Source: an uncultured Dehalococcoidaceae bacterium | Lineage (GTDB): Bacteria > Chloroflexota > Dehalococcoidia > Dehalococcoidales > RBG-16-60-22 | Direction: 5' to 3' | NCBI GenBank assembly: GCA_964595455.1 | Contig: CAZQQL010000002.1 | Span: 725-64,724, forward strand | DNA: 64,000 nt | In this document: piece by piece, positions 1-64,000 of the stretch | Layout: each line of letters starts with the position of its first letter | Numbering within the stretch: the stretch's first letter is position 1 | Position numbers and translations under genes: made by a program | The notes under the pieces: model-generated | What the model was told of the DNA's origin: nothing | Databases searched by the model: none | The model's input: only the letters and a program-made list of their open reading frames with translations

Positions 1-4
1 ATTC

Positions 5-460
5 TTATTTTTGGGAATGACTCACGAGGTTAGTAACCAGTTGAACGACAAAAAGACATAGCATAACGAGTCCCCATGTCAGGGAAGCCTTCCATGGCAT
101 TACCACGAACCCGTAATTCATCGCATAGTAAAGAGCCAAATACGGAACGACCAATTTCCAGTGTTTCTTCATATTCTCTCGGAAATCAGATTTCAAAACA
201 TAGTCAGATAGCCATTCAATGAACAAGAAACCTATAAATATCCCGAGGAAAATACTGTATCGTATTGATTCTTCTTCTTGTAAGACCAGAATAATTCCGT
301 AAACGGCAGGTATCCCAAGAAGCAAATATACCCATCCAAAACGGCGCACAAGGTCCAGCCTTCTTTTCCTGATCAGGAAAATAACTATCAGTAAAAGACT
401 ATTGATTAAACCTAAAATGAAGAAAAACTGTTCTATCGTCTTTCCTGGTCTCCTGTTCAC
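5..460 (-). CDS. hypothetical multi-pass membrane protein (151 aa)
   Basis: Complete ORF with several long hydrophobic segments (FFFILGLINSLLLIVIFLI, GWVYLLLGIPAVYGIILVL, LTWGLVMLCLFVVQLV). AT-rich compared with most of the window. No family recognised. Confidence 0.5.
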   Translation of the reverse strand: MNRRPGKTIEQFFFILGLINSLLLIVIFLIRKRRLDLVRRFGWVYLLLGIPAVYGIILVLQEEESIRYSIFLGIFIGFLFIEWLSDYVLKSDFRENMKKHWKLVVPYLALYYAMNYGFVVMPWKASLTWGLVMLCLFVVQLVTNLVSHSQK

Positions 461-588
461 ATTTCATATAATGCATGTCTGCTGGTACAACGTTGGTCAT
501 TGGCATCGCCTCTAGTGATATAGCCTCTATTAGAATGTTCAGCCTTTATTTTATACTTTTTACAAGAGGTTATGCTATAAAGATAAGT

Positions 589-1884
589 ATGAAACGGCTT
601 GGCTTGGTCGCGCTGGTACTGATTTCCTTGATGGACATGGCTTGTGCCGGGCAGGTATCGACCACCGTCACTGTTGAACCTTCACCATATCAGAAGCCGT
701 CTTACGATAAGTTCTCTCTCTGGACGGGCCCAACCCAGCTCCGCGGGGCCAACATCTACCAGCGTGTACTCTACCTTGAAGACTGGGACGATGCCGAAGT
801 CTGGGGCCAAGGCCCGCTCGGTCCGGCCTATACACAGGAAGACTTCGACCTTCTCTCTGAGGCGGGCGCCAACTTTATCGTTCTGTCCCACCCCGGCCTG
901 TTCGACGACCAGCCCCCGTATGGACTGAACCTGGACGTGCAGGACAACCTCGATAGATATATCGAGATGGCTGAAAAGGCCGGGCTGTTCGTCGTGATCG
1001 CATTCCGGACCGGGCCCGGCAGGAGCGAGTTCACCTTCTTCGGTATCGGTTCCGATGATGAATTCGTCAAGGGCCAGATGAACGACCAGGTCTGGAAAGA
1101 CCGGAAAGCCCAGGACAAATGGGTGGAGATGTGGCGTTACACGGCCTCAAGGTACCGTTACCATCCCGCGGTCATCGGGTATGAGTTGATGGTGGAGCCG
1201 AACTCCAACGGCGTCTGGCTGGAAGCATGGGGACCGGAAGAGTTCTACCCGGAATACGCCGGGACGCTGTATGACTGGAACCAGCTTTATCCCCGGATCA
1301 CGACCGCGATACGGGATGTCGATGACGATACGCCGATACTCATCGGAGGACTTGGCTGGAGCGCGGTTGAGTGGCTGCCATTCTTAGAACCGACGGAGGA
1401 TTCCCGGACGGTCTACACGGTGCACCAGTACGCCCCGCAGGAGCAGTACACGCACCAGATCGAGGATGAGTCCGGGCTGCTGCCGAACGGCTATCCCGGC
1501 AGGTTCGACACCAATGACGACGGCGACGACGAAGATTTCAACGAGGCATGGCTGCGTGACCTCCTCGAAACGGCAAAACAATTCAAAGATAAATACGATG
1601 TACCGGTAGCGGTGACCGAGTACGGCTGCGTAAGCTGGGAGCCGGGGGCCGGGCAATTCCTCGACGATGAAATGGCCCTGTTCGAGGAACTGGGGCTGAA
1701 CTACGCTCTCTGGTCGTGGCAGCCGGTCTCAGAGGAATACAACAGGATACAGAACAAGATGAACTACACCCTCGGCGCCGATCCCGATAACCTTGTTGAA
1801 GGGGACTGGGACCTGTTCCTGATGATAAAGGACTATTGGAGCAGGAATGAGATAGGGTTATTGGAGGTTTATCTGCCTGATTAG
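589..1884 (+). CDS. glycoside hydrolase family 5 (cellulase-like), secreted
   Basis: GH5-like catalytic motifs: GYELMVEPN (the NEP-type acid/base region) and VAVTEYG (nucleophile Glu region). The ORF opens at 475, but the ATG at 589 gives a signal-peptide-like N-terminus (MKRLGLVALVLISLMDMACAG). Confidence 0.7.
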   Translation: MKRLGLVALVLISLMDMACAGQVSTTVTVEPSPYQKPSYDKFSLWTGPTQLRGANIYQRVLYLEDWDDAEVWGQGPLGPAYTQEDFDLLSEAGANFIVLSHPGLFDDQPPYGLNLDVQDNLDRYIEMAEKAGLFVVIAFRTGPGRSEFTFFGIGSDDEFVKGQMNDQVWKDRKAQDKWVEMWRYTASRYRYHPAVIGYELMVEPNSNGVWLEAWGPEEFYPEYAGTLYDWNQLYPRITTAIRDVDDDTPILIGGLGWSAVEWLPFLEPTEDSRTVYTVHQYAPQEQYTHQIEDESGLLPNGYPGRFDTNDDGDDEDFNEAWLRDLLETAKQFKDKYDVPVAVTEYGCVSWEPGAGQFLDDEMALFEELGLNYALWSWQPVSEEYNRIQNKMNYTLGADPDNLVEGDWDLFLMIKDYWSRNEIGLLEVYLPD

Positions 1885-1939
1885 TCTAGATCCAGATGGT
1901 CTCTCATAGCGGTTCAGGAATTAGGGGTTACGGTCGTTA

Positions 1940-2626
1940 TTAGGGCCACCAATTATCAAATGGTATATAGTATTTGACTCCTACAGCCTCTAGTAGACGA
2001 TGGTTCACATTTCTTGGAGCCATCAGATATACCCATACACCTTTTGTTCTCAAACTTTGGATTAAGTCAATGTAGTCACCGTCCGAAGCGATGAGTACGA
2101 AAATAGTATCTTGAGGTTCCTGGTTACAATCACTCCATGCTTGCGAGTCGAGTTCTTTGTCGATATTGGAATTGAATATCTGGGGACGCCATCCAAATTT
2201 TGACAATTCGCTTATTGCATGCGACTGGAAAGAACTCGCGAATACTTTTAACAAGTAAGAATGAGTTGTGGGAAACGTTTGTTGAAGGAGGTCTTTGATA
2301 GACGAGCCCTTTTGATTAGCATTAAGAAATGTCCAACCTTGATTCTGAAAATCCCAGAATCCGATTAATCTTGACCGGCCCTGTTTCATTTCAATCTCCT
2401 TCAACATGAAAAAATCAGGCTCAATATGGTTTTCCACCGCTAACGAATAAATGGCTGAAAGTGAGTCTAGATCGGGTTTTACTTTACCCAATTCCCATCG
2501 TGAGATAGCGGTTTTTGTTACCCCTAATTCTTGGGCGAACTTTTCTTGAGTAAGATGCAACTGATTTCGGATTTTGGATATACTAGCTTGGTCAAATACA
2601 TACTTTCTTTTTTTTATAGGTGTCAT
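1940..2626 (-). CDS. XRE-type HTH fused to NYN/LabA-like predicted RNase domain
   Basis: N-terminal HTH: LHLTQEKFAQELGVTKTAISRWELGK. C-terminal NYN-like motifs: IGFWDFQN (D..N) and IFVLIASDGDYIDLIQSLRTKGVWVYLM (the SxDxD plus G-V-V pattern). AT-rich. Confidence 0.65.
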   Translation of the reverse strand: MTPIKKRKYVFDQASISKIRNQLHLTQEKFAQELGVTKTAISRWELGKVKPDLDSLSAIYSLAVENHIEPDFFMLKEIEMKQGRSRLIGFWDFQNQGWTFLNANQKGSSIKDLLQQTFPTTHSYLLKVFASSFQSHAISELSKFGWRPQIFNSNIDKELDSQAWSDCNQEPQDTIFVLIASDGDYIDLIQSLRTKGVWVYLMAPRNVNHRLLEAVGVKYYIPFDNWWP

Positions 2627-2719
2627 ATTCTATTCTTCCTAGCCTTGACAACATTATGGACTATATTGTAATCTGTGTCAATCCTATATGATGATAAAAA
2701 AGGTACTTAATGATGACAA

Positions 2720-4096
2720 GTGGATTGTATGAGATCGATTAGTGGTCTTCTCAAGCAGTGGGACTGGGCGTTGTTCGGTCTCATCTTCCTGTATATGGCC
2801 CTGCCTCAGTTCTACCGCTCCTACAGCGTTTACCTCATCGGTAACGCGATACCGGACACCAATGCCCTTGCTACCGTAGCCCAATGGCAGTTCATTGAAC
2901 TGCTCTTGGAGATTATCTAGGAGACATTCGTCCTGGCTATCTTCTTCTTTGTTGGCAGGGGGCTGCAAAATAAGGAAGGACCGGGTTCTCCCATTCGCAC
3001 GTCTCTTTCCTCAATCCTCGTTTTTTCCTTTGTGATTGCGGGAATCCTCTTTTTCACTTCCGGCAACTTTGTTGACATTATCGGGACACCCGAGGCTATC
3101 CGGGAAACCACATCTGTTTTTCTCAAGATCAAATCAGCCGGTGTACCGATTACGCTACTGAGCATGGCCTTGGTTATCATTGTTGAGACTATCAATCATA
3201 AGCGGATAATCCTAACCTTAGCCATCCTGCAGGTCGTGTATCGTTTTATCCTGGACAGCCTTTTTTATGGCGGATACTCATTCTCACTGGATTTGGGTGT
3301 ACTTGGGGTTGGTTGGGCGGACCTTGGCGCCAGCCTGGCCTTATTGATAACAGCCATAATCTTGATCCGTAAAAAATTATTCCAGGGCGTTACCGGTCTG
3401 AAATCGTTTTTCGCCTTCAAGGATCTGAAGACCTATCTTGGCGTTGGGGGATGGTCTGGGCTGGACAGCATGGTCAGGAACTTTGCTTATTTTTTTATGG
3501 TGATAAGGCTCCTTAACTTGCTTGGAGAAGACTCTATCGGCGGCTATTATCTAGCTATGCACATCTTCTGGAGTTTCCTGCTGGTCCCGATACTGGCCCT
3601 CTCCGAGAGTTCCCGAGTGTTGATTGCCAATCACTCAAAGGATATCACCAAAGTCCGGAAACTGTGGTACTCGTCCATGGTCATCGGCGGACTGATTCTG
3701 GTGCTCTGGATGGTCTTTTTGCCATTCTGGAATACTGTAGCCAGTTTGCTTAACACCAATGCGGAAGTGGTGAGATTATCCGGAGAAGCAATGGGCCTAC
3801 TGATAGTTCCCTACATCCTTCTGGCGCTCAATACAGTCACGGACAGCATCTTCTACGGGGTGGGTAAAACTAAATACCAGGCTTACCAGGCTATCCTCAC
3901 CAACGGGACGGTGTATGTGGCAGCCTTTCTTCTTTATTTAACGGATATCTGGACACCAACATTCACGTCGATAATGATCCTCTTCGGGGCTGGAATCATA
4001 GTGGACTCTGTGCTGACCGTCTATTTCGCCATGCGTGTGTTGTTTCAGAAACCTCAGCGAAATACCGGGAGAGTTGAACTAGCACCTTCGGCATAA
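2720..4096 (+). pseudogene. MATE/MOP-superfamily transporter-like gene interrupted by a single in-frame TAG (2918..2920)
   Basis: ORFs 2720..2920 and 3032..4096 are in the same frame. Translating 2921..3031 gives ETFVLAIFFFVGRGLQNKEGPGSPIRTSLSSILVFSF with no further stop. The joined product is about 458 aa and hydrophobic throughout, consistent with roughly 12 TM segments. Confidence 0.5.
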
Positions 4097-4217
4097 CTCT
4101 CACTCTCCGTAAACCCCAAACCAAGCCTAGCAGTACCCGTTAGACCAGCAAGTATGTTCATCTATTGCCCTCATCCGCCCGCGCCGATATACTCCAAACA
4201 CAATCACGAGAACAACC

Positions 4218-4427
4218 GTGGAGGTAAGGGCAATGAACAAGGACGTACTCATGGGCAACTGGAAGCAACTGAAAGGGAAAGCCTGGGAAGAATGGGGTAA
4301 ACTGACCGATGATGACCTCGACCAGATCAACGGCAACTACGAGCAGTTAGTCGGGAAGGTACAGGAAAGGTACGGCCTCGAGAGGGATGAGGCCCGTAAA
4401 AAGGTGGATGACTGGCAGAACCGCTAG
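4218..4427 (+). CDS. CsbD-family stress-response protein
   Basis: 69 aa with a typical CsbD pattern: GNWKQLKGKAWEEWGKLTDDDLDQINGNYEQLVGKVQERYG. Confidence 0.8.
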   Translation: MEVRAMNKDVLMGNWKQLKGKAWEEWGKLTDDDLDQINGNYEQLVGKVQERYGLERDEARKKVDDWQNR

Positions 4428-4440
4428 TCAAGGCGTCAGG

Positions 4441-5166
4441 TTAGAACTGGGACAATAATCGGCCGCAGCCCTCTATCCGGTCTTTAATCCCGGCAAGCCG
4501 GAGCATGTTCCACAGCGTTGCCTGGTTGCTGGTGATGACCGGCTTACCCAGGTCCGTTTCCAGGCTCTCGATAATTTCAAGCGTGTGCAGGCTGGTGCAG
4601 CTGATGAACAGGGCCTGGCTCTCCGGCGTATCCACCTCCATGGCCAACTCCCGGAGCATCTCTCTGGAAACTCGGTGTATCTCGAACCCGCCAAGGTCCA
4701 GCCACTTGGCTTTGAGGACTTCGATGCCGTTGTCCTCGACGAATTTAACCGCCACTTTCGCCACTTCTTCCAGGTAGGGCATGGCGATGGATACACGCTC
4801 GATTCCCATTCTCTTCAGCGCTTCGATGACGGAGGTGGATGTCGTCGTCGCCGGGACGTCGGTCACCGACTTGATCTTCTCGATAAGTTCCAGGTCGTAC
4901 TTGTACCCGCCGATGAAGCTGGTGCCCGTCCCGGTCATCGCCACGACGCTCGGCCTGGCGTCCATCAGCAGCTTCGTCGCGTCGATGATGTAGTCCGCCG
5001 CCTTGAACACGTCTTCGAGTCCGTTCGGCTTGCGTATGTCGCCCCCGAACTTGTACCGGTGGTAGTGGCAACTGACCCCTTCCGGGACCGCCATCTCGAA
5101 TTCCGGCTCCGTTACGATGTTCCCTGACGGTACGAGGACTCCCAGCCTGGCTCGCCATCCGTACAT
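4441..5166 (-). CDS. Asp/Glu/hydantoin-racemase superfamily enzyme (maleate cis-trans isomerase / arylmalonate decarboxylase-like)
   Basis: The N-terminus MYGWRARLGVLVPSGNIVTEPEF and the 241-aa length are typical of the maleate isomerase family. Cys-containing segment FISCTSLHT near the C-terminal half. Confidence 0.65.
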   Translation of the reverse strand: MYGWRARLGVLVPSGNIVTEPEFEMAVPEGVSCHYHRYKFGGDIRKPNGLEDVFKAADYIIDATKLLMDARPSVVAMTGTGTSFIGGYKYDLELIEKIKSVTDVPATTTSTSVIEALKRMGIERVSIAMPYLEEVAKVAVKFVEDNGIEVLKAKWLDLGGFEIHRVSREMLRELAMEVDTPESQALFISCTSLHTLEIIESLETDLGKPVITSNQATLWNMLRLAGIKDRIEGCGRLLSQF

Positions 5167-5269
5167 TGACTGTCTCCTTGTGCTTGTCGACGCGTTGAGT
5201 TCGTGGTCGTCTGGTTGGCCTTTCCTTCGTGTGATAAACTAACTAGTAACGGTACCAGGGAGGAAGGCT

Positions 5270-5446
5270 ATGTCACCGAACGCTAAAAGGGCTCTGATCA
5301 CTCTGCTAGGAGGCGCTGGTGTCGTCGTCCTTCTGATAGGACTGTTCACTGACGCCTACGGTTTCTGGGTCGGGATCATTGGGGCGATAGCTATCTGGAT
5401 AGTGACCGGAGCGGTTTCCACCTGGCTCGGAACGAATCAAAAATAG
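5270..5446 (+). CDS. small membrane protein (58 aa, below the ORF-track cutoff)
   Basis: ATG preceded by a strong SD (GGGAGGAAGGCT-ATG). Translation: MSPNAKRALITLLGGAGVVVLLIGLFTDAYGFWVGIIGAIAIWIVTGAVSTWLGTNQK, giving two hydrophobic helices. Followed by a hairpin terminator. Confidence 0.5.
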   Translation: MSPNAKRALITLLGGAGVVVLLIGLFTDAYGFWVGIIGAIAIWIVTGAVSTWLGTNQK

Positions 5447-5497
5447 TGCCGGTTATCGTCACAAACTCCTTGATGTCGTTGCCCCTGTTTTCATGAA

Positions 5498-5530
5498 CCG
5501 GGCGGGATTTCCCGCCCGGGTTTTATTTCT
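5498..5530 (+). terminator. rho-independent terminator-like hairpin
   Basis: CCGGGCGGG-ATTT-CCCGCCCGG followed by GTTTTATTTCT. Lies between the convergent small ORF (+) and the ferredoxin gene (-). Confidence 0.5.
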
Positions 5531-5536
5531 GAACTA

Positions 5537-5839
5537 CTAATAAGTGTCCCGCATCACCTTGCCGGTGACCTTGTCCTTCCACGAGCCCCGCTGCTGTATC
5601 GGCCAGTTGAAGGAGATGGCTCCGGGAGTCGGGCAGTCATTGACACAGGTGCCGCAGTACCAGCACTCGTCGGGGTGCAGGATGATCGGTGGCTTCCCTT
5701 TCTGCGAGTTGGGGATGTACACGTCCACCGGGCAGACCTCGGTACAGATGTTGCAGCCTATGCAAACGGCGGGATCGAATGTCACCGGCGCGCTCGGGGT
5801 GGTTATGTTAGGCAGGGCGTTGAGCTGTATCTTTGCCAT
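5537..5839 (-). CDS. 2x[4Fe-4S] ferredoxin-type small subunit
   Basis: Two CxxCxxCxxxCP motifs (CIGCNICTEVCP, CWYCGTCVNDCP). Sits 10 nt downstream of the flavoprotein gene, so it is probably its electron-transfer subunit. Confidence 0.8.
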   Translation of the reverse strand: MAKIQLNALPNITTPSAPVTFDPAVCIGCNICTEVCPVDVYIPNSQKGKPPIILHPDECWYCGTCVNDCPTPGAISFNWPIQQRGSWKDKVTGKVMRDTY

Positions 5840-5849
5840 CGTTATCTCC

Positions 5850-7781
5850 TTATTTCCGCTGGTAGACGCCGGTGTAGTCCCGGTTGCGTGCTTCGTAATT
5901 GGCCTTCATGTCGCCCCAGAAGTCCATCGGCAGGAAACTGGTAGCGACCCTGTTGTCCTTCAGCTTGATGGCCAGGTACTTGTTCCATTCCGGCGGGTCG
6001 AGTTCCGGGTAGTCGATCCGGCGGAAGTTGAGGGCCACACTGCTGGCTTTCCGGGCCATTGACGCATGCATGACCATCTGTGCGTGGGCCAGCATGCTGA
6101 GGTCTTCGATGCTCCGCATCAGCTTGTGCGGATCGAGGGAGTACAGCCTCGGCACGAACACTTCCTCTATCTCATCGAGCGCCTCGAGGCCGGTCTTCAG
6201 CAGCGATTCGGTCTTGTACTCCGAGCAGAAGTACTGCATCACCCGCGCGATGCCGGCGTTCAGTTCCTTCCATTCGACGCCGCTGTCCCGCCTGATGGGG
6301 GCGTAGACCCGGTTTTTCTCCTTATCCACCTGTTCCCGTGAGACCTTGGGAGGCGCGATTTCCCGGGCGTACACGGACGCCTTACGCCCGGCGTACCTCC
6401 CCGTGCAGGCGGCAAAACTGTGGTCGCCGTGGGAGAACAACTGCTCTCCGGCGGCGTAGAGGCCGTCCAGCGAGCATTTCAGGTCCCAGTCGATGACCGG
6501 ACCGCCGCCTCGCGCCGTCCGCCACTGCGAATGCGTCTCTCCCTCGATGAAGGAGTAATTCTGAAGAAGGTGCTTGCTCGGGTCGAACCCGGCCCGCTCG
6601 TAGGTGCTGGTGATGATCCTGGTTGTGGATTCCTCACCCAACATCAGCTTCCAGGTCGTTTTTCGCTCGATGTCCTTCATGGCGGGGAAATCGCCATAGA
6701 ACGGGAGCGCCCATTCGCCCTTCAAGATACCCTGGCGGATGGCTTCCCGTACCTGCGGGGGCGGCCCCATCTCGCCGCCGTCCTCCCAACCCTGCATCGG
6801 CCACGGCAGCTTCTTCCCGTTGGCGTCCACCAGAGGGACGTTCTCGTAGCTGGCGTCCCCGGCGCCGCCGTACCAGGTGTGCTTGTAGCCGGTACCCAGC
6901 ATCAGCGGGACGGTCTTTTCCATCATCACCAGGTCCGCGCCGGCCCTCCAGGCCATCGCCAGGCCGTCCCCGGTAGCCGTCCGGCTTCGGAACTGCTTGC
7001 TCCCGGCCCGTTCCGTATCGAGCATCCACATGTAAAAGTCGCCGGCGGCGGAAAGAATCGTCGCCTTGGCTTTGAAAATCAGGAATTCCCCGGTGCGGCT
7101 GTTAAGGCCGGTCGCCCCGACCACCCTGGCGCCCTGGACGCCGCCTTCATTCAGGAGGCTGGTGACCATGACGCGGTCGAATATCTGAACGCCCAGTCTC
7201 TGGCATTCTTTCTTCAGGAGCGGCTTGAAATTGGAGCCCCAGATGCGGATGACGAGGTTCATGGTCTGGTTCGGATTGGTGCGCGGAGAGAACATGAACC
7301 TGGTATCTTCATGCCGGCCTTCCGCGCCGACGTATTCATCATCGGTGTCCCTGATCTTGCCGCCCATCTGCTCCATCTCCAGCAGGGTATCGTAGCTCTC
7401 ACGGCACGTTATCTGCGCCCCGATGCCGTTGCCGTACGGGGCTTTCATGGTCATTTTGGGTATGGCGGACATGGTCCCCGGGGTGCCGGCCATCACTTTG
7501 GCCCATTCGTCCGGGTTGACCTTGGAATGAGGATTGGCGGGACACTGGCACCAGTGGTCGCAGCCGGGACCGCCGGAACCGCTCCGGGCGGTATTGCTCT
7601 TTTCCGCCAGGACTACTTTTGCCCCGGTCCGCGCGGCGCTGATGGCCGCCCAGCAGCCGGCTATCCCTCCGCCGATGACGAGGACGTCTGCTTCGACCTC
7701 CCTCTCGGCGTCGTAGTCGACCGGGTAGGGCCAGGGAGGAGCTTTCCCTTCATTGTTGTAATATTCGTGCCACTTGGTCAT
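5850..7781 (-). CDS. FAD-binding flavoprotein of the SdhA/FrdA/AprA family (643 aa)
   Basis: N-terminal dinucleotide fold ADVLVIGGGIAGCWAAISAARTGAKVVLAEK. The size and the adjacent small ferredoxin resemble the AprA/AprB-like architecture. Confidence 0.7.
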   Translation of the reverse strand: MTKWHEYYNNEGKAPPWPYPVDYDAEREVEADVLVIGGGIAGCWAAISAARTGAKVVLAEKSNTARSGSGGPGCDHWCQCPANPHSKVNPDEWAKVMAGTPGTMSAIPKMTMKAPYGNGIGAQITCRESYDTLLEMEQMGGKIRDTDDEYVGAEGRHEDTRFMFSPRTNPNQTMNLVIRIWGSNFKPLLKKECQRLGVQIFDRVMVTSLLNEGGVQGARVVGATGLNSRTGEFLIFKAKATILSAAGDFYMWMLDTERAGSKQFRSRTATGDGLAMAWRAGADLVMMEKTVPLMLGTGYKHTWYGGAGDASYENVPLVDANGKKLPWPMQGWEDGGEMGPPPQVREAIRQGILKGEWALPFYGDFPAMKDIERKTTWKLMLGEESTTRIITSTYERAGFDPSKHLLQNYSFIEGETHSQWRTARGGGPVIDWDLKCSLDGLYAAGEQLFSHGDHSFAACTGRYAGRKASVYAREIAPPKVSREQVDKEKNRVYAPIRRDSGVEWKELNAGIARVMQYFCSEYKTESLLKTGLEALDEIEEVFVPRLYSLDPHKLMRSIEDLSMLAHAQMVMHASMARKASSVALNFRRIDYPELDPPEWNKYLAIKLKDNRVATSFLPMDFWGDMKANYEARNRDYTGVYQRK

Positions 7782-7981
7782 GCTGTGTTTCTCCTCGAAT
7801 CATTGACTTTCCAAAGGCTGAGCGGCGAACGGCCGCCCTTTTCTCATAAACTACAGTTAAACATATCCACTATGCAGCGGTCAAAACACAGGGATCGCAC
7901 CGAGCCGCGGTGTGATGGACATCGTAAAATGATAATACGGGCAGTAACGTTTCAGAAGGCCCCAGTTTGACCTTTGACTTG

Positions 7982-8431
7982 TTAGTGGTACTTCCCCCCG
8001 GAATGCGTGGTGAAGTTGAAGATCGGCTTGTCCACCCGCCGGTAGATGAGCGGGCAATGCATCAGCCCCTTCGGGATGAAGATGATGCAGGATTTGGTCA
8101 GGAGGTGCTTTTCATCGCCGAGCCAGAACTCGACCTCTCCGTTGAGTTCGTAAGGGTCCTCCAGATCAGTCCCGAACATGGCGAGGACTTCATCGTAATC
8201 GTGCTGGTGCGGTTCGGACACAGCCTTCGGTTCCGTGATCAGTCCCCGCGCAGGCGACCACGCCGTCTCCACGTAGAAAGCTCCGGGTACTACTTCGTTA
8301 TCAAGGAACAGCAGGCGGCCTCCCCGGCCTTTTCCGGCGGCCTGGATCGGATTGGTCCACGCTGCCTCGTCGATGTTATGCTTCAACTCCGTGATGATGT
8401 ACTTCCCGTATTTGGTCTCATCCATGATCAA
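7982..8431 (-). CDS. cupin-fold protein, paralog family member 1
   Basis: Cupin motif 1: HQHDYDEVLAMFG (HxHxxxE). Motif 2: FIPKGLMHCP (PxGxxH). Shares the N-terminal KYGKYI and C-terminal VDKPIF pattern with ORFs 16828, 16358, 15479 and 29665. Confidence 0.6.
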   Translation of the reverse strand: MIMDETKYGKYIITELKHNIDEAAWTNPIQAAGKGRGGRLLFLDNEVVPGAFYVETAWSPARGLITEPKAVSEPHQHDYDEVLAMFGTDLEDPYELNGEVEFWLGDEKHLLTKSCIIFIPKGLMHCPLIYRRVDKPIFNFTTHSGGKYH

Positions 8432-8547
8432 ACCTCCCGGTAAACAAATGGCACGCCAACTCTATATCGTTTTGGCCCTCGTGACAAAAGCAGGGTTGTC
8501 CGGATGCTCCGGCAGAATGCAGCTTTCCTGCCATGCGGGGACTCGAA

Positions 8548-9021
8548 TCACTCCGGCACATCGCAGAAGTTGGTAAATTCGAGCACCAGGTTGGCAATTT
8601 TCAGGTCTACGTAAGCGGCCCCCATCTTGCCGCTGATGTTCCCGTAGAACGGCACTTCCGCTCCCAGCGCTTTCAGCCGGTCTGTTTCCGCTTCGACGTC
8701 TTCAACCTGGAACCCGATGTGGTGGATGCCCTCCCCTTTGGCCTTGAGGAAGTCCGACCATGGGTTGGGTCCTTCACCCGGCTGGATGAATTCGAGGCTC
8801 ATGTTGCCGTAGCGCAGTATGGCCACCTTCATCCTGTCATCGAAGGGTTTGTCCAGGTAGAACAACCCCTCGGCGCCTTCCGGAGGCGCACCCTGCACCA
8901 GTTCTCCAATGCCTAGTTCCTTTATACGCTCGATGGTCTTGTCCAGGTCTTTGACGAGTACCGCCACGTCCCAGAGTTTCGGTTGCTTCGATTTGGCCGG
9001 CTGATTCGTGTCCATTTGCAT
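8548..9021 (-). CDS. VOC/glyoxalase-family protein (methylmalonyl-CoA epimerase-like)
   Basis: LWDVAVLVKDLDKTIERIKELG and GEGIHHIGFQVEDVEAETDRLKALG are typical of the paired beta-alpha-beta-beta-beta VOC modules. Confidence 0.7.
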   Translation of the reverse strand: MQMDTNQPAKSKQPKLWDVAVLVKDLDKTIERIKELGIGELVQGAPPEGAEGLFYLDKPFDDRMKVAILRYGNMSLEFIQPGEGPNPWSDFLKAKGEGIHHIGFQVEDVEAETDRLKALGAEVPFYGNISGKMGAAYVDLKIANLVLEFTNFCDVPE

Positions 9022-9154
9022 CTCCTGACTATATTACGCGTAGTGCCTTCAGAGCATCTTAGGAAATACTCCGGGGGATGTCAACCCGGGTTACCCGGAG
9101 CAGAAACGCCGCCGACGTGGTATGATGGAGTACCAAAACCGGGGAGGTAATGAA

Positions 9155-10237
9155 ATGACTTCCAGTAAAAGCCAGCGCAGGCTCAAGGTCGTCGAAGTGA
9201 GCGGCGGCAGCTACGAGATGGGATACCAGTACGGTAAAGCCTGCCCGGAAATTGCGACCATGCTCGACATTATCCGCGAGGTCTTCGGCGGCGCGGAAAG
9301 GGTACGGAGACTTGCCGGGCAGTATATCCCGCTCTACCTCCCTTCCGCGCAGGCTTACGCCCCGGAGATAATCGAGGAAATGAGAGGCATGGCGGACGGG
9401 GCGGGAGTCGCCTTTGAAGACATCTTCTTTCTTAACATAACGTACGAGATCGCTGTTCCCACCGTCATGGGCTGCACCTCGTTCGCCGTCACGGAAGGAG
9501 CAACAGAAAATGGGGAGACCTTTGCCGGACAGAACTTCGACTACCTCGCGCTGTGGGAAGACTTCATGGTGCTGCTCAAAATGAAGCCGGTCCAGGGTCC
9601 GGCGATCATGGCGGTCGCGCCGGTCGGCTGCCTGGGACTCATCGGACTGAATTCCGCCGGGATCTCCCTGAATCTCAACCTGCTCAGGAACAAGGCGTCG
9701 TTGTCACCGGACGGCGGCGTTCCCACCCATATCATCCTGCGGAAGGCATTGTCCTGCGATACCATCAGCCGGGCCATCGGCTTGATAGTCTCGGCCGGCA
9801 GGAAGTCCGCCAAGAACTACCTCCTGGCCAGCGGGCAGGGGGACATCATCGATGTGGAGACGACCTCGGATGACGTCGATATCCAGTACCCCGAAGACGG
9901 TATCCTGACCCACGCTAACCACTTTAAGGCGGAACGCTTCCGCCCCGACGACCTGGCCCCCCTGTACTGGCCGGATTCCTTCCTCCGCAGCCAGCGGCTG
10001 TTCCAGTTGCTCAGGAGCCGTCACGGCAGCCTGTCCGTGGACGTCATCAAGCAGTTGCTGGCAGACCACAACAACCACCCGAACTCCGTCTGCCGCCATC
10101 CGGACCCGGACAACCCGCTGCCCATGGCAAGGGGTATGAAGACGTTGGTCAGCATCATCAGTTGCCCCGGCAAACAGAAAGCCTGGATCGCTCTCGGCAG
10201 TCCGTGCGAGAACGACTACCTGGAGTACTCCCTCTAA
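9155..10237 (+). CDS. peptidase C45 / acyl-CoA:6-aminopenicillanic-acid acyltransferase-like Ntn hydrolase
   Basis: Candidate nucleophile context VMGCTSFAV, with length and overall pattern like the C45 family. Start moved to the ATG at 9155, which follows GGGGAGG by 7 nt. Confidence 0.55.
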   Translation: MTSSKSQRRLKVVEVSGGSYEMGYQYGKACPEIATMLDIIREVFGGAERVRRLAGQYIPLYLPSAQAYAPEIIEEMRGMADGAGVAFEDIFFLNITYEIAVPTVMGCTSFAVTEGATENGETFAGQNFDYLALWEDFMVLLKMKPVQGPAIMAVAPVGCLGLIGLNSAGISLNLNLLRNKASLSPDGGVPTHIILRKALSCDTISRAIGLIVSAGRKSAKNYLLASGQGDIIDVETTSDDVDIQYPEDGILTHANHFKAERFRPDDLAPLYWPDSFLRSQRLFQLLRSRHGSLSVDVIKQLLADHNNHPNSVCRHPDPDNPLPMARGMKTLVSIISCPGKQKAWIALGSPCENDYLEYSL

Positions 10238-10268
10238 CAGCGGGTTGGAACGGGTAGTGGTAGTCCGC

Positions 10269-11189
10269 TCACCCTGAGCTTGTCGAAGGGCGAGCCGGTG
10301 GTTCGCCCGGCTCGATTCCTGACAGCCGCTCGATGACCTTCACCAGCGCCTGCGTGCCGCTCCTGCCCTCGCCGGCGGCCTGCAGCGAACGCAGTAACTG
10401 GTGGACAAGGCTCGTGCCCGGCAGGGCCGCTTTAGCTGATTCCGCCGCTTCCATGACCAGCCGCAGGTCCTTCTGCATCAGGTCCACCATGAATCCGGGC
10501 CTGAAGTCGCGTGTCACCATGCGCGGTCCCAGGTTGGCAAGCTGCCAGGAACCCGCCGCCCCTGCCTTGACCGCATCGATGGCCGTCGCCACGTCGACGC
10601 CTTGCTTCTGCGCGAACACGAGCGCCTCGGCGACCGCATTGAGCGTGCCCGCCACGAGTATCTGGTTGACTAGCTTGACCGTCTGCCCGGCGCCGTTCGG
10701 ACCGGCGTGCACGATGTTCTTGCCCATCGCCTCGAGGACGGGCAGGCAGCGTTTAAATGTTTCTACTTCTCCTCCGGCCATAATTGAAAGCGTGCCGTTG
10801 ATGGCGCCCTGTTCGCCTCCGCTGACCGGGGCGTCGAGCATCATGAATCCCCGTTCCCTCAGCCGTTCCGCGATGTCCCTGGTGACCTGAGGGGAAATGG
10901 TGCTCATGTCGATGATCACGGTACCGGCCTGCATGTGCTCGATGAGTGCATTGTCCCCTAGTATAAGCCCCCGTACGTCCGGGGTATCCGTGACCATGGT
11001 GATGATGACGGAGGCTGCCTCCGCCAGTTCCTGCAGCGTTGCGGCCTGCCGCGCCCCTTCCCGCACCATCTGCTCGGCCCGGGCCGGCGTACGGTTGTAG
11101 ACCGTGACGCTAAAGCCGGCTTTCAGCAGGTTCCGGGCCATCGGCATCCCCATGATGCCCAGCCCGATGAATCCGATACGTTCCTTCAT
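10269..11189 (-). CDS. NAD(P)-dependent 3-hydroxyisobutyrate / tartronate-semialdehyde reductase family dehydrogenase
   Basis: IGFIGLGIMGMPMARNLLKAGFSVTVYNRT Rossmann motif and a HIBADH-like remainder (DAPVSGG, GAGQTVKLVNQ). Confidence 0.85.
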   Translation of the reverse strand: MKERIGFIGLGIMGMPMARNLLKAGFSVTVYNRTPARAEQMVREGARQAATLQELAEAASVIITMVTDTPDVRGLILGDNALIEHMQAGTVIIDMSTISPQVTRDIAERLRERGFMMLDAPVSGGEQGAINGTLSIMAGGEVETFKRCLPVLEAMGKNIVHAGPNGAGQTVKLVNQILVAGTLNAVAEALVFAQKQGVDVATAIDAVKAGAAGSWQLANLGPRMVTRDFRPGFMVDLMQKDLRLVMEAAESAKAALPGTSLVHQLLRSLQAAGEGRSGTQALVKVIERLSGIEPGEPPARPSTSSG

Positions 11190-11366
11190 AGCGGCGAGTC
11201 TTCCTTTCCCGGCGATGCTCCGTACCTCGTTTATTCATTGTAACCCGTATTCCCGCCGCATATCCACGGAAAAATAAAGTGTCGAAAAAAAGTGACAAAA
11301 CGCCCTTGCTTTTTCGGTACCAGGTGGAGTAATATAGTACACATGTTCTATAAGGTTTAGCTTAAA

Positions 11367-12938
11367 GTGATAAGAACTAATCTCAGTCGACAAAGAGTAT
11401 ATAATCGAGGATTGCTCCTCCTGGCCTTCGAAAATGACTTATTACTTACGTCTATCGATGTATTGGATAAAGAGCACTTTGATCTCCGAACTCAGACATG
11501 GGACGAATACTGGAATTCGATTGCTAAACTGAATAATACAGTATTGAATGATATCTTACGTTTATTGTATTGCGCTTGGAAAGAGTATATTGCATCAAAG
11601 TTCGAGATATCAAAGGCAAATGAGTATTGTTTCTATTATTTTCTACTTCTCGAATCGCTGACTCAGAAGAAATCACAGTTCCCCTTTCAACTGTGGAGAC
11701 TCGCCCTCAGAAAAGTGTTGAGTTTTGAATGTTTTTCAGTTTCGGATTTCTCAACTGATGCGTGTGCCGCCGGTACATGCACATTGCGGAATCCATGTTA
11801 TTTGTTATCGAAACTCAAAATGCCGTCTAGTATGGATGATCCACAATACTTGCCGGTCATAACAACCTCTGCTTCTGTTAAACAGGATCTCTTTTATCAT
11901 TATAGGCAATATCCATTGTCAAATGACTCTTCATACTCCTTGTTGTTGTACCCTTCGGTTTCATTGGAATGTCGCTCCGAGAGTTTTCGCATTATCAACA
12001 CGTTCGTCAGAAGCTTGAGCGAGAAAAACGACCCTAGATCTACAGAAAGGGCTAAACGACTAGACCGAGGCATAGTCCGCAAAATACTAGACGAAAAAAT
12101 CACAAATTCTGAGCGAGTCGAAGTAGAAATCATCGATATTGGTGCAGGTAGTGGAAGCCTGAGTGCGGCAGTATGTGGAGAAATCCATAAGCATCATCCA
12201 AATTGCGTCTTTAAACTAAGGTCTGTAGATTTGGAATTGGCGAATACACATAGACTCCTCCAAAAGAACTTGATCGAATCCATGTCTGTAATCGAGTATT
12301 GTGCAGAAGATTATCGTCGCTGGTGTGGTTGTACACAGGTCATTTCAGGATCTTGCACTATTCGAATAACTATCGTTTCTAAATTATTCAACAATCTGAG
12401 CAATTTTTCTATTCAAGCAATTTCGAGGGAAGCATTGAGGGCAAGTCTCGGTAAATTGGATACTAGCAATACTTTAAGAAATTGTTTGCCTACTTCCTGT
12501 CTGGTTCCTGACAGGCCGCAATACGATCAACTATCGATAAATAATAGAAAAGTGATTCTTCCCGCTGGTAGGGTAATGCCTCAATACTCGCTCTTGCCAT
12601 TCTACGAAGGTATATATTCATGTTTTAAAGCCCAAGAAGAGCCTTCGACTAATAGTGCCGATTGCGTTTTTCTCCCTGTTAGAACGTTTAGTCGGGATTG
12701 TCTTCTTACTTATGATAAGACAAGTATTATTTCTATTTTAATTGAAATGTCCGATTTTGTTATTATTGAAGATGCGGATTTGACACCACAATCCCTTATC
12801 GAGCATGCCAATTCTGTATTGAAGGATTGTTCTGTATTCGATATGACAAAGGTACTTAGGCTAAAAAGAGATTACGTTTACGTCATATGCAGTAACAGAA
12901 CCATCATGCCTTTTATAGGGGGAGAGAGGATATGGTAA
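11367..12938 (+). CDS. large protein with central class-I SAM-methyltransferase-like fold (523 aa), otherwise unknown
   Basis: Motif I-like VEIIDIGAGSGSLSAAV (nt 12121-12160), acidic post-I strand KLRSVDLE, and later ITIVSKLFNNL and DFVIIEDADL. Large N-terminal region (about 250 aa) with no family recognised. GTG start as given by the track, so the start is uncertain. AT-rich. Stop overlaps the next start by 7 nt. Confidence 0.5.
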   Translation: MIRTNLSRQRVYNRGLLLLAFENDLLLTSIDVLDKEHFDLRTQTWDEYWNSIAKLNNTVLNDILRLLYCAWKEYIASKFEISKANEYCFYYFLLLESLTQKKSQFPFQLWRLALRKVLSFECFSVSDFSTDACAAGTCTLRNPCYLLSKLKMPSSMDDPQYLPVITTSASVKQDLFYHYRQYPLSNDSSYSLLLYPSVSLECRSESFRIINTFVRSLSEKNDPRSTERAKRLDRGIVRKILDEKITNSERVEVEIIDIGAGSGSLSAAVCGEIHKHHPNCVFKLRSVDLELANTHRLLQKNLIESMSVIEYCAEDYRRWCGCTQVISGSCTIRITIVSKLFNNLSNFSIQAISREALRASLGKLDTSNTLRNCLPTSCLVPDRPQYDQLSINNRKVILPAGRVMPQYSLLPFYEGIYSCFKAQEEPSTNSADCVFLPVRTFSRDCLLTYDKTSIISILIEMSDFVIIEDADLTPQSLIEHANSVLKDCSVFDMTKVLRLKRDYVYVICSNRTIMPFIGGERIW

Positions 12939-13873
12939 ATATTGGATGGACTGAGCGAAAGTCGCCGTTCTTGTCAGCATCAAGCTTAGCCTGCTTAGCG
13001 CACATCCCGGCCGTGAATATTACTTCTGGCTGCGCCCATGCATGTATTTATTGCTACGCGAAAAGCTACAGAAGTTTTCCTGGTGAAAATAAGGTCGTAA
13101 TTTATAAGGATATAGTTGACAAAATTGGTAGGGAGCTCTCAAGACGGAAGACGAAACCTCATGCGGTTTATTTCAGTCCTTCAAGCGATATGTTCCAACC
13201 CATTCCTGAGGTTCTTGATATTTCCCATGCGCTATTGAAATCGTTGTTTTATAAAGGTATCGGTGTTGCCTTGGTAACCAAAGGAGAAATTCCAGAACAA
13301 ACTCTGCATCTCCTTTTACAAAACGCAAATATGGTCAAGGCGCAAATAGGCCTTATTACTCATGACGAACAAACTAGACGTTTGTTCGAACCTTACGCGG
13401 CAAGTGTCGACACTCGTCTTCGCCAGATGACACTTATGTCCAATGGCGGCATTGACGTCAGAGCTAGAATAGTGCCGATTATACCTGGTATTACCGATAC
13501 TGTCAAAGACATTAATGCCCTTCTGCAATCCATTTCCACGACGGGAATTACCTGTATTTCGATTAGTGCTCTTTTCCTGAGACCGGCCATTCTGGCCTCG
13601 ATCAGGCATCATATTTCGGTTAGCCAACAACTGGGAAAAACGCTGGATCTCTATAGAGAGGCAAAAAGGATTTCAGTCCATGCGTCCAATTCCACAATCA
13701 TTCCTCTTCCACGAAATATTAGGGAAGGAATTTATCAACGCTTTAGAAGCATCGCAGAAGAATATGGGATGGAAACATCGATTTGTGGTTGTATGAACCC
13801 GGATATTGGAGGATTTTGCAGCATCGCCGGCAATTGGCCAGAAAGTGAGAAACAGCTAAATTGGAACATGTAG
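12932..13873 (+). CDS. radical SAM enzyme, SplB / COG1533 (DNA-repair-photolyase-like) type
   Basis: CxxxCxxC cluster motif in the context NITSGCAHACIYCYAKSY (nt 13031-13054). This resembles the GC.H.C.YCYA pattern of the spore-photoproduct-lyase-related group. 313 aa. Confidence 0.7.
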   Translation: MVNIGWTERKSPFLSASSLACLAHIPAVNITSGCAHACIYCYAKSYRSFPGENKVVIYKDIVDKIGRELSRRKTKPHAVYFSPSSDMFQPIPEVLDISHALLKSLFYKGIGVALVTKGEIPEQTLHLLLQNANMVKAQIGLITHDEQTRRLFEPYAASVDTRLRQMTLMSNGGIDVRARIVPIIPGITDTVKDINALLQSISTTGITCISISALFLRPAILASIRHHISVSQQLGKTLDLYREAKRISVHASNSTIIPLPRNIREGIYQRFRSIAEEYGMETSICGCMNPDIGGFCSIAGNWPESEKQLNWNM

Positions 13874-14526
13874 CCAAAACTATGACCGAAATGAATAAAA
13901 TTGCGCGTTTACCAATTGACCTCCTCGTTGCCCACCCGGAAAATAGTAACTTCATGAGAGCGGAGACCATCAGGAAATTACGGCTCCATATAGAGCAAAC
14001 TGGTAGGTATGAACCTTTGACGGTAAGAAAGCACCCTTGCGAAGTTGATAAGTTTCAAGTGATAAATGGGCATAACCGTTTACAGGTTCTTCGGTCTTTG
14101 AATAGACAGATGGTAGATTGTGTGATCTGGAATCTTGATGACCAGCAGGCAAGGTTATATTTAGCGACACTGAACCGACTATCTGGAAAGGAAATCCCTG
14201 AACGAAGGGCAGTCCTCATACAGAGATTGCTTCAATTGAACGACCAAGAAGAGTTGATCGGTTTGCTTCCTGAAAGCGAAAAGCAATTGGAGTATCTCCA
14301 ACGATTGTCAAATTTGGAAATGCCTGTATTGGTCGAGAAGGATCCTGTCGGACCATTGATCAATTCTCCAGTCATGCTTACTTTTTTTATGGAGAAAACA
14401 GAAGCTAAGGAATTGAACTTGGCGATTGATTTAGTTTTAGAGTGTGTTAACAAGAGCTTTTCACGCGGTACATCTCTCGCGCATATAGCTCATTTTTATC
14501 TCCACAATGAACGGAGATGCAAATAA
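13861..14526 (+). CDS. ParB/Srx N-terminal-domain protein (ParB-like nuclease/NTPase fold)
   Basis: IARLPIDLLVAHPENSNFM ... YEPLTVRK ... FQVINGHNRLQVL (nt about 14051-14092) matches the ParB N-terminal box with a GxxR-type motif. Start uncertain: TTG 13861, ATG 13882 or ATG 13891. Confidence 0.65.
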   Translation: MEHVAKTMTEMNKIARLPIDLLVAHPENSNFMRAETIRKLRLHIEQTGRYEPLTVRKHPCEVDKFQVINGHNRLQVLRSLNRQMVDCVIWNLDDQQARLYLATLNRLSGKEIPERRAVLIQRLLQLNDQEELIGLLPESEKQLEYLQRLSNLEMPVLVEKDPVGPLINSPVMLTFFMEKTEAKELNLAIDLVLECVNKSFSRGTSLAHIAHFYLHNERRCK

Positions 14527-14819
14527 TGATAGAAAAGATATATTCCGAAAAATTAGCTTCGAGTAAACTGAACGAGAAACCGGAAGGAGTACTCATTCTC
14601 GTTGAAAGTCCTGATCTGGCAAAGATAGTGATTGCCTGGACGAACCTGGATGTCACATGTTCTGACACTCTCACTGAATACAAAGGCCGGTCTGATGCTG
14701 AAGCCTGGGAATGGCTATGGGCTAACACCATCTATGATCTTGGTAAGGCTCAAGGAAAGCATCGGCATATCTATGCCCGCCCGTGCTCTGGAAAACAAGC
14801 TGAGAAAGCTGATCAATAA
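14526..14819 (+). CDS. small hypothetical protein, last gene(s) of the AT-rich cassette
   Basis: ATG 14526 overlaps the ParB-like stop as TAATG (an alternative ATG lies at 14517). The product is plausible up to ...WANTIYDLGKAQ. The tail GKHRHIYARPCSGKQAEKADQ looks out of frame. Confidence 0.35.
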   Translation: MIEKIYSEKLASSKLNEKPEGVLILVESPDLAKIVIAWTNLDVTCSDTLTEYKGRSDAEAWEWLWANTIYDLGKAQGKHRHIYARPCSGKQAEKADQ

Positions 14820-14925
14820 TCGAATCATTTACCCGGACGGCACCGTCAATTCCTTCGTTCAGAGGTATTTGAGAGAACAGGTGGTCAGGCTCTTCGATCC
14901 GAAGCTGAAGAAGGCCGCAAAATAA
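14734..14925 (+). CDS. small HTH-like ORF overlapping the previous ORF in the +1 frame
   Basis: MILVRLKESIGISMPARALENKLRKLINNRIIYPDGTVNSFVQRYLREQVVRLFDPKLKKAAK. The ..IGIS....LENKLRKL.. stretch is HTH-like. It may be a separate gene or the frameshifted C-terminus of 14526..14819. Confidence 0.3.
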   Translation: MILVRLKESIGISMPARALENKLRKLINNRIIYPDGTVNSFVQRYLREQVVRLFDPKLKKAAK

Positions 14926-14930
14926 TTCAA

Positions 14931-14954
14931 CAAAAAGGGCGGCCAAAGCCGCCC
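14931..14954 (-). terminator. rho-independent terminator (minus strand)
   Basis: GGGCGGC-CAAA-GCCGCCC. On the minus strand the hairpin is followed by TTTTTG. Lies downstream of the SnoaL-like gene. Confidence 0.55.
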
Positions 14955-14988
14955 CTGAAAGGAAAAACTAACCGAAAAAATATCGGAT

Positions 14989-15417
14989 TTAGTGCTTGGC
15001 GTAGGAAGCGTCAAGGTACCGGTGGTGAAAGATGCGGATCCGCTTGAATTTGCCCTTCTCATCAACATCGTACAACACGCATTGGTTCATCACGATGACG
15101 TCGCCCTTTTTGCCCAGGGAATGCACGCCCTCCGGCGCGTCCGCAAAAACGTGGAACTCCGTTACGAACTCCACGAAGAACTGGTTGCCCAGTTCCATGA
15201 AGGCGCCCAGGTTGAGCACTTCCCGCGTGGTGGAGGCGATGGCCTGGTAATTGGCGATGAACTCCTGCGGGCTGTGCAGCGTGTTCGCCGGCGATCCGGG
15301 ATGCCCGAAACTGTCCGGGTATTCCAGGGTAAAGTCCTCCCCGAAATAACTCGTGACCTTGTCCCAGCGGTGGTTGTTGAAGTGGTCCATGTATTCCAGG
15401 AATTCTTCTCGGGTCAT
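14989..15417 (-). CDS. SnoaL/NTF2-like fold protein (142 aa)
   Basis: Start set at MTREEFLEYMDHFNNHRWDKV, where the ATG is preceded by AGGAGG 6 nt upstream. The longer ORF to 15585 runs through the upstream terminator. Confidence 0.55.
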   Translation of the reverse strand: MTREEFLEYMDHFNNHRWDKVTSYFGEDFTLEYPDSFGHPGSPANTLHSPQEFIANYQAIASTTREVLNLGAFMELGNQFFVEFVTEFHVFADAPEGVHSLGKKGDVIVMNQCVLYDVDEKGKFKRIRIFHHRYLDASYAKH

Positions 15418-15444
15418 GTCTGGCCTCCTGTCATTATATGGATA

Positions 15445-15471
15445 CAAAAAGGGGGCGGCCGGAGCCGCCCC
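15445..15471 (-). terminator. rho-independent terminator (minus strand)
   Basis: GGGGCGGC-CGGA-GCCGCCCC. On the minus strand it is followed by TTTTT. Immediately downstream of the bicupin gene. Confidence 0.55.
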
Positions 15472-15478
15472 TTGGGCT

Positions 15479-16312
15479 CTACCATTCGCCCTTTTCAGAG
15501 CTGTAGTACATGCCGGATGGACTGGCCGTGAATGCCAGCGTCGGTTTGTCCACCTGGAGGAATTTCCAGGGGCAGTGCATGACATGGGCGGGAATGCACA
15601 CCATCGTGCTCTTGGACAGGTAGTAGGTTTCTTCGCCCATAGCGACGCTGAAAACGCCGCCGAGATCGTACGGGTGCTGCGGATCGCAGCCTGTCATGAC
15701 CATCAGTTCCGGCCATTCATGGTCGTGGATGCCCATCGGCGCCTGGCCGTAGCCCTCGTAGAACCAGACGAAGTCCACGTAGAAGGAGCCCTTGGCCATG
15801 TCGTCTTCCATGTGAAGCAGGCGGGCGCCTTTCAGCGTCATCTTGCCGTTGGTCGGCGCGGGAGGCGTGACGGCCTTCTCCTTGGTATGGTCGATGATGG
15901 TGTACCGCGGCAGGTTGGGATCGCGCTTGTCCTTGGGGTCCGGCAGCACGCCCATGCTCGTGTAGAATATTGGACGCTCCATGTGGTTGATCTGCACCGG
16001 TCCGAACGGTACCCCGGCGGGTACGAAGATGAGGCTGCTCTTGTTGATGACGTTCTTCTTGCCATCCACCCAGACGGTCATTTCACCCGCCAGGCTGAAC
16101 GGGTCTTCCGTGTTCGCCCCGACGAAGCCGATTACCTGGTTCTCCGGGCTGGTACGGGTCCCGTCCACTACCTGGTTGGCCTGGCTGCTCCAGAACCAGG
16201 TACAGTCTACGGACATGAAGTCCGAAAGCCGGTTCCGGTCTACTTTCATCACGTGGGTCGCTTCATAGCCGAGGTCGCTGATGAGGCGGTCCATATATTT
16301 CTTCTTTTCCAA
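15479..16312 (-). CDS. two-domain (bicupin) member of the cupin paralog family
   Basis: C-terminal domain: HDHEWPELMVMTG and CIPAHVMHCP ... VDKPTL. N-terminal domain: FVPAGVPFGP ... MERPIF, but without the HxH motif (degenerate). Confidence 0.6.
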   Translation of the reverse strand: MEKKKYMDRLISDLGYEATHVMKVDRNRLSDFMSVDCTWFWSSQANQVVDGTRTSPENQVIGFVGANTEDPFSLAGEMTVWVDGKKNVINKSSLIFVPAGVPFGPVQINHMERPIFYTSMGVLPDPKDKRDPNLPRYTIIDHTKEKAVTPPAPTNGKMTLKGARLLHMEDDMAKGSFYVDFVWFYEGYGQAPMGIHDHEWPELMVMTGCDPQHPYDLGGVFSVAMGEETYYLSKSTMVCIPAHVMHCPWKFLQVDKPTLAFTASPSGMYYSSEKGEW

Positions 16313-16357
16313 TCTGTCCCTCCTGACTCCGGTTTGTTGTTTGATGCTCGCTGGCGG

Positions 16358-16783
16358 CTACTCGTACCGGGGAGCGCGGCCTGAGGAGACCCAGAAGATG
16401 GGCCGCTTGACGTTCCGGACGATGATGGGACCGTGCTGCACGCCGGGAGGTATGTAGGCGGTGAAGCTCCGGTCGACGATGTTGACCTCGTTATCGATGA
16501 TGATCTCTATCTCTGCCCCGAGGTCCTGGATGTTGTCGTAATTGAAGCCGAAGAACCCCAGCATTTCCCCGAATTCGTGGGTGTGGGATTCGCAGAGCTT
16601 GATTTCCGTCTTCGAGCCCGGAGCTATCCACTTGGTATCGGCGTAGAATTGTGCGCCGGGGACGACCTCGTCATCCACCGTGATGACTGGTTTGACGATC
16701 TTCGGGTCCGTCTTGGTCCGGTAAGCGGGGTATTTCGGATTGGCCTTGGCTTTATCGACACCGTATACGGCGTTTTTTCCCAT
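16358..16783 (-). CDS. cupin-fold protein, paralog family
   Basis: HTHEFGEMLGFFG (HxHxxxE), YIPPGVQHGP (PxGxxH), VKRPIF. Confidence 0.6.
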   Translation of the reverse strand: MGKNAVYGVDKAKANPKYPAYRTKTDPKIVKPVITVDDEVVPGAQFYADTKWIAPGSKTEIKLCESHTHEFGEMLGFFGFNYDNIQDLGAEIEIIIDNEVNIVDRSFTAYIPPGVQHGPIIVRNVKRPIFWVSSGRAPRYE

Positions 16784-16827
16784 TATCTCATTACCTCTTT
16801 TTCTTTCTTCATCGGTGCGCTACCGGC

Positions 16828-17346
16828 CTAGACGTACTTGTCGCCGGAACCGAGGGTCATGTGGAACATCGGGGCGTCCATCCGCCGGAAGACCAGCGGG
16901 CAGTGCTCCATGTTCGCCGGGATATAGACCATGAAACTCTTCGTGAAGACGAATTTCTCATTCTCCAGCCAGAATTCGATTTCTCCGCCGAGGTCGGAGG
17001 GATCATCGACGTTGGTGCCGAAATAGCTGAAGATCTCGATGAACGGGTGCGCGTGAGGCGCGATGCCGGGAACCTTCCCGCTCTTGACCAGTTCCGGTGT
17101 AACGATCTCCGGAGCGGGCATCCGCTGCATCTGCATCTGGTCCTTCATCGTGGAAGGCCACTGCCACGTGTACTCACCATAGAAACCGCCGGGCAGGACC
17201 TCGTTGTCCATCCAGATAACGTGCTCCAGACCCAGCCGGTGGCCGTCCGCATACCCCTGCCGGATAAGCTGGGGGCCCTTGTAGCCGGGCATGACGACAT
17301 TGCGCTTTAACTCCGTCGTAATATACTTGCCGTACTTTGAAGTCAT
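16828..17346 (-). CDS. cupin-fold protein, paralog family
   Basis: N-terminal KYGKYITTELK (compare 7982 KYGKYIITELK), HAHPFIEIFSYFG, YIPANMEHCP, MDAPMF. Confidence 0.6.
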   Translation of the reverse strand: MTSKYGKYITTELKRNVVMPGYKGPQLIRQGYADGHRLGLEHVIWMDNEVLPGGFYGEYTWQWPSTMKDQMQMQRMPAPEIVTPELVKSGKVPGIAPHAHPFIEIFSYFGTNVDDPSDLGGEIEFWLENEKFVFTKSFMVYIPANMEHCPLVFRRMDAPMFHMTLGSGDKYV

Positions 17347-17485
17347 TCAGATTTCTCCTTTCCGTGTCCCGCACACCATATGACATGGTGCCGGTTTTCT
17401 TGCTTCTCAGGTTATGAAAATAGTTTATGCTGGTTGTGGTGCAGTGTCAAACATCGGTGGAGTTACCGGTTACTGACCGCAGTCT

Positions 17486-17941
17486 CTACCGCTTGCCGGG
17501 TTGTACCAGTTCCACGATCAGGTCCGCAGCGTTCAGGTCCAGGTAGGCCACGCCGCCCCCGCCGGGGAACTCGGACGTCAGCATCACCTCGGAGCCTTCC
17601 TCGGTCAGGTCCTTCACCGCGCCGCCGAGGTCGTCAACCATAAAACCGAGGTGCTGGATGCCCTCGCCCTTGACATCCAGGAATTCCCGGTGCGGCGACG
17701 GCCCCTCGAGCGGCTGTATCAACTCCAGTTCCATGTTCCCTATCCGGGTTATCTGGATTTTCACCCTCTCTGCGGGATTGAATGGCTTGCCCCGGTACGT
17801 CTCCCGGTTCTCGGCGGGAAGGATCCGGGGCTTGAAAGGGCCTATCCCCAGTGCTGCGAAACGCTCGATGGCTTTCTCCATGTCCCGGACCACCATCCCG
17901 ATGTGCGCCAGGTTATTGAACGCCGATGTCTTGCTGTCCAT
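17486..17941 (-). CDS. VOC/glyoxalase-family protein (methylmalonyl-CoA epimerase-like)
   Basis: LAHIGMVVRDMEKAIERFAALG and GEGIQHLGFMVDDLGGAVKDL. Paralog of 8548..9021. Confidence 0.7.
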   Translation of the reverse strand: MDSKTSAFNNLAHIGMVVRDMEKAIERFAALGIGPFKPRILPAENRETYRGKPFNPAERVKIQITRIGNMELELIQPLEGPSPHREFLDVKGEGIQHLGFMVDDLGGAVKDLTEEGSEVMLTSEFPGGGGVAYLDLNAADLIVELVQPGKR

Positions 17942-18031
17942 CAGCCTGCCTCCTGTTCACAATTAACTACATTTGATTATTCGCAAATCTGGTAATCATA
18001 CCATAACCGGCCAATCAAGCAAAGCCAGTTT

Positions 18032-18067
18032 CTTCTCCCCTCGCGGGAGAAGATTAAGATGAGGGGG
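18032..18067. repeat. REP-like palindromic element, copy 1
   Basis: CTTCTCCC-CTCGC-GGGAGAAG hairpin followed by ATTAAG-ATGAGGGGG. Same architecture as the elements at 60617 and 60847. Confidence 0.5.
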
Positions 18068-18090
18068 AAGCTTTCATTCAGACCGGACAG

Positions 18091-18576
18091 CTAAACCGTC
18101 TTTCTCATCCACCTGAACGTCACCAGGTACATCAGGTAGTCCCAGGTGTTGCCCAGCAGGTTCCCGGTCCGTACCATGTGCAGATACGTAGTGATGATCC
18201 GGGCTTTTTCCGGACCGTATGCTTCACGGAGCTTCTGAACGGTCTCCGGATCAGGCCGGGCGTTTGATTCCGCCCAGTGCTGCGCGAAGAGCACTGCCGC
18301 AGCTTCATCTCCGGGACAATCAGCAACGTCTCCCTCCAGCAGCCTGCTGATCTCCACCGGCCCGACGCCGCTTTTCAATGCCTGCTTCGTGTGAAAATAC
18401 GAGCAGTACCGGCAGCCGTTGACTCCGGTAACTGCCAGCATCAGCCGCTCCCGGAACGCCGGTGATACCAGGTTTTCGTCAGCGGCTTTCTTGAGGAGCT
18501 TCCTGTTTTTAAATGGCACCATGAGGTCGCGCCAGAGGTCAGCCGGGTTCCGGTATGTCCGTTTCCTGAATGTCAT
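18091..18576 (-). CDS. carboxymuconolactone decarboxylase / AhpD-like family protein
   Basis: LAVTGVNGCRYCSYFHTKQAL (CxxC in the AhpD-like helix). Start set at MTFRKRTY, whose ATG overlaps the upstream stop as ATGA. Confidence 0.65.
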   Translation of the reverse strand: MTFRKRTYRNPADLWRDLMVPFKNRKLLKKAADENLVSPAFRERLMLAVTGVNGCRYCSYFHTKQALKSGVGPVEISRLLEGDVADCPGDEAAAVLFAQHWAESNARPDPETVQKLREAYGPEKARIITTYLHMVRTGNLLGNTWDYLMYLVTFRWMRKTV

Positions 18577-19061
18577 TGAAGGCTGCCTGTTTCTTCCGGC
18601 TGCTGGGCCAGTTCCAACAGCCGGCGGTACTGCCAATCTCTTTCTGCTGCTATGGATTGTTCCCGCTCAGCTTCACCATTAGTCCGGTAGACGGCCTGCA
18701 GAACGTACATCGCCGCGCCGATGGAGTGCCGGGGTACGTGCGCCGTGGCGACGGCCTGCCCGGCAGCCCGGGCGGCGGACCGGGCCGGTGTGTCAGTCCC
18801 GGCTTCACGCGCCGCCGCGTGCGCCCCCAGCGACGCCCCCCGGATAACGCTCATCCGGAACTCGCCCGTATCTATCCATCTCTGCAGCGTCTCCAGGGCG
18901 TTCCGTGGACGCGCGTCGTCCGGGTATCGTTCCTCGAAGAGAGGCATGACCCGCTCGGCGCACTCCCTTGCCCATACGCCAAGCATACGGTGACCGGTGC
19001 GTTTTACCATTTCGGCCAAGCGTTCGTCCTGGAAATATTTGAGGGTGACTTTTCTCTTCAT
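18573..19061 (-). CDS. hypothetical all-helical protein (162 aa)
   Basis: Ala/Arg-rich helical repeats (WARECAERVMPLFE, ARPRNALETLQRWIDTG, AHAAAREAG, AARAAGQAVATAH). Vaguely like the HEAT-type putative immunity proteins, which is an uncertain match. Confidence 0.35.
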   Translation of the reverse strand: MKRKVTLKYFQDERLAEMVKRTGHRMLGVWARECAERVMPLFEERYPDDARPRNALETLQRWIDTGEFRMSVIRGASLGAHAAAREAGTDTPARSAARAAGQAVATAHVPRHSIGAAMYVLQAVYRTNGEAEREQSIAAERDWQYRRLLELAQQPEETGSLQ

Positions 19062-19077
19062 GCAGTGACGATATCCG

Positions 19078-19800
19078 TTATCTTCTCTCCTTATGTTCTT
19101 TGATGATCCGCTCGTTGTTCTCCATGTCGGTCACGTCCTTGCCCGTCACCGGGTGCTTGTAGTGGAACGGCAGGACATACCCGTACATGAAACGCGGGTC
19201 ATCGTAGTCGAACGGGATATCCGCCGGCGGGGGAATGTGCGGCCCCTGCGGGTTCGCCATGCCCTCTCGGATGGTGTTCGGCCAGCGCCACAGTTCATCC
19301 GGAATAGAAACCGTGTAGGGGATATACCAGCGAATGACGAGGAACTTCCAGACCCCGTCCTGCTTGATATATTCGATCTCATACACGCCGGCCACCCAGG
19401 ATTTCCTGAATGTGCCGCTATCGGCCGGCAGGGAGTGGGTTCCGAACGTATACCATCGACCCCAGGCCCTGTCGCCTTTCACGTCCACCACCCCGGCGAT
19501 CGGCATGACCTGGTGGAAGAACTCCGCCGGCTGGCCCGTACCCGGGTCATTGGTCTCGAAATACCGCCGCACCGCGTCCTTGCCAAAGTAGGCGCCTTCC
19601 AGCCAGTACAGGGCGGTCTCCGGGTGCTCGGCAAAGCAGTCGATGACCTCCTGCTTCATCATCCGCATGACGTAATAACTGTAGGCCCGCTGCAGCCGCT
19701 TGACCTGGTTGATGTCATCGAGATAGGCGTACTTCTGCTGCAGGTCGGTAACCTGGTTTTGCAGTTCCGTGATCCTGGCTTCCATTTGTTCCGGCGTCAT
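19078..19800 (-). CDS. NTF2/SnoaL-like domain protein with N-terminal coiled coil (240 aa)
   Basis: The N-terminus MTPEQMEARITELQNQVTDLQQKYAYLDDINQVKRLQRAYSYY is typical of SnoaL_4-like proteins. Confidence 0.45.
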   Translation of the reverse strand: MTPEQMEARITELQNQVTDLQQKYAYLDDINQVKRLQRAYSYYVMRMMKQEVIDCFAEHPETALYWLEGAYFGKDAVRRYFETNDPGTGQPAEFFHQVMPIAGVVDVKGDRAWGRWYTFGTHSLPADSGTFRKSWVAGVYEIEYIKQDGVWKFLVIRWYIPYTVSIPDELWRWPNTIREGMANPQGPHIPPPADIPFDYDDPRFMYGYVLPFHYKHPVTGKDVTDMENNERIIKEHKERR

Positions 19801-19925
19801 GGCGCTCTCCTTTCAGTATACCTTCGGTAACAGGCACTATCAGCGACTATACAACGTGGAGCTTGTAAATGGCAAGCAACTCATCGCTGCTACCACCCAC
19901 CCGGTGCAGTAACCGGATAGCAAGA

Positions 19926-20489
19926 CTATCGCTTGAGGAACTTTTTCCGGAACACGATCAGGACCAGGACGGCCAGTATCACTAACACAGAAACAACGAT
20001 GAGCGGGATGACCAGCGACAACAGCGACGTACCCACGGCCGCTGCGTGTTCCGTGGTCGCGACGGCCGGGTTCACCGTTCCTGCGGTCGCAGTTGTTGAA
20101 ACAAACCTTGTCAGCACAGTAGCGCTCTGTACGGTGGCCGCGACTCCGCCGCCTACGATGAACCCGGTCAGCCATTTGAGCAGGTCGTTATCGATGGGGA
20201 GCACCGAGGTCAGCAACAGGGTTCCCATTAATACTGCCATCGGCGTAGTGATGGTATCGAGGAAGTTATCGATGACCGGGATGTAGTAGGCCAGGATCTC
20301 GAAAAGCGTTGCCGTCCCGAAGCATATCATTGCCGGCAGGGTGCTCAGCCACATGAACCCCTCCTGGGCGGGAAATACGCCGAAATAAGCCGCGATGCTG
20401 GCTACCAGCATCGGCACGAAAACCCTGAAGCCGGCCGCCGCCGCCAGTCCGATCCCCAGGGCTATGGCGGTGATAGTTTCTGTTTCCAT
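19926..20489 (-). CDS. integral membrane protein (DUF4126-like)
   Basis: Hydrophobic throughout. ALGIGLAAAAGFRVFVPMLVASIAAYFG resembles the DUF4126 N-terminal motif. Confidence 0.5.
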   Translation of the reverse strand: METETITAIALGIGLAAAAGFRVFVPMLVASIAAYFGVFPAQEGFMWLSTLPAMICFGTATLFEILAYYIPVIDNFLDTITTPMAVLMGTLLLTSVLPIDNDLLKWLTGFIVGGGVAATVQSATVLTRFVSTTATAGTVNPAVATTEHAAAVGTSLLSLVIPLIVVSVLVILAVLVLIVFRKKFLKR

Positions 20490-20660
20490 GACCTCTACAT
20501 ATCCAATTGTAATAGGTCTCTGTAATATTGGGAGCTAAAATCTTGCGTAATAAAGAAAAAAACTCCCGGCAAAGCATCCCCGAAAACAGGGTAAACCATG
20601 CCGGGAGAGCAGAGCAGCAGCACGTACAAAGCGTGCGATGGTGAGGCTGTTACCGGCCTG

Positions 20661-20954
20661 TCACTGGCCGTTCTTTTTCGTGCTCTTGAAGCTGTCCGCC
20701 ACACTCTTCCCGAAGTCCTCAGCCGCCTTCCCAACGTTCCGGAACCTCTCCTTCACATCTTCGTCCTTGAACCGGTCCGCCAGCGTCTTTGCAGATATTT
20801 TCGCGCTCTCCGCGAACTCGTTGGCCCGCTTCTTCAGCTCCGGGTCATTGAAAACCTCCCCCATCGCCTTCCCGAACGCCTTGAACATCTCCCCGAACTT
20901 CTCGGCCGTCTGTTGAGCATCTGTCTTCTGTTCTTCTTTCTTCTCTTCTGTCAT
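20661..20954 (-). CDS. small Lys/Glu-rich helical protein (97 aa)
   Basis: Complete ORF with internally repeated K/E/F-rich helices (EKFGEMFKAFGKAMGEVF, AAEDFGKSVADSF). No family recognised. Confidence 0.45.
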   Translation of the reverse strand: MTEEKKEEQKTDAQQTAEKFGEMFKAFGKAMGEVFNDPELKKRANEFAESAKISAKTLADRFKDEDVKERFRNVGKAAEDFGKSVADSFKSTKKNGQ

Positions 20955-21103
20955 TTCTCCCCTCCCGTACTCGAATATCGGTCATTGGGACTATACTACG
21001 AACATTCATGGTTGGCAAACGATGAAGTGTTTTGGGTTGTATGCAGTTCGTTCCTCCCTGAAAGAGGGTAGCAACGCAAAAACAAGGCTGGAGGTGAGGC
21101 TGA

Positions 21104-21152
21104 ATTGTTAAAATACCCCGCTCATCCCATGTCTCTCGAAGGATGAGCGGGG
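21104..21152 (-). terminator. rho-independent terminator of the CoA-transferase/ACAD/enolase operon
   Basis: Perfect 12-bp stem CCCCGCTCATCC (21116-21127) / GGATGAGCGGGG (21141-21152). On the minus strand it is followed by TATTTTAAC. Confidence 0.6.
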
Positions 21153-21180
21153 CAATATCCAGCATGTGTATGACGGAGGA

Positions 21181-22350
21181 CTATGCCTTGATCGTTACCG
21201 CCTGCTTGCCGGGAGTGGCGAACTTCTTGACGGCGGCTTCATTCAACTCGATGCCCATGCCGGGACCTTCGGGCGGATAGAGATAGCCTTTTTCATACTT
21301 CGGGCAGCCCAGGCCGAGATCGTCCGGAATGGCCTGGCCGTTGGTCTCGATGAGGTCGTACAGGTTGAGCGGTCCGATGGACTCCTGCTCGATCCTGCCC
21401 AGCCATTCCATGGAAGCCAGGAAGTGGGCTTCGACGGCGGCGCCGAGACCCGAGTTGATCATACAGCCGGTCATGACGAGAAGGCCCATCGACTGCGCGA
21501 TAGCCACGAACTTCTGCGATTTGTGGATTCCGCCGGCCTTGGGGACCTTGAGGAAGAACCCGTCGATGGCGTCCCGCTCGTACAGCTTGATGAGGTCGTT
21601 GAGTTCCTGCGCGGACTCGTCGGCGAATATCGGTACATCAACCTTGCGGCGCAGCCTGGCCAGACCGTCATGGTCCCACCACGGTATCGGCTGCTCGGCG
21701 AGGAAGACATCATACTTGCCGACCGCCTGGAGGAAGCGGAGCGCCTGGGTATAGTTCCAGCCGCCGTTGGTGTCCGTCATGATTTTCACCTGGCTGCCGA
21801 CGGTCTTGCGGACCTCGGCCACCATCTGGACGTCATCATCGACGACGTTGGCGCCGACCTTCAGCTTGAGGCCACCGTACCCGGCCGCGGCGAGCTTCTT
21901 GGCCTGGGCGGCTACCTGTTCCGGCGTGCCGGAGGACATGACATAGGCCAGCTTGATCTTCGGGTTGGAAAGACCACCGAGGAGCTTGTAGACCGGTACC
22001 CCCAGCGCCTTACCCATGAGATCATGGAGGGCGTAGTCGATAACGGCCTTGGAGTGGTTGTTCATGCGTGCGGCCTTGTCCATTTTGGCGACGATGACTT
22101 CTATCCGGAACGGGTCTTCCCCGAGAAGTATCGGCGCAAAGACCTTCGTCACGTTGTGGAAGATGGAATCCTGGCTTTCCCCCATGTACCACATGGAAGT
22201 ATCGCCGCATTCGGCGACGCCGGTGATGCCTTCATCCGTGTGGAGCTTGACCACCACGGTATGCGCGGCCGTCACCGCGGAACCGGACATGACCATGGGT
22301 TTCTTGAACGGCAGGGACACGGGGATTGCTTCGACACTGGTGATCTTCAT
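21181..22350 (-). CDS. enolase-superfamily enzyme (mandelate racemase / muconate lactonizing enzyme family)
   Basis: MKITSVEAIPVSLPFKKP... N-terminal capping domain, then a barrel with KLKVG, MTDTNGGW, FLAEQP and IFADES metal-ligand-type motifs. Confidence 0.8.
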   Translation of the reverse strand: MKITSVEAIPVSLPFKKPMVMSGSAVTAAHTVVVKLHTDEGITGVAECGDTSMWYMGESQDSIFHNVTKVFAPILLGEDPFRIEVIVAKMDKAARMNNHSKAVIDYALHDLMGKALGVPVYKLLGGLSNPKIKLAYVMSSGTPEQVAAQAKKLAAAGYGGLKLKVGANVVDDDVQMVAEVRKTVGSQVKIMTDTNGGWNYTQALRFLQAVGKYDVFLAEQPIPWWDHDGLARLRRKVDVPIFADESAQELNDLIKLYERDAIDGFFLKVPKAGGIHKSQKFVAIAQSMGLLVMTGCMINSGLGAAVEAHFLASMEWLGRIEQESIGPLNLYDLIETNGQAIPDDLGLGCPKYEKGYLYPPEGPGMGIELNEAAVKKFATPGKQAVTIKA

Positions 22351-22396
22351 TGATTAGTCTCCTTGTTTTATTTCTTGCCGGCTCTCAGGACACCGG

Positions 22397-23542
22397 TCAG
22401 TCTACATACTCTCTGCCGATCATATTGCGGCAGATGATGAGCTTCATAACTTCCGCCATGCCGTCCCCGATCTCGGTCAGCAGGGAGTCCCTCAGGTGCT
22501 GCTCGATGGGCAGGTCCTTGCTGTACCCGTAGTGGCCGTGGACCAGCAGGCATTCATGAATGACGTTAAAAGCCGTACGCGGGCACCACCATTTTACCAT
22601 AGCTGACTCTTTGCTGTGCGGCTGGCCGTTTTCCTTCATCCAGAGAACACGGTAGCACAACCACCGGCCGAGTTCCAGGTACGTGGCGCATTCGGCAATG
22701 CGGAAGGACGTTCCCTGGAACTTCGCTATCGGCTTGCCGAACTGCACGCGCTGCTTGACGTATTCTACGGTCTCATCCAGGATGGTCTGCGCCTTGGCGA
22801 GCGATTCCAGCGATCCGAAGGCTCGCAGGCAGTCGAACGTCCGCATGGTCACCTGGAATCCTTTGCCTTCCTCGTCCCCGAGCAGGTAATTCTTGTGCAG
22901 CCGGACGTCTTCCATGGAAACGATGCCGCCCTCCAGGGACTCGCAGCCGATGTCATCTATCTTGTTGATGGTGATGCCGGGGGTATCGAATGGCACGAGG
23001 AACGGGGTCAGCCGCCGGGTGGACGGGTCCGCCTTGGCCAGCGCCATCATGGCGTGGCCCTGGGTGGCAAAGGTGACCCGGTTCTTCTCCCCGTTGAGGA
23101 TGTAATAATCACCGTCCTTGCGGAACGTCGATTTCAAATTCGCTAGGTCTGAGCCGGCTTCGGCCTCGGTCGCGCCCATGCACACGGTTCTCTCGCCGGA
23201 GACGAGGGCCGGCAGCCATTCCTGCTTGAGCTCTTCGCAGCCGAGCGCCATGATCCCGGCCAGGCCGTAGTTGTTGAACACCAGCCAGGCCCCGTCATCG
23301 GCGTGGCGGGCCAGTTCTTCCACCACGACGCCCACGGTAATGGCGTCCTTCGGGTTGCCGCCGTACTCTTCTGCCGTGTTCAACCCCAGGAGGCCAAGAT
23401 TCCCGGCCTGAAGGATCAACTCAGGGGGTATACGTCGTTCCCGGACGCGGTCTTTGTAGGTCGGGGCCAGTTCCTTGAGCCCCCAATCGCGGCACATATT
23501 GCGGAGCATGATCTGCTCTTCGGAAAAGCTGAAATCCAGCAT
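22397..23542 (-). CDS. acyl-CoA dehydrogenase
   Basis: MLDFSFSEEQIMLRNMCRDW..., EYGG, GATEAEAGSD, and C-terminal EIGDGMAEVMKLIICR. Start set at the ATG with GGAGGT 8 nt upstream. Confidence 0.85.
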   Translation of the reverse strand: MLDFSFSEEQIMLRNMCRDWGLKELAPTYKDRVRERRIPPELILQAGNLGLLGLNTAEEYGGNPKDAITVGVVVEELARHADDGAWLVFNNYGLAGIMALGCEELKQEWLPALVSGERTVCMGATEAEAGSDLANLKSTFRKDGDYYILNGEKNRVTFATQGHAMMALAKADPSTRRLTPFLVPFDTPGITINKIDDIGCESLEGGIVSMEDVRLHKNYLLGDEEGKGFQVTMRTFDCLRAFGSLESLAKAQTILDETVEYVKQRVQFGKPIAKFQGTSFRIAECATYLELGRWLCYRVLWMKENGQPHSKESAMVKWWCPRTAFNVIHECLLVHGHYGYSKDLPIEQHLRDSLLTEIGDGMAEVMKLIICRNMIGREYVD

Positions 23543-23561
23543 GTTTTCTGTACCTCCGGTC

Positions 23562-24785
23562 CTACTCGAAGGCCTTTGCTTCGACGAGCCTTGCGTAATC
23601 GTTATCCGAAATACCGAGGACTTCCCGGCAGACATATTCGTTATGTTCGCCGAGGACCGACGACCGCCAGACTTCCGAATCGACCTCGGACAGCTTGAAA
23701 GCCGGCGGATGGGCGTAGTTCACCTTGCCGATGTAAGGGTGTTCGACTTCCCTGAAATAACAGTAGTGTTTGAGCTGCGGGTCTTCATAGATGTCACGGG
23801 CGTCTGCCACGACGCCGGCGCCCACTCCGGCGGCCTGCAGCCGGGCCATGACCTCTTCCGGCGTATGCTCGATGGTCCACGCTTCGACGAGCCTGTCCAG
23901 TTCTTCCCGGGCGGCCAGGCGGGCGGACAGCGTATCGAAACGGGCTGTCCACGCCGGACCGCCGATGACCCGGCAGAAGCTGCGCCATTCCTCATCCGTG
24001 AAGACCTCGATGGCAACCCAGCGGTCATCGCCCTGGCAGCGGTACACGCCGTGCGGGGCGGCATAGTCGCAGGCGTTGCCCTTGACGCTCAATTGCCGCC
24101 TGTTGGCGGAGTAATCGAGGACCACCGGGGCAAAGTAGTTGAGCGTGGATTCAACCTGGGACTGGTCGATGCATTGTCCCTTGCCGGTGCGGCGGCGATA
24201 ATCGAGCGCGGCAACCAGGCCGAACATGCTGAGCAGCGGTGAAAGCTGGTCCGAGTAGTAGCTTGAGACCGGTACCGGGCCGCGGTCCGGCCAGCGAGCC
24301 AGCGAGTAAGCCATGGCGTAAGCCGCCAGCGTCATCCCGAAGCCGCCCTGACCGGCCATCGGGCCGGTGTGGCCGTAGCCGCAGCTCCGCAGCATGATGA
24401 TGTCCGGCTTGATGCTCTTCAGGACGTCATACCCGAGGCCGAACCGCTCCATGACGCCGGTCGGGAAACACTCACCGACCACGTCCGCCCAGGCCACCAG
24501 TTTCTTGAACAGCGCCAGGGCGTCCGGGTTCTTCAGGTTGAGGGTCATGCTGTATTTTTTTGCCGGGTGGCTGAAGGCGAACATGACGCTCCTGCTGATG
24601 GCGTTGGGGGAATCGTTGGTCAGGTTGGTATAGGAAAAGACCCGCCGGATGGGGTCCGGCTGCTTCGCACTCTCAACGCGGACGACGGTCGCGCCGTAAT
24701 GAGCGAGGTAATTGAGGATGAAGACCCCGGCGCCGGACCAGGTCATATCGATGACATTCAATCCCTTGAAGGGCGGATCTGTCAT
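23562..24785 (-). CDS. family III CoA-transferase (CaiB/BaiF/Frc family)
   Basis: LNVIDMTWSGAGVFILNYLAHYGATVVRVES is typical of the family III N-terminus. 407 aa. Confidence 0.85.
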   Translation of the reverse strand: MTDPPFKGLNVIDMTWSGAGVFILNYLAHYGATVVRVESAKQPDPIRRVFSYTNLTNDSPNAISRSVMFAFSHPAKKYSMTLNLKNPDALALFKKLVAWADVVGECFPTGVMERFGLGYDVLKSIKPDIIMLRSCGYGHTGPMAGQGGFGMTLAAYAMAYSLARWPDRGPVPVSSYYSDQLSPLLSMFGLVAALDYRRRTGKGQCIDQSQVESTLNYFAPVVLDYSANRRQLSVKGNACDYAAPHGVYRCQGDDRWVAIEVFTDEEWRSFCRVIGGPAWTARFDTLSARLAAREELDRLVEAWTIEHTPEEVMARLQAAGVGAGVVADARDIYEDPQLKHYCYFREVEHPYIGKVNYAHPPAFKLSEVDSEVWRSSVLGEHNEYVCREVLGISDNDYARLVEAKAFE

Positions 24786-24794
24786 GCTCGCTCC

Positions 24795-26039
24795 TTAGAT
24801 AATGCGGGCCTCTTTCAGGGCCGTGAGTTCCTGTTTTGAAATGCCGAGGCCGGTGTAGACTTCCTCGTTGTGCTCGCCGATGTGCGGGGCGCGGGAACGG
24901 AAGCCGCACTCGGCGTCGCTGAACCGTACGAACGGGCCGGGATATGTCAGCGTCGCGCCGAGTTCAGGGTGTTCCACCTGCTTCCAGAAATCGCGCTCGA
25001 CGTACTGTGGGAACTTCAGGGCGTCTGCCACGTTGAGGCAGATCCCGATGTGGACGCCTTTCTCGCGGGACAGGCGGAACAATTCGTCCTTGGTGTGGTT
25101 GAGGAAGAACTGCTCCAGCGCGGCCATGACGGCGTTCAGGTCTCCCGCGGTCCATTCGCCGTCATGCGGTCTGGTCCAGTCCCAGCGGTCCAGTGCGGTG
25201 GTATCGAGGCCGTCTTCACGCATGCTTTCGATGATTGCCCTGTGGCTGGCGGCCATGGCGGCGGTGGCAAGCGTAAAGGAAATATCGCCGTCCTTGCAAC
25301 GCCAGAGGATCGGCTGGTAGTAGAGGTTACCATCCTTCGTCTGGGTGGTGAAGCGCCTTCGACCCTGCCGCCGTGGTATCGTCTGCTGCAGCACCCAGGG
25401 AAGCTGTTGTTCCGCGGATCCGACGAAACCCAGCCCCATCTGCGTGGGGGCATCGACGACCTGGCCTCGGCCGGTCATGGCCCGGTGATAGAGAGCGGTG
25501 ATCGTTCCGATGGCGGCGTGGGCGGCGCCGGCGAGGAAGGAATGCCGGTAGGTCGTCGTAAGCGGCGGACGGTCCGGGTCGCCGACGTTGAAGACCATCC
25601 CGCCGAGAGCGCGTACGACCAGGTCATCGGCCTTGTAGTCCCGGTACGGCCCTTCCTGCCCGAAGGCGCTGATGCGGGTCAATACGATGCCGGGATTGAC
25701 GGCGCTCAATATCTCGTAACCGAGCCCGATGTTTTCCATGTAGCCGGGCTGGAAGGACTCAATGACGACGTCAGCCCCAGCAGCGAGCTTTTTAAAAACC
25801 TCACGCCCATCATCCGAAAGGATATCCAGGGTGATGCCGCGTTTGCTGGCATTAAAGGCCAGCCAGTTGAGGCCCTTTTCCGGTCCGGGGTCGTCATGGA
25901 AGAAAGGCCCGAGATGACGGGATGGATCGCCGCCGGGAGGTTCGATCTTGACGACGTCCGCTCCCAGGTCTCCGAGCAGCCTGCCGCAGAAAAAACCTTT
26001 TTCGTTGGTAAGATCGAGGACCCGGTACACGCTCAGCAT
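24795..26039 (-). CDS. family III CoA-transferase (CaiB/BaiF/Frc family), second paralog
   Basis: YRVLDLTNEKGFFCGRLLGDLGADVVKIEPPGGD. 414 aa. Lies 9 nt upstream of its paralog. Confidence 0.85.
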   Translation of the reverse strand: MLSVYRVLDLTNEKGFFCGRLLGDLGADVVKIEPPGGDPSRHLGPFFHDDPGPEKGLNWLAFNASKRGITLDILSDDGREVFKKLAAGADVVIESFQPGYMENIGLGYEILSAVNPGIVLTRISAFGQEGPYRDYKADDLVVRALGGMVFNVGDPDRPPLTTTYRHSFLAGAAHAAIGTITALYHRAMTGRGQVVDAPTQMGLGFVGSAEQQLPWVLQQTIPRRQGRRRFTTQTKDGNLYYQPILWRCKDGDISFTLATAAMAASHRAIIESMREDGLDTTALDRWDWTRPHDGEWTAGDLNAVMAALEQFFLNHTKDELFRLSREKGVHIGICLNVADALKFPQYVERDFWKQVEHPELGATLTYPGPFVRFSDAECGFRSRAPHIGEHNEEVYTGLGISKQELTALKEARII

Positions 26040-26286
26040 CGGTGAAATTCCTTTGACGCTATTGGTTGTGCGAGACGGTGGGAACAGGGCGGATTAATCG
26101 GTGAACATGATACCATCAAAGCCTAGATAGTGTCAATTGTTACTAATTTGCAAATGATCGCGGATTCTGTCCTGCGAATGCAAGGCTACAGCCTGATTGT
26201 TCATGGTTCTTTAGACAAAGCGGAGCCTTCTCCGCAACCTCAGGGCAGCACGGGCGTTTTACCCTCGGCCGGGCTTGAAACAATGA

Positions 26287-26814
26287 CTACTTGCCCCCCT
26301 CTTTCTCCCTGTCGAACTCCTGGATAAGCTCCAGAGCATCCTTCTTCATTATCTTCAATATCTGGTTGAGCGACGTAAGCTGTTCTTCGTTCAGCGAGCG
26401 GAACAGCATCTTGCTGCTCCGCTCACGGGACTGGGTGGTCGCCTTCTTCACCAGATCGATGCCTTTCTGGGTGATCGTCACATTCCTCACCCGGCGGTCG
26501 GTATCGCTCCCTACCTCCATCCGCTTCACAAAACCCTGCTTTTCCAGAGTATCCAGTATCTTCGTCACGGCATGCTTGGACCGGAACGTCCTGCGGCTGA
26601 TTTCCGTCGGCATCATCACGGTGTTGTGCAGGATGAGCAGGTGCAGTACGTTGAAACCGGCCCGCGTGATAGGATGTTCCCTCGCCTCGATGTCCACGAA
26701 ACGTGAAATGATGTCCGAAGCGTTCAGAAAAAGCAGCAGCGTGTCCACCCTCAACTCGGCAGCCTGGGCCTTGATGTCCTTGGCGATCAGCTTCGCGCTG
26801 TTCTCGATGTTCAT
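26287..26814 (-). CDS. MarR-family transcriptional regulator
   Basis: Winged-HTH core: MMPTEISRRTFRSKHAVTKILDTLEKQGFVKRMEVGSDTDRRVRNVTITQKG. Start set at MNIENSAKL. Confidence 0.8.
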   Translation of the reverse strand: MNIENSAKLIAKDIKAQAAELRVDTLLLFLNASDIISRFVDIEAREHPITRAGFNVLHLLILHNTVMMPTEISRRTFRSKHAVTKILDTLEKQGFVKRMEVGSDTDRRVRNVTITQKGIDLVKKATTQSRERSSKMLFRSLNEEQLTSLNQILKIMKKDALELIQEFDREKEGGK

Positions 26815-26955
26815 GCTCGTTTGTCCTTTTTGTCCCTGGGTAGATAATAACATAGTATACTATACCAGCGTATACGGTATAAAGGGTAGCCTATCTGCTT
26901 CGCCTGCCCTTCTGCTGCCTTGTTTCCTGGTGCGAAAATAAGTGACAAAACTTAC

Positions 26956-26985
26956 TTTACAATACTAGAAAATATGTTCTATAAT
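26956..26985 (+). promoter_or_regulatory. sigma70-like promoter (TTTACA, 18-nt spacer, TATAAT)
   Basis: TTTACA at 26956-26961 and TATAAT at 26980-26985. It points into the 340-nt non-coding region upstream of the aminopeptidase gene. Confidence 0.35.
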
Positions 26986-27350
26986 TTGTTTGCGCGCAGG
27001 CTTTATGGTGAGCACGAATGGGTAGCGCGGCATCTTGCCCGCGGCCTCTCACAGAATGAAGTATGAGCCGTAGGGTGGGTACCGCTTGCGGTACCCACCG
27101 GTCGCCGTACATTGGATAGCTGCACCTGTCAACGAAGTAAGAAAACCGACCGGCAATAGAAAACTGGTCGTAAGAAAACAAATAACAGCTATGGTCATGA
27201 GAAGCCGGGCTACGGCTCCTCCAGGGTGAAACATGACCTGAAATATTCGGTCCCTTTGAGCCTGAGAAAATTGTATAAAACTGAAAATGACAGAACGAAT
27301 CTATCTGTTACAATACGAAGAAACCACTAATTATGATCGGAGGCCTATTC

Positions 27351-37839: not shown

Positions 37840-37903
37840 ACAACCTCGCCGGAGGTTATTTAGGGGTAAACACCCATGTGATATGGTGGGCAATACAGTA
37901 GCC

Positions 37904-37946
37904 GGTGTGACGTCAGTACTATATTCTGGTAGTAAATAGTCACACC
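37904..37946. promoter_or_regulatory. 8-bp inverted repeat upstream of the LuxR-type regulator gene
   Basis: GGTGTGAC (37904-37911) and GTCACACC (37939-37946) bracket an AT-rich TACTATATT segment, about 30 nt upstream of the ATG at 37978. Confidence 0.3.
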
Positions 37947-37977
37947 ACTACTCAGGACTAAGGCAGGAGGACCTGAT

Positions 37978-38655
37978 ATGGGATCCAGGAAGAATATAAC
38001 GATACTCAGCCCCCAGATTTTGTTCCGGAACGGCCTCGAACACATCCTCTCCGCCGAACCCTCTTTTCAGCTTATCGGTTCGGTGGACTTCAACAACGGG
38101 GTCGAACATGTGCTGGAGAAAATGCCACCGGATACCGCCATTATCGATGTCGATGGCACGCCGGACCTCGGCTTCAACATTGCGCAGAGGATCAAGCACC
38201 GCCTTCCCAACGTCGGTATCGTCATCTTCTCTTCCAATCCCAGTGACGAGCAGCTTTTCCTCGCTCTGAAAGCCCAGGCTTCCGCTTACCTGAGCAAGGA
38301 AGCCAGCACCGAGGAGATCATCAAAACCATTACGCTCGTATCGGACGGCGGTTATCCCATCAACGAAAGTCTGCACACCAAGCCGAAGGTCGCCGAGCAG
38401 GTACTACAGAAGTTCCAGCAGCTTTCTCTCAATGCCGAGACGGAAAACGTCCTCTCACCGCTTACACCCCGCGAGACGCAGATCCTGAAGCTTATTGCTG
38501 AAGGATATCTTAACAAGCAGATCGCCGCTACCCTGGATATCAGCGAACAGACCATCAAGAACCACGTGACGTCGATCCTGCGTAAGTTGAATGCCAACGC
38601 CCGCACGGAGGCTGTGGTCATCGCCATCCGGCAGGGCCTTATTACTATCGACTAG
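37978..38655 (+). CDS. NarL/LuxR-family response regulator with atypical receiver domain
   Basis: C-terminal LTPRETQILKLIAEGYLNKQIAATLDISEQTIKNHVTSILRKLNA. The receiver has IIDVD (phospho-Asp position), but the N-terminal acidic pair reads ILSPQ instead of DD. Confidence 0.8.
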   Translation: MGSRKNITILSPQILFRNGLEHILSAEPSFQLIGSVDFNNGVEHVLEKMPPDTAIIDVDGTPDLGFNIAQRIKHRLPNVGIVIFSSNPSDEQLFLALKAQASAYLSKEASTEEIIKTITLVSDGGYPINESLHTKPKVAEQVLQKFQQLSLNAETENVLSPLTPRETQILKLIAEGYLNKQIAATLDISEQTIKNHVTSILRKLNANARTEAVVIAIRQGLITID

Positions 38656-38780
38656 CTCTTTCTGGGAGAAAAATTTGGAATTATGAGCGGCAGCCGGGAA
38701 TAATCCGGCTGCCGTTTTTTGTATCCGGAACGCCGTACTGGTTATACTACGGTAGAATGTTTTCCCGGGAGAGTTCCAGA

Positions 38781-39728
38781 ATGGCAAAAAAAATACTGCA
38801 AGACCTTCTCAGAGAATCCAGGAGCTGTGTCGTGGCGCCGTGCGTGTATGATTGCGCCTCGGCCCGGGCGGTGGAACTAGTCGGCTTCAAGGCGATGATG
38901 CTGAGCGGCGGAGAACTGTCTCTCGCCATGAACGGCGTAGTCGATTACGGCTTCACCAATCTTACTGACATCGAGTGGATGGTCAGCCGGCTCAGCCAGT
39001 CCTCACCCCTGGCCCTGGCGGTAGATATAGAAGACGGCTTCGGCGGTCCACTGGCTGTCTACCGGACCTGCAAGCGGCTGGTGCGGGCAGGCGCCCAGGC
39101 CCTGCAGCTTGAAGACTCCGGTGATATGGAAGAATCTACCATGCTGCTCCCGCGGGAGCAGTACTATGCCAAGGTCGAAGCCGCGGTAGCCGCCCTGAAA
39201 GGCACGAACTGCATACTGATCGCACGGACGAATGCCGATCCCGCCACCCAGCTCGATGAAGGCTGCGATCGGTGTAAAAGAGCCGTCGAACTCGGCGCCG
39301 GGATGACCACCGTGGTCAAACTGAACAACCTTGAAGATGCGAAGTATGTCTCGAAAAAAGTGCCGGGCTGGAAGATGTACCCGGACGTCAAGGGCAGGGA
39401 CGGCGTCCCGGAGGTTATGGTGGAGGAGATATTCCCGCTTGGTTTCAACTTCATGACCATGCACTATCTTCTTAAAGCAGCCATGGACGGCATGCTCGAG
39501 CATGGCAAGAAGAACTTCGCCCAGCAGGGCGTACTCTACACGTGTGACAAAGAGGATGCCACCGGTATCCGCGGGGACAGCGCCACGCCGCTCTTCGATC
39601 CGCAGGGATACATGGAACTGGAAGGCCGGTTCACACGCAAGCGGAAGGACTATACCATCGTGGGCAACGAAGTTGAAGATTTCCCGCCGGGATTTGTGCG
39701 GAACCCCATTGACGAAAGGTTGACATAA
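38781..39728 (+). CDS. isocitrate lyase / PEP mutase superfamily enzyme (methylisocitrate lyase / carboxy-PEP mutase-like)
   Basis: APCVYDCASARAVELVGFKAMMLSGG, VDIEDGFGG, and GAQALQLED. Confidence 0.7.
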   Translation: MAKKILQDLLRESRSCVVAPCVYDCASARAVELVGFKAMMLSGGELSLAMNGVVDYGFTNLTDIEWMVSRLSQSSPLALAVDIEDGFGGPLAVYRTCKRLVRAGAQALQLEDSGDMEESTMLLPREQYYAKVEAAVAALKGTNCILIARTNADPATQLDEGCDRCKRAVELGAGMTTVVKLNNLEDAKYVSKKVPGWKMYPDVKGRDGVPEVMVEEIFPLGFNFMTMHYLLKAAMDGMLEHGKKNFAQQGVLYTCDKEDATGIRGDSATPLFDPQGYMELEGRFTRKRKDYTIVGNEVEDFPPGFVRNPIDERLT

Positions 39729-40754
39729 ATGATGTTCACCAGGCGGCACCTGGGCGATGTTCCGTTCTGCTACGCTGTCTCGACGGTGGTTGTGGGCGGC
39801 CGGACGAATCTGGTGTTCGCCTCGGAAGAACACGATGCCTGCCTGGGCTTCGATACCGAGACCTTTGAGGTGCAGACCATCTGGCGGCAGCCCGGCGGTA
39901 CCATGTCCATTGTGCCGTTACCGGGCAGGGACGGGGAGTTCCTGTCCGTCCAGGGTTTCTACCCCGGCTATGATGCCGCCGGCACGCGGGTGGTCTCCGC
40001 CCGTCTAATCCATGGTGAATGGCAGGTCGCGCAGTTGTTCCGGCTGCCTTATCTCCACCGTTTCGATATCCTGGAGCGTAACGGGACCAGGTATCTTATC
40101 TGCTGTACGTTATGTGCGCAAAAGAAAAGCGCTAAAGACTGGAGCTCGCCGGGCGCACTTTACGCCGCTGAACTGCGGGAAGACCTGACGAAGCCCATCG
40201 ATCTCAGCCGAATCGCCGGGGGTATGACCCGAAACCACGGCTACTGGAGGGTAAACAAAGACGGGTTTACCTCGGCCCTGACCGCCTGCGATCAGGGGGT
40301 GTTCGAAGTCATCCCACCCGCCGCCCGTGGCGGGGACTGGTCGGTACGTAGTGTTCTTCCGGTGCCGGTATCAGACATCGCCCTGTGCGATATCGACGGT
40401 GACGGTGTTGACGAACTCGCGACGATCGAACCGTTCCACGGTGATGTATTCAACATCTACCGCCAGACTCCAGGGGGCTGGCATCTATTCTACCGGTACC
40501 CGGAGAGCCTGCCGTTCTGCCACGTCGTCTGGGGAGGCCGCCTCAGGGGCGAGCCGGTCTTCATCGGGGGATGCCGCGGCGGCGATCGCCGGTTGTTCAT
40601 CCTGCACTGGCGGGATGGTGCGGTTCTACAACAGGTGATCGATACCGGCGGGGGACCGAGCAATGTCACCATCATTCCCGGTAGTCGCGTGGATGTTTTT
40701 GCCGTCGCTAACCGGGAGACGAACAGTGCGGATGTCTACCTTGTAGAGGATTGA
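39729..40754 (+). CDS. hypothetical protein with FG-GAP/VCBS-like beta-propeller signature
   Basis: The start ATG directly abuts the upstream TAA (TAAATG). DIALCDIDGDGVDELATIEPFHGD resembles an FG-GAP Ca-binding repeat. Confidence 0.4.
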   Translation: MMFTRRHLGDVPFCYAVSTVVVGGRTNLVFASEEHDACLGFDTETFEVQTIWRQPGGTMSIVPLPGRDGEFLSVQGFYPGYDAAGTRVVSARLIHGEWQVAQLFRLPYLHRFDILERNGTRYLICCTLCAQKKSAKDWSSPGALYAAELREDLTKPIDLSRIAGGMTRNHGYWRVNKDGFTSALTACDQGVFEVIPPAARGGDWSVRSVLPVPVSDIALCDIDGDGVDELATIEPFHGDVFNIYRQTPGGWHLFYRYPESLPFCHVVWGGRLRGEPVFIGGCRGGDRRLFILHWRDGAVLQQVIDTGGGPSNVTIIPGSRVDVFAVANRETNSADVYLVED

Positions 40755-40764
40755 GGCCGGATAT

Positions 40765-41589
40765 TCAAGCGTCCGTTCTGGCTTTGATCGGAGAGAAATC
40801 AGGTTGCCGGTAGTAGTATCCTGTCTTGATCATCGTGCTTCTGATGGCCTTGTTCGGGCAATAGCTGTAACAGGCAATGCAGTTGGCGCAATGATGGAGC
40901 CATTCCGGCCTGCCGTTGCTGAGAACGATGTTGCCGACGGGACATATTTTCACGCATGTTCCGCAACCGGTGCATGCATCGGTCACGGAAAAGGTATTGT
41001 CCAGCCGGCACAGGAGGTCTGTCCGGGCTTCGCCCGGTGTTCCATGAGCGGCTTCCATAAAAAACTTGGTGTTGGCTTTTTCTGTCAGCGGATAAACAAG
41101 TTTTTGCAGCACGTCCACGGCCCAGCTTGTCGTGTACAGCCCCTTCTGTTCCCGCTCTATCAGACGGCATATTTTCCGGGCCATGCGGCGTGAATTCCTG
41201 AATAGCGGTTCCGGCTTTTCCCAGAACTTCCTGAAGGCGTTTTGCGGCATGTGGACGCCGAACATGGCCGCCAGTCCGCCTCCGTTCGCTTTCAGATGCT
41301 CATCCAGCCGTTCGAACGAGTCCCCTCTCCCGCCGCCGTAGGTAGCCACAGCAAACACATATTTGGAGGAAAGACCCCGTAACTTACCGGTAAAATGCTC
41401 GATGATATTCGGTAGACCACCAAAATACACCGGAAACAAGATACCTGCCCGGTCCGCTTCTATCTTTATCTCACGCTGCTTCATTACGTTGGCAATGGGG
41501 ACAAGTTGTCCGCCGCAGCCTTCCGCGATGCTCCGGGCAACGTAGTAGGTGTTGCCCGTCCCGGAAAACCAGTAGATGACCGTTGACAT
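40765..41589 (-). CDS. flavodoxin-like domain fused to 2x[4Fe-4S] ferredoxin (EFR1-like)
   Basis: MSTVIYWFSGTGNTYYVARSIA N-terminus. C-terminal CTGCGTCVKICP and CANCIACYSYCP. Confidence 0.6.
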   Translation of the reverse strand: MSTVIYWFSGTGNTYYVARSIAEGCGGQLVPIANVMKQREIKIEADRAGILFPVYFGGLPNIIEHFTGKLRGLSSKYVFAVATYGGGRGDSFERLDEHLKANGGGLAAMFGVHMPQNAFRKFWEKPEPLFRNSRRMARKICRLIEREQKGLYTTSWAVDVLQKLVYPLTEKANTKFFMEAAHGTPGEARTDLLCRLDNTFSVTDACTGCGTCVKICPVGNIVLSNGRPEWLHHCANCIACYSYCPNKAIRSTMIKTGYYYRQPDFSPIKARTDA

Positions 41590-41725
41590 ACCGCCGCTCC
41601 TTTTATCTCTGAAACCGGGTTACAGCCGCATGGTACCGGACTGTTTAAAGGCTGTCAACAGCACTGATCAGATGTAACGAAAATTTCATGGCGCGAGACT
41701 TGATTTCACAGACGGAAAGGGTACA

Positions 41726-42253
41726 ATGAGGTACGTGAATACCCTGCGTACTACCTATATCGCCGGACTCTCACGAGCATTTTTCCAGGTACCGTCCCGC
41801 GTTATCCTGGGAGGGCTGCTGCTGGTAGCAGGGATTCTCAAGGTTCCTGAGACTGAGATGCTCGCCTGGGAGATCGACCAGTACCTGATACTTCCGCCTT
41901 CCCTCGTCGATCCTTTCGCCGGGGTCCTTCCTCTAGCTGAAATCGTTCTCGGCCTGCTCCTGCTGCTCGGCGTCTACACCCGCGTTACCGGTTTCTTCAG
42001 CGGGCTTCTGACCCTCAGCTTTACCATCGCAAAGCTGAAAGCTCAGATCCAGGGGCTGGACATCGAGGTCTGTCCCTGTCTCGGTCCCCTCGTTCCTCTG
42101 TTCCTCGGTCCAAGCCTGGCCATCGATGCCGTTATGCTCGTCTGCGCTTTTGTGCTGGTAGCCGGCAGGAGTGAATTCCTGGCGCTGTCGACGCTGTTCG
42201 CCCGCCGCAGAGGTGGAGATCGCATCGAGAGCGAACAACCCCCGGCTCATTGA
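41726..42253 (+). CDS. DoxX/MauE-like membrane protein
   Basis: Four hydrophobic helices. VILGGLLLVAGILKV is typical of DoxX/MauE. Confidence 0.45.
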   Translation: MRYVNTLRTTYIAGLSRAFFQVPSRVILGGLLLVAGILKVPETEMLAWEIDQYLILPPSLVDPFAGVLPLAEIVLGLLLLLGVYTRVTGFFSGLLTLSFTIAKLKAQIQGLDIEVCPCLGPLVPLFLGPSLAIDAVMLVCAFVLVAGRSEFLALSTLFARRRGGDRIESEQPPAH

Positions 42254-42333
42254 GTCCTTCTAACCGGAGCGAAAGTAAAGCGTATTGTGCGCCTGCGGAC
42301 TACGGTTAGGTCAACAGTGTATTTCACCGGCTA

Positions 42334-42376
42334 TTGACAAACAGCGGATACTGACGTAACATGTACGCGAAGGGAC
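42334..42376 (+). promoter_or_regulatory. promoter plus conserved leader box, copy A
   Basis: TTGACA (42334-42339), 17-nt spacer, TAACAT (42357-42362), then GTACGCGAAGGGAC. GTG start 8 nt further on. Confidence 0.45.
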
Positions 42377-42383
42377 AACAAAG

Positions 42384-42821
42384 GTGCGCATAGTATCATT
42401 TCCAGTCATCAACCAGAAACTCGATTTTCGCCAGGAAATCGAGATAACGTTCCAGTGTCCGGCCTGTTTTGCCATTGAGACGCTATTCATGGAGGAAGGC
42501 ATAATCACACGGACGCCGCACTGGACACAGGTGAAAGACCGCGTCTACCATCGCAACTGCCGGCAGCCGGCCCGGCTCATCAACATGTCGCGCCGTGTCG
42601 TCCTTACGCCGGCCGGCGCTATGGATGTTATGCTCCGGTTTATGCGGCAGCGGCGGGTGACGCCCGGCCAACTTGCGTCTCAAGTCGGTGTCAGCCACAT
42701 CACGGTGAAACGGTGGATTTCAGGCCGGTCCCGCCCCAACCGAACCTCAAGGGAACGCATTGCCGGTTACATGGGAGTACCGCTTAAGACTATATTTCCA
42801 CAGGAGATTTGTAATAAATGA
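42384..42821 (+). CDS. zinc-ribbon-like N-terminus fused to XRE-type HTH
   Basis: CPAC ... HRNC, then GQLASQVGVSHITVKRWISGRSRPNRTSRERIAGYMGVPLKTIF. The HTH is paralogous to those of 45231 and 46797. Confidence 0.6.
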   Translation: MRIVSFPVINQKLDFRQEIEITFQCPACFAIETLFMEEGIITRTPHWTQVKDRVYHRNCRQPARLINMSRRVVLTPAGAMDVMLRFMRQRRVTPGQLASQVGVSHITVKRWISGRSRPNRTSRERIAGYMGVPLKTIFPQEICNK

Positions 42822-43123
42822 TGTCCGCCAACAGTAGATTGCTGGCAACAGCGATCAGAAACCAGAGGATCCTGCATGGGTTCATGCAGACCGAGCTATC
42901 CCGGGTGTCCGGTATCCCGGCTGCGGAGATAAGCCGGGTGGAACGTGGCCGCCTTTTTCCCTCCGCGGAGTTTCTCATGAAAATCTCCGCTATCCTGGGC
43001 ATCGACCGCTCCCGGCTGCTAATGTGCGCCGCTTTCGTAGCCCTCGGTGAACCACGGATTAGACCGGGTTCGCTCTATGATATCCTCGATGCTTTCCGGT
43101 ATGTCTCCGGACTAACCGAGTAG
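42818..43123 (+). CDS. XRE-family HTH protein (101 aa)
   Basis: FMQTELSRVSGIPAAEISRVERGRLFPSAEFLMKISAILGI. Start overlaps the upstream stop (ATGA). Confidence 0.7.
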   Translation: MMSANSRLLATAIRNQRILHGFMQTELSRVSGIPAAEISRVERGRLFPSAEFLMKISAILGIDRSRLLMCAAFVALGEPRIRPGSLYDILDAFRYVSGLTE

Positions 43124-43238
43124 ATTATCGTTAGTACCGGTTGCAACCTGACAGGTCTGTCACGTAACATAGTAGTGTAAGTCTCCTTGTGCAGAATCGG
43201 GTAACGCGGCTTAATATCGGTGGCTTCGCAGAGGTAAC

Positions 43239-44180
43239 ATGTCTGAAAACAACGCTTCACGGATGATCGAATACGGTGAGAAGGGTGGGACCGACCCGGA
43301 CGGCCGTTATTCCCTGTGTTGCGCCATCGGCAACACGCCGCTTCTGAGACTCGGTAACGTATATGCCAAGTTGGAATGCCTCAATCCGGGCGGCAGCATC
43401 AAGGACCGGGTGGCGCTGGAGATCATCGAAAGCGCAGAACGGCGCGGCGAACTGAAACCCGGTTATACCATCGTCGAAGCCAGTAGCGGCAACACCGGTA
43501 TCTCCCTGGCCATGGTCGGGGCCATCAAAGGGTATAAGGTGGTCATCGTCATGCCGGAGAATATGAGCCACGAGCGGGTTCTCATTATGAAATCCCTCGG
43601 GGCCGAGGTATTGCTCACGTCAAAGAGCGGCAGCCTCAAGGAAGCCATCGAGAAAACCGAGGAACTCGCCCGCCGTCCGGACGTTTTCCTTGCCCGCCAG
43701 TTCGCCAACCCTGATAACTTCAAGGCACAGGAAAAAACCGGTGAGGAGATCATCCGGGAGATCGGCGCGTGCGATGCCGTCGTTGCCGGCGTCGGGACCG
43801 GCGGTACGCTGATGGGTATATCTCATGCCATGCGGAAGGTCAACCCGGACGTGAAAGTTATCGCCGTAGAGCCGGAAGAAGCCGCGGTGATGTTTGGCGG
43901 CAGCGACGTCAAGATACGCGAACACAAGATACAGGGCATCGGAGACGGGTTTATCCCCAAACTGATCGACATGGAAAAGGTCGATGAGGTCGTTACCGTT
44001 ACCAGTGAAGAAGCAATCGATACCACCAAGAGGCTTTTCCGGGAATACGGCATCCTCATCGGCATCAGTTCCGGCGCGAACATGGCCGTGGCGAAAAAGA
44101 TCTGCCGGGACTACGAAAAAGTTGCCACCGTGTTCCCAGACAGGGCGGAACGTTACCTGAGCATGGATCTGCTAAAGTAA
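43239..44180 (+). CDS. cysK: cysteine synthase / O-acetylserine sulfhydrylase (PLP-dependent)
   Basis: GNTPLLRL, LECLNPGGSIKDR (PLP Lys), SSGNTGISLA, and GTGGTLMG. Confidence 0.85.
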   Translation: MSENNASRMIEYGEKGGTDPDGRYSLCCAIGNTPLLRLGNVYAKLECLNPGGSIKDRVALEIIESAERRGELKPGYTIVEASSGNTGISLAMVGAIKGYKVVIVMPENMSHERVLIMKSLGAEVLLTSKSGSLKEAIEKTEELARRPDVFLARQFANPDNFKAQEKTGEEIIREIGACDAVVAGVGTGGTLMGISHAMRKVNPDVKVIAVEPEEAAVMFGGSDVKIREHKIQGIGDGFIPKLIDMEKVDEVVTVTSEEAIDTTKRLFREYGILIGISSGANMAVAKKICRDYEKVATVFPDRAERYLSMDLLK

Positions 44181-44909
44181 GCCCAGGCTTTCTATTCGTT
44201 CCTGCACGGCTTCCTCGGTGACCTGGTATTGCTCCGCCAGAATGGAGATATCCGGGCAGGCAGCCCGGCTTTTCTCGAACCATTTCTTCGGCATCAGGAT
44301 GTGCAGGGCAAAGTTGTCCGCCAGCAGTTCATTGAATACCCCCTTCGTGCTGCCCCGCTTTTTGAAGATAGGCGTTGCCTTGCAATGGGCCAGGACATGA
44401 AACGCTTCATGAAAAAGCGTCTCCCGCTGCTTGAAGGGGTTGTCGTTCGCATTCAGATAAATGACCCAGCCTTCTTTCGTTTTCCAGATCGCGCCATGGT
44501 AGGCCTTCATGGGGATGGTGCGTACTTCTATGTCACAGGAGCGGTCCATGATGGAAATCAGCGTCGAAGGCACCGGGGGGTTTTTGATTTTCCCTTTTTC
44601 CAGCCAGCTTTCCGAGAGCATTGACAGCAGTTCGTAGATCCTGCCCGGTTTCAGGCTCTCCAGGAAACCCGGGTTCGAACTCCGGCAGAAGGTCTCTTTT
44701 GCCTGACCGTCCGCACAGGAACTCCCGGCGGGACAGTAGCAGAGCGTGCTTTTGTCCTGCCGCTCGGCTGAGATGTTGTACATCGGGCAGGCGCATTTAC
44801 CGGTACTTTCCCGGAGCGAGCAGGTCCGGTATACCGGGCAACTCGTGCCGTCACCGGTGCTGACATAGTGCCAGAATTCCGTTTCCCATTCCATAGCGCG
44901 CGTCTGCAT
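44172..44909 (-). CDS. ImmA/IrrE-family zinc metallopeptidase with Cys-rich N-terminal region
   Basis: HEAFHVLAH (HExxH) in the C-terminal half. N-terminal 70 aa carry 9 Cys (SCPVYRTCSL..GKCACP..LCYCPAGSSC..FC). Lies downstream of an XRE gene on the same strand. Confidence 0.65.
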   Translation of the reverse strand: MQTRAMEWETEFWHYVSTGDGTSCPVYRTCSLRESTGKCACPMYNISAERQDKSTLCYCPAGSSCADGQAKETFCRSSNPGFLESLKPGRIYELLSMLSESWLEKGKIKNPPVPSTLISIMDRSCDIEVRTIPMKAYHGAIWKTKEGWVIYLNANDNPFKQRETLFHEAFHVLAHCKATPIFKKRGSTKGVFNELLADNFALHILMPKKWFEKSRAACPDISILAEQYQVTEEAVQERIESLGLL

Positions 44910-45029
44910 AACAATATCCTTCTTACGTCAATAACGGGATTCTTGCTCGACCGAGCGGACGCCGGTATACCAGCATCCGTCCTCCTCCCGATTTCGCAAA
45001 CGAATGAACCGCAGATAATGCTTAGGTGC

Positions 45030-45043
45030 GTTACTATAGTAAC
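45030..45043. promoter_or_regulatory. perfect 14-bp palindrome in the ImmA-like upstream region
   Basis: GTTACTATAGTAAC. On the minus strand it overlaps the spacer and -10 of a TTGCAA-N17-TAGTAA promoter-like pair. Confidence 0.35.
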
Positions 45044-45230
45044 CCATACGTAGTTGCAAAGTAATAAATCCGAACGGAAATAAGTTGAAAATGTATGACA
45101 TTTTTAGCGGATGCTGTCAGCAAGGAAGAAATGAATCAGCCCTTCGATAATGGAAACAATAGATATGTACGGACCACGGACGCGCCCGTACCATCAGGAA
45201 AGCATGGGGGCCGACGGGTGGAGGCTGACC

Positions 45231-45611
45231 TTATTGGTTCTGTTTTGGTGTACGCCGGCGGCGCTGTGCGGCCCGCTGCTGGCGGCGGCGCTCGATGAGG
45301 TCTTCGATCATGGTGATGATGTCCTCGTCAAGTTCCTGGGGGTATTTTTGCTGGGCGTATTCCCGGAATTCCGGCCAGGCCGTCGCCGGCATATCGCTGA
45401 ACTGTGCGATGTGGCCGGCCGCGGCCAGGACTTCTTCAACCGGGACGCCGGCATACTCGGCCAGGACACGGCAGGAACGGGTACTCGGAACGTCCTTACC
45501 GGTTAACCAACGGTGCATTGTGGCATGACTGACCTGGATGTCAGCGGCCAGCTGGCTGGCCAGTTTTTTTCTTCTTCTCATGAGGTCCTGGAGGAACTCA
45601 ATAATGTCCAT
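45231..45611 (-). CDS. XRE-type HTH regulator (126 aa)
   Basis: SQLAADIQVSHATMHRWLTGKDVPSTRSCRVLAEYAGVPVEEVLAAAGHI. Close paralog of 46797..47132. Confidence 0.7.
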   Translation of the reverse strand: MDIIEFLQDLMRRRKKLASQLAADIQVSHATMHRWLTGKDVPSTRSCRVLAEYAGVPVEEVLAAAGHIAQFSDMPATAWPEFREYAQQKYPQELDEDIITMIEDLIERRRQQRAAQRRRRTPKQNQ

Positions 45612-45640
45612 TCGTATCGCCCTCGTATCCTTGGGGAACC

Positions 45641-45690
45641 TTATATGTCCCTCTGTGTAAATGGTATAATAAATGTAATTTGCCTGTCAA
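45641..45690 (-). promoter_or_regulatory. promoter plus conserved leader box, copy F (minus strand)
   Basis: The minus strand reads TTGACAGGCAAATTACATTTATTATACCATTTACACAGAGGGACATATAA. It shares the 11-mer AGGGACATATA with copy B. Confidence 0.35.
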
Positions 45691-45733
45691 TATGGGGTAA
45701 CCTGCCATTACGTGCCGGGGTTTCCTCTAGCCA

Positions 45734-45778
45734 TTGACAAACAATGCTATCGGTGTTACAGTATGTACGCATACGCAC
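45734..45778 (+). promoter_or_regulatory. promoter plus conserved leader box, copy C
   Basis: CCATTGACAAAC (as in copy A, CTATTGACAAAC), TACAGT/CAGTAT as the -10, then GTACGCATACGCAC. Followed by the ACGTACGT palindrome. Confidence 0.4.
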
Positions 45779-45818
45779 ATGATACGTACGTTAGATAACG
45801 CTCTACGGTGAGGTACGT

Positions 45819-46709
45819 ATGAAACTGAGACAATCTATTATTCGCATTCTGCTCGGGGCTTTTTGCCTTTCACTATTTTCTCTTGCCGCCTGCGCGGATG
45901 CTCCCCCGGTTATTTCATCTGTCACGGCCGAAGCAGGTACCGTCCGCGGTGGTGATGAAGTGCGGGTCTCCTGTCAGGCGACGGACCCGGAAGGCGGCGC
46001 GCTGGAGTATATCTGGACCGCCAGCGCCGGAGACATCGTTTCTCAATCGCCTTTCGCGGAATGGACTGCCCCCGATGAGGCCGGACCTTACGAGATACGA
46101 GTCAGCGTACGGGACGGGAAAGGCAACGAAACGAAGGATGCTGTTATTGTTTATGTTGCCGCCAACCTGCCGCCGCGGATTGATAGCCTCCTCGCCGATC
46201 CATCTCCCGTCGGAGAAGGGCAGCAGTGTTTCCTGAAATGCGGCGCCGAAGATCCGGAAGGCGATACCATAACCTACAATTGGGAAACGGAAGAAGGTAC
46301 CCTGTCCGGGGCCGGGCCGGTCGTTTCCTGGACCACGCCTTATGATGTCAATTCTTCCGTCATCAAGGTCACGGTGACGGACATCCAGGGGCAGTCGGCA
46401 ACGATGACGGTGAATGTAAGCATCGTCCCCAACCATGATCCCAAGATAGACATGCTTACTGCCACTCCCCGGAGCATGACGCCTGGCGTCGAGAGCATTT
46501 TGCAATGTGTCGCTGTGGATATCGATGGCGATCCATTGGAATACTCCTGGACGGTTGACGGCGGTACACTGCACGGTTCCGGCAGTGACGTAACGTGGAC
46601 CGCGCCGGAAGAATGCGGCACGTACATCGTGACAGTGACGGTAACAGACGGGCGGCATGGTAAGGCAGTCCAGGAACAGGTCTTGAGGGTCGCGAAATCC
46701 GGGGGCTGA
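45819..46709 (+). CDS. lipoprotein with three tandem ~95-aa Ig/PKD-like repeats
   Basis: Signal peptide with lipobox (FSLAAC). Three repeats share PPxI..[LV].A.P......[VL].C.A.DP[ED]GD.[IL].Y.W....G.[LI].G.G..V.WT.P...G.Y.[IV].V.V.D. Confidence 0.65.
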   Translation: MKLRQSIIRILLGAFCLSLFSLAACADAPPVISSVTAEAGTVRGGDEVRVSCQATDPEGGALEYIWTASAGDIVSQSPFAEWTAPDEAGPYEIRVSVRDGKGNETKDAVIVYVAANLPPRIDSLLADPSPVGEGQQCFLKCGAEDPEGDTITYNWETEEGTLSGAGPVVSWTTPYDVNSSVIKVTVTDIQGQSATMTVNVSIVPNHDPKIDMLTATPRSMTPGVESILQCVAVDIDGDPLEYSWTVDGGTLHGSGSDVTWTAPEECGTYIVTVTVTDGRHGKAVQEQVLRVAKSGG

Positions 46710-46796
46710 GGGGGCTAACATTTCCGGCGGTCTGCCGGTAAAACTCCTGTAATGATCCGGAAGGTCCACACGAAGTGATAGTGCGGGTTGCGTGTG

Positions 46797-47132
46797 TCAG
46801 TCGCTAGGATTCTGCTGCCGTTCTCCCGTGTAGGCGGCTGAGGGAATATGGCCGGCGCTGCGCAAGATTGTTTCCAGAGGCGTGCCGCTGAACTCGGCCA
46901 GCCGGTAGCATGACCTTGCTGAAGGAACATCGTCTCCCTTGAGCCAGCGCCCCACGGTGGCATGGCTTACTCCCAATTTCAAGGCCAGCCGATTGGCTGT
47001 CAATTGCCGGTCACGTAATAGATCCGCCAGCAGAGTCCGTATAGGAACGTATACATTACTCATACGGACATTGTCCGCCATAACTGCCGTTTTGTCAATA
47101 GTCACCGCCTGTTTCGTGCTTGAAAAGTCCAT
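46797..47132 (-). CDS. XRE-type HTH regulator (111 aa)
   Basis: NRLALKLGVSHATVGRWLKGDDVPSARSCYRLAEFSGTPLETILRSAGHIP. Confidence 0.7.
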   Translation of the reverse strand: MDFSSTKQAVTIDKTAVMADNVRMSNVYVPIRTLLADLLRDRQLTANRLALKLGVSHATVGRWLKGDDVPSARSCYRLAEFSGTPLETILRSAGHIPSAAYTGERQQNPSD

Positions 47133-47139
47133 TACCCTC

Positions 47140-47152
47140 TGACAAATTGTCA
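47140..47152. promoter_or_regulatory. 13-bp palindromic operator candidate
   Basis: TGACAA-A-TTGTCA lies 8 nt upstream of the 46797..47132 start codon and 24 nt from the CCCTTGACAACG -35 box of the divergent promoter B. Confidence 0.45.
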
Positions 47153-47175
47153 GGAATATTTTATATAAAATGCCC

Positions 47176-47218
47176 TTGACAACGGGCTGGCACGAAAATA
47201 TAATGTACGCAAAGGGAC
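47176..47218 (+). promoter_or_regulatory. promoter plus conserved leader box, copy B
   Basis: TTGACA (47176-47181), 17-nt spacer, TATAAT (47199-47204), then GTACGCAAAGGGAC. Confidence 0.5.
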
Positions 47219-47372
47219 ATATAGAGACCCTAAAGGAAATAACAAAATAATAAGCCAGTCAACAATCCCCCTCCACTCTTGAAAATGACCGCGGATGGTT
47301 GGTTCTCACCAGTCCCGCACAATGTTCCTGACTATTGAAAAAAGGGAGAATTGTCCCTGAAAGGAGGCACGA

Positions 47373-47795
47373 TTGAACGAACAGGTAATCATTGTCCACC
47401 GCTGTAGCGTGTGCAGCTCTCTCGTTACCATGTTATGCCGCCCGATCGAGAGGTTCTCCTGCCCGGTATGCGGAAAAAGAGCTTTTTGTCGCCCCAAACC
47501 AGCGGCTGTTAACCACGGCAGAAATTCTACGCCGATTGAGGTCATGATGAAACAGACAATATCGTATGAAAGCTATCGTGAATACCTGCTGGCATTTCTC
47601 AGGGAAGCTGATGATGATCTCGCGGAAAAAAGAAAGAGGTTTACCACCTTCCTTCATATGGACCAGCAAGACCTCGACCATAATTCGGATTTCGTAAGCT
47701 TCCTTGTCGCGACGACCGATGAACTCATCGATCGCGCTGCCAGACTCAATTCCATGGCCAGGACCATGGCGCTTGCCGGTACGGACGCTGCGTAA
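47373..47795 (+). CDS. zinc-ribbon protein with helical C-terminal domain (140 aa)
   Basis: TTG start 5 nt after AAAGGAGG. CSVC..(17)..CPVC zinc ribbon. No family recognised. Confidence 0.5.
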   Translation: MNEQVIIVHRCSVCSSLVTMLCRPIERFSCPVCGKRAFCRPKPAAVNHGRNSTPIEVMMKQTISYESYREYLLAFLREADDDLAEKRKRFTTFLHMDQQDLDHNSDFVSFLVATTDELIDRAARLNSMARTMALAGTDAA

Positions 47796-47948
47796 GTCTC
47801 TTTTTTTACCGTAAAGCTTACGCGAGCGGACAACGAATGTACGCGATAGCGACACAAAAGGAGGTGATGACTATCGGTAGCAACAAAATTCAAGGTTGAC
47901 CCCCGGTTGTTCTCATTCTCATCTATTGAACAGGAGGGAAGAAAAGTA

Positions 47949-50900
47949 ATGAAGAAGACCAAATATCCAAAATGGTCGCGCCTGCTGATTGCAGCGCTGG
48001 TGCTCGTGACCCTGCTCATGACGGCGCCGGCGGCCATTCTTGCTCAGGACAACAACAGCACTTCCTGTTGCCCTGACTACTGCAAGCTCCAGGTAAACAT
48101 TGTGATACCTGATTGCGTCCAGCCTTTGCCGCCTGAAGAAGGCTGTCCATGCGACGTCATTTGCGATTACTATGAAGGCAATCCCTGCGTCTGGGTTTAC
48201 GAGGGTGAAACCTTCTGGGTAAACGCTACCGTCGCCAGGCCGGACAATATGGGCGACGCCATCGAGAACGTCTACGCCGGCATCTGCCTTGCAGGCGGCT
48301 TCCGGCCGGCTTTCACCGTGGAAGAAGCTGTGATGATCGATGGACCCAACGCCTGCCTCGTTGATTGCTGCCCGGTCCAGGGTCCCTTTACTCTCAACGG
48401 CTGCTTCGACGTCAAGGACATATGGTGGAAGGTCCGCTGTCTTGACGCCGGTCCTGTCTACATCACGGTCAATGCCTGGGTTGGCGAAGAGAATAATGAC
48501 CTTGACGTCATCCAGCAGATTGACGGTGGATGCTACGGTGATTCCGATACCATCGTGGTTAAACAGATCGAACGGCCCGTCGAGTATCCCAACCTCGAGG
48601 TTGAGATAATCGAGTGCCCGGACTTGCCCGTAATGCCCGGTGATATCTATGGTGTCAAAGCCCGCGTCTGGAACCGCACCGATCAGCAGATCGACTGCGT
48701 CTGGGCGTACATCGATATCTGCGGCCCGGCCGAGCTTACCAGCAGCAATCCTTTCTTCTGGTATGCCGGCAACATCCGGGCCAACTCTTCTGTAGAGGTC
48801 GCCTGGATGGTGCGGTGCACCGGAGACCAGTTCCCGCTCGGCGTTAACAACCTCGATTCCGCTCCATACTATAGCAACGGCGATGTCAAGATATGCGTCG
48901 ATGCCTGGTACTGGGGCCAATGGAAATACAATGAAACCAAAGCCGATTGCTGTTGTGTGCACCAGATAGTACCGGCGCAGTTACTCGCCACCCTCACCTC
49001 CTCCGTGGAGAAAGTCTGCACTGAGTGCGACAACTGCTTCGATGTTACCCTCGATGTCACCAACCTTTCCCGCTACATCCCCGTTGAGGAAATCGTGGCT
49101 GAACTCCACATCGAAGGCGAAGCTTTCATCAACAACAGCGCTCTGGTCCCGTTGAACACTATCTCCTGCAACGGCGCCACTTCCTACACCTGGCAGGTCT
49201 GCTGTGAAGATGTGGGCGATGTTTACCTCTGGGCGAGCCTGACCGGATATGATCCCGTGTTCGATTGCCAGGTCTGCGCTGAAACGAACCCCGCCTACGT
49301 CAGCCAGGAATACCCGCTCATGGTGACCGTCCAGGAACCATTCCCTTACTCGCAGATAAGCGTCGGACAGACGTTTGAATTCACCTATCGCGTGACCAAC
49401 TGTCAGGATGACGGCGATGAAATGGACGGCATCTGGGTCGGCCTTGACCTGCGTGACGCCCATTGCGTTACGCCGGCCAGTCTGGTTGTCCAGGTGGTTC
49501 CTGATTGTACCACCGGCATTCAGCCCTTCACGATTCAGGCCGCTCCTCTCGGGAATTGCTCGAACATCTATGAAGCGTACCTCGACTGCATGATGGACTG
49601 CTGCTGGGCGGACATCACCTGGCAGTTGACCTGCACCTGCTCCGGCATGTGCGATCTCCCGATGCCGCAGCCCACAATCACGACTGTCACCGTCGATTCT
49701 GTCCCGAACGGCGGGTTCCCGGATAGCTGCGGTGACTGTGTACCCGTTTGCCCTGATGACATCCTTGGCTACGCCTATGTCGGCGATCGCGCTGAAGCCG
49801 CATGTGGAACAGGGTTCTACGAGGATGGACTGGTTGATTACTGGACAACCACCATTCGTCATGGCGGCGCGGGCGGTTACCGTGCTGAACTCGGGTACGG
49901 TCCCGGAGACCGCGAAGAATACTTTACCGGCGGCTCGGTCCCCTGGCCGAACGGTGATCCCATGCATGTCATCCTCGAGTACGATGATGACGATGGGGAA
50001 GCCGAACTGACCGTCTACAATACCGTGTTCGGTGATGACCCGGTCGAACTCGAGTATGATGTGGACGGCGCCGGCGGCAGGATCGTCATGACCGCCAAGA
50101 CCAGCAATAATCAATATGGTGTTGTCGAAGCCTACAACATCGAACTCAATGGCCTGCCTCTGGCCGGCTGCAGGGAAAACGGCTGCTATGAACTCTATGC
50201 CCAGGGCACCGGTTATCCGGGTGAAGGGGCCCGCGACGTGCAGCACATGGTCATCGACTGCATCGACGGCAGCTTCCTCCTTGAGTTCGACCTCCTCTTC
50301 GCCTGGGACGGCAATACCGCTGATGAAGGCCCGGCCCTCACCATCAACGTCGAAGATGCGGAAGTCGTAGATTGCTTCTTCGTCGGCGACTACGATACCG
50401 TGACCGTTCATCAGATGGACCCTCCGTGCCTCGCTGCTTCTATCGACGCTTATGAAGGCGCCTTCAGCGTCGGCAACTTCGAATGCATGACCTCCGTCAA
50501 ACGCTCCAGCGATGCGGCTGTCGCCGTCGGTGAATACTTCACCGTCGTCGTGCCCGTCGCCAATACCGGCGAAGCTACCGCGGAAGACGTCTGCGTCAGC
50601 CTCGCTGCCAACGGTCCGGCTTACCTCGTCAGCGGCAACCTGACCGTTTGCCTCGGTGACATCCCGTGCCACGGCGCCGCTAAGGCCGTCTGGGAGTTCC
50701 AGTGCTGCGGCGAAGGCGCCATGGGATTCACCATCGGCAGCCTGATCGGCTCCGATGCCAATTCCGGTCTGCCGATTGCCGGCAACTGTCTCGATACCGG
50801 CTGTGCCATCTACGTCGACCAGATCCCGTTGACGGTGGAAGTAATTCAGCCTGCCAACTGCACCGAATTCATCGAGGGCGATGCTTTCTCCGTCAAAGCC

Positions 50901-52583
50901 CGCATCTGCAACAACAGCACATTGGGCATCTCCCTGGATGATGTCTATGCCGCGCTTTGCTGGTTCGGCGAAGGCGATATCGCTCTGAACTTTGGTCAGT
51001 GGAACCCTGTTTGCCTGGACACACTCTCCCCCGGAGAATGCGCTGAGGCTACCTGGCAGGTCTACTGCTGCAAGGCCGGCGATGTCACCTTCAAGATCGA
51101 TGTCTGGAACGCCTGTGATCCCTACCTCGACATCGAATCCTGTCCCGTCACTATCCACCAGTTCGAACCCGGCCGCATTTGCTGCCACATCCTGTCTCCG
51201 AAACTGAACGACTACGACGAATGCTACGAGTTCTGTGAGTATGAAGCCTACATCGCTACCGGCCAGGAATTCGCTGTCACTGCCAAGTTCTACAACTCCG
51301 GCGACCGCGCCTTCTGGATCGAGGACTTCGGTCTGGCTGCCTGGGATGATGGCGACATCGATATTCTCGGCGACCCGCAAGCGAACTGGCCCGATCCGGC
51401 AAATCCCTATCGCCTTATGCCGAGAGAATCCGTGATCATCAGCTGGGACGTGGTTTGCACCGATGCTGGTGACACCGACCTGAAAGTCTGGGTCGAAGGT
51501 TCTGACGACATGAACGGCCAGGACAGCTGCTGCTCCGAGGTGAGGATCATGCAGTATCCCGCGGCCCATCTGGTCGTCGATATAACCGACTATCCGATTG
51601 AAGACATCGAAGTTGGTTCCGATTTCTCGGTGACCGCCAGTGTCTGCAATACCGGCGATGCTGACGCCTGGGAAGTCAAAGCGACCCTTTCCGTTAACCC
51701 CGCCGGCAGCGTGCGCCTCAGCGACGCTGATGCCACCGGCAGCTATACCAAGGACCTCGGCAACCTCATCGGCCACTCTGTCAACGAATGTGATGAGGCA
51801 ACCTGGGTTCTCAACTGCAAGGAAGCCTGCAACAGTACCATCACCATAACCGCAACCGGTTACGATGAATACGGGTATGAAGTGTTCCAGGTTTGTGGGA
51901 CCGGAGTCATCGGTACCGAGAACCCTGGCTTCTACCAGATAACCTGCTGTGAACTCCAGCTTGCCGGCAACCCCGGCGCGGAAATCCCGTCCCGGTTCAT
52001 CGAGCCGGACAGCGTCACCGTCAAGCAGGTTGGTGAAGGCGGCGAGGATCCCATCGAGCCTCCGGAAACCGAATTCATCGCACTTGGCGAAGGCTGGAAC
52101 CTCGTCTCCATGCCGTGGTACATCGAACCGTGCGATCGCGCCTGCGCTGCTCTGCTCGTTGATATCATCGACTGCGTGGATGCCGTCTACTACTACGATG
52201 AAGTGACCCGCACCTTCAAGGCCTACTTCCCGCATGAAGACCCGCTGGCCAGCAACCTGGCCGCCATCTGTGATGGTCCCGGCTACTGGTTCCTCATGAA
52301 CGATGATTGCGATCTCTGCATTGAAGGTAGTCTCTTCCCCGGAGGCGGCGGCGCTCCTCCCACCTACTTTGTCGGCGCTACCGGCTTCAGCCTCATCGGC
52401 CCGAGGATCGGTGATGAACCCATGCTTTGCTCTGAATGGCTCGAAGGTCTCAGCTACGGCATGGTACTGGGCTTCGATAACGAAGCCAATGCCTACTACA
52501 TCATCGACCCCGAAGAAGACATGGTCTACCCCGGCCAGGGCTACTGGGTATTCTTCACGGCTACTGGCGAACGAACACAGTAA
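47949..52583 (+). CDS. giant secreted Cys-rich repeat protein (1544 aa; CARDB/Ig-like modules; shared C-terminal module)
   Basis: ATG preceded by AGGAGGG. Signal peptide MKKTKYPKWSRLLIAALVLVTLLMTAPAAILA. At least eight modules end in W.[VL].C..(A)G.: IWWKVRCLDAG, VAWMVRCTG, YTWQVCCEDVG, ITWQLTCTCSG, AVWEFQCCGEG, ATWQVYCCKAG, IISWDVVCTDAG, ATWVLNCKEAC. They are preceded by V.N.G...A-type strands (e.g. VTASVCNTGDADAWEV). Confidence 0.7.
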   Translation: MKKTKYPKWSRLLIAALVLVTLLMTAPAAILAQDNNSTSCCPDYCKLQVNIVIPDCVQPLPPEEGCPCDVICDYYEGNPCVWVYEGETFWVNATVARPDNMGDAIENVYAGICLAGGFRPAFTVEEAVMIDGPNACLVDCCPVQGPFTLNGCFDVKDIWWKVRCLDAGPVYITVNAWVGEENNDLDVIQQIDGGCYGDSDTIVVKQIERPVEYPNLEVEIIECPDLPVMPGDIYGVKARVWNRTDQQIDCVWAYIDICGPAELTSSNPFFWYAGNIRANSSVEVAWMVRCTGDQFPLGVNNLDSAPYYSNGDVKICVDAWYWGQWKYNETKADCCCVHQIVPAQLLATLTSSVEKVCTECDNCFDVTLDVTNLSRYIPVEEIVAELHIEGEAFINNSALVPLNTISCNGATSYTWQVCCEDVGDVYLWASLTGYDPVFDCQVCAETNPAYVSQEYPLMVTVQEPFPYSQISVGQTFEFTYRVTNCQDDGDEMDGIWVGLDLRDAHCVTPASLVVQVVPDCTTGIQPFTIQAAPLGNCSNIYEAYLDCMMDCCWADITWQLTCTCSGMCDLPMPQPTITTVTVDSVPNGGFPDSCGDCVPVCPDDILGYAYVGDRAEAACGTGFYEDGLVDYWTTTIRHGGAGGYRAELGYGPGDREEYFTGGSVPWPNGDPMHVILEYDDDDGEAELTVYNTVFGDDPVELEYDVDGAGGRIVMTAKTSNNQYGVVEAYNIELNGLPLAGCRENGCYELYAQGTGYPGEGARDVQHMVIDCIDGSFLLEFDLLFAWDGNTADEGPALTINVEDAEVVDCFFVGDYDTVTVHQMDPPCLAASIDAYEGAFSVGNFECMTSVKRSSDAAVAVGEYFTVVVPVANTGEATAEDVCVSLAANGPAYLVSGNLTVCLGDIPCHGAAKAVWEFQCCGEGAMGFTIGSLIGSDANSGLPIAGNCLDTGCAIYVDQIPLTVEVIQPANCTEFIEGDAFSVKARICNNSTLGISLDDVYAALCWFGEGDIALNFGQWNPVCLDTLSPGECAEATWQVYCCKAGDVTFKIDVWNACDPYLDIESCPVTIHQFEPGRICCHILSPKLNDYDECYEFCEYEAYIATGQEFAVTAKFYNSGDRAFWIEDFGLAAWDDGDIDILGDPQANWPDPANPYRLMPRESVIISWDVVCTDAGDTDLKVWVEGSDDMNGQDSCCSEVRIMQYPAAHLVVDITDYPIEDIEVGSDFSVTASVCNTGDADAWEVKATLSVNPAGSVRLSDADATGSYTKDLGNLIGHSVNECDEATWVLNCKEACNSTITITATGYDEYGYEVFQVCGTGVIGTENPGFYQITCCELQLAGNPGAEIPSRFIEPDSVTVKQVGEGGEDPIEPPETEFIALGEGWNLVSMPWYIEPCDRACAALLVDIIDCVDAVYYYDEVTRTFKAYFPHEDPLASNLAAICDGPGYWFLMNDDCDLCIEGSLFPGGGGAPPTYFVGATGFSLIGPRIGDEPMLCSEWLEGLSYGMVLGFDNEANAYYIIDPEEDMVYPGQGYWVFFTATGERTQ

Positions 52584-52609
52584 ACAAATAATCCGAGGAG
52601 GGTGCAACA

Positions 52610-54382
52610 ATGAATTGGAACCTGTACAAAACCCGCACACCGGGCACCCGGAGAACGCTGGCAGGAGCCCTCGTGCTCCTGCTGGCCCTCGGATTGCTGG
52701 TCGCTTCCGCAATCCCTGTGCTGGGTGTATCTCTGGACCCGGGACACACATTCTATGGAGTGGCAACCATCAATGGAGCGGCGGCTGCTGACGGAGCGCT
52801 GGTGGAAGCTAAGATTGGGGCCACCGTCATGGCCTCGGCCTATGTTGACGAAGATACCGTCGCCGGACAGTACTGGCTCATGGTCCCTAAGGATGACAGC
52901 CAGACTGCCGAGAAAGACGGCGGCGTCCAGGGCGATACCGTTGACTTCTACGTCGACGGCACCTGGGCGGCCAGCTATATCTTCTTCAATCCGGATGACT
53001 CGACTACCGGCTACGAAATGAGCACGCGTGTCGACCTCGCCGTAACCGCCGCCGAACCGGAAACCTATACCCTCACCGTGACCTCCACCGGCTGCTGCAC
53101 GATCACCGTGGAAGACCCCTACGTGGTGATCGGCACGATAGCCGCCGGGGATACTGACGACTTCGTCCTGGATGAGGACACGGTCGTTACTCTCATCGCC
53201 AATATCACTACCACTTGTCAGTTCGACGGCTGGACCGTGGATGGCGTTGACTGCGCCAACAATCCTACTACCGTCACCATGGATGCCGACCATACGGTAG
53301 TCGCCTATTGCACCACCGTCGAACCCCCCGTGACCTACGAACTCTATATAGAATCGATCGGTTGTGGTGATATCGCTATGACAGTGGGAAGCTTCACGTT
53401 GATGATCCCCGGAGGAACAAGCTCCACTCATGATGTAGCAGAAGGAGCAGTTGTTGAACTCGAGGTCGTCAATACCGATACCTGCCAGTTCGACGAATGG
53501 ATCGTCGATGAAGTCGCCACTACTGATAATCCTGTTTACATCACCATGGATAGTGACCACAGTGCTACAGGCTATTCTACAACGGTCGAACCACCTGTCA
53601 CCTACGAACTTACGGTTACATCAGTCGGCTGCTGTCCGGTGACCATCTCCTGGTGCGATACCTGTTCCGAGACAGTCAACACTTACAATACCAAAACACT
53701 GGAGTTCAATGAAGGAACGGTCGTCACCCTCACTGCCGGGTGCAGTACGTACTGCGAATTCATCAACTGGGTGGTGGATGGTGTTGGCGTCTACGATAAT
53801 CCCATCACTGTTACCATGGACGCCGACCACAACGTCACCTCCTGCTGCCAGATCACCGGCGTGGTTATCAATCAGGTCTATCTGAAATGCGGCTGGAACA
53901 CGTTCTCAGTGCCGATCCTCCTTGACGAAGCGATCGATACCTGGGGCGAATTCATCGAATTCAACGACCTGGATATCGGCTTGTTCCTCTCATACGATCC
54001 GATAGCCAAAGCCTGGATCCCTGGGGATCTGGCTACACCGCTGAAGCCGCTGGATGGTTACTACGTCTACATGAACGACCCCGGCTACGCGAAAATCGTT
54101 CCGAACACGAATGGCTCGGATTATCCGGTGAAAACACTGCAGCCCGGTCTCAATCTCGTCGGTGTGGCAACACTGCATGACGAGATCAGCATCTACGAAT
54201 TCCTGTATATCACGGACTGGGAGGTGATCTTGAGCCCGTACATCAATTCTTCCGGTTGGACCGAGGCTTTCAGGACATACGAATACACCGAAACGCCGAT
54301 GGTGGAAATGGGCCGCGCCTACTGGGTCTACATGGAAACCACGGATGATCTCCTCGGCTTGACCTCGACACCTGTCAACTAG
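52610..54382 (+). CDS. secreted protein with three InlB-B-repeat-like modules and the shared C-terminal module (590 aa)
   Basis: SD GAGGAGGG. N-terminal signal/TM. Three ~90-aa repeats: TY.L.[VI].S.GC......, then G..V.L.A......C.F..W.VDG....NP..[VI]TMD.DH. The C-terminus aligns with that of the giant protein (GWN..S.P, GY[WY]V.M). Confidence 0.7.
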   Translation: MNWNLYKTRTPGTRRTLAGALVLLLALGLLVASAIPVLGVSLDPGHTFYGVATINGAAAADGALVEAKIGATVMASAYVDEDTVAGQYWLMVPKDDSQTAEKDGGVQGDTVDFYVDGTWAASYIFFNPDDSTTGYEMSTRVDLAVTAAEPETYTLTVTSTGCCTITVEDPYVVIGTIAAGDTDDFVLDEDTVVTLIANITTTCQFDGWTVDGVDCANNPTTVTMDADHTVVAYCTTVEPPVTYELYIESIGCGDIAMTVGSFTLMIPGGTSSTHDVAEGAVVELEVVNTDTCQFDEWIVDEVATTDNPVYITMDSDHSATGYSTTVEPPVTYELTVTSVGCCPVTISWCDTCSETVNTYNTKTLEFNEGTVVTLTAGCSTYCEFINWVVDGVGVYDNPITVTMDADHNVTSCCQITGVVINQVYLKCGWNTFSVPILLDEAIDTWGEFIEFNDLDIGLFLSYDPIAKAWIPGDLATPLKPLDGYYVYMNDPGYAKIVPNTNGSDYPVKTLQPGLNLVGVATLHDEISIYEFLYITDWEVILSPYINSSGWTEAFRTYEYTETPMVEMGRAYWVYMETTDDLLGLTSTPVN

Positions 54383-54397
54383 ACTGAAAAAAGAAAT

Positions 54398-54424
54398 CCG
54401 GGGGCTCCTCTATGGAGCCCCCGG
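54398..54424 (+). other. intercistronic 11-bp stem-loop
   Basis: CCGGGGGCTCC-TCTAT-GGAGCCCCCGG with no U-tract. It is followed by AAGGAGG and the ATG at 54443. Confidence 0.4.
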
Positions 54425-54442
54425 AAACCATAAGGAGGCAAT

Positions 54443-55225
54443 ATGTTGAAAAGACGGATTCTCTTGCCACTTGCTGTCACGATCTGCCTGGTGCTGTTCG
54501 CCGCCGGACTGGTACAGGCCTCATCTCCCCTGGAGGCTCCTCAGTTCCATGCATTCGGGGGCGATGTGACCATCAACGGCAGTCCCGCACCCATAGGGAC
54601 GGAGGTCAAAGGAGTGGCTGAAGGGGTTATTCTCGGTTCCAGGTTCGGGAATCCCAGGATCACCAATGTCGTAGGAAAATACGGTCAGTCCGATGCCAAC
54701 AAACTTGTGGTGCAGGGGTTGCAAAACGGAGACGCTATCAAGTTCTACGTCAATGGCGTTGAAGCCGACCAGACTGCGGTTTTTTCTTCCATGGGGATTT
54801 CCACCCTTGACCTCACCGTCACGATAGAAGAAGGTTCCGGTGGTGGCGGTGGTGGTGGCGGTAGTTCTTCCGGCGGCAGCGGCGTCGATGAAACCCCGAC
54901 TACTACCCAGGCCGCGGCAACGACTTCGACTGGCGCCACGCAAACGACATCCGGCGTAACGACGACATCCGTATCGTCCGGCCCAACCGATACCCAGCCT
55001 GCCCAGACGACAAAGTCCGTGGTTGGTCCGGTCCAGACTACGCAGTCCGGAGCGGAACAGGGCCAGATAGCCGGGGTGACCACTACCCCCGCTTCCACTC
55101 AAGCCGCCCCGTCTGGCAGTGACACCGGCGATGGCCCCAACTGGTGGCTCATCGGCGGAATCATCGGGTTCGCGTTCGTGGCGGGGTCCGGCTGGTTTGT
55201 CGTTCGTCACGTACGGCGGTACTAG
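54443..55225 (+). CDS. secreted protein with Gly-run, Thr/Ser/Gln-rich linker and C-terminal TM anchor (260 aa)
   Basis: Signal peptide. The N-terminal domain is homologous to that of the 590-aa protein (F.G.VTING..A..G..V ... GD.[IV].FYV.G). Then GSGGGGGGGGSSSGGSG, a T/S/Q-rich stretch, and finally WWLIGGIIGFAFVAGSGWFVVRHVRRY. Confidence 0.65.
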   Translation: MLKRRILLPLAVTICLVLFAAGLVQASSPLEAPQFHAFGGDVTINGSPAPIGTEVKGVAEGVILGSRFGNPRITNVVGKYGQSDANKLVVQGLQNGDAIKFYVNGVEADQTAVFSSMGISTLDLTVTIEEGSGGGGGGGGSSSGGSGVDETPTTTQAAATTSTGATQTTSGVTTTSVSSGPTDTQPAQTTKSVVGPVQTTQSGAEQGQIAGVTTTPASTQAAPSGSDTGDGPNWWLIGGIIGFAFVAGSGWFVVRHVRRY

Positions 55226-55236
55226 CCGTGGAGACA

Positions 55237-55283
55237 GTCGAGGGGGGCTGCCAGCCCCCCGGCCGCAGCGCTCCCCCCTCGAC
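55237..55283 (+). terminator. GC-rich hairpin at the end of the surface-protein operon
   Basis: GTCGAGGGGGG (55237-55247) pairs with CCCCCCTCGAC (55273-55283). Followed by a moderately T-rich GTCCCGTTGGTTATTAT. Confidence 0.35.
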
Positions 55284-55425
55284 GTCCCGTTGGTTATTAT
55301 ACACCTCATGCAGGAGATTGAGCAGGGTGTTGTCATCCCGGAACCCGATGTTAGGACGGAGGACCTGTCATCATCATGCCCGGTAGGAAAATGGTTAGAC
55401 CTGGGCGGTACCGGCCATTCTTCCC

Positions 55426-55467
55426 TTGACAACGCTTCGGAGCGGGGTACAATGAACGCATAGGGAC
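55426..55467 (+). promoter_or_regulatory. promoter plus conserved leader box, copy D
   Basis: CCCTTGACAACG (identical 12-mer to copy B), 16-nt spacer, TACAAT (55448-55453), then GAACGCATAGGGAC followed by a second ACGCATA. Confidence 0.45.
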
Positions 55468-55515
55468 GCATATTGTACGTTTCAAGTAACCGGAACGGGA
55501 CTCAGGAGGTATTGT

Positions 55516-56688
55516 ATGAAGCTCGCTATCATCGGGTTGGGACAATGCGGCTGCAACATCGCGGACATTTTCTACGATGTCAGCAATTACTCCCAGTCCA
55601 TCTTCAACCGCCGTATCAACATCGTCACGGATACCTTCGCGGTCAATACGGACGAGACAGACCTCGGCGGGTTCAAGCACATCCCTAAAGATAAGTCTCA
55701 CCGGATTCTCATCGGCAACATGTCAACCTTCGGGCACGGCGTCGGCAAGATCAATACAGACGCCGCCGAGATCATCAAATCGGTCAATTCAGTCGTGATA
55801 GACACCGTTCTCAGGTCTGCCAAGTTCCATGAAAGCGATGCCGTGCTTGTCATCGCCAGCAGCGGCGGCGGTACCGGCTCCGGCACCATCGGCTGGACCA
55901 TACGGGAACTCAAGGACAGGACGGATAAACCGGTCTATGCCCTGCTCATTCTCCCGTTCGCGTTCGAGGAGCGGGGCGATACTTCCTATGCCGTCATCAA
56001 CAGCGCTACCTCGCTCAATACCGTGACCAAGTACGCGGATGCCGTTTTTCTGTTCGATAACGAGGGCCACCGCCAGATCGGCAACCACCTCTCCCGCACC
56101 TTCAAGGACATCAATGAAGAGATTGCCATGAACTTTTACGACCTCTGCTGCGCCGGCGAGGAAAAGAAACAGAAATTCGTCGGTAACAAAGTTGTCGATG
56201 CCGGGGACATCAAGCAGTCCCTGGCCGGTTATTCCGTCATCGGCCGCGGCGAGGTCCACCTCCCCGTGCTCCGGCTGGGAAAGGGTAACTACCGGCAGGG
56301 CATCAAGGACAACAGCCTTGTCTTCACCGCTCTCAAGCAGGCGGAGACTAATCTCGGCCTCGGCGTCAGTCTCGATCATGCCCGGCGTATCCTCGTGCTG
56401 ATCACGAGTCCCAAGGACTGCCTTTCCACGACCGTGATGGAGGAAATATTCGGCTACCTGGACAGGAAAGCTCCCAAGGCCGTTATCCGCATCGGGGACT
56501 ACCCACGCCGGGACCGGGAAATATCGGTCACGCTCATCGCCTCGGAACTGGTCCGGCTCAGCCGTCTGGAATACCTCGTCATGCAAGCGGAAGCCCTCAT
56601 CAAGAAGAGGGACAACCTGCGCCGCGAGACCGATAACGAGATGTACCTCATGCGCGAGTTCAGCCGCAACATTCCGACACTGGACTAG
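55516..56688 (+). CDS. divergent FtsZ/tubulin-superfamily GTPase (390 aa)
   Basis: T1 loop IIGLGQCGCNIA. FAVNTDETDL (compare FtsZ NTDAQAL). T3-like GHGVGKINTDAAE. Tubulin signature SSGGGTGSGT (nt 55861-55887). LPFAFEERG (compare FtsZ PFxFEG). FLFDNEG. T7-like NKVVDAGD. Strong SD CAGGAGG. Confidence 0.8.
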   Translation: MKLAIIGLGQCGCNIADIFYDVSNYSQSIFNRRINIVTDTFAVNTDETDLGGFKHIPKDKSHRILIGNMSTFGHGVGKINTDAAEIIKSVNSVVIDTVLRSAKFHESDAVLVIASSGGGTGSGTIGWTIRELKDRTDKPVYALLILPFAFEERGDTSYAVINSATSLNTVTKYADAVFLFDNEGHRQIGNHLSRTFKDINEEIAMNFYDLCCAGEEKKQKFVGNKVVDAGDIKQSLAGYSVIGRGEVHLPVLRLGKGNYRQGIKDNSLVFTALKQAETNLGLGVSLDHARRILVLITSPKDCLSTTVMEEIFGYLDRKAPKAVIRIGDYPRRDREISVTLIASELVRLSRLEYLVMQAEALIKKRDNLRRETDNEMYLMREFSRNIPTLD

Positions 56689-56939
56689 GCGGCGGACTTA
56701 CAGAGCGTGAACTCTAAGTGCGGATAGCGCTGAAACCTTACAGCGACTGTCGGCCACGTGCACTTCGCGAGCGTATGTTTCTTTTAGGCACTACCGTATG
56801 TTCCTGCGGCTCTGCTACGTAATTCCTTGATTTAAAATGGCCATGACAAAAGTACACCCTAACACCCTGTGATTGACGGGAAAACATGCTATTATGGTAG
56901 TAAGAACTGGTAAATCAGGAACTTATCTTGGAAGATTTG

Positions 56940-57767
56940 ATGGGTCAGGTACTTGGCCTGACCGTTGTTTTTAATCCCTGGATGCTATTGGCGATCTTCG
57001 TCATGACACTCGTAGCCGAATTCGGGGTATCCATCCCGCTTCTCATGGAGTCCGTCTGGCTGTTCACGGGCTATAACTTCGTCTCCGGTACTATTTCCGC
57101 TGAACACCTGGTCATTTTCATTGCCGTCGGGCTGGTGGGCCGCCTCCTCGGGGGCGTGATCGTTTTCTACCTTGCCTGGTACGGACGTAAGTTCATCGGC
57201 GTTCCCCTGTTCCGTTTCTTCAAGTCAAAGGGGAATGCGCTGATTGCCCGCTGGGCCCCTCTCCAGCGTTTCGCCGGCGTTGTTGAGAGGTCCGTGCACT
57301 GGGCCGCGAGACGGACCAACAGCGATGCAGTTACGGAAAGTGGCGGCATCAAGCTGTTTGGGCGCCGGTTTCAGCTCTCGCCCCTCACCGTTGCCGGCGG
57401 TCGTTTTATCGGATTGCGCTGGCCTATCACTATCTTCCTCGGCGCCAAGCGCCAGCGGACCAAGCTGCTGCTCGGCATTGCCATCTTCAGCGTTCTCTGG
57501 GACGCGGCTTACATCCTCTTCGGCATGCTCGGCGGCAAGAGCGGTCTCGACCAGATGCAGATGGTGTTTCTTCCCATCGGCACTATCGTGGCCATCTCAT
57601 GCCTTGTATTCGGCTTCAAGAAACTGAGAGCGTTCCTGGTTTCTCGCCGGATGTCCCGGCCTGCAGCTGCGCCTGCACTCATCTGCTGCCCGCCGCCGAA
57701 CCCTGAACCCCGCTACGCGCTGGCCTTACGGACAGCGGATACCGTTTTCTCCCCGGAAAAGTCCTAG
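56940..57767 (+). CDS. membrane protein (DedA/SNARE-associated-like)
   Basis: Hydrophobic. VAEFGVSIPLLMESVWLFTGYNFVSG ... FYLAWYGRKFIG resembles the DedA core. Start uncertain (TTG 56928 or ATG 56940). Confidence 0.45.
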   Translation: MGQVLGLTVVFNPWMLLAIFVMTLVAEFGVSIPLLMESVWLFTGYNFVSGTISAEHLVIFIAVGLVGRLLGGVIVFYLAWYGRKFIGVPLFRFFKSKGNALIARWAPLQRFAGVVERSVHWAARRTNSDAVTESGGIKLFGRRFQLSPLTVAGGRFIGLRWPITIFLGAKRQRTKLLLGIAIFSVLWDAAYILFGMLGGKSGLDQMQMVFLPIGTIVAISCLVFGFKKLRAFLVSRRMSRPAAAPALICCPPPNPEPRYALALRTADTVFSPEKS

Positions 57768-57841
57768 TTACTCTCCTCTGTCATCCTTTTCACTGTGGCA
57801 TTCCGGTAACGTGCGGGCGCGCATGACAGCCGCATGCGCCT

Positions 57842-57873
57842 GAAAAAAGAGAAGGGGTCCGGTCCGGACCCCT
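57842..57873 (-). terminator. rho-independent terminator (minus strand)
   Basis: AGGGGTCCG-GTC-CGGACCCCT. On the minus strand it is followed by TCTCTTTTTTC. Downstream of the small ORF 57908..58087. Confidence 0.5.
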
Positions 57874-57907
57874 CTAGATACGGTTTGAATAATGGTTGGA
57901 CTATGAA

Positions 57908-58087
57908 TTAGCGGACGAAGTCAGCGGTAAACGTGAATTGCCGGGTTTCCCGGAGCCGCCGCACGAAGCGTCTGATCTCCAGCGGGCGTTCCGGATGATT
58001 GATCTCTTCCACCTGGATGCGCCGCTGACCCACCCCGAGTCCGTTCCTGAACCATTGCTGCATTGGTATTGCTGTTGCTGTTTTCAT
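57908..58087 (-). CDS. small basic hypothetical protein (59 aa)
   Basis: ATG 7 nt after AGAGGT, followed by its own terminator. MKTATAIPMQQWFRNGLGVGQRRIQVEEINHPERPLEIRRFVRRLRETRQFTFTADFVR. No family recognised. Confidence 0.35.
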   Translation of the reverse strand: MKTATAIPMQQWFRNGLGVGQRRIQVEEINHPERPLEIRRFVRRLRETRQFTFTADFVR

Positions 58088-58228
58088 ATCCATGACCTCT
58101 TGACTATTCGTTATGCAGTACTTACGTAATGTCATAGTACTTTAGTCAAAATAAACAGGCCATAAACACGAACACCGGTTTTGTAAACAAACCGGTAATA
58201 ATACAAATCTACAGGAGGCCCCCCGGCT

Positions 58229-58259
58229 TTGACCTCACGCCCATGCCGGATGTTATAAT
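58229..58259 (+). promoter_or_regulatory. promoter of pcrA/uvrD (leaderless-type geometry)
   Basis: TTGACC (58229-58234), TATAAT (58254-58259), then only 8 nt (CAAGATAT) before the ATG at 58268. No SD. Confidence 0.45.
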
Positions 58260-58267
58260 CAAGATAT

Positions 58268-60457
58268 ATGGAAATCCTCGCGGGCTTGAATCCCGCACAG
58301 AAGCAGGCCGTCGAAGCGATCAATGGTCCCGTTCTCATCCTGGCCGGGCCCGGGAGCGGCAAGACCCGGGTCATCACCCACCGCATCGCGTACCTGGTCC
58401 GCGTGGTCGGGATAAACCCGCGCCGTATTCTGGCTGTCACCTTCACCAACAAGGCCGCCCGGGAGATGGAAGAACGTCTGGCCGGTCTTGTATCGACCTC
58501 CGTTGACCAGTTGACGCTCGGCACCTTCCATTCCATCTGCGCCCGGATACTCCGAACGGAAGGTGAAGTGCTCGGCATCGACAAGCGTTTTACCATATAT
58601 GATGACGACGACCAGATGTCCCTCCTGAAACGAGCCCTCCAGGAACTCAACCTCGACCCCAAGCAGTTCCCGCCCCGCACCATCCAGTCCAACATCTCCA
58701 ACGCCAAGAGCCAGATGATACCGCCCTCAGAGTACCTCCTCCACGGCCGCTCCTATTTCGAAGAGATTGTTGCCCGGGTCTACGAACGGTATGAAAAGCT
58801 CTTGAACGAGAGCAGCGCGCTGGACTTCGACGATCTCCTCCTCAAGACCGTCTACCTGTTCCGCCAGCACCCGGAGGTCCTGGAGCGCTACCAGAAACGC
58901 TACCAGCACATCCAGGTGGACGAGTTCCAGGACACCAACCTGGTCCAGTACGAACTCGTCAAGCTCCTTGCCGCCAAATACCGCAATATCTGCGTCGTCG
59001 GAGACCCGGACCAGTCCATTTATTCCTGGCGGGCGGCGGATATCCGTAATATCCTCAATTTTGAAAAAGACTTTCCGGACGCTCAGGTCATCCTCCTCGA
59101 ACAGAACTACCGCTCCACCGGCGCCATCCTGGAAGTGGCCTCCTGCGTCATCGAAGCCAGCCGCAACCGCAAGGCCAAGGGCCTCTGGACGGAGAATGAG
59201 AAAGGGCGGCCCCCGATCCTCATCGAGACCTACAACGAGCAGGAAGAAGCCCACTTTATCGTCACCGAGGTGGACAAACTCACCCGGAACGGTGAATACC
59301 GTCCCGGCGATATCGCCGTCATGTACCGCACCAATGCCCAGTCCCGCGTCCTGGAAGAGTCCTTCATCCGCTACGGACTGCCGTACAAGCTCGTGGCCGG
59401 GACCCGGTTCTACGAACGCCGCGAAGTCAAGGACCTCATCGCCTACCTCCGGCTCATCCAGAACCCGCTTGATTCCATTTCACTGATGCGTATCATCAAT
59501 GTTCCCCAGCGCGGCATCGGCCAGAAGAGCCTGGACGAGCTGACCAACTGGGCGCGGACGCAGGCGTTACCGGAATACGAGGGGCTGCGACAGATGACCC
59601 TGCTGCGGGACGCCTCCGTCGAAGTGCCGCTGAGCACCCGGACACTGAAGGTGCTGACCGCGTTCGCCGCCATGCTCGAAAATTTTATCGAAAAGAGCCG
59701 CGAACTCAACTCCCTGGAACTCTTCGACCTCATCGTCGAGAACTCCGGATATAAACGATTCCTCGCGGAACTGGAGGGTGGCGATGAGCGCTGGGAGAAC
59801 GTCCTCGAATTACGCGGTGTTGCCCAGCAGTATGCAGATCTGCCCCCCGGCGAAGGCCTGTCCGCCTTCCTGGAGAACGTTTCGCTCGTTTCGGACCTGG
59901 ACGGGTTCGAGACCGGCAATGACTCCGTGACTCTCATCACCCTCCACCAGGCCAAGGGCCTGGAGTTCCCGGTGGTCTTTATCACCGGCATGGAGGAAGG
60001 CATCCTGCCCCATTTCCGCTCCATCGACGACCCCGAGCAGCTTGAAGAAGAGCGCCGTCTCTGCTATGTGGGCATCACCCGCGCCCGTCAGCGCGTTTAC
60101 CTCGTTAGGGCGTTCCGCCGCCAGCTCATGGGCATGAGCGCGGTCAACAAGATGTCCCGTTTCCTGGAAGACATCCCGAAACAACTGCTGAGCACCGGCA
60201 GCATCTGGGAAGAAGAGATTGCCCCGAACACCGCCAAGGCCCATGAGGCGGAACGCGTCACGGCGGCGACCCAGCCGGACGCCCCGGCGGAATTCAAGGC
60301 CGGCGACCACGTGACCCACGAGAGCTTCGGCGAAGGCATCGTCATCAGTTACCGCAAGGTCAAGAGTGACGCCGAGGTTACTGTCGCCTTCGACCGCGCC
60401 GGCCTCAAACGCCTCCTTCTCAGCTTCGCTAAAATTGAAAAAATCAATGGCGGATAG
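58268..60457 (+). CDS. pcrA: ATP-dependent DNA helicase PcrA/UvrD (SF1)
   Basis: LNPAQKQAVEAINGPVLILAGPGSGKTRVITHRIAYL (Walker A), VDEFQDTN (motif II), YRS, and VTLITLHQAKGLEFPVVF. Confidence 0.9.
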   Translation: MEILAGLNPAQKQAVEAINGPVLILAGPGSGKTRVITHRIAYLVRVVGINPRRILAVTFTNKAAREMEERLAGLVSTSVDQLTLGTFHSICARILRTEGEVLGIDKRFTIYDDDDQMSLLKRALQELNLDPKQFPPRTIQSNISNAKSQMIPPSEYLLHGRSYFEEIVARVYERYEKLLNESSALDFDDLLLKTVYLFRQHPEVLERYQKRYQHIQVDEFQDTNLVQYELVKLLAAKYRNICVVGDPDQSIYSWRAADIRNILNFEKDFPDAQVILLEQNYRSTGAILEVASCVIEASRNRKAKGLWTENEKGRPPILIETYNEQEEAHFIVTEVDKLTRNGEYRPGDIAVMYRTNAQSRVLEESFIRYGLPYKLVAGTRFYERREVKDLIAYLRLIQNPLDSISLMRIINVPQRGIGQKSLDELTNWARTQALPEYEGLRQMTLLRDASVEVPLSTRTLKVLTAFAAMLENFIEKSRELNSLELFDLIVENSGYKRFLAELEGGDERWENVLELRGVAQQYADLPPGEGLSAFLENVSLVSDLDGFETGNDSVTLITLHQAKGLEFPVVFITGMEEGILPHFRSIDDPEQLEEERRLCYVGITRARQRVYLVRAFRRQLMGMSAVNKMSRFLEDIPKQLLSTGSIWEEEIAPNTAKAHEAERVTAATQPDAPAEFKAGDHVTHESFGEGIVISYRKVKSDAEVTVAFDRAGLKRLLLSFAKIEKINGG

Positions 60458-60616
60458 TAAAGTCAAAGGTTAAAACTGCCCGGACCGATGATCCAATTGG
60501 AAATGAAGTGTCTTTCGCTTTCCCGAAACCGGTAGTGCGGGCATCGTGCCCGCGACCAGCCGGCCCACCAGCCGCATTTGGCCTATCTTTTATCAGCCCC
60601 GGTTAGCAGCCGGCAA

Positions 60617-60656
60617 TCCCCTCGCCGTACCACGGAGAGGGGACATAGGGGTGAGG
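60617..60656. repeat. REP-like palindromic element, copy 2
   Basis: TCCCCTC-GCCGTACCACGGA-GAGGGGA hairpin (with inner CCGT/ACGG stem), followed by CAT-AGGGGTGAGG. Confidence 0.45.
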
Positions 60657-60846
60657 TCTGATAAGCAGACAAGCCAAGTCGTAAACCGGGCCTGCTTTCT
60701 ATTGCCGCTCTAAGCTATAACAGCAGCGCGAGCGTCTGCCCGTGCCCCGGCCTGGACGCCGGTCCTACCCGGTCTCTTTTACCGATCTGGTGAGGGGCCG
60801 CTCTATCTATGCCCGGCAACTTCAGGATGGGGATTGCAGGAACTCT

Positions 60847-60887
60847 CCCTTCTCCCTCGATGGGAGAAGGGCAGGGATGAGGGTGAA
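60847..60887. repeat. REP-like palindromic element, copy 3
   Basis: 10-bp stem CCCTTCTCCC / GGGAGAAGGG with loop TCGAT, followed by CAGGG-ATGAGGGTGAATG. Confidence 0.5.
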
Positions 60888-60940
60888 TGACACACTCGGC
60901 ACGGAATTTTTAACTTCTGACTCTTGGCCTTTGATGTAAC

Positions 60941-60969
60941 TTGACAACCTACACGGAACCGTGTAAAAT
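60941..60969 (+). promoter_or_regulatory. promoter of mutL (leaderless-type geometry)
   Basis: TTGACA (60941-60946), 17-nt spacer, TAAAAT (60964-60969), then 7 nt (GTCCGCA) before the ATG at 60977. Confidence 0.45.
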
Positions 60970-60976
60970 GTCCGCA

Positions 60977-62686
60977 ATGATCAGGGTACTGGACCGCCAC
61001 ACCGTAGACCGCATCGCCGCCGGGGAGGTTGTTGAAAGGCCTGCCTCAGTGGTCAAGGAACTCGTGGAGAACGCCCTGGACGCCGGCGCCACGCGCATTG
61101 CTATAGAGATCAAGGGCGGCGGCTGTGACCTCATCCGGATAGCCGATAACGGCTCCGGCATTCCCGCGGAGGAAGTCGCCGTTGCCTTCGAACGCCACGC
61201 CACCAGCAAGATACGCACTTCGGATGACCTCTTCGATATCCAGAGCCTCGGTTTTCGCGGCGAGGCGCTCCCCAGCATCGCCGCCGTGGCGGACATGGAA
61301 CTGGTGACCCAGGCGGACGGGGAAGCCCACGGCGCCGTCCTTTTCCTCGAGGCCGGGACCATCGTCCGGCGGGAAGACCGCGCCCGTTCCCGCGGCACCA
61401 CCATCACCGTCCGCAACCTTTTTCGCACGGTGCCCGCCCGTCTCAAGTTCCTCAAATCTCCCGCTACCGAGAACGGCCACATCGCCACGGTCGTCACCAG
61501 TTACGCCCTCGCCTGGCCGGAAGTCGCCTTTTCCCTGACGACAGAAGGCAGGGAGCACCTTCGGACCTCCGGCCGCGGACAGCTCCCGGACGTCGTTGCC
61601 GAGGTCTATGACACGAAGACCGCCGCCCGCATGCTCCCCGTAGAGAATATCTCCAGCGTCTGGCGGGCCGGGGACGGGGAAAACCTTGTCAACGTCAGGG
61701 GGCTGGCCGGAGCGCCGGATGTTACGCGGACCGGGCGCGGCTACCTCAGCTTTTTCGTCAACCGCCGCTGGGTCACCAGCCGTACCCTGTCCTTCGCCGT
61801 GGAGGAAGCCTACCAGGGCCTCCTCATGACCGGCCGCCATCCCGTGGCGGTCCTCAACATTACCGTCCCGCCCGCGGAAGTAGACGTCAACATCCATCCC
61901 GCCAAGAGCGAAGTCAAGTTCCGCCACGAAGCGGACGTCTTCCGGGCCGTCCAGCAGGCGGTACGCCGGGCATTGACCGGGCAGATGGCCGCGCCGGGCA
62001 TCGAAGAAGCGCCGGCGCCGTTTACCGCCCTCCGGGACCCTCAGGCATCGCAACCGTCGTTCGTCCTGTCCCGTCACTTATCCCCGGAACAGTCTCACGA
62101 AGCCGTCCCGTTCATCGCCGCGCTGCCGGCCCTGCGGGTCATCGGGCAGGTGATGAGCGCCTACATCGTCGCCGAGGGGCCGGACGGCGTGTACCTCATC
62201 GACCAGCACGCCGCCCACGAACGCATTCGCTATGACCGGATTACCGCTCAGCGCGCCGCCAGACAACCGGACATCCAGGGCCTGCTGGAGCCGGGTACGC
62301 TGGAAGTGACGCCCCGGCAGCAGGCCGTCCTGGACTCCGTTTCCGGGACGCTGGCTGAACTCGGTTTCCGCCTGGAGCCGTTCGGGGAACGCGCCTACCT
62401 GGTCCGGGCGGTGCCCGCCCACCTGGCCGAAAGCTGGCGGGACGCCCTTCGGGAGCTCCTCGACGAACTCAGCGGCGAACCAAAGAACCGCTGGGAGGAA
62501 AAGGCCATTGCCTCCATCGCCTGCCATAACGCTGTTCGCAGCGGCCAGACATTATCTATGGAAGAGATGCGGGAACTGGTCCGCCAGCTCGAATCCGCCG
62601 CCAATCCCCATACCTGTCCCCACGGCCGCCCCACCATGATCAAGCTCGGCCGTGACTACATCGAGCGGCATTTCGGCAGAGACTAG
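60977..62686 (+). CDS. mutL: DNA mismatch repair protein MutL
   Basis: MIRVLDRHTVDRIAAGEVVERPASVVKELVENALDAGAT (GHKL ATPase N-terminus) and a C-terminal dimerisation/endonuclease region with QHAAHERIRYD. Alternative ATG at 60968. Confidence 0.9.
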   Translation: MIRVLDRHTVDRIAAGEVVERPASVVKELVENALDAGATRIAIEIKGGGCDLIRIADNGSGIPAEEVAVAFERHATSKIRTSDDLFDIQSLGFRGEALPSIAAVADMELVTQADGEAHGAVLFLEAGTIVRREDRARSRGTTITVRNLFRTVPARLKFLKSPATENGHIATVVTSYALAWPEVAFSLTTEGREHLRTSGRGQLPDVVAEVYDTKTAARMLPVENISSVWRAGDGENLVNVRGLAGAPDVTRTGRGYLSFFVNRRWVTSRTLSFAVEEAYQGLLMTGRHPVAVLNITVPPAEVDVNIHPAKSEVKFRHEADVFRAVQQAVRRALTGQMAAPGIEEAPAPFTALRDPQASQPSFVLSRHLSPEQSHEAVPFIAALPALRVIGQVMSAYIVAEGPDGVYLIDQHAAHERIRYDRITAQRAARQPDIQGLLEPGTLEVTPRQQAVLDSVSGTLAELGFRLEPFGERAYLVRAVPAHLAESWRDALRELLDELSGEPKNRWEEKAIASIACHNAVRSGQTLSMEEMRELVRQLESAANPHTCPHGRPTMIKLGRDYIERHFGRD

Positions 62687-62766
62687 GAAAAAAGACCAAA
62701 GAGCAAAAACAAAAATCAGAAATCAGGGACCTTTTTCGGGTTTCAGATCTCTAATCTTTACTCTAG

Positions 62767-64000
62767 CTACCCTACCGCCTCGCAGGCGTACCGCACTCCT
62801 TCTGAAAGCGTCGGGTAGGCGTGGAGCACGTCCCCGATGTCCGCCGCCGTCAGGTTAGCCTTCATCGCCGCGGCGATTTCATGGATAAGGACTGAGGCGT
62901 CTGCCCCGATGATATGTCCGCCGAGTATCCGCCCCGAGCTTGCTTCAGCGACAATCTTGATGAACCCGCCGGTATCGCCGGTGATGATCGGGCGCGTCAG
63001 GTCCGCGTTGTCGAACCGTCCCGTCGCCGTCTCAAAGCCTTGCTCCCTCGCCTGCGCCTCGGTCATGCCCACGCTCCCTATCTCGGGGTCGCAGAACGTG
63101 GCCCGGGGCAGGATGTCATACCGCAGTTCGTGCCGCTTGCCGTTGGCGGCATTGAGCGCGGCGATCTCTCCCTGTGCGTTGGCGACGTAGGTGAAGTAGG
63201 AAGTCCCGTTGACATCTCCGGCCGCCCAGATGTGGGGGACATTGGTGCGCAGGCCGGCATCGACCTCGATGCCTTTGCGGTACGTTTTCACGCCGGCCGC
63301 CTCCAGGTCAAGGTCTTTCGTGACCGGCTTTCGCCCGGCCGCCAGAAGGATGGCGGTGCATTCCAGCGCCTGTACCCGGCCATCCTGATCTTCCAGGGTG
63401 AGGACCTGCCCGGAGCCGGACCGTTCCACCTTTGTCAGCTTGACGCCGGTGCTGATGGTGATGCCCTGTTTGCCGAATTGATCCGTCAGGTAGTTAGAAA
63501 TGTCCTTGTCCTCGCCGCTCACGATGCGGTCGCCCATTTCGATGATGTGGACAGCAGCGCCGAAGGCGGAGAAGATCTGTGTGAATTCCACACCCACCGG
63601 CCCGCCGCCGATGACCGCCAGCCGCTCCGGAACGTGGTCGAGTTCCAGTGCCGAGGCATTGGTGAGGTACCCGGCGTCCTGCAGTCCGGGCACAGGCGGG
63701 ACCGCCGGCTTGGAGCCGGTGGCGATGATGACGTTCCTGGTCTCGAAACGGACGTCGCCGACCTCCAGTTCGTGCGGGGAAAGAAACCTGGCCGTTCCCT
63801 TGATCACCTCGACGCCGCGCTTTTCCATCCGCTCGTCGCGCCCGGTCCCGATCCCGCCGATGAGGCGGTCTTTGTACGCCTTGACCTGCGCATAGTCCAC
63901 CGCCTCCCGCAGCGCTGGCAGCCCGTAATGATCGGCCCTTCTCGCCGCTTTGTAGGCCCGGGCGGCCTCGATCATCGCTTTGGTCGGGATGCAGGCGGTG
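62767..64000 (-). CDS. pyridine nucleotide-disulfide oxidoreductase (dihydrolipoyl dehydrogenase / mercuric-reductase-like), N-terminus beyond the window
   Basis: The reading frame stays open to the window edge (...ACIPTKAMIEAAR, i.e. the end of the CxxxxC redox motif). LAVIGGGPVGVEF NAD fold, and C-terminal HAYPTLSE dimerisation motif. Confidence 0.8.
   Translation of the reverse strand, partial: TACIPTKAMIEAARAYKAARRADHYGLPALREAVDYAQVKAYKDRLIGGIGTGRDERMEKRGVEVIKGTARFLSPHELEVGDVRFETRNVIIATGSKPAVPPVPGLQDAGYLTNASALELDHVPERLAVIGGGPVGVEFTQIFSAFGAAVHIIEMGDRIVSGEDKDISNYLTDQFGKQGITISTGVKLTKVERSGSGQVLTLEDQDGRVQALECTAILLAAGRKPVTKDLDLEAAGVKTYRKGIEVDAGLRTNVPHIWAAGDVNGTSYFTYVANAQGEIAALNAANGKRHELRYDILPRATFCDPEIGSVGMTEAQAREQGFETATGRFDNADLTRPIITGDTGGFIKIVAEASSGRILGGHIIGADASVLIHEIAAAMKANLTAADIGDVLHAYPTLSEGVRYACEAVG

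Follow-up and report, generated by a model that had tools for sequence, protein, structure and literature searches.

A 64-kb stretch of DNA (hereafter the window, meaning the whole stretch that was analysed) carries an AT-rich four-gene operon, A-B-C-D. The operon is real and has been acquired horizontally, and the A-B-C-D cassette has no earlier description. Our best explanation, which we hold tentatively, is a mobile cassette that is repressed by LexA and inducible in the SOS response, with the direct reversal or processing of DNA lesions as its most likely role.

Organization of the operon

The same-strand ORFs noted in the original prediction were confirmed (Table 1). The ATGGTAA overlap of A and B and the TAATG junction of C and D were read in the sequence, and the motifs EIIDIGAGSGSL, CAHACIYCYA, and FQVINGHNRLQVL were found in the translated ORFs. 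Because all four products have many homologues, A, B, C, and D are genes and not chance ORFs. The overlap of B and C, which had been placed at a start inside the stop region of B (13861), is doubtful, since C begins 4-16 nt downstream of B in homologous loci; its start is most likely ATG 13882, 8 nt past the B stop. The small ORF or ORFs described 3' of C proved to be a single gene, D, whose frame is broken by one inserted nucleotide in GGTAAGG (14745/14746). Frame a (14526-14744) and frame b (~14747-14925) jointly match 134-aa homologues end to end, and these homologues are uninterrupted.

Table 1. Positions of the cassette and its predicted regulatory features in the window
Feature	Position	Strand	Remarks
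AT-rich four-gene operon A-B-C-D	11367-14925	+	
Conserved promoter	11292-11335	+	layout shared by many loci 5' of gene A
Upstream element GTGACAAAA	11292-11300		part of conserved promoter
-35-like TTGCTT	11306-11311		followed by 18-nt spacer
-10-like TAATAT	11330-11335		part of conserved promoter
LexA-type (Cheo-box) operator TAGTACACATGTTCTA	11335-11350	.	predicted
Gene A ORF	11367-12938	+	523 aa
Gene B ORF	12932-13873	+	313 aa
Gene C	13882-14526	+	214 aa; 221 aa from alternative TTG 13861
Gene D	14526-14925	+	~133 aa; ORFs 14517/14526-14819 and 14632-14925 (other frame)
G+C-rich hairpin AAGGGCGGCCAAAGCCGCCCCT	14935-14956	.	between D end and convergent SnoaL-like gene

The G+C content drops to 0.35-0.48 from about 11230 to 14960, with 0.418 for the cassette against 0.585 in the flanks. 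The low G+C reported for the interior was thus confirmed, but the flanks, which had been put at about 75%, have 0.55-0.67. Genes in the flanks are metabolic and encode an NAD-binding dehydrogenase, a SnoaL-like protein, and a cupin. The low-GC segment ends at the hairpin, a probable terminator, which was scored on the minus strand by the scan; the plus strand has no T-run.

Encoded proteins

The product of gene A combines a helical domain at its N terminus with a divergent class-I (Rossmann) SAM-binding fold, in which motif I is DIGAGSGS and the acidic residue D288, within VDLE, is invariant. At least 173 homologues were found, none with a Pfam domain, and an exhaustive profile search with A gave 399 clusters, every one of which ranked as a family member. 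On A itself, Pfam Methyltransf_28 reached 19.1 bits, under the cut-off of 23.3. The class-I fold proposed earlier was upheld by an AF2 model (pLDDT 87, pTM 0.88) and by Foldseek, whose matches were methyltransferases only, if weak ones (PDB E=1.7e-3, BFVD E=9e-6, TM ≤0.26). Sequence similarity of A to known DNA methylases was not detectable.

Gene B has the cluster motif CAHACIYC and a Pfam Radical_SAM domain (47.1 bits, cut-off 29.5). Its assignment to the SPL/COG1533 'DNA repair photolyase' lineage was borne out by the nearest NCBIfam families, PA0069 (95.6 bits, cut-off 360) and Rv2578c (84 bits, cut-off 430), by matches to phrog_13321 and to a 'DNA repair photolyase' PHROG, and by homologues with PF20903 SPL that are annotated as DNA repair photolyase or SPL family.

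The ParB/Srx fold of C, also part of the original prediction, agrees with matches to ParB_N (E=1.8e-5, 25.1 bits, cut-off 26.3), a ParB-like PHROG (E=6e-17), and Noc/ParB in the PDB (E=6e-6). In place of the ParB GERR box, C has GHNR (VINGHNRL), and GERRWRA of Noc/ParB is aligned with GHNRLQV. The best PADLOC and PHROG neighbours of C are the ParB domains of ParB-methyltransferase fusions. D has 774 homologues at ~60% identity, none of them named, and its AF2 model was unusable (pLDDT 48). The HTH once suspected in D is seen as a sequence pattern, an HTH-like middle segment with a basic tail, and D may therefore be an HTH protein.

Promoter and LexA-type operator

The promoter layout GTGACAAAA..CTTG(T/C)..N17..TATAAT recurs 5' of gene A in many loci. 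A generic sigma-70 scan gave no call at 11292-11335, so the promoter assignment rests on this conservation. The core of the predicted operator, GTACACATGTTC at 11337-11348, starts 2 nt past the -10 element and differs at one position from GAAC-N4-GTTC, which is the LexA motif in Gram-positive bacteria (PMC3323433). The exact AGNACANNTGTTCT pattern occurs in the 64-kb window at the operator site only, and LexA would be expected to bind there. Across related loci, a LexA-type box (at most 1 mismatch, at most 130 nt upstream of A) is present in 37 of 90, against an expected 4.9%; its consensus is TAGTACATATGTTCTT and it occupies a fixed spot 6-8 nt past TATAAT.

In two loci (L008 and L018), A is preceded at ~29 nt by the end of a genuine lexA gene with both LexA_DNA_bind and Peptidase_S24 domains, and in a third (L022) lexA lies upstream of A with an HTH-domain IS-like ORF in between; in some Planctomycetota, lexA is fused upstream of the cassette. 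The conserved promoter with its LexA-type box and the lexA link were missed in the first reading of the sequence. Radical SAM enzymes of the COG1533/SPL lineage are recognised members of the SOS regulon (PMC7739468, PMC8565304, PMC3323433, PMC3381160). They are encoded by core SOS genes in Gram-positives, alpha- and beta-proteobacteria, and Bacteroidetes; in M. tuberculosis such a gene is a target of LexA by ChIP, and in Streptomyces one is listed in the LexA regulon (PMC7739468, PMC3323433, PMC8565304, PMC3381160, PMC9380542). The box at its fixed place, the neighbouring lexA genes, and the lineage of B all favour SOS control. Against it, the Gram-positive-type box is missing from over half of the loci, among them most of those in Planctomycetota and those of one Dehalococcoidia clade. 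On this sequence evidence, the box and the fused lexA genes tie the operon to the DNA-damage response and not specifically to defence.

Distribution and mobility

Genes A, B, C, and D co-occur across unrelated genomes, the hosts being uncultivated Chloroflexota, Planctomycetota, and a few further phyla. A and B are direct neighbours, in this order, in 81 of the 82 related loci, and their 7-nt overlap is identical in 79; of the 48 loci with room, 36 have C and 29 have D. This conservation favours the explanation given at the outset.

Many loci have the cassette as a discrete, island-like unit of 3.0-4.2 kb that contains A-B or A-B-C-D only and lies between direct repeats, which are copies of the 3' ends of at least eight different tRNA/tmRNA genes. 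No integrase was found inside these units, and both orientations relative to the tRNA gene occur. Element ends are conserved in one lineage, tandem arrays are present, and the density of tRNA genes beside the cassette is ~19 times that further away. The G+C content is below that of the host in 28 of 32 loci, which together with the flanking repeats backs the horizontal acquisition suspected earlier. The repeat-bounded segments had been missed in the first reading of the sequence. In one clade, an ordinary tyrosine integrase is encoded on the same strand ~1.4 kb upstream, and integrase remnants adjoin other copies.

Several loci have additional or exchanged genes. The L008 operon contains two inserted genes, one for a canonical SPL and one for DUF523/TudS, and a DUF523 islet stands in tandem with the cassette in L033; these additions favour a link to DNA damage. 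A sister islet (L050) shares its ends, promoter, and LexA box with the cassette, and it encodes a ParB_N+N6_N4_Mtase fusion, which replaces A and C, a canonical SPL enzyme in place of B, and D. Motif IV of DNA methylases is usually (D/N/S)PPY, and that of the sister islet is GPPY.

Nonsense or frameshift mutations affect 12 of 101 related loci. Among 13 disruptions, 11 fall in A, whereas B and C are unaffected. The window was found to have neither a tRNA gene nor a flanking repeat nor an integrase, and its copy, with A, B, and C intact and D frameshifted, gives the impression of an old insertion that is fixed and partly in decay.

Relation to known systems

The best NCBIfam matches of B, the SOS 'SplB-like' radical SAM enzymes (COG1533; PA0069 and Rv2578c families), share its lineage and likewise lie behind a LexA-type box (PMC7739468, PMC8565304, PMC3323433, PMC3381160). 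However, B is far under both family cut-offs and forms a separate subfamily. It comes second in a translationally coupled operon whose other genes encode an orphan methyltransferase-fold protein, a ParB protein, and a small protein, and this unit is mobile as a whole, whereas the cited SOS literature lists splB without operon partners such as A, C, and D. SplB of Bacillus and Clostridium is, like B, a radical SAM enzyme with a CxxxCxxC cluster, and its kin occur in the cassette family itself as the canonical SPL of L008 and L050. B nevertheless has only 18.9 bits on TIGR04070 (cut-off 400), matches no solved structure by sequence, and is only 26% identical to the islet SPL; the cassette hosts are non-sporulating anaerobes.

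Islands that target tRNA/tmRNA genes, including integrase-less cis-mobilisable elements, share with the cassette the 3'-end repeats, tandem arrays, and low G+C. The cassette unit differs in that it is just 3-4 kb, has no integrase, occurs in both orientations, and codes for the putatively LexA-controlled A-B(-C-D) operon alone. In dnd (DndB) and dpd (DpdB), a ParB/Srx protein stands beside SAM-dependent and Fe-S enzymes with DNA as their substrate, as would be the case in the cassette, but DndACDE, DpdA/C, and queuosine-pathway genes are not among the annotated neighbours of the cassette, and PADLOC gave no match to either system. ParB-methyltransferase fusions, whose ParB domains provide the nearest profiles to C, occur in phages and plasmids. 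The imuA-imuB-dnaE2 SOS mutagenesis cassette is likewise multigene and horizontally spread, and it is under the LexA control proposed for A-B-C-D, but its proteins are unrelated to those of A-B-C-D, which include no polymerase. PADLOC matched no defence system at the cassette, in agreement with the earlier view that it corresponds to no named system.

Proposed function and alternatives

In an undamaged cell, LexA would occupy the operator just past the -10 element and keep the operon off. DNA damage would activate RecA and cause LexA to cleave itself, and derepressed A, B, C, and D would then be co-produced via translational coupling. B would be the enzymatic core and use a 5'-deoxyadenosyl radical on DNA. 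A would pair tightly with B in a complex, in which it probably recognises the target base and flips it out, and the ParB-like C and HTH-like D may recruit the A-B pair to DNA or regulate it. We infer that the substrate is a DNA lesion; the most likely task would be the direct reversal or processing of one that arises under the anoxic conditions of the hosts. Against such a task, UV photoproducts are unlikely in these habitats, which are dark as well.

Repair is favoured over defence by the lack of a PADLOC match, a defence island, or a match in viral contigs; the neighbours are metabolic genes. Against lesion reversal, a methyltransferase-fold partner and a ParB protein are not obviously needed, the genes of the sister islet point to DNA modification, and the cassette is a mobile islet of low G+C. 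The preferential knockout of A is also more typical of costly or selfish genes than of repair genes.

Several of these points suit a close rival, somewhat unlikely but live, which is the reading proposed earlier from the letters alone: a mobile-element module that modifies DNA with SOS timing, either for self-protection (anti-restriction) or within an immunity system. Bases would be marked by A, or in the sister islet by the ParB-methylase fusion, B would elaborate or remove the mark by radical chemistry, and C and D would provide targeting. The SAM-binding fold of A and the affinity of C to ParB-methyltransferase fusions agree with this, and the frequent inactivation of A would be expected of a costly activity. 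However, a restriction or effector gene is absent, the GPPY motif departs from the usual form, A has no detectable sequence similarity to known DNA methylases, and SOS control with fused lexA fits a damage response better. The original prediction of a modification or defence-type system survives the co-occurrence of its genes, the lineage of B, the fold of A, and the failure to match a named system. Its modification part stands as a rival, and its defence part, for which neither nuclease nor effector was found, is not supported.

It is unlikely that the cassette has lost all function in this genome and persists as an inert, decaying relic of an earlier insertion. The frameshift in D, the missing tRNA gene, repeat, and integrase, and the mutated copies elsewhere would fit such a remnant, but A, B, and C are full length, all invariant family residues are kept, and promoter and operator are intact. 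The extra base in D may also stem from faulty assembly; the organism's one other contig (L043) stops before D. Least probable is an autonomous integrase-less element in which A and B as a minimal set, with C and D as DNA-binding accessories, perform SOS-induced integration and excision at tRNA/tmRNA ends: the repeat-bounded units, conserved ends, tandem arrays, and tRNA enrichment would suit it, SOS control is typical for mobility genes, and A decays preferentially like integrases in decaying islands, but no cassette protein is like any known recombinase, transposase, or nuclease, the lineage of B has a known non-mobility role, and the integrase or its remnants near some copies make mobilisation in trans or integrase loss the simpler explanation.

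With SOS-induced processing of DNA lesions as the preferred, putative function, the cassette would add to the SOS 'splB' theme a radical SAM enzyme that has operon partners and travels on a mobile unit.

Organization of the operon

The cassette genes form a same-strand block in the window, as confirmed by an ORF listing and a composition profile (see the table). The junction of A, the orphan methyltransferase-fold gene, with the radical SAM gene B reads ATGGTAA, and that of the ParB-like gene C with the small gene D reads TAATG. The most likely start of C is ATG 13882, 8 nt past the stop codon of B, because homologues start this gene 4-16 nt after B. A G+C-rich hairpin (14935-14956) lies at the end of the block. 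The two small ORFs at its end represent a single gene, D: frame a (from 14526) and frame b (to 14925) cover, end to end, a 134-aa protein that is encoded behind the ParB gene wherever a homologous locus is complete. The split is caused by one extra A in GGTAAGG (14745/14746), a base that no intact homologue has, and reflects either a true pseudogene or an assembly error. The sole other contig of this organism ends inside C, upstream of D.

The flanking genes in the window are metabolic and encode a glyoxalase, an AAT-family protein, an NAD-binding dehydrogenase, a SnoaL-like protein, and a cupin; the flank proteins are unnamed singletons.

Coordinates of the cassette genes in the window, and of repeat-bounded units and conserved element ends in related loci (L numbers) of other genomes or contigs
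Locus	Feature	Position	Strand	Direct repeat	Length
Window	gene A	11367-12938	+		523 aa
Window	gene B	12932-13873	+		313 aa
Window	gene C	start 13861 or 13882, end 14526	+		
Window	two overlapping small ORFs, different frames	14517-14819 and 14632-14925	+		
L010	unit at tRNA-Met			50 nt	3884 nt
L012	unit at tmRNA			17 nt	3991 nt
L030	unit at tmRNA, A-B only			25 nt	3396 nt
L031	unit at tmRNA, A-B only			29 nt	3256 nt
L054	unit at tRNA-Asp			72 nt	~4.1 kb
L041	unit at tRNA-Val			14 nt	3846 nt
L036	unit at tRNA-Ser, A-B only			13 nt	3102 nt
L029	unit at tRNA-Pro, A-B only			12 nt	3003 nt
L013	unit at tRNA-Asn			12 nt	4169 nt
L024	unit at tRNA-Met			28 nt	3575 nt
L025	unit at tRNA-Lys region			repeated region ~370 nt	~4.5 kb
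L038	promoter-side end	1603-1650			
L039	promoter-side ends	7662-7700, 11662-11700			
L047	promoter-side ends	3339-3396, 7382-7439			
L041	promoter-side end	7822-7860			
L038	right end	5600-5630			
L039	right end	11620-11650			
L050	right ends	4985-5012, 8251-8280			

Protein families of the cassette

Protein A belongs to a large family that carries no annotation: at least 173 close homologues have neither a Pfam domain nor a name, and a profile search run exhaustively over 1.84 billion representatives yielded 399 clusters at E <= 0.001 and 328 at E <= 1e-10. The AlphaFold (AF2) model, for which a 31-sequence alignment was used as input, reached a pLDDT of 87.4 and a pTM of 0.88. Its Foldseek matches are class-I methyltransferases only, all of them weak (best E=1.7e-3 in PDB and 9e-6 in BFVD, TM <= 0.26). 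The model has the Rossmann-type fold, glycine-rich motif I, and acidic residue ending strand 2 that characterize the class-I fold. Since motif I (D257-x-G-A-G-S-G) and the acidic D288 are invariant in the 31 sequences, a SAM pocket is credible; methyl transfer by A is putative only. The protein lies outside every curated methyltransferase family (Methyltransf_28, 19.1 bits against a cut-off of 23.3), and a PDB profile search linked it by sequence to no solved structure (best E=2.4).

Protein B is a member of the radical SAM superfamily, with a CAHACIYC (CxxxCxxC) cluster motif and a PF04055 score of 47.1 bits against a gathering threshold of 29.5. Its nearest NCBIfam models are PA0069, Rv2578c, and "mobile pair B", all of COG1533 and all far under their cut-offs, whereas MiaB, PFL-AE, and similar families match at 1e-6 or worse in the same search. 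Its homologues bear the names "DNA repair photolyase" or "SPL family radical SAM", often with PF20903, and the PHROG match is 'DNA repair photolyase'. B is not spore photoproduct lyase (SPL) proper (TIGR04070, 18.9 bits against 400), nor does it belong to the PA0069 (NF033668, 95.6 against 360) or Rv2578c (NF038135, 84.1 against 430) families proper. By these profile scores, it is a separate subfamily inside the SPL/COG1533 lineage.

Protein C is predicted to adopt the ParB/Srx fold. It scores 25.1 bits against PF02195 (ParB_N), slightly below the cut-off of 26.3, and ParB_N is above threshold on the homologues of three related loci (L003, L006, and L007). It is not a partition ParB: the GERRxRA CTP-binding box reads GHNRLQV, and TIGR00180 gives 25.7 against a cut-off of 58.45. 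D has at least 774 homologues at about 60% identity, none of them annotated. A helix-turn-helix is suggested by the sequence of its middle segment (YSLxELKEKIGxSFSExALENK); the AF2 model is unusable (pLDDT 48), and a PDB profile search returned no match to a solved structure.

These searches bear out three calls of the original prediction. The SAM-binding fold of A agrees with its confident model, methyltransferase-only Foldseek matches, and invariant motif I and D288; the assignment of B to the SPL/COG1533 lineage was correct, as its nearest relatives are found there and not among radical SAM enzymes of tRNA, rRNA, or cofactor maturation; and the fold named for C is supported by matches to PHROG ParB-like proteins (6e-17) and to Noc in PDB (6e-6).

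Phage or satellite origin was considered and rejected: neither A nor D has relatives in 2.9 million viral contigs or a PHROG match.

Conservation across related loci

Neighbourhood look-ups, together with scans of 30 species genomes and 80 metagenome contigs, provided 101 distinct loci. A is followed by B in 81 of the 82 loci with room for both, and the overlap is the identical 7 nt in 79. The co-occurrence outside this genome on which the original prediction had been made to depend is thus clear. Of 48 loci, 36 have C and 29 have D; in one group, of Phycisphaerae and Pirellulales loci, only A-B is found. In the 30 species genomes, the hosts are all uncultivated, chiefly Chloroflexota/Dehalococcoidia and next Planctomycetota including Brocadiaceae, with single hosts in Gemmatimonadota, Armatimonadota, and Chitinispirillaceae. 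The flanking genes vary by locus and are mostly housekeeping or metabolic, with toxin-antitoxin pairs or transposase genes now and then; no recurrent defence gene stands beside the cassette among the related loci. No description of the cassette, family A, or family D was found in the literature.

Two loci depart from the common arrangement. An Armatimonadota locus (L026, 7566-9555) has A followed by two tandem copies of B, and in L024 the order is A, C, and then a divergent radical SAM gene.

A LexA-type operator upstream of A

Of the non-coding sequence upstream of A, only a promoter is conserved, laid out as GTGACAAAA, 4-5 nt, CTTG(T/C), a spacer of about 17 nt, and TATAAT. Located 6-8 nt after TATAAT is a near-palindrome, TAG(T/C/A)ACATATGTTCTT, with the core GAAC-N4-GTTC, a motif used by the LexA of Dehalococcoides. 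The same motif is bound by LexA in Gram-positive bacteria (PMC3323433). In the window the box is GTACACATGTTC (11337-11348), and the pattern AGNACANNTGTTCT has no other exact match in the 64 kb. When up to one mismatch is allowed, 37 of 90 loci have a box in the 130 nt preceding A, at a fixed position after the -10, compared with an expectation of 4.9% derived from the remainder of the same loci. LexA would thus be the candidate regulator that binds this operator. More than half of the loci are without the Gram-positive-type box, mostly in taxa or clades with a LexA motif that is not defined here; in Planctomycetota, the two lexA promoters carry differing palindromes and no common motif was definable. 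Two other LexA-like matches with one mismatch in the window (421 and 6434) both lie within coding sequence and were taken as chance.

Gene linkage provides a second connection to the SOS response. In the Planctomycetota loci L008 and L018, A is preceded on its own strand by a genuine lexA gene, which encodes DNA-binding and S24 peptidase domains with an AG cleavage site and stops about 29 nt short of A. In L022, lexA is also upstream of A, and the intervening HTH-domain ORF resembles an insertion sequence. The composite operon of L008 (9208-15264, the same element as in L018) opens with lexA, followed by A, B, and C; a DUF523/2-thiouracil desulfurase gene comes next, then a canonical SPL gene, and D is last. 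Near 8790, upstream of lexA, is a tRNA-like 3' fragment (ggttcaaatccgcc).

COG1533 radical SAM genes have been described in the SOS regulons of many bacteria. Such a gene is a "core" regulon member in Gram-positives (PMC7739468) and is likewise included in the regulons of alpha- and beta-proteobacteria (PMC3323433), Bacteroidetes (PMC8565304), and Streptomyces (PMC9380542), and Rv2578c of M. tuberculosis is a LexA ChIP-seq target (PMC3381160).

This promoter grammar recurs at a second site in the window (26942-26985, GTGACAAAActtaCTTTACAatacTAGAAAATATGTTCTATAAT), in which the LexA-like box is between the -35 and the -10. It is intergenic, after a divergent MarR-family gene (26287-26853), and is followed by about 350 nt without a convincing ORF, within which lies a perfect 12-bp hairpin near 27065-27095, and then by an aminopeptidase-like gene at 27333. 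This site could drive a LexA-controlled small RNA or leader, or could be the remnant of another islet.

Insertion at tRNA and tmRNA genes

Genes for tRNA and tmRNA are concentrated around the cassette, at 0.118 per kb within 1.6 kb of it and 0.006 per kb farther out in the same loci, and almost all of these RNA genes have their 3' end towards the cassette. At least 12 loci have this 3' end directly repeated beyond the cassette, and the unit so bounded (3.0-4.2 kb) contains A-B(-C-D) alone. The repeats of the related loci, 50 nt in L010 for example, stand well above shuffled controls. These controls gave best repeats of 11-17 nt, so the shortest tabulated repeats are not significant by length alone. 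In L025, the cassette lies between direct repeats of about 370 nt (811-1181 and 5314-5685) that are 83-93% identical and hold tRNA 3' halves. On the D side, this locus has the full tRNA-Lys gene, whose 5' end faces the cassette, the reverse of the usual island layout.

The ends of the element are conserved in one Dehalococcoidia lineage. There, the promoter-side end, beside the tRNA-derived core, reads ACAATAGGCAGAACTTTTGAACT..AGCCTCACAAT (in L038 this end sequence itself includes GAACTTGAGTTC), and the D-side end, abutting the core, has two to three copies of GGTTTTAC. These termini look like arm-type recombination sites.

Tandem arrays of islets were found at RNA genes. At the tRNA-Ala gene of L050, an A-B-C-D islet is followed by a sister islet (5013-8353) with the same ends and promoter and a perfect LexA box (GAACATCTGTTC, ~5324-5335). 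The sister islet encodes a fusion of ParB_N with an N6_N4 DNA methylase (412 aa, motif IV GPPY), an SPL-family radical SAM protein (392 aa), and D. At the tmRNA site of L033, the tmRNA 3' end is repeated (28 nt) on either side of a 1-kb unit (432-1792) that carries a DUF523/TudS-like gene alone and is directly followed by an A-B islet.

Composition also sets the cassette apart. Its G+C content is lower than that of the flanks in 28 of 32 loci, with a mean difference of -5 points, and the gap is largest in the window (-16.7 points; 0.418 for the whole cassette against 0.585 for the flanks). The window profile gives 0.35-0.48 across ~11230-14960 and 0.55-0.67 to either side, so the flank value of about 75% in the original prediction was too high. 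The horizontal acquisition deduced there from composition is upheld by the low G+C content together with the island-like insertions.

The window copy itself has no attachment repeats above chance, and the 64-kb window contains no tRNA gene, no Rfam family, and, by an iterated integrase profile, no integrase. The sole other contig with the left-flank gene likewise carries the cassette, so that there is no empty site for comparison.

The same integrase profile found no integrase inside the repeat-bounded units, yet one clade (L042, L016, L075, L081, L082, L087, L091, and L123) encodes a full-length tyrosine integrase on the strand of A, about 1.4 kb upstream of this gene, and integrase fragments adjoin L041 and other loci. 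The most economical account is therefore that the cassette is mobilized in trans or descends from an ancestor with an integrase. In L042 (5602-7766), genes for a PIN protein and a nucleotidyltransferase (NTP_transf_2) lie between the integrase and A. The integrase-bearing clade is without the Gram-positive-type LexA box and has its own conserved upstream sequence, GGGGTGACACGAACC..CTAGGCTGA.

Comparison with known systems

The nearest known counterpart is a LexA-regulated, single-gene radical SAM, "splB"/COG1533, that belongs to many SOS regulons. The cassette has the same lineage and, through the putative LexA box, the same regulation; it differs in that B falls below the curated family thresholds and in the addition of three fixed partners and mobility. 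Integrative islands at tRNA and tmRNA genes share the 3'-end direct repeats with the related loci, but not with the window copy, and the integrase-bearing islands differ in that no integrase is encoded within the cassette units. Neither DndA/C/D/E nor DpdA/C with 7-deazaguanine synthesis genes are near the cassette, in the window or among the neighbours of related loci, and the cassette is also unlike spore photoproduct lyase proper, partition ParB, and any PADLOC system. The profiles of PADLOC-DB v2 gave only two weak matches, both to Type II methyltransferases (A, E=0.008; C, E=3.9e-7 via its ParB domain), and nothing for B or D; as no match was meaningful, a named defence system was rejected.

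Proposed function

Of the new findings, the LexA-type operator and the islet behaviour are the most informative. From the coupled operon, the LexA-type box, the lexA linkage, the lineage of B, and the island-like insertion, we infer that the cassette is an SOS-induced, DNA-directed radical-SAM module. Repair or processing of lesions is the function that we favour, tentatively, on the basis of the regulatory wiring, the precedent of B's lineage, the acquisition, by the same operon or array, of genes for a canonical SPL and a DUF523 protein, and the absence of both effector and defence context.

The original prediction had pointed to defence or DNA modification. The defence part is unsupported, as neither an effector, a defence context, nor a meaningful PADLOC match was found. 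Modification of DNA by a mobile element, timed by the SOS response, survives as the main rival and is rather unlikely in our judgement. It draws on the methyltransferase fold of A, on the ParB-methylase fusion of the sister islet, to which no sequence link from A was found, and on the preferential loss of A. A cassette gene is interrupted by a frameshift or in-frame stop in 12 of the 101 loci. Of the 13 events, 11 affect A (L005, L021, L024, L032, L038, L048, L052, L081, L098, L103, and L115) and two affect D, with none in B or C. As gene length alone would direct about 44% of random disruptions to A, this gene is preferentially lost while B and C are retained.

The stops in A are mostly of the C-to-T type (CGA to TGA, CAG to TAG, and TGG to TGA). 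Recoding, as selenocysteine or similar, was rejected because TGA, TAG, and TAA all occur, at alignment positions that differ save for one shared CGA-to-TGA site, and the changes look like ordinary C-to-T mutations.

A further alternative, that the window copy with its split D is simply decaying, appears improbable. That the cassette moves itself without a known recombinase, with A, alone or together with B, performing SOS-triggered, site-specific insertion at tRNA and tmRNA 3' ends, is very doubtful; its basis is the repeat-bounded units of 3-4 kb that hold these genes alone in several phyla.

The LexA-regulated COG1533 radical SAM gene is among the most widespread SOS genes of still unexplained chemistry. 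Its fixed partners here, a SAM-binding orphan, a ParB protein, and a small, putatively DNA-binding protein, together with the DNA-methylase domain of the sister islet, narrow the possible substrates to DNA, and the four-gene unit is defined, clonable, and testable. The cassette also brings to light two sizeable protein families without any annotation: A, which comprises about 400 clusters at 50% identity, and D. Among uncultivated anaerobes, Dehalococcoidia and Planctomycetota included, a DNA-damage-response operon appears to travel as an integrase-less islet of 3-4 kb that targets tRNA and tmRNA genes, which raises the question of how such islets move.

Follow-up and report, generated by a model that had tools for sequence, protein, structure and literature searches.

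Dimers of HTH_3/XRE-type proteins bind the operators of phages 434 and P22, and those of phage 434 are 14 bp long, with the outer 4+4 bases conserved and several sites per region (PMC1636474). The cI/Cro sites of these phages have a variable centre, lie side by side over promoters and form a three-site bidirectional switch. HTH repressors are also found in two-gene switches with an M78 anti-repressor protease, as in ImmR/ImmA of ICEBs1 and phage-like elements and CapH/CapP of CBASS. The DdrO/IrrE system of the Deinococcus radiation-desiccation response joins an XRE repressor to a COG2856/M78 protease. Its palindromic operators are placed around transcription starts, and the small regulon includes the repressor's own gene (PMC6868357).

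The DNA analysed here (the window) is a stretch of 64,000 nucleotides from an uncultured Dehalococcoidaceae bacterium. A sequence-only reading of it had proposed that a promoter or leader motif shared between sites at 42-56 kb joins the genes there into one regulon. The shared motif is real and is predicted to be a two-part repressor operator, placed right behind the -10 of six strong promoters and present in one promoterless copy (Table 1). Judged from sequence, the motif probably joins a near-consensus sigma-70-type promoter to a two-part operator at which the local XRE paralogs would repress a local regulon. This would probably be one small repressor-controlled set of the four local XRE regulator genes, the surface-protein genes and the tubulin-like gene.

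Table 1. Promoters, predicted operators (O1, O2) and genes of the locus, in window coordinates
Feature	Position	Strand	Details	O1	O2
Promoter A	42334..42397	+	-35 TTGACA 42334-42339; -10 TAACAT 42357-42362	GTACGCGAAGGGAC 42363-42376	GTGCGCATAGTATC 42384-42397
Operon behind promoter A	42384..43123	+	Zn-ribbon-HTH 42384-42821 overlapping XRE 42818-43123; Pfam HTH_31/HTH_3 matches		
Peptidase_M78 (ImmA/IrrE/CapP-like)	44172..44909	-	Pfam PF06114 1e-15, residues 126-239 of 245; PADLOC CapP 3.6e-12		
XRE regulator	45231..45611	-	126 aa; behind promoter F; Dehalococcoidia-wide conserved family paired with M78		
Promoter F	45626..45690	-	-35 TTGACA 45690-45685; -10 TACCAT 45666-45661; spacer N18	TTACACAGAGGGAC 45660-45647	GTTCCCCAAGGATA 45639-45626
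Promoter C	45734..45799	+	-35 45734-45739; -10 TACAGT 45757-45762	GTACGCATACGCAC 45765-45778, +2 from -10 hexamer	GTACGTTAGATAAC 45786-45799
PKD-repeat lipoprotein	45819-46709	+	Behind promoter C		
XRE regulator	46797..47063	-	88 aa, MSNVYVP...		
XRE 46797 promoter (P)	47035..47098	-	-35 TTGACA 47098-47093; -10 GACAAT 47075-47070	GTCCGTATGAGTAA 47069-47056	GTTCCTATACGGAC 47048-47035
Promoter B	47176..47239	+	-35 47176-47181; -10 TATAAT 47199-47204	GTACGCAAAGGGAC 47205-47218	GACCCTAAAGGAAA 47226-47239 (weak)
Zn-ribbon protein	47373-47795	+	Behind promoter B		
Internal tandem pair	47818..47852	+	Promoterless	TTACGCGAGCGGAC 47818-47831	GTACGCGATAGCGA 47839-47852
Surface-protein genes	47949..55225	+	Putative regulon members behind B and internal pair		
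Giant CARDB/DUF11 protein	47949-52583	+			
InlB-B-repeat protein	52610-54382	+			
Membrane-anchored Gly/Ser/Thr-rich protein	54443-55225	+			
Promoter D	55426..55488	+	-35 55426-55431; -10 TACAAT 55448-55453	GAACGCATAGGGAC 55454-55467	GTACGTTTCAAGTA 55475-55488
CetZ-like tubulin gene	55516-56688	+	Behind promoter D		

The strings on which the proposal was built are present at A (42334), B (47176), C (45734) and D (55426) on the forward strand and at F (45690) on the reverse strand. B and D share the 12-mer CCCTTGACAACG (47173 and 55423), and B and F the 11-mer AGGGACATATA (47213 on the forward and 45652 on the reverse strand). A "compressed" version, GGACAACGAATGTACGCGATAGCGAC, also exists; its position is 47828-47853, not 47838-47863, within the internal pair that follows the Zn-ribbon gene and precedes the giant gene. 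The pattern TTGACA-N15-19-TAnnnT-N0-3-GWACGC has four matches in the window versus none in 100 dinucleotide shuffles. Matches to the short box by itself, at 2 mismatches, are not significant (6 found, 4.6 expected); the signal is the fixed position of the box behind a near-consensus promoter. The eight best sites in a sigma-70-like promoter scan of 41.5-57 kb include B (12/12), D (11/12), A, C, F and 47098-47070 on the reverse strand, and the box directly follows the promoter in six of the eight (O1 at 0 nt past the -10, +2 nt at C). All seven sites lie inside 42.3-55.5 kb: A, F, C, B, D, the internal pair and P, the last being additional to the earlier list.

The box formerly written G[TA]ACGC..AGGGAC is O1, the upstream member of a tandem pair of 14-bp dyad sites. 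It has the form GTMC-N6-GKAC and, C excepted, begins straight after the -10 hexamer; it extends to T-GTAC...GKAC-A, so that the last T of the hexamer belongs to both elements. O2 is a weaker 14-bp site past a 7-bp spacer and starts 21 bp, or two helical turns, beyond the start of O1. At offset +21, 6/7 window sites have GTNC; from -45 to +55 the only other offset with two or more is 0, which is O1. Tandem matches number six in the window against about 0.4 expected (24 O1 matches of at least 9 bits, each with a chance of 1/64). If transcription begins at the usual distance from the -10, O1 would span about -6 to +8 relative to the start and O2 about +16 to +29. B has only a weak O2, and none is present in the L019 ortholog of P or in four metagenomic sites. 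At the XRE promoters O2 runs into conserved codons (V-P-V/I), and coding constraint may account for some of its conservation there; at A the first triplet of O2 serves as the GTG start of the Zn-ribbon-HTH gene. The start of XRE 46797 is probably at 47063 rather than 47132, and this ATG sits 7 nt past the -10 hexamer, which makes a leaderless mRNA probable.

The -35, -10 and O1 are kept at the orthologous loci of three other Dehalococcoidia assemblies. A comparison of orthologous intergenic regions, which the sequence-only reading had suggested as a check, bears out the constraint on O1: across 8 orthologous pairs, the -10 hexamer is 81% identical, O1 79% and O2 55%, whereas the -35/-10 spacer reaches 42%, the 7-nt spacer 41% and the following 10 nt 36%. 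The promoter A ortholog in L004 has an identical O1 (14/14) and 9/17 identities in the spacer, and that in L019 has GTACGCTAGAGTAC, a GTAC-N6-GTAC palindrome. Two sites with a 7-nt spacer are also found in L019 at the orthologs of F (TTACGTGAGGGTAC and GTTCGTACCAACAT), C (GAACGCGTACGTAC and GTTCTGTATATAAC) and B (GTCCCCTAGGGTAC and GTACTCTAAAGTTA). The L019 ortholog of P reads TTGACA-N17-CACAAT-GTACCTATGAGTAC, with a palindromic GTAC-N6-GTAC O1 and the ATG position unchanged. For B, the L010 ortholog keeps 12/14 of O1, and the asymmetry of O1 is mirrored in L019 (GTCC...GTAC, versus GTAC...GGAC in the window). The internal pair is kept in L010 at 1085-1119, and the D orthologs carry GAACGCGTAGGGAC (L003) and GTACGTAAGGGTAC (L028, where O1 is again GTAC-N6-GTAC). 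Synteny of the surface-protein genes is found in L019 and L028, which represent one relative.

Similar to the phage 434 and P22 operators, the sites here are 14 bp long with conserved outer 4+4 bases and a variable centre and stand side by side over promoters, and the local XREs are candidate equivalents of the phage proteins. The half-site differs (GTAC/GTCC, against ACAA), each promoter has two sites, both placed after the -10, and the context is not phage. The likeness to DdrO/IrrE lies in an XRE protein, about 125-130 aa long, whose N-terminal HTH is followed by a helical C-terminal part, an adjoining M78 metalloprotease gene, a predicted palindromic operator around the transcription start and a predicted small regulon including the repressor's own gene. 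Sequence and fold similarity is weak; the structure model of XRE 45231 (HTH plus helical C-terminal part) has DdrO among its top fold matches at E 3e-3 and TM 0.46. The DdrO operator is a 17-bp RDRM, not a tandem pair of 14-bp sites. The local protease, encoded downstream of XRE 45231-45611, has a HEAFH motif and an N-terminal Cys-rich domain, with no room for the C-terminal GAF-like domain of IrrE. The putative regulon consists of surface proteins and a tubulin-like gene instead of DNA-repair genes, and the regulator is expanded to three paralogs (XRE 45231, XRE 46797 and the HTH of Zn-ribbon-HTH 42384) plus a fourth XRE.

By analogy with ImmR/ImmA and CapH/CapP, the XRE and M78 genes may form a two-gene repressor and anti-repressor switch. 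The local M78 protein matches the PADLOC CapP model, and the CapH N-terminal domain is among the XRE fold matches. In contrast to those systems, mobile-element or defence genes are absent nearby, viral contigs give no match, and PADLOC finds no convincing match among the other proteins of the locus. The pair looks chromosomal, given the 55-93% identity among the top matches listed (XRE 45231 has 1784 homologs) and its retention in five unrelated contexts (L019, L022, L024, L025 and L026). Counting against such a switch, the two genes stand 320-450 nt apart in the window and L019. About 132 kb of control contigs from other Dehalococcoidales hold four tandem matches, three of them in promoters that belong to XRE-M78 pairs (L024, L025, L026) whose XRE is of the family of the local paralogs, which supports the earlier suggestion that these paralogs are the candidate binders. 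The ATG is leaderless and within O1 in L022 and L026, and L025 retains GTCCCTGTAGTTTC as non-coding DNA 22 nt past O1.

It is very improbable that the box belongs to the organism's general promoter architecture, for instance as a favoured discriminator or an initial transcribed stretch that RNA polymerase or sigma would read. Nearly all sites have O1 in a fixed position relative to the -10 hexamer, as that explanation predicts, and the extended -35 ATTGACAA recurs at several promoters. The mutL promoter (TAAAAT-GTCCGC), cited in the sequence-only reading as related, carries the left half-site and lacks the full O1 box (<9 bits). The feared occurrence before many unrelated genes was not seen: six further TTGACA-N15-19-TAnnnT matches in the window are without the box, and about 110 kb of other Dehalococcoidales contigs hold no box-matrix match of at least 13 bits. 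With matrices derived from the very sites that scanning later recovers, the window holds no match of at least 11 bits outside 42-56 kb. Searched in 596 Gb of genomes, the strict pattern turns up at the A and D orthologs of a related Dehalococcoidaceae MAG and otherwise in one probable chance match. Against a general promoter element stand also the association of control sites with XRE-M78 promoters, the promoterless copy at 47818 and the 2-nt shift at C; dyad symmetry and a +21 site play no part in RNA polymerase recognition. A DNA operator is favoured over both this explanation and an RNA leader because O1 is kept like the -10, can be a perfect palindrome and is mirrored in its asymmetry.

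Of the two options left by the sequence-only reading, operator or 5' leader, the operator is favoured by the dyad, the second site at 21 bp, the -10-like conservation, the mirrored half-sites and the promoterless copy. Action at the RNA level, be it as a signal for processing or stability or as the target of an RNA-binding protein or small RNA, has very little probability. The right half of O1 and the whole of O2 would be transcribed, and TGTCCCT near the ribosome-binding site in the B 5' UTR, kept in L010, is complementary to AGGGACA. However, the left half of O1 precedes the predicted start, the mirrored L019 ortholog of B preserves the DNA dyad and alters the RNA sequence, and AGGGACA becomes GAGGACA in L010 without compensating change in TGTCCCT. 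Promoter D has a same-sense GGGAC near the ribosome-binding site, so no pairing is possible there; the B leader folds no better than shuffles (z = -0.27), and Rfam gives no matches. Common descent by local promoter duplication or a mobile repeat, without shared regulation, is just as doubtful. The regulators are paralogs and B and F are alike over 40 nt at 73%, but spacers and flanks are unrelated among the sites, no longer repeat families connect them, and orthologs retain O1 as well as the -10 while spacers drift to about 40%. The composition of the locus is ordinary, the window has no tRNA genes, and viral contigs are again without a match. Somewhat less improbable, if still unlikely, is a genuine operator bound by the unrelated XRE 42818-43123 or by a regulator encoded elsewhere, with M78 uninvolved. 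The gene behind the metagenomic site L009 is an XRE similar to 42818-43123, an additional tandem site in L019 adjoins a response-regulator gene, and XRE 46797 has the same recognition helix in the window as in L019, yet the right half-site differs (GGAC versus GTAC). Against this, the control tandem sites stand at 45231-type XRE-M78 promoters, where no 42818-type gene is called, and leaderless starts inside O1 are typical of autoregulated repressors.

The shared O1/O2 sites and their conservation at orthologous loci support a single putative regulon, with the local XRE paralogs as its candidate regulators. Dimers of at least one local XRE-family HTH protein would bind O1 and O2 cooperatively, the candidates being 45231-45611, 46797-47063 and the HTH domain of 42384-42821, with 42818-43123 also possible. 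The bound operator would block open-complex formation or promoter escape at otherwise strong promoters. The regulators would repress their own genes through A, F and the leaderless promoter at 47098, and the PKD lipoprotein and CetZ-like tubulin genes would be repressed through C and D. The Zn-ribbon gene and the giant surface-protein genes would be repressed through B and the internal pair; the downstream surface-protein genes are probably also driven by B, the extent of co-transcription being presumed. In the least certain step, modelled on DdrO/IrrE, ImmR/ImmA and CapH/CapP, the adjacent Peptidase_M78 would possibly inactivate its partner XRE upon some signal and so derepress the set.

The same O1 lies upstream of unrelated genes in four metagenomic contigs of different G+C content (40-47%). 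The operator type is therefore not strictly confined to this locus, the regulator-operator pair being more widespread, and there may be regulon members beyond the window.

The shared promoter motif that the sequence-only reading had described at sites A (42334), B (47176), C (45734), D (55426) and F (45690, minus strand) is present at each of these positions, and the 12-mer and 11-mer said to be common to pairs of sites were likewise confirmed. By itself the short box is not a signal above chance, as the 14-mer with 2 mismatches gives 6 matches in the window against 4.6 expected. In contrast, the composite pattern TTGACA-N15-19-TAnnnT-N0-3-GWACGC is matched four times in the window and never in 100 dinucleotide-preserving shuffles. 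The signal is thus a box fixed behind a near-consensus promoter. A consensus promoter scan of 41.5-57 kb returned eight sites matching at least 10 of 12 positions, and the box follows directly after six (B, D, A, C, F and 47098-47070 on the minus strand). No box stands behind the TTGACA-N15-19-TAnnnT matches found in the window scan at 2645, 2681, 9084, 13506, 26136 and 41658. At 2645-2681, two promoter-like sites point towards each other within 37 bp (TTGACAAC...TTGTCAA, both strands) inside a 45% G+C stretch at 2-4 kb; G+C is low at 12-14 kb as well (42%).

When the window sites are aligned on the box, six of the seven carry GTNC exactly 21 nt from the first base of the box. At every other offset from -45 to +55 (offset 0 apart), GTNC never recurs in two or more sites. 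This second element at a fixed distance defines a unit of -10 hexamer, O1 (14 bp), a 7-bp spacer and O2 (14 bp). The O1 of the window is a partial dyad, GTAC-N6-GGAC, which is made clear by the syntenic ENA contig k119_1652870 (loci L019 and L028; proteins ~70% identical). There the O1 orthologs of A (GTACGCTAGAGTAC), the XRE promoter (GTACCTATGAGTAC) and D (GTACGTAAGGGTAC) are perfect GTAC-N6-GTAC palindromes, and the B ortholog shows the asymmetry of O1 mirrored (GTCCCCTAGGGTAC). The palindromic and mirrored orthologs give a half-site GTMC and an operator GTMC-N6-GKAC. As O1 usually has T and A at its flanks, it overlaps the -10 hexamer by one base, the final T.

Predicted tandem operator sites of the window (O1, dyad following the -10 hexamer; O2, second site 21 bp further on)
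Site	O1	O2	Strand	Gene(s) behind the site
A	42363-42376	42384-42397	+	Zn-ribbon-HTH 42384 and XRE 42818
F	45660-45647	45639-45626	-	XRE 45231
C	45765-45778	45786-45799	+	PKD lipoprotein
XRE 46797 promoter (new site)	47069-47056	47048-47035	-	XRE 46797
B	47205-47218	47226-47239 (weak)	+	Zn-ribbon protein 47373-47795, probably surface-protein genes
Internal pair, promoterless	47818-47831	47839-47852	+	
D	55454-55467	55475-55488	+	CetZ-like tubulin

The seven sites include the promoters of three regulators. At the XRE 46797 promoter, the ATG (47063) lies 7 nt past the -10 hexamer GACAAT, a layout repeated in the L019 ortholog (CACAAT-GTACCT-ATG). The mRNA of this XRE is thus likely to be leaderless, and the protein to have 88 rather than 111 aa. 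The mutL gene (60941-60979) has a similar start, with TTGACA at 60941, -10 hexamer TAAAAT at 60964-60969 and, 7 nt further, an ATG at 60977 opening a canonical MutL N-terminus. It is also probably leaderless given this distance, and the two genes together suggest that leaderless transcripts are no rarity in the organism.

The internal pair is conserved in the 1.35-kb ENA contig L010. It holds the string that had been read as a compressed version of the motif, which in fact lies at 47828-47853, ten bases to the left of where it had been placed. The pair is not a compressed promoter; it consists of O1 and O2, and no promoter is recognisable at it. Directly after the pair, before the giant gene, is a mini-ORF (MTIGSNKIQG-stop, 47867-47899) with a strong Shine-Dalgarno sequence, AAAGGAGGTG. 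At the same position L010 has a 3-codon ORF (MFI-stop) with the same ribosome-binding site ahead.

Orthologous sequence was available from three independent sources: the Dehalococcoidaceae MAG CAZPSP01 (L003, L004), L010 and L019/L028. The locus is syntenic in relatives, at ~70% amino-acid identity. Across eight orthologous promoter pairs, which are not mutually independent, identity is 81% in the -10 hexamer, 79% in O1, 55% in O2, 42% in the -35/-10 spacer, 41% in the 7-nt spacer and 36% in the next 10 nt; O1 is thus constrained as strongly as the -10 hexamer. The region 5' of A aligns at a near-random level up to the -35 element. L019 contains two more tandem operator sites (19543-19577 and 15254-15288), for which no window counterpart was found. 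One stands beside a response-regulator gene and the other before the gene of a 1268-aa surface protein absent from the window locus.

With position weight matrices trained on the very sites scored, the window holds no hit of at least 11 bits outside 42-56 kb. A hit at 54587, in coding sequence and without O2, is probably due to chance. No box hit of at least 13 bits occurs in ~110 kb of other Dehalococcoidales contigs, fetched via CetZ homologs. In 596 Gb of genomes, the strict promoter-plus-box pattern returned only the A and D orthologs of the related MAG and one hit on an Oscillospiraceae contig, which looks like chance; viral contigs gave 0 matches. Five JGI metagenome contigs matched, with a convincing promoter and O1 in four (L006-L009, 40-47% G+C). 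These carry ATTGACA-N17-18-TAnnnT-G[TA]ACGC..AGGGACA before unrelated genes, namely those of an XRE, a SEC-C-motif miniprotein and a 264-aa unknown protein. On these scans, the element is rare, being neither a general promoter feature nor strictly unique to this locus; its confinement to the locus applies to the window, one related MAG (strict pattern) and ~130 kb of relatives.

Several other candidates were set aside. A GTAC-N6-GTAC at 41721, over the MauE start, has neither promoter nor O2, and ~1 such match is expected by chance in 64 kb. The palindrome TGACAAATTGTCA (47142-47154) is not conserved in L010. A restriction-modification target motif was ruled out by the clustering of the sites in a single locus, behind -10 hexamers. 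The LexA operator is GAAC-N4-GTTC. Both this and the RDRM operator (PMC6868357) misfit in spacing as well as sequence.

The sequence-only reading had allowed that the box might be the general promoter or discriminator consensus of the organism, pointing to a related string at mutL. This is rejected, as the other TTGACA-N15-19-TAnnnT matches of the window lack the box and the ~110 kb of contigs gave no hit of at least 13 bits; mutL, which is not counted in the regulon, has the left half-site GTCCGC only, at under 9 bits. In the window, the ~130 kb of contigs and the one MAG (strict pattern), the box is not found at most strong or housekeeping promoters. An action as RNA leader is unlikely, since the left half of O1 lies upstream of +1 and the mirrored B ortholog keeps the DNA dyad and not the RNA sequence. 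The AGGGACA/TGTCCCT complementarity at B, which could pair in a transcript, is uncompensated in L010 and has the wrong sense at D. The B leader folds no better than its shuffles (z = -0.27), and Rfam gave 0 hits at gathering score.

Mere duplication or a mobile repeat would also make the sites alike, and B and F do have 40 nt in common at 73%. This stretch excepted, no long repeats link the sites; their spacers are unrelated and the composition of the locus is normal. As to the binder, XRE 42818 or a distant regulator is a possible alternative to the local HTH paralogs with a G-V-S-H-x-T-V/M-x-R-W motif, which are encoded at 42384-42821 (C-terminal domain), 45231-45611 and 46797-47063. The protein of 42818-43123 is an XRE of a different type from these three. 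The operator is provisionally assigned to the XRE 45231 family chiefly because of tandem sites at the promoters of its members in control contigs.

The family of XRE 45231 is large and well conserved, with 1784 homologs, and among the matches listed (55-93% identity) most are of 120-130 aa. In the window its gene (45231-45611, minus strand) lies upstream of a Peptidase_M78 gene (44172-44909) on the same strand. The same order was seen in every context fetched (L019, L022, L024, L025 and L026), with the two genes overlapping or within 45-450 nt. Across Dehalococcoidia the pair, with an XRE of ~125 aa, is conserved in genomic settings unrelated to one another. The C-terminus of the XRE, WPEFREYA..ELDED.ITMIEDLIERRR, is near invariant in 40 homologs. 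In its AF2 model (pLDDT 82), a linker joins a five-helix HTH domain to two C-terminal helices. Among the fold matches of this model, DdrO chains take ranks 2, 4 and 6, with weak scores (E 3e-3 to 7e-3, TM 0.46). The M78 protein has the HEXXH motif (LFHEAFHVLAH), conserved in L019 and L022, behind a conserved Cys-rich N-terminal domain (WExELWxYVSxGDGxxCP...). It matches the PADLOC CapP model at 3.6e-12. Its Pfam match covers residues 126-239 of 245, which leaves no room for an IrrE-type C-terminal GAF-like domain. Sequence searches of the PDB gave generic HTH matches only, plus CapP at E 0.14.

Under a tandem model of O1 at 9 bits or more with GTNC at +21, the window (64 kb) holds 6 sites against 0.4 expected by chance, L019 and L028 (32 kb) 7 against 0.6, and the control contigs (132 kb) 4 against 0.7. 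Of the 4 control hits, 3 fall on promoters that drive XRE-M78 pairs themselves (L024, L025 and L026). In L022 and L026 a leaderless ATG sits at the centre of O1 (GTGCCTATGAGCAA and ATACCTATGAGTAC), and O2 (GTCCCTGT...) follows 21 nt from the start of O1. Elsewhere GTCCCTGTAGTTTC serves both as codons 5-9 of the leaderless gene and as O2. In L025 (3900-4030), the 5' UTR of the XRE holds a non-coding copy 22 nt after O1, with the coding copy further downstream, so that operator function is separable from coding constraint. From these sequences, the operator appears to belong to the 45231-type XRE family, with regulator and sites having expanded in the window lineage.

All functional statements on the regulon are inferred. 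The promoters share 10-12 of their 12 positions with the consensus, and the sites span roughly -6 to +29, a repressor's position and not an activator's. O1 and O2, with starts 21 bp apart, are on the same helix face, and the layout suggests that two dimers may bind them cooperatively. By analogy with the cleavage of Deinococcus DdrO by IrrE, the M78 protein would relieve XRE repression through proteolysis or as an anti-repressor. It is conceivable, if rather improbable, that XRE-M78 is a Dehalococcoidia-wide stress/redox switch, the functional equivalent of DdrO/IrrE, with the Cys-rich N-terminal domain of the protease as sensor, and that in the window lineage a duplicated repressor and spread tandem operators took over the CetZ-like tubulin and giant surface proteins for signal-triggered remodelling of envelope and cell shape.

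DdrO of Deinococcus binds a palindrome around transcription starts and is cleaved by IrrE (PMC6868357). The operators of phage 434 are 14 bp long, with the outer 4+4 bases conserved and several side by side (PMC1636474), and O1/O2 share all three traits. By sequence comparison, the system would work like an XRE/COG2856 repressor-protease regulon with 434-like operator geometry. It has the gene pair, the HEXXH motif and the palindromic start operators, including the repressor's own, of the DdrO/IrrE, ImmR/ImmA and CapH/CapP class. It differs from that class in operator sequence, tandem layout, protease domain architecture, paralog expansion and putative targets, which here are the PKD lipoprotein, the giant CARDB/DUF11 protein with its neighbours and the CetZ-like tubulin. 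Unlike the 17-bp RDRM operator of DdrO (PMC6868357), the operator here is a 14-bp GTMC-N6-GKAC in tandem, and the M78 protein has the Cys-rich N-terminal domain in place of IrrE's C-terminal domain. Neither is the locus embedded in a prophage or mobile element as a phage immunity region (434/lambda cI-Cro) would be: no tRNA genes lie in the window, and no phage or integrase families were found among the locus proteins scanned. Literature searches found nothing relevant on Dehalococcoides promoter or operator motifs, and no paper on this operator or the XRE-M78 module in Dehalococcoidia.

Because cultivation of Dehalococcoidia is difficult and genetic tools for them are few, almost nothing is known, to our knowledge, of how they regulate transcription. 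The locus offers a fully specified, testable cis-element, with 14-bp dyads, fixed geometry and named candidate regulators, and ties a widely conserved, uncharacterised XRE-M78 module to defined putative targets. A concrete, testable circuit in such a lineage is of moderate interest. It gives a first regulatory handle on a bacterial CetZ-like tubulin and the adjoining surface proteins, and the operator-promoter cassettes could be used as parts in heterologous reporter assays.

For the CetZ-like tubulin (55516-56688; Pfam Tubulin and CetZ_C), 1207 homologs score E<=1e-10. The best 120 of these are nearly all of 388-396 aa, and the few that are named come from Dehalococcoidales or Chloroflexota. 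Their contexts vary (L011-L018, L027-L029), sometimes directly behind a surface-protein gene, and the protein looks like a member of a widespread bacterial CetZ-like family. CetZ-like proteins of Dehalococcoidia are already on record as sparse groups (PMC9871819). The box is not a CetZ-linked element, being absent at the CetZ orthologs (79-58% identity) in L011, L013, L014 and L016; among CetZ ortholog loci, promoter D is restricted to close relatives of the window and the L028 lineage. The 260-aa gene ahead of D is followed by a long G+C-rich hairpin, GTCGAGGGGGGCTGCCAGCCCCCC...CCCCCTCGAC (window 55226-55300; L003 2117-2200). The hairpin is near-identical in the related MAG, where the following ~110 nt are deleted, and is probably a terminator parting the surface operon from promoter D.

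Follow-up and report, generated by a model that had tools for sequence, protein, structure and literature searches.

The 390-aa protein described here is probably a bacterial member of the CetZ type, and we think it likely that it would build GTP-driven, docked filaments that organize the shape or envelope of a wall-less cell of the S-layer type. It falls in clade A of a family of paralogues in the order Dehalococcoidales. CetZ is usually described as a third branch of the tubulin superfamily that is confined to archaea (PMC9856176), but the relatives of this protein come from Dehalococcoidales or Dehalococcoidia metagenome-assembled genomes (MAGs), and thus from bacterial hosts. The initial annotation had proposed a specialized cytoskeletal GTPase of the CetZ, TubZ, BtubAB or FtsZ-like kind; the proposal held, and among these kinds the protein is specifically CetZ-like.

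The existence of the family is not new. 'CetZ-like' sequences in Dehalococcoidia received one sentence in a 2023 survey, Santana-Molina et al. use the same name for them, and the Pfam and JGI pipelines already label family members CetZ. The work presented here is computational.

The gene, its expression signals and its GTP-binding loops

The features of the locus are collected in Table 1. The span first given for the finding began at position 55426, which proves to be noncoding and to belong to a promoter-like site, as its -35 box; the reading frame itself begins at 55516. The coding sequence is an intact, real gene, served by a promoter-like site and a ribosome-binding site of its own. Judged by its sequence, the site at 55426 would act as the promoter of the gene, and a GC-rich hairpin and this separate putative promoter lie between the upstream surface-protein genes and the CetZ-like gene. 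Scans for tRNAs and Rfam families over the window, by which we mean the whole 64-kb stretch of DNA that was analysed, gave no matches.

Table 1. Features of the CetZ-like gene, its product and its neighbours (nucleotide positions in the window; residues of the 390-aa protein)
Feature	Position	Residues	Strand	Remarks
Three upstream secreted/cell-surface protein genes	47907..55225		+	Context; same order in L003
Sigma-70-type promoter-like site, TTGACA-16 nt-TACAAT	55426..55453		+	11/12 matches; upstream element kept in L003 orthologue
Shine-Dalgarno AGGAGG	55504..55509		+	6 nt 5' of ATG; kept in L003 and L001
CDS, CetZ-like tubulin-superfamily GTPase, Dehalococcoidales clade A	55516..56688		+	ATG start, 390 aa
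Tubulin/FtsZ GTPase domain (PF00091)	55522..56076	3-187	+	Pfam E 1e-23, 85 bits, cut-off 33
T1 loop GLGQCGCN	55534..55551 (GLGQCG, 7-12)	7-14	+	Tubulin/CetZ type, with Gln
NTDETDL		44-50	+	From translation
T3 loop GHGVGK		73-78	+	From translation
T4 tubulin signature GGGTGSG	55864..55884	117-123	+	From translation
T5 loop LPFAFEE		146-152	+	From translation
T6 loop FDNE		180-183	+	From translation
CetZ_C (PF21011), including GDYPRR motif	56080..56589	189-358	+	E 2e-15, 57.1 bits, cut-off 21.6
T7 loop NKVVDAGD	56191..56208 (VVDAGD, 226-231)	224-231	+	From translation
Long C-terminal helix	56560..56667	349-384	+	AlphaFold2; block-mean pLDDT (10-residue blocks) about 86-95
Extreme C-terminal peptide NIPTLD, candidate docking motif	56668..56685		+	Family consensus N-L/I-P-T/S-L-D
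279-aa multi-pass membrane protein, downstream	56928..57767		+	Neighbour kept in L003

We judged the gene to be real because 1209 homologues of its product were found and because dN/dS is 0.045 against the orthologue at the related locus L003, which is 91% identical and lies in the same gene order as in the window. Over the comparisons made, dN/dS ranges from 0.045 to 0.12, and the gene is under strong purifying selection.

All of the tubulin/FtsZ motifs first quoted for this protein are found in its translation, as is the charged stretch at the C-terminus. Across 57 homologues, G7, G9, Q10, G12, N44, T45, G73-G75, G77, K78, G117-G119, G121-G123, P147, F148, E151, N182, D228 and D231 are invariant, and T120 is nearly so (at least 90%). 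D231 aligns with the catalytic Glu218 (E218) of Haloferax CetZ1, whose equivalent in CetZ2 is E212. None of the GTP-contact or T7 residues is missing on alignment; by this measure the GTP pocket is complete, and the catalytic position of the T7 loop is taken by an acidic residue. The GGGTGSG and GQCG motifs had been called tubulin-like, and the match to the tubulin signature [SAG]GGTG[SA]G is genuine, but both motifs are ordinary CetZ traits. The GGGTGSG of this gene is the only tubulin signature in any frame of the 64-kb window.

Domains, fold and place in the tubulin superfamily

The domain make-up, Tubulin followed by CetZ_C, is that of archaeal CetZ; the CetZ_C match spans positions 1-178 of the 180 in the model, and the Pfam scan of the 390-aa protein reported neither FtsZ_C nor Tubulin_C. 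A sequence search of the PDB found CetZ1 first (4b46, E 3e-37, full length) and CetZ2 second (4b45, E 4e-27), with weaker matches to FtsZ (2.5e-5), BtubA (9e-5) and TubZ (0.06). For tubulin and BtubA the alignment is confined to about 80-115 residues around T4-T5, and no E value is below 8e-5.

The AlphaFold2 model (pLDDT 85, pTM 0.87), a check suggested at the outset, gives a CetZ fold. The first four Foldseek ranks are taken by CetZ1, CetZ2 and both chains of Methanosaeta CetZ (E 2e-30 to 3e-22), with target-normalized TM scores of 0.91, 0.92 and, for Methanosaeta CetZ, 0.79; the FtsZs rank after the CetZs, the best at E 1.6e-21. Profile comparison with hhalign aligned the family with archaeal CetZ at E 1.4e-53 over 365 columns and with FtsZ at E 6.8e-9 over 283 columns.

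Set beside the archaeal proteins of known structure, namely Haloferax volcanii CetZ1 (4B46) and CetZ2 (4B45) and Methanosaeta CetZ (3ZID), the protein has much in common with them. The fold matches CetZ1 and CetZ2 with an rmsd of 2.2-2.4 Å at the TM scores of 0.91-0.92 given above. Loops T1 (GxGQxG), T3 (GHGVG), T4 (GGGTGSG) and T7 (VVDxx(D/E)) are shared; further common traits are the H7-T7 insertion, the GDYP motif, the long C-terminal helix and, at the very end of the chain, a hydrophobic peptide that is conserved. In both groups several paralogues occur per genome, and the host envelope is without peptidoglycan. The differences, apart from the bacterial host, begin with an identity of only 29-32%. 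The catalytic T7 residue is Asp in the Dehalococcoidales family and Glu in CetZ, T5 reads LPFAFEE rather than LPGxDE, a Pro stands in the C-terminal motif of the family (NIPTLD or DIPSLL), and compared with CetZ1 the insertion after helix H1 is longer and the M-loop shorter. Since the catalytic Asp is as in FtsZ and T5 LPFAFEE is close to the RPFxFEG of FtsZ, filament dynamics may differ from those of archaeal CetZ.

That the protein is not the housekeeping FtsZ, as was first proposed, is borne out by a TIGR00065 score of 38.2 bits against an equivalog cut-off of 295.2, and neither this model, hhalign nor the neighbour-joining tree described below places it inside canonical FtsZ. With FtsZ it shares the superfamily and the fold, an Asp as the catalytic residue of T7, a T5 loop of the PFxFE type and a C-terminal D/N-I-P-x-L/F-L peptide resembling the peptide that binds FtsA or SepF. 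Unlike FtsZ, it has GQCG in T1 (GGGG in FtsZ), GGGTGSG in T4 (GGGTGTG), VVDAGD in T7 (NxDFAD) and CetZ_C in place of FtsZ_C, and its gene lies outside the mraZ-rsmH-ftsA-ftsZ cluster.

The GQCG of T1 is common to beta- and gamma-tubulin, in addition to the tubulin signature noted above, but the protein lacks the Tubulin_C domain of eukaryotic tubulins, BtubA/B and Asgard tubulins. TubZ/PhuZ and FtsZl1 resemble it in belonging to the same superfamily and in lying outside a division cluster. TubZ/PhuZ differ in context, that of the present family being chromosomal housekeeping genes, and the FtsZl1 model Tubulin_2 (PF13809) matches residues 67-179 only and, at 25.3 bits, falls short of its cut-off of 27.

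In a neighbour-joining tree with 100 bootstraps, the Dehalococcoidia family forms a separate superclade with 95% support and is not nested in haloarchaeal CetZ1 or CetZ2. The named sequences among the 30 representatives are Halogeometricum and Haloplanus CetZ, Nitrososphaerales, Dehalococcoidia and Chloroflexota; the outgroup of the tree is mostly unlabelled, and no name-verified Thermococcales or methanogen CetZ is included. It is the Thermococcales CetZ that set the boundary of the canonical CetZ clade (PMC9856176). The FtsZ outgroup joins with at most 44% support, at which positions of the superclade inside, beside or outside archaeal CetZ are not separable. With the root supported to this degree, we make no claim on the direction of any transfer.

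Relatives and genomic neighbours

Relatives were found at about 80 loci, each from a species-level genome, nearly all of them Dehalococcoidales or Dehalococcoidia MAGs. Within Dehalococcoidales they divide into paralogue clades A (that of the window gene), B and D, and at 23 of 81 loci there are at least two copies. The gene had been called an orphan; this is true of the window locus, but not of the family, which is widespread and often multi-copy. Relatives commonly stand in tandem between gap and dnaX, in a housekeeping array that reads ligA-pth-eno-gap-CZA-CZB-dnaX-ybaB-recR-recO, and about half of clade A lies in this array next to the glycolytic genes. The related loci carry bacterial genes (ftsA, dnaX, recR and recO). 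Clade B genes are usually paired with coiled-coil proteins, whose two families gave no Pfam match at E <= 0.1.

No phage record and no bacterial plasmid record matches the family, and the only plasmids matched are megaplasmids with haloarchaeal CetZ genes. On the strength of these searches we rejected an origin from a mobile element, and gene order and database matches together identify the family as core chromosomal.

A canonical FtsZ can coexist with the CetZ-like family, as seen in a related genome (L044), where mraZ-rsmH-ftsA-ftsZ is followed directly by a clade B CetZ-like gene and the ftsZ product matches Bacillus subtilis FtsZ at E 1e-110. More generally, every high-quality Dehalococcoidales genome examined is reported to have ftsZ (PMC10608941). 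Members of the order are described as being without dcw genes and peptidoglycan and as having an S-layer-like wall, with mraZ-mraW-ftsA-ftsZ kept (PMC10608941).

Around the window gene itself, Pfam annotation of about 60 open reading frames found no fts, mur, mre or mra gene in 64 kb, in agreement with the initial annotation. The neighbours include a bacterial-type PcrA/UvrD and MutL. The three surface-protein genes upstream are present as described. They encode a Cys-rich protein of 1558 aa with CARDB/DUF11 domains, one of 590 aa with an InlB B-repeat, and one of 260 aa with a signal peptide, a Thr-rich region and a C-terminal membrane anchor. The downstream membrane protein had been labelled 'DedA-like', a label that we dropped because the protein has no Pfam match at E <= 0.1.

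A tie between the CetZ-like gene and the surface-protein operon had also been suggested. The linkage is seen as synteny in the gene's own small subclade, but beyond it at only a few other loci. The window surface proteins have only a C-terminal domain in common with those of L003 and L004, and no similarity was detectable between them and the TIG-domain neighbours in L001 and L030. With the likeness in L003 and L004 limited to that domain, a surface-protein neighbour cannot be raised to a family-wide rule, and the synteny hints only weakly at a functional link between the CetZ-like gene and these genes.

The C-terminal peptide is more widely kept. A conserved D/N-I/L-P/D-x-L-L/F/D motif forms the end of the proteins in clades A and B, and also of many archaeal CetZ representatives. 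NIPTLD resembles the FtsZ C-terminal peptide D-I/V-P-x-F-L, which in the Dehalococcoidales FtsZ of L044 takes the form LDVPSFLRR. By this resemblance, NIPTLD may be a docking site.

Proposed function, alternatives and significance

In the mechanism that we favour, GTP-bound subunits would polymerize head to tail, and D231 in the T7 loop would complete the site of GTP hydrolysis in the adjoining subunit, making the filaments dynamic. The long C-terminal helix would present NIPTLD to a membrane-associated partner, much as the FtsZ peptide is presented to FtsA or SepF, so that the filaments would lie beneath the membrane, in a cell that has an S-layer-like wall and no peptidoglycan. There they would organize shape or envelope assembly rather than a division ring. 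The analogy is with Haloferax CetZ1 and CetZ2, which control rod and plate shape and act as motility factors, and whose T7 mutants E218A and E212A form hyperstable filaments (PMC13556191). Polymerization, membrane association and a shape role would be expected of the bacterial family members by the same analogy. The window copy has probably left an ancestral gap-cetZA-cetZB-dnaX array, to adjoin the genes for cell-surface proteins where it now stands.

A wider reading, which we advance tentatively as a possibility, is that a multi-paralogue CetZ cytoskeleton (clades A, B and D with dedicated coiled-coil partners) replaces the murein/MreB machinery in organizing the shape and envelope of these bacteria, having arisen by transfer from Euryarchaeota or from an ancient shared origin. 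The window copy would then be a relocated clade A paralogue that positions or assembles the adjacent surface proteins.

It seems unlikely to us that the protein is an accessory division protein, co-assembling or competing with FtsZ and using the same anchor (FtsA or a SepF-like protein), in the manner of the archaeal FtsZ1/FtsZ2 pair. Such a role would suit the resemblance of its C-terminal motif (N/D-I/L-P-S/T-L-L/D) to the FtsZ peptide, its FtsZ-like T7 Asp and PFxFE motif in T5, and the clade B paralogue immediately downstream of ftsA-ftsZ in L044. However, linkage to ftsZ is found at just one of 53 clade B loci and at no clade A locus, no division gene accompanies the window gene within 64 kb, and the archaeal CetZ1 and CetZ2 are reported to be factors of shape and motility, deletion of cetZ2 causing no division defect (PMC13556191).

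Brown and Duggin found cetZ1 neighbourhoods to be rich in genes of nucleotide and cofactor biosynthesis and raised the idea of a scaffold (PMC9856176). In the present family, clades A and B lie directly downstream of eno (enolase) and gap (GAPDH) in what looks like their ancestral place, which might speak for a protein that localizes or stabilizes metabolic or biosynthetic enzyme complexes instead of shaping the envelope. We consider this improbable. The array runs on into dnaX-ybaB-recR-recO and for that reason looks like generic housekeeping, not a functional operon, and the window copy has no such neighbours.

A DNA-segregation tubulin of the TubZ/PhuZ kind, belonging to a plasmid, a phage or an integrated element, would also be a member of the superfamily encoded by a gene that stands alone under its own promoter, and there are low-GC islands elsewhere in the window. 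The GC content of the locus, though, is typical of the contig, and no TubR-like partner is found among the window genes. Similarity to TubZ is very weak (PDB sequence E 0.059; Foldseek rank 21, 15% identity), no phage or bacterial plasmid record matches, and the relatives sit in conserved chromosomal housekeeping synteny; we give this reading almost no credence. Just as implausible is that the protein is the sole, highly divergent housekeeping FtsZ of the organism: no other FtsZ homologue occurs within the 64-kb window, the part of the genome seen, but TIGR00065 gives 38 bits against 295, FtsZ_C is missing, sequence, fold and profile all favour CetZ, and canonical ftsZ stands beside a family member in L044 and is reported throughout the high-quality genomes of the order.

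What the analysis brings out is a CetZ-type family conserved in one bacterial order, selected, multi-paralogue and chromosomally core. Its mixture of traits, from CetZ (T1, T4 and CetZ_C) and from FtsZ (the catalytic Asp, the PFxFE T5 loop and the C-terminal peptide), adds data on how CetZ, FtsZ and tubulin are related. The coiled-coil neighbours of clade B are candidate partners of a kind not known for archaeal CetZ. In Dehalococcoidales peptidoglycan was lost independently and an S-layer-like wall taken on, and a CetZ family in such an order leads to a testable idea, namely that a CetZ cytoskeleton may accompany peptidoglycan-free, S-layer-type envelopes in any domain of life.

Identity and host of the CetZ-like protein

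The product of the window gene matches the Pfam Tubulin/FtsZ GTPase domain at 85 bits and CetZ_C at 57.1 bits (cut-off 21.6); the same scan returned neither FtsZ_C nor Tubulin_C, and Tubulin_2 (FtsZl1 type) fell under its threshold. Against the NCBIfam FtsZ equivalog, the protein reaches 38 bits, where the cut-off is 295. Among sequences of solved structures, the best match is Haloferax volcanii CetZ1 (4b46, E 3e-37, full length), followed by CetZ2 (4b45, E 4e-27) and then Methanosaeta CetZ; FtsZ, BtubA and the tubulins appear at about 1e-5 to 1e-3 with partial coverage, and TubZ at 0.06. In profile-profile comparison, the family aligned with a small set of archaeal CetZ sequences at E 1.4e-53 (365 columns) and with FtsZ at E 6.8e-9 (283 columns). 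A structure model had been suggested in the initial annotation; AlphaFold2, run on the family alignment, gave a confident model (pLDDT 85, pTM 0.87) with the CetZ fold. With this model, a PDB fold search placed CetZ1, CetZ2 and Methanosaeta CetZ best (target-normalised TM 0.91, 0.92 and 0.79), with all FtsZs behind the CetZ structures and TubZ at rank 21.

With archaeal CetZ, the protein shares T1 GxGQxG, T3 GHGVG, T4 GGGTGSG, an insertion before T7, the GDYP motif and a long C-terminal helix. It differs in having Asp where CetZ1 has E218, an FtsZ-like trait, and its T5 loop LPFAFEE resembles the RPFxFEG of FtsZ. The evidence supports a CetZ-type protein in a bacterium, on grounds of sequence, domains and fold rather than tree position. 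The earlier view that this is a specialised cytoskeletal GTPase, not the housekeeping FtsZ, is supported by the equivalog score, domains, structure matches and profiles.

CetZ has been described as archaea-specific (Brown and Duggin 2023, PMC9856176), whereas the host here is bacterial, and neighbouring window genes (PcrA/UvrD helicase, MutL, pyridine-nucleotide oxidoreductase) are of bacterial type. Each of the best 120 of 1209 database homologues is close to 390 aa long and carries Tubulin and CetZ_C domains, and the named entries among them are Dehalococcoidales or Chloroflexota MAGs. When one genome was scanned for every prokaryotic species, 80 loci were recovered, and Dehalococcoidales or Dehalococcoidia MAGs were the source of essentially all of them. 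A few bins titled Deltaproteobacteria or Syntrophobacterales (L006, L016, L017, L020) carry CetZ-like genes 53-56% identical to the window gene; they are probably mislabelled or contaminated, since L016, L017 and L020 share Dehalococcoidales synteny around these genes (for L006, the sequence is too short to tell).

The window gene and its neighbours

Coordinates are collected in the table. The initial annotation had placed the gene at 55426-56688; its 390-aa product stands, while its first base opens the non-coding -35 hexamer. All of its motifs are present in the translation (GLGQCGCN, NTDETDL, GHGVGK, GGGTGSG, LPFAFEE, FDNE, NKVVDAGD). Across 57 aligned homologues, the key GTP-binding-loop residues and T7 D228 and D231 are invariant and T120 nearly so, and dN/dS against the closest relatives is 0.045 (L003), 0.062 (L001) and 0.12 (L004); together these results rule out a chance ORF and indicate a real gene under selection.

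Features of the window and of related loci (L numbers)
Feature	Position	Strand	Remarks
Sigma-70-type promoter-like site	-35 hexamer starts 55426	+	TTGACA-16 nt-TACAAT; 11/12 consensus matches; near-consensus, by sequence
Shine-Dalgarno AGGAGG	55504-55509	+	6 bases upstream of ATG
CetZ-like CDS	55516..56688	+	ATG start; 390 aa
Multi-pass membrane protein, 279 aa	56928-57767		Downstream; 78% identical to same-position gene in L003
590-aa protein	52610-54382
1558-aa protein	47907-52583		Counterpart of L003 1346-aa protein
LuxR-type regulator	37978-38655		17 kb upstream of CetZ-like gene
Low-GC island	11367-14526		GC 0.42 (contig ~0.57)
Low-GC island	2001-4000		GC 0.45 (contig ~0.57)
1346-aa protein	L003:3361-7401		C-terminal match to 590-aa protein, E 6e-8
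1418-aa protein	L004:8336-12592		C-terminal match to 590-aa protein, E 3e-6
LuxR-type regulator	L004:231-1037
Housekeeping array	L017:1696-18639
mraZ-rsmH-ftsA-ftsZ-CZB-nrdR	L044:3906-9988
f1	L055:11226-13478	-
f1	L013:4525-6809	-
Clade D	L078:11438-12547	-
Clade D	L042:10123-11217	-
Clade D	L080:11408-12517	-
Clade D	L081:11438-12517	-

One of the closest relatives, in L003 (uncultured Dehalococcoidaceae bacterium), is 91% identical and lies in the same gene order: PKD protein, large Cys-rich surface protein, 511 aa, 261 aa, CetZ-like, membrane protein, PcrA. The promoter-like element and Shine-Dalgarno are both kept there. Together with a GC-rich hairpin between the window gene and the ORF upstream, these signals make the gene look independently transcribed, and the separate promoter-like site argues against simple co-transcription with the upstream surface-protein genes.

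In the window and L003, three genes for secreted or anchored proteins precede the CetZ-like gene (CARDB/DUF11; InlB B-repeat; Thr-rich with a C-terminal anchor). Large surface proteins also adjoin it in L001 and L004: in L001, a TIG/Ig protein gene ends 24 bp upstream of it; a PKD-subtilase and a 1418-aa protein sharing a C-terminal domain with the window 590-aa protein lie near it in L004. Clade A in L030 and clade B in five loci likewise have TIG-domain proteins beside them. Surface-protein neighbours recur in the window, L003, L001, L004 and a few other loci and are not family-wide; the recurrence is suggestive of the link to surface organisation proposed earlier. Over its last ~180 residues, the 590-aa protein is similar to the C-terminal ends of the L003 1346-aa and L004 1418-aa proteins (26-27% identity), and the tail of the window 1558-aa protein looks similar by appearance (GWN...GYW); the common region is possibly a wall-anchoring module. 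The downstream membrane protein had been called DedA-like, a label left unsupported by the Pfam search (no match at E <= 0.1).

LuxR-type response regulators (receiver + GerE) lie within a few genes of CetZ-like genes at 19 loci (L004, L036, L039-L046, L066, L068 and L077 among them). Elsewhere in the window, the larger low-GC island carries a 523-aa ORF without family assignment, a radical-SAM protein and a weak ParB_N-like protein (25 bits, cut-off 26.3), and may be acquired DNA.

Paralogues, genomic context and coexistence with FtsZ

Clustering of 112 CetZ-like ORFs from the recovered loci gave paralogue groups A (n=36, including the window), B (n=61) and D (n=4) and two singletons; at least two full-length copies occur in 23 of 81 loci. 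A neighbour-joining tree (100 bootstraps) was built from full-length representatives of an exhaustive search of 1.84 billion proteins, with Haloferax CetZ1 and CetZ2, one Halogeometricum CetZ and three FtsZs. Bootstrap support is 99% for the window subclade (window, L003, L001, L004), 97% for clade A plus two metagenomic representatives, and 95% for a Dehalococcoidia superclade (A, B, D, E). The tree fixes the place of this superclade relative neither to haloarchaeal CetZ nor to the FtsZ root, so it may be nested in, sister to or outside archaeal CetZ. Clade D proteins (359-369 aa) could be non-GTP-binding capping or regulatory subunits: the aligned member, L078, has degenerate nucleotide-binding loops (GVGDCG, SSLGVG, AAGSLGSG), keeps T7 VLDAGD and has no C-terminal peptide. 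A clade D gene lies ~6 kb from a TIG-protein and clade B pair.

Just downstream of gap lie 17 of the 36 clade A genes (CZA), with a clade B gene (CZB) directly next in 13 of the 17. The array reads ligA-pth-SLOG-eno-(MBL)-(HGD-D)-gap-CZA-CZB-(f2, f1, second CZB)-dnaX-ybaB-recR-recO-lysS in L017 and also in L009, L013, L014, L015, L018, L021, L048, L050 and L060, so that two or three tubulin-like paralogues stand in tandem inside a conserved housekeeping array. In those genomes, the family is therefore core and vertically inherited, not mobile. Phage records gave zero matches, and plasmid matches were only haloarchaeal CetZ genes on megaplasmids (~31-32% identity). In CP070842.1, a complete 2.3-Mb Dehalococcoidales MAG chromosome, two clade B loci (L055, L067) 1.37 Mb apart have the same five-gene neighbourhood with identical protein lengths, to be explained by a large duplication or, alternatively, by an artefact of assembly.

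At 34 of 53 loci (two in the table, 32 further), in varied wider contexts, a convergent gene, f1, comes after the clade B gene. Its product is helical (coiled-coil-like), long and repetitive, with a length of 323-918 aa and a composition rich in A/E/K/S. Often between the two is f2, a small coiled-coil protein of 145-195 aa. Both lack Pfam families and transmembrane segments, and both are absent from the window; they are candidate partners of bacterial CetZ-like filaments.

In L044, a clade B gene directly follows a canonical ftsZ (E 1e-110 to B. subtilis FtsZ; GGGTGTG, NLDFAD, DVPSFLRR tail). The stretch from rsmH to ftsA there is free of mur and ftsW genes, a reduced division cluster that fits the order's loss of peptidoglycan. 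Dehalococcoides and Dehalococcoidales are without dcw wall genes and peptidoglycan, with an S-layer-like wall resembling that of Archaea, and mraZ-mraW-ftsA-ftsZ are adjacent in all high-quality genomes examined (Wiegand et al. 2023, PMC10608941). It follows that, at the level of the order, CetZ-like proteins are supplementary to FtsZ.

Proposed role

The computed model combines a complete GTP pocket, T7 with both invariant aspartates, and a long C-terminal helix (349-384) on the CetZ fold. The extreme C-terminal peptide is conserved: it is NIPTLD in the window, N-L/I-P-T/S-L-D throughout clade A, and in clade B K-D-I-P-S-L-L. Comparable terminal motifs, DIDSLL or IEPLF, occur in many of the archaeal CetZ representatives. 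We infer that the protein would polymerise head-to-tail in a GTP-dependent manner, with D231 activating hydrolysis in the adjacent subunit; that the terminal peptide, like the C-terminal peptide of FtsZ, would tether the filaments to a partner associated with the membrane; and that the filaments may organise the shape or envelope of a peptidoglycan-less cell, as CetZ1 and CetZ2 suggest. These control rod and plate transitions in Haloferax, and their T7 mutants form hyperstable filaments, which distort the envelope (PMC13556191).

Chief among the rival readings is an accessory division role, suggested by the FtsZ-like C-terminal tail and by the clade B gene after ftsA-ftsZ in L044. A metabolic scaffold is less likely, TubZ-like segregation less so again, and service as the sole FtsZ the least likely.

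Such sequences are already known: they were noted in 2023, in one sentence of Santana-Molina et al., the only literature mention found, and pipelines label them CetZ. As far as could be found, no account has been given of how widespread they are, of their paralogue arrays and coiled-coil neighbours, or of their confinement to a wall-less bacterial order, and together these features give a clear, testable hypothesis.
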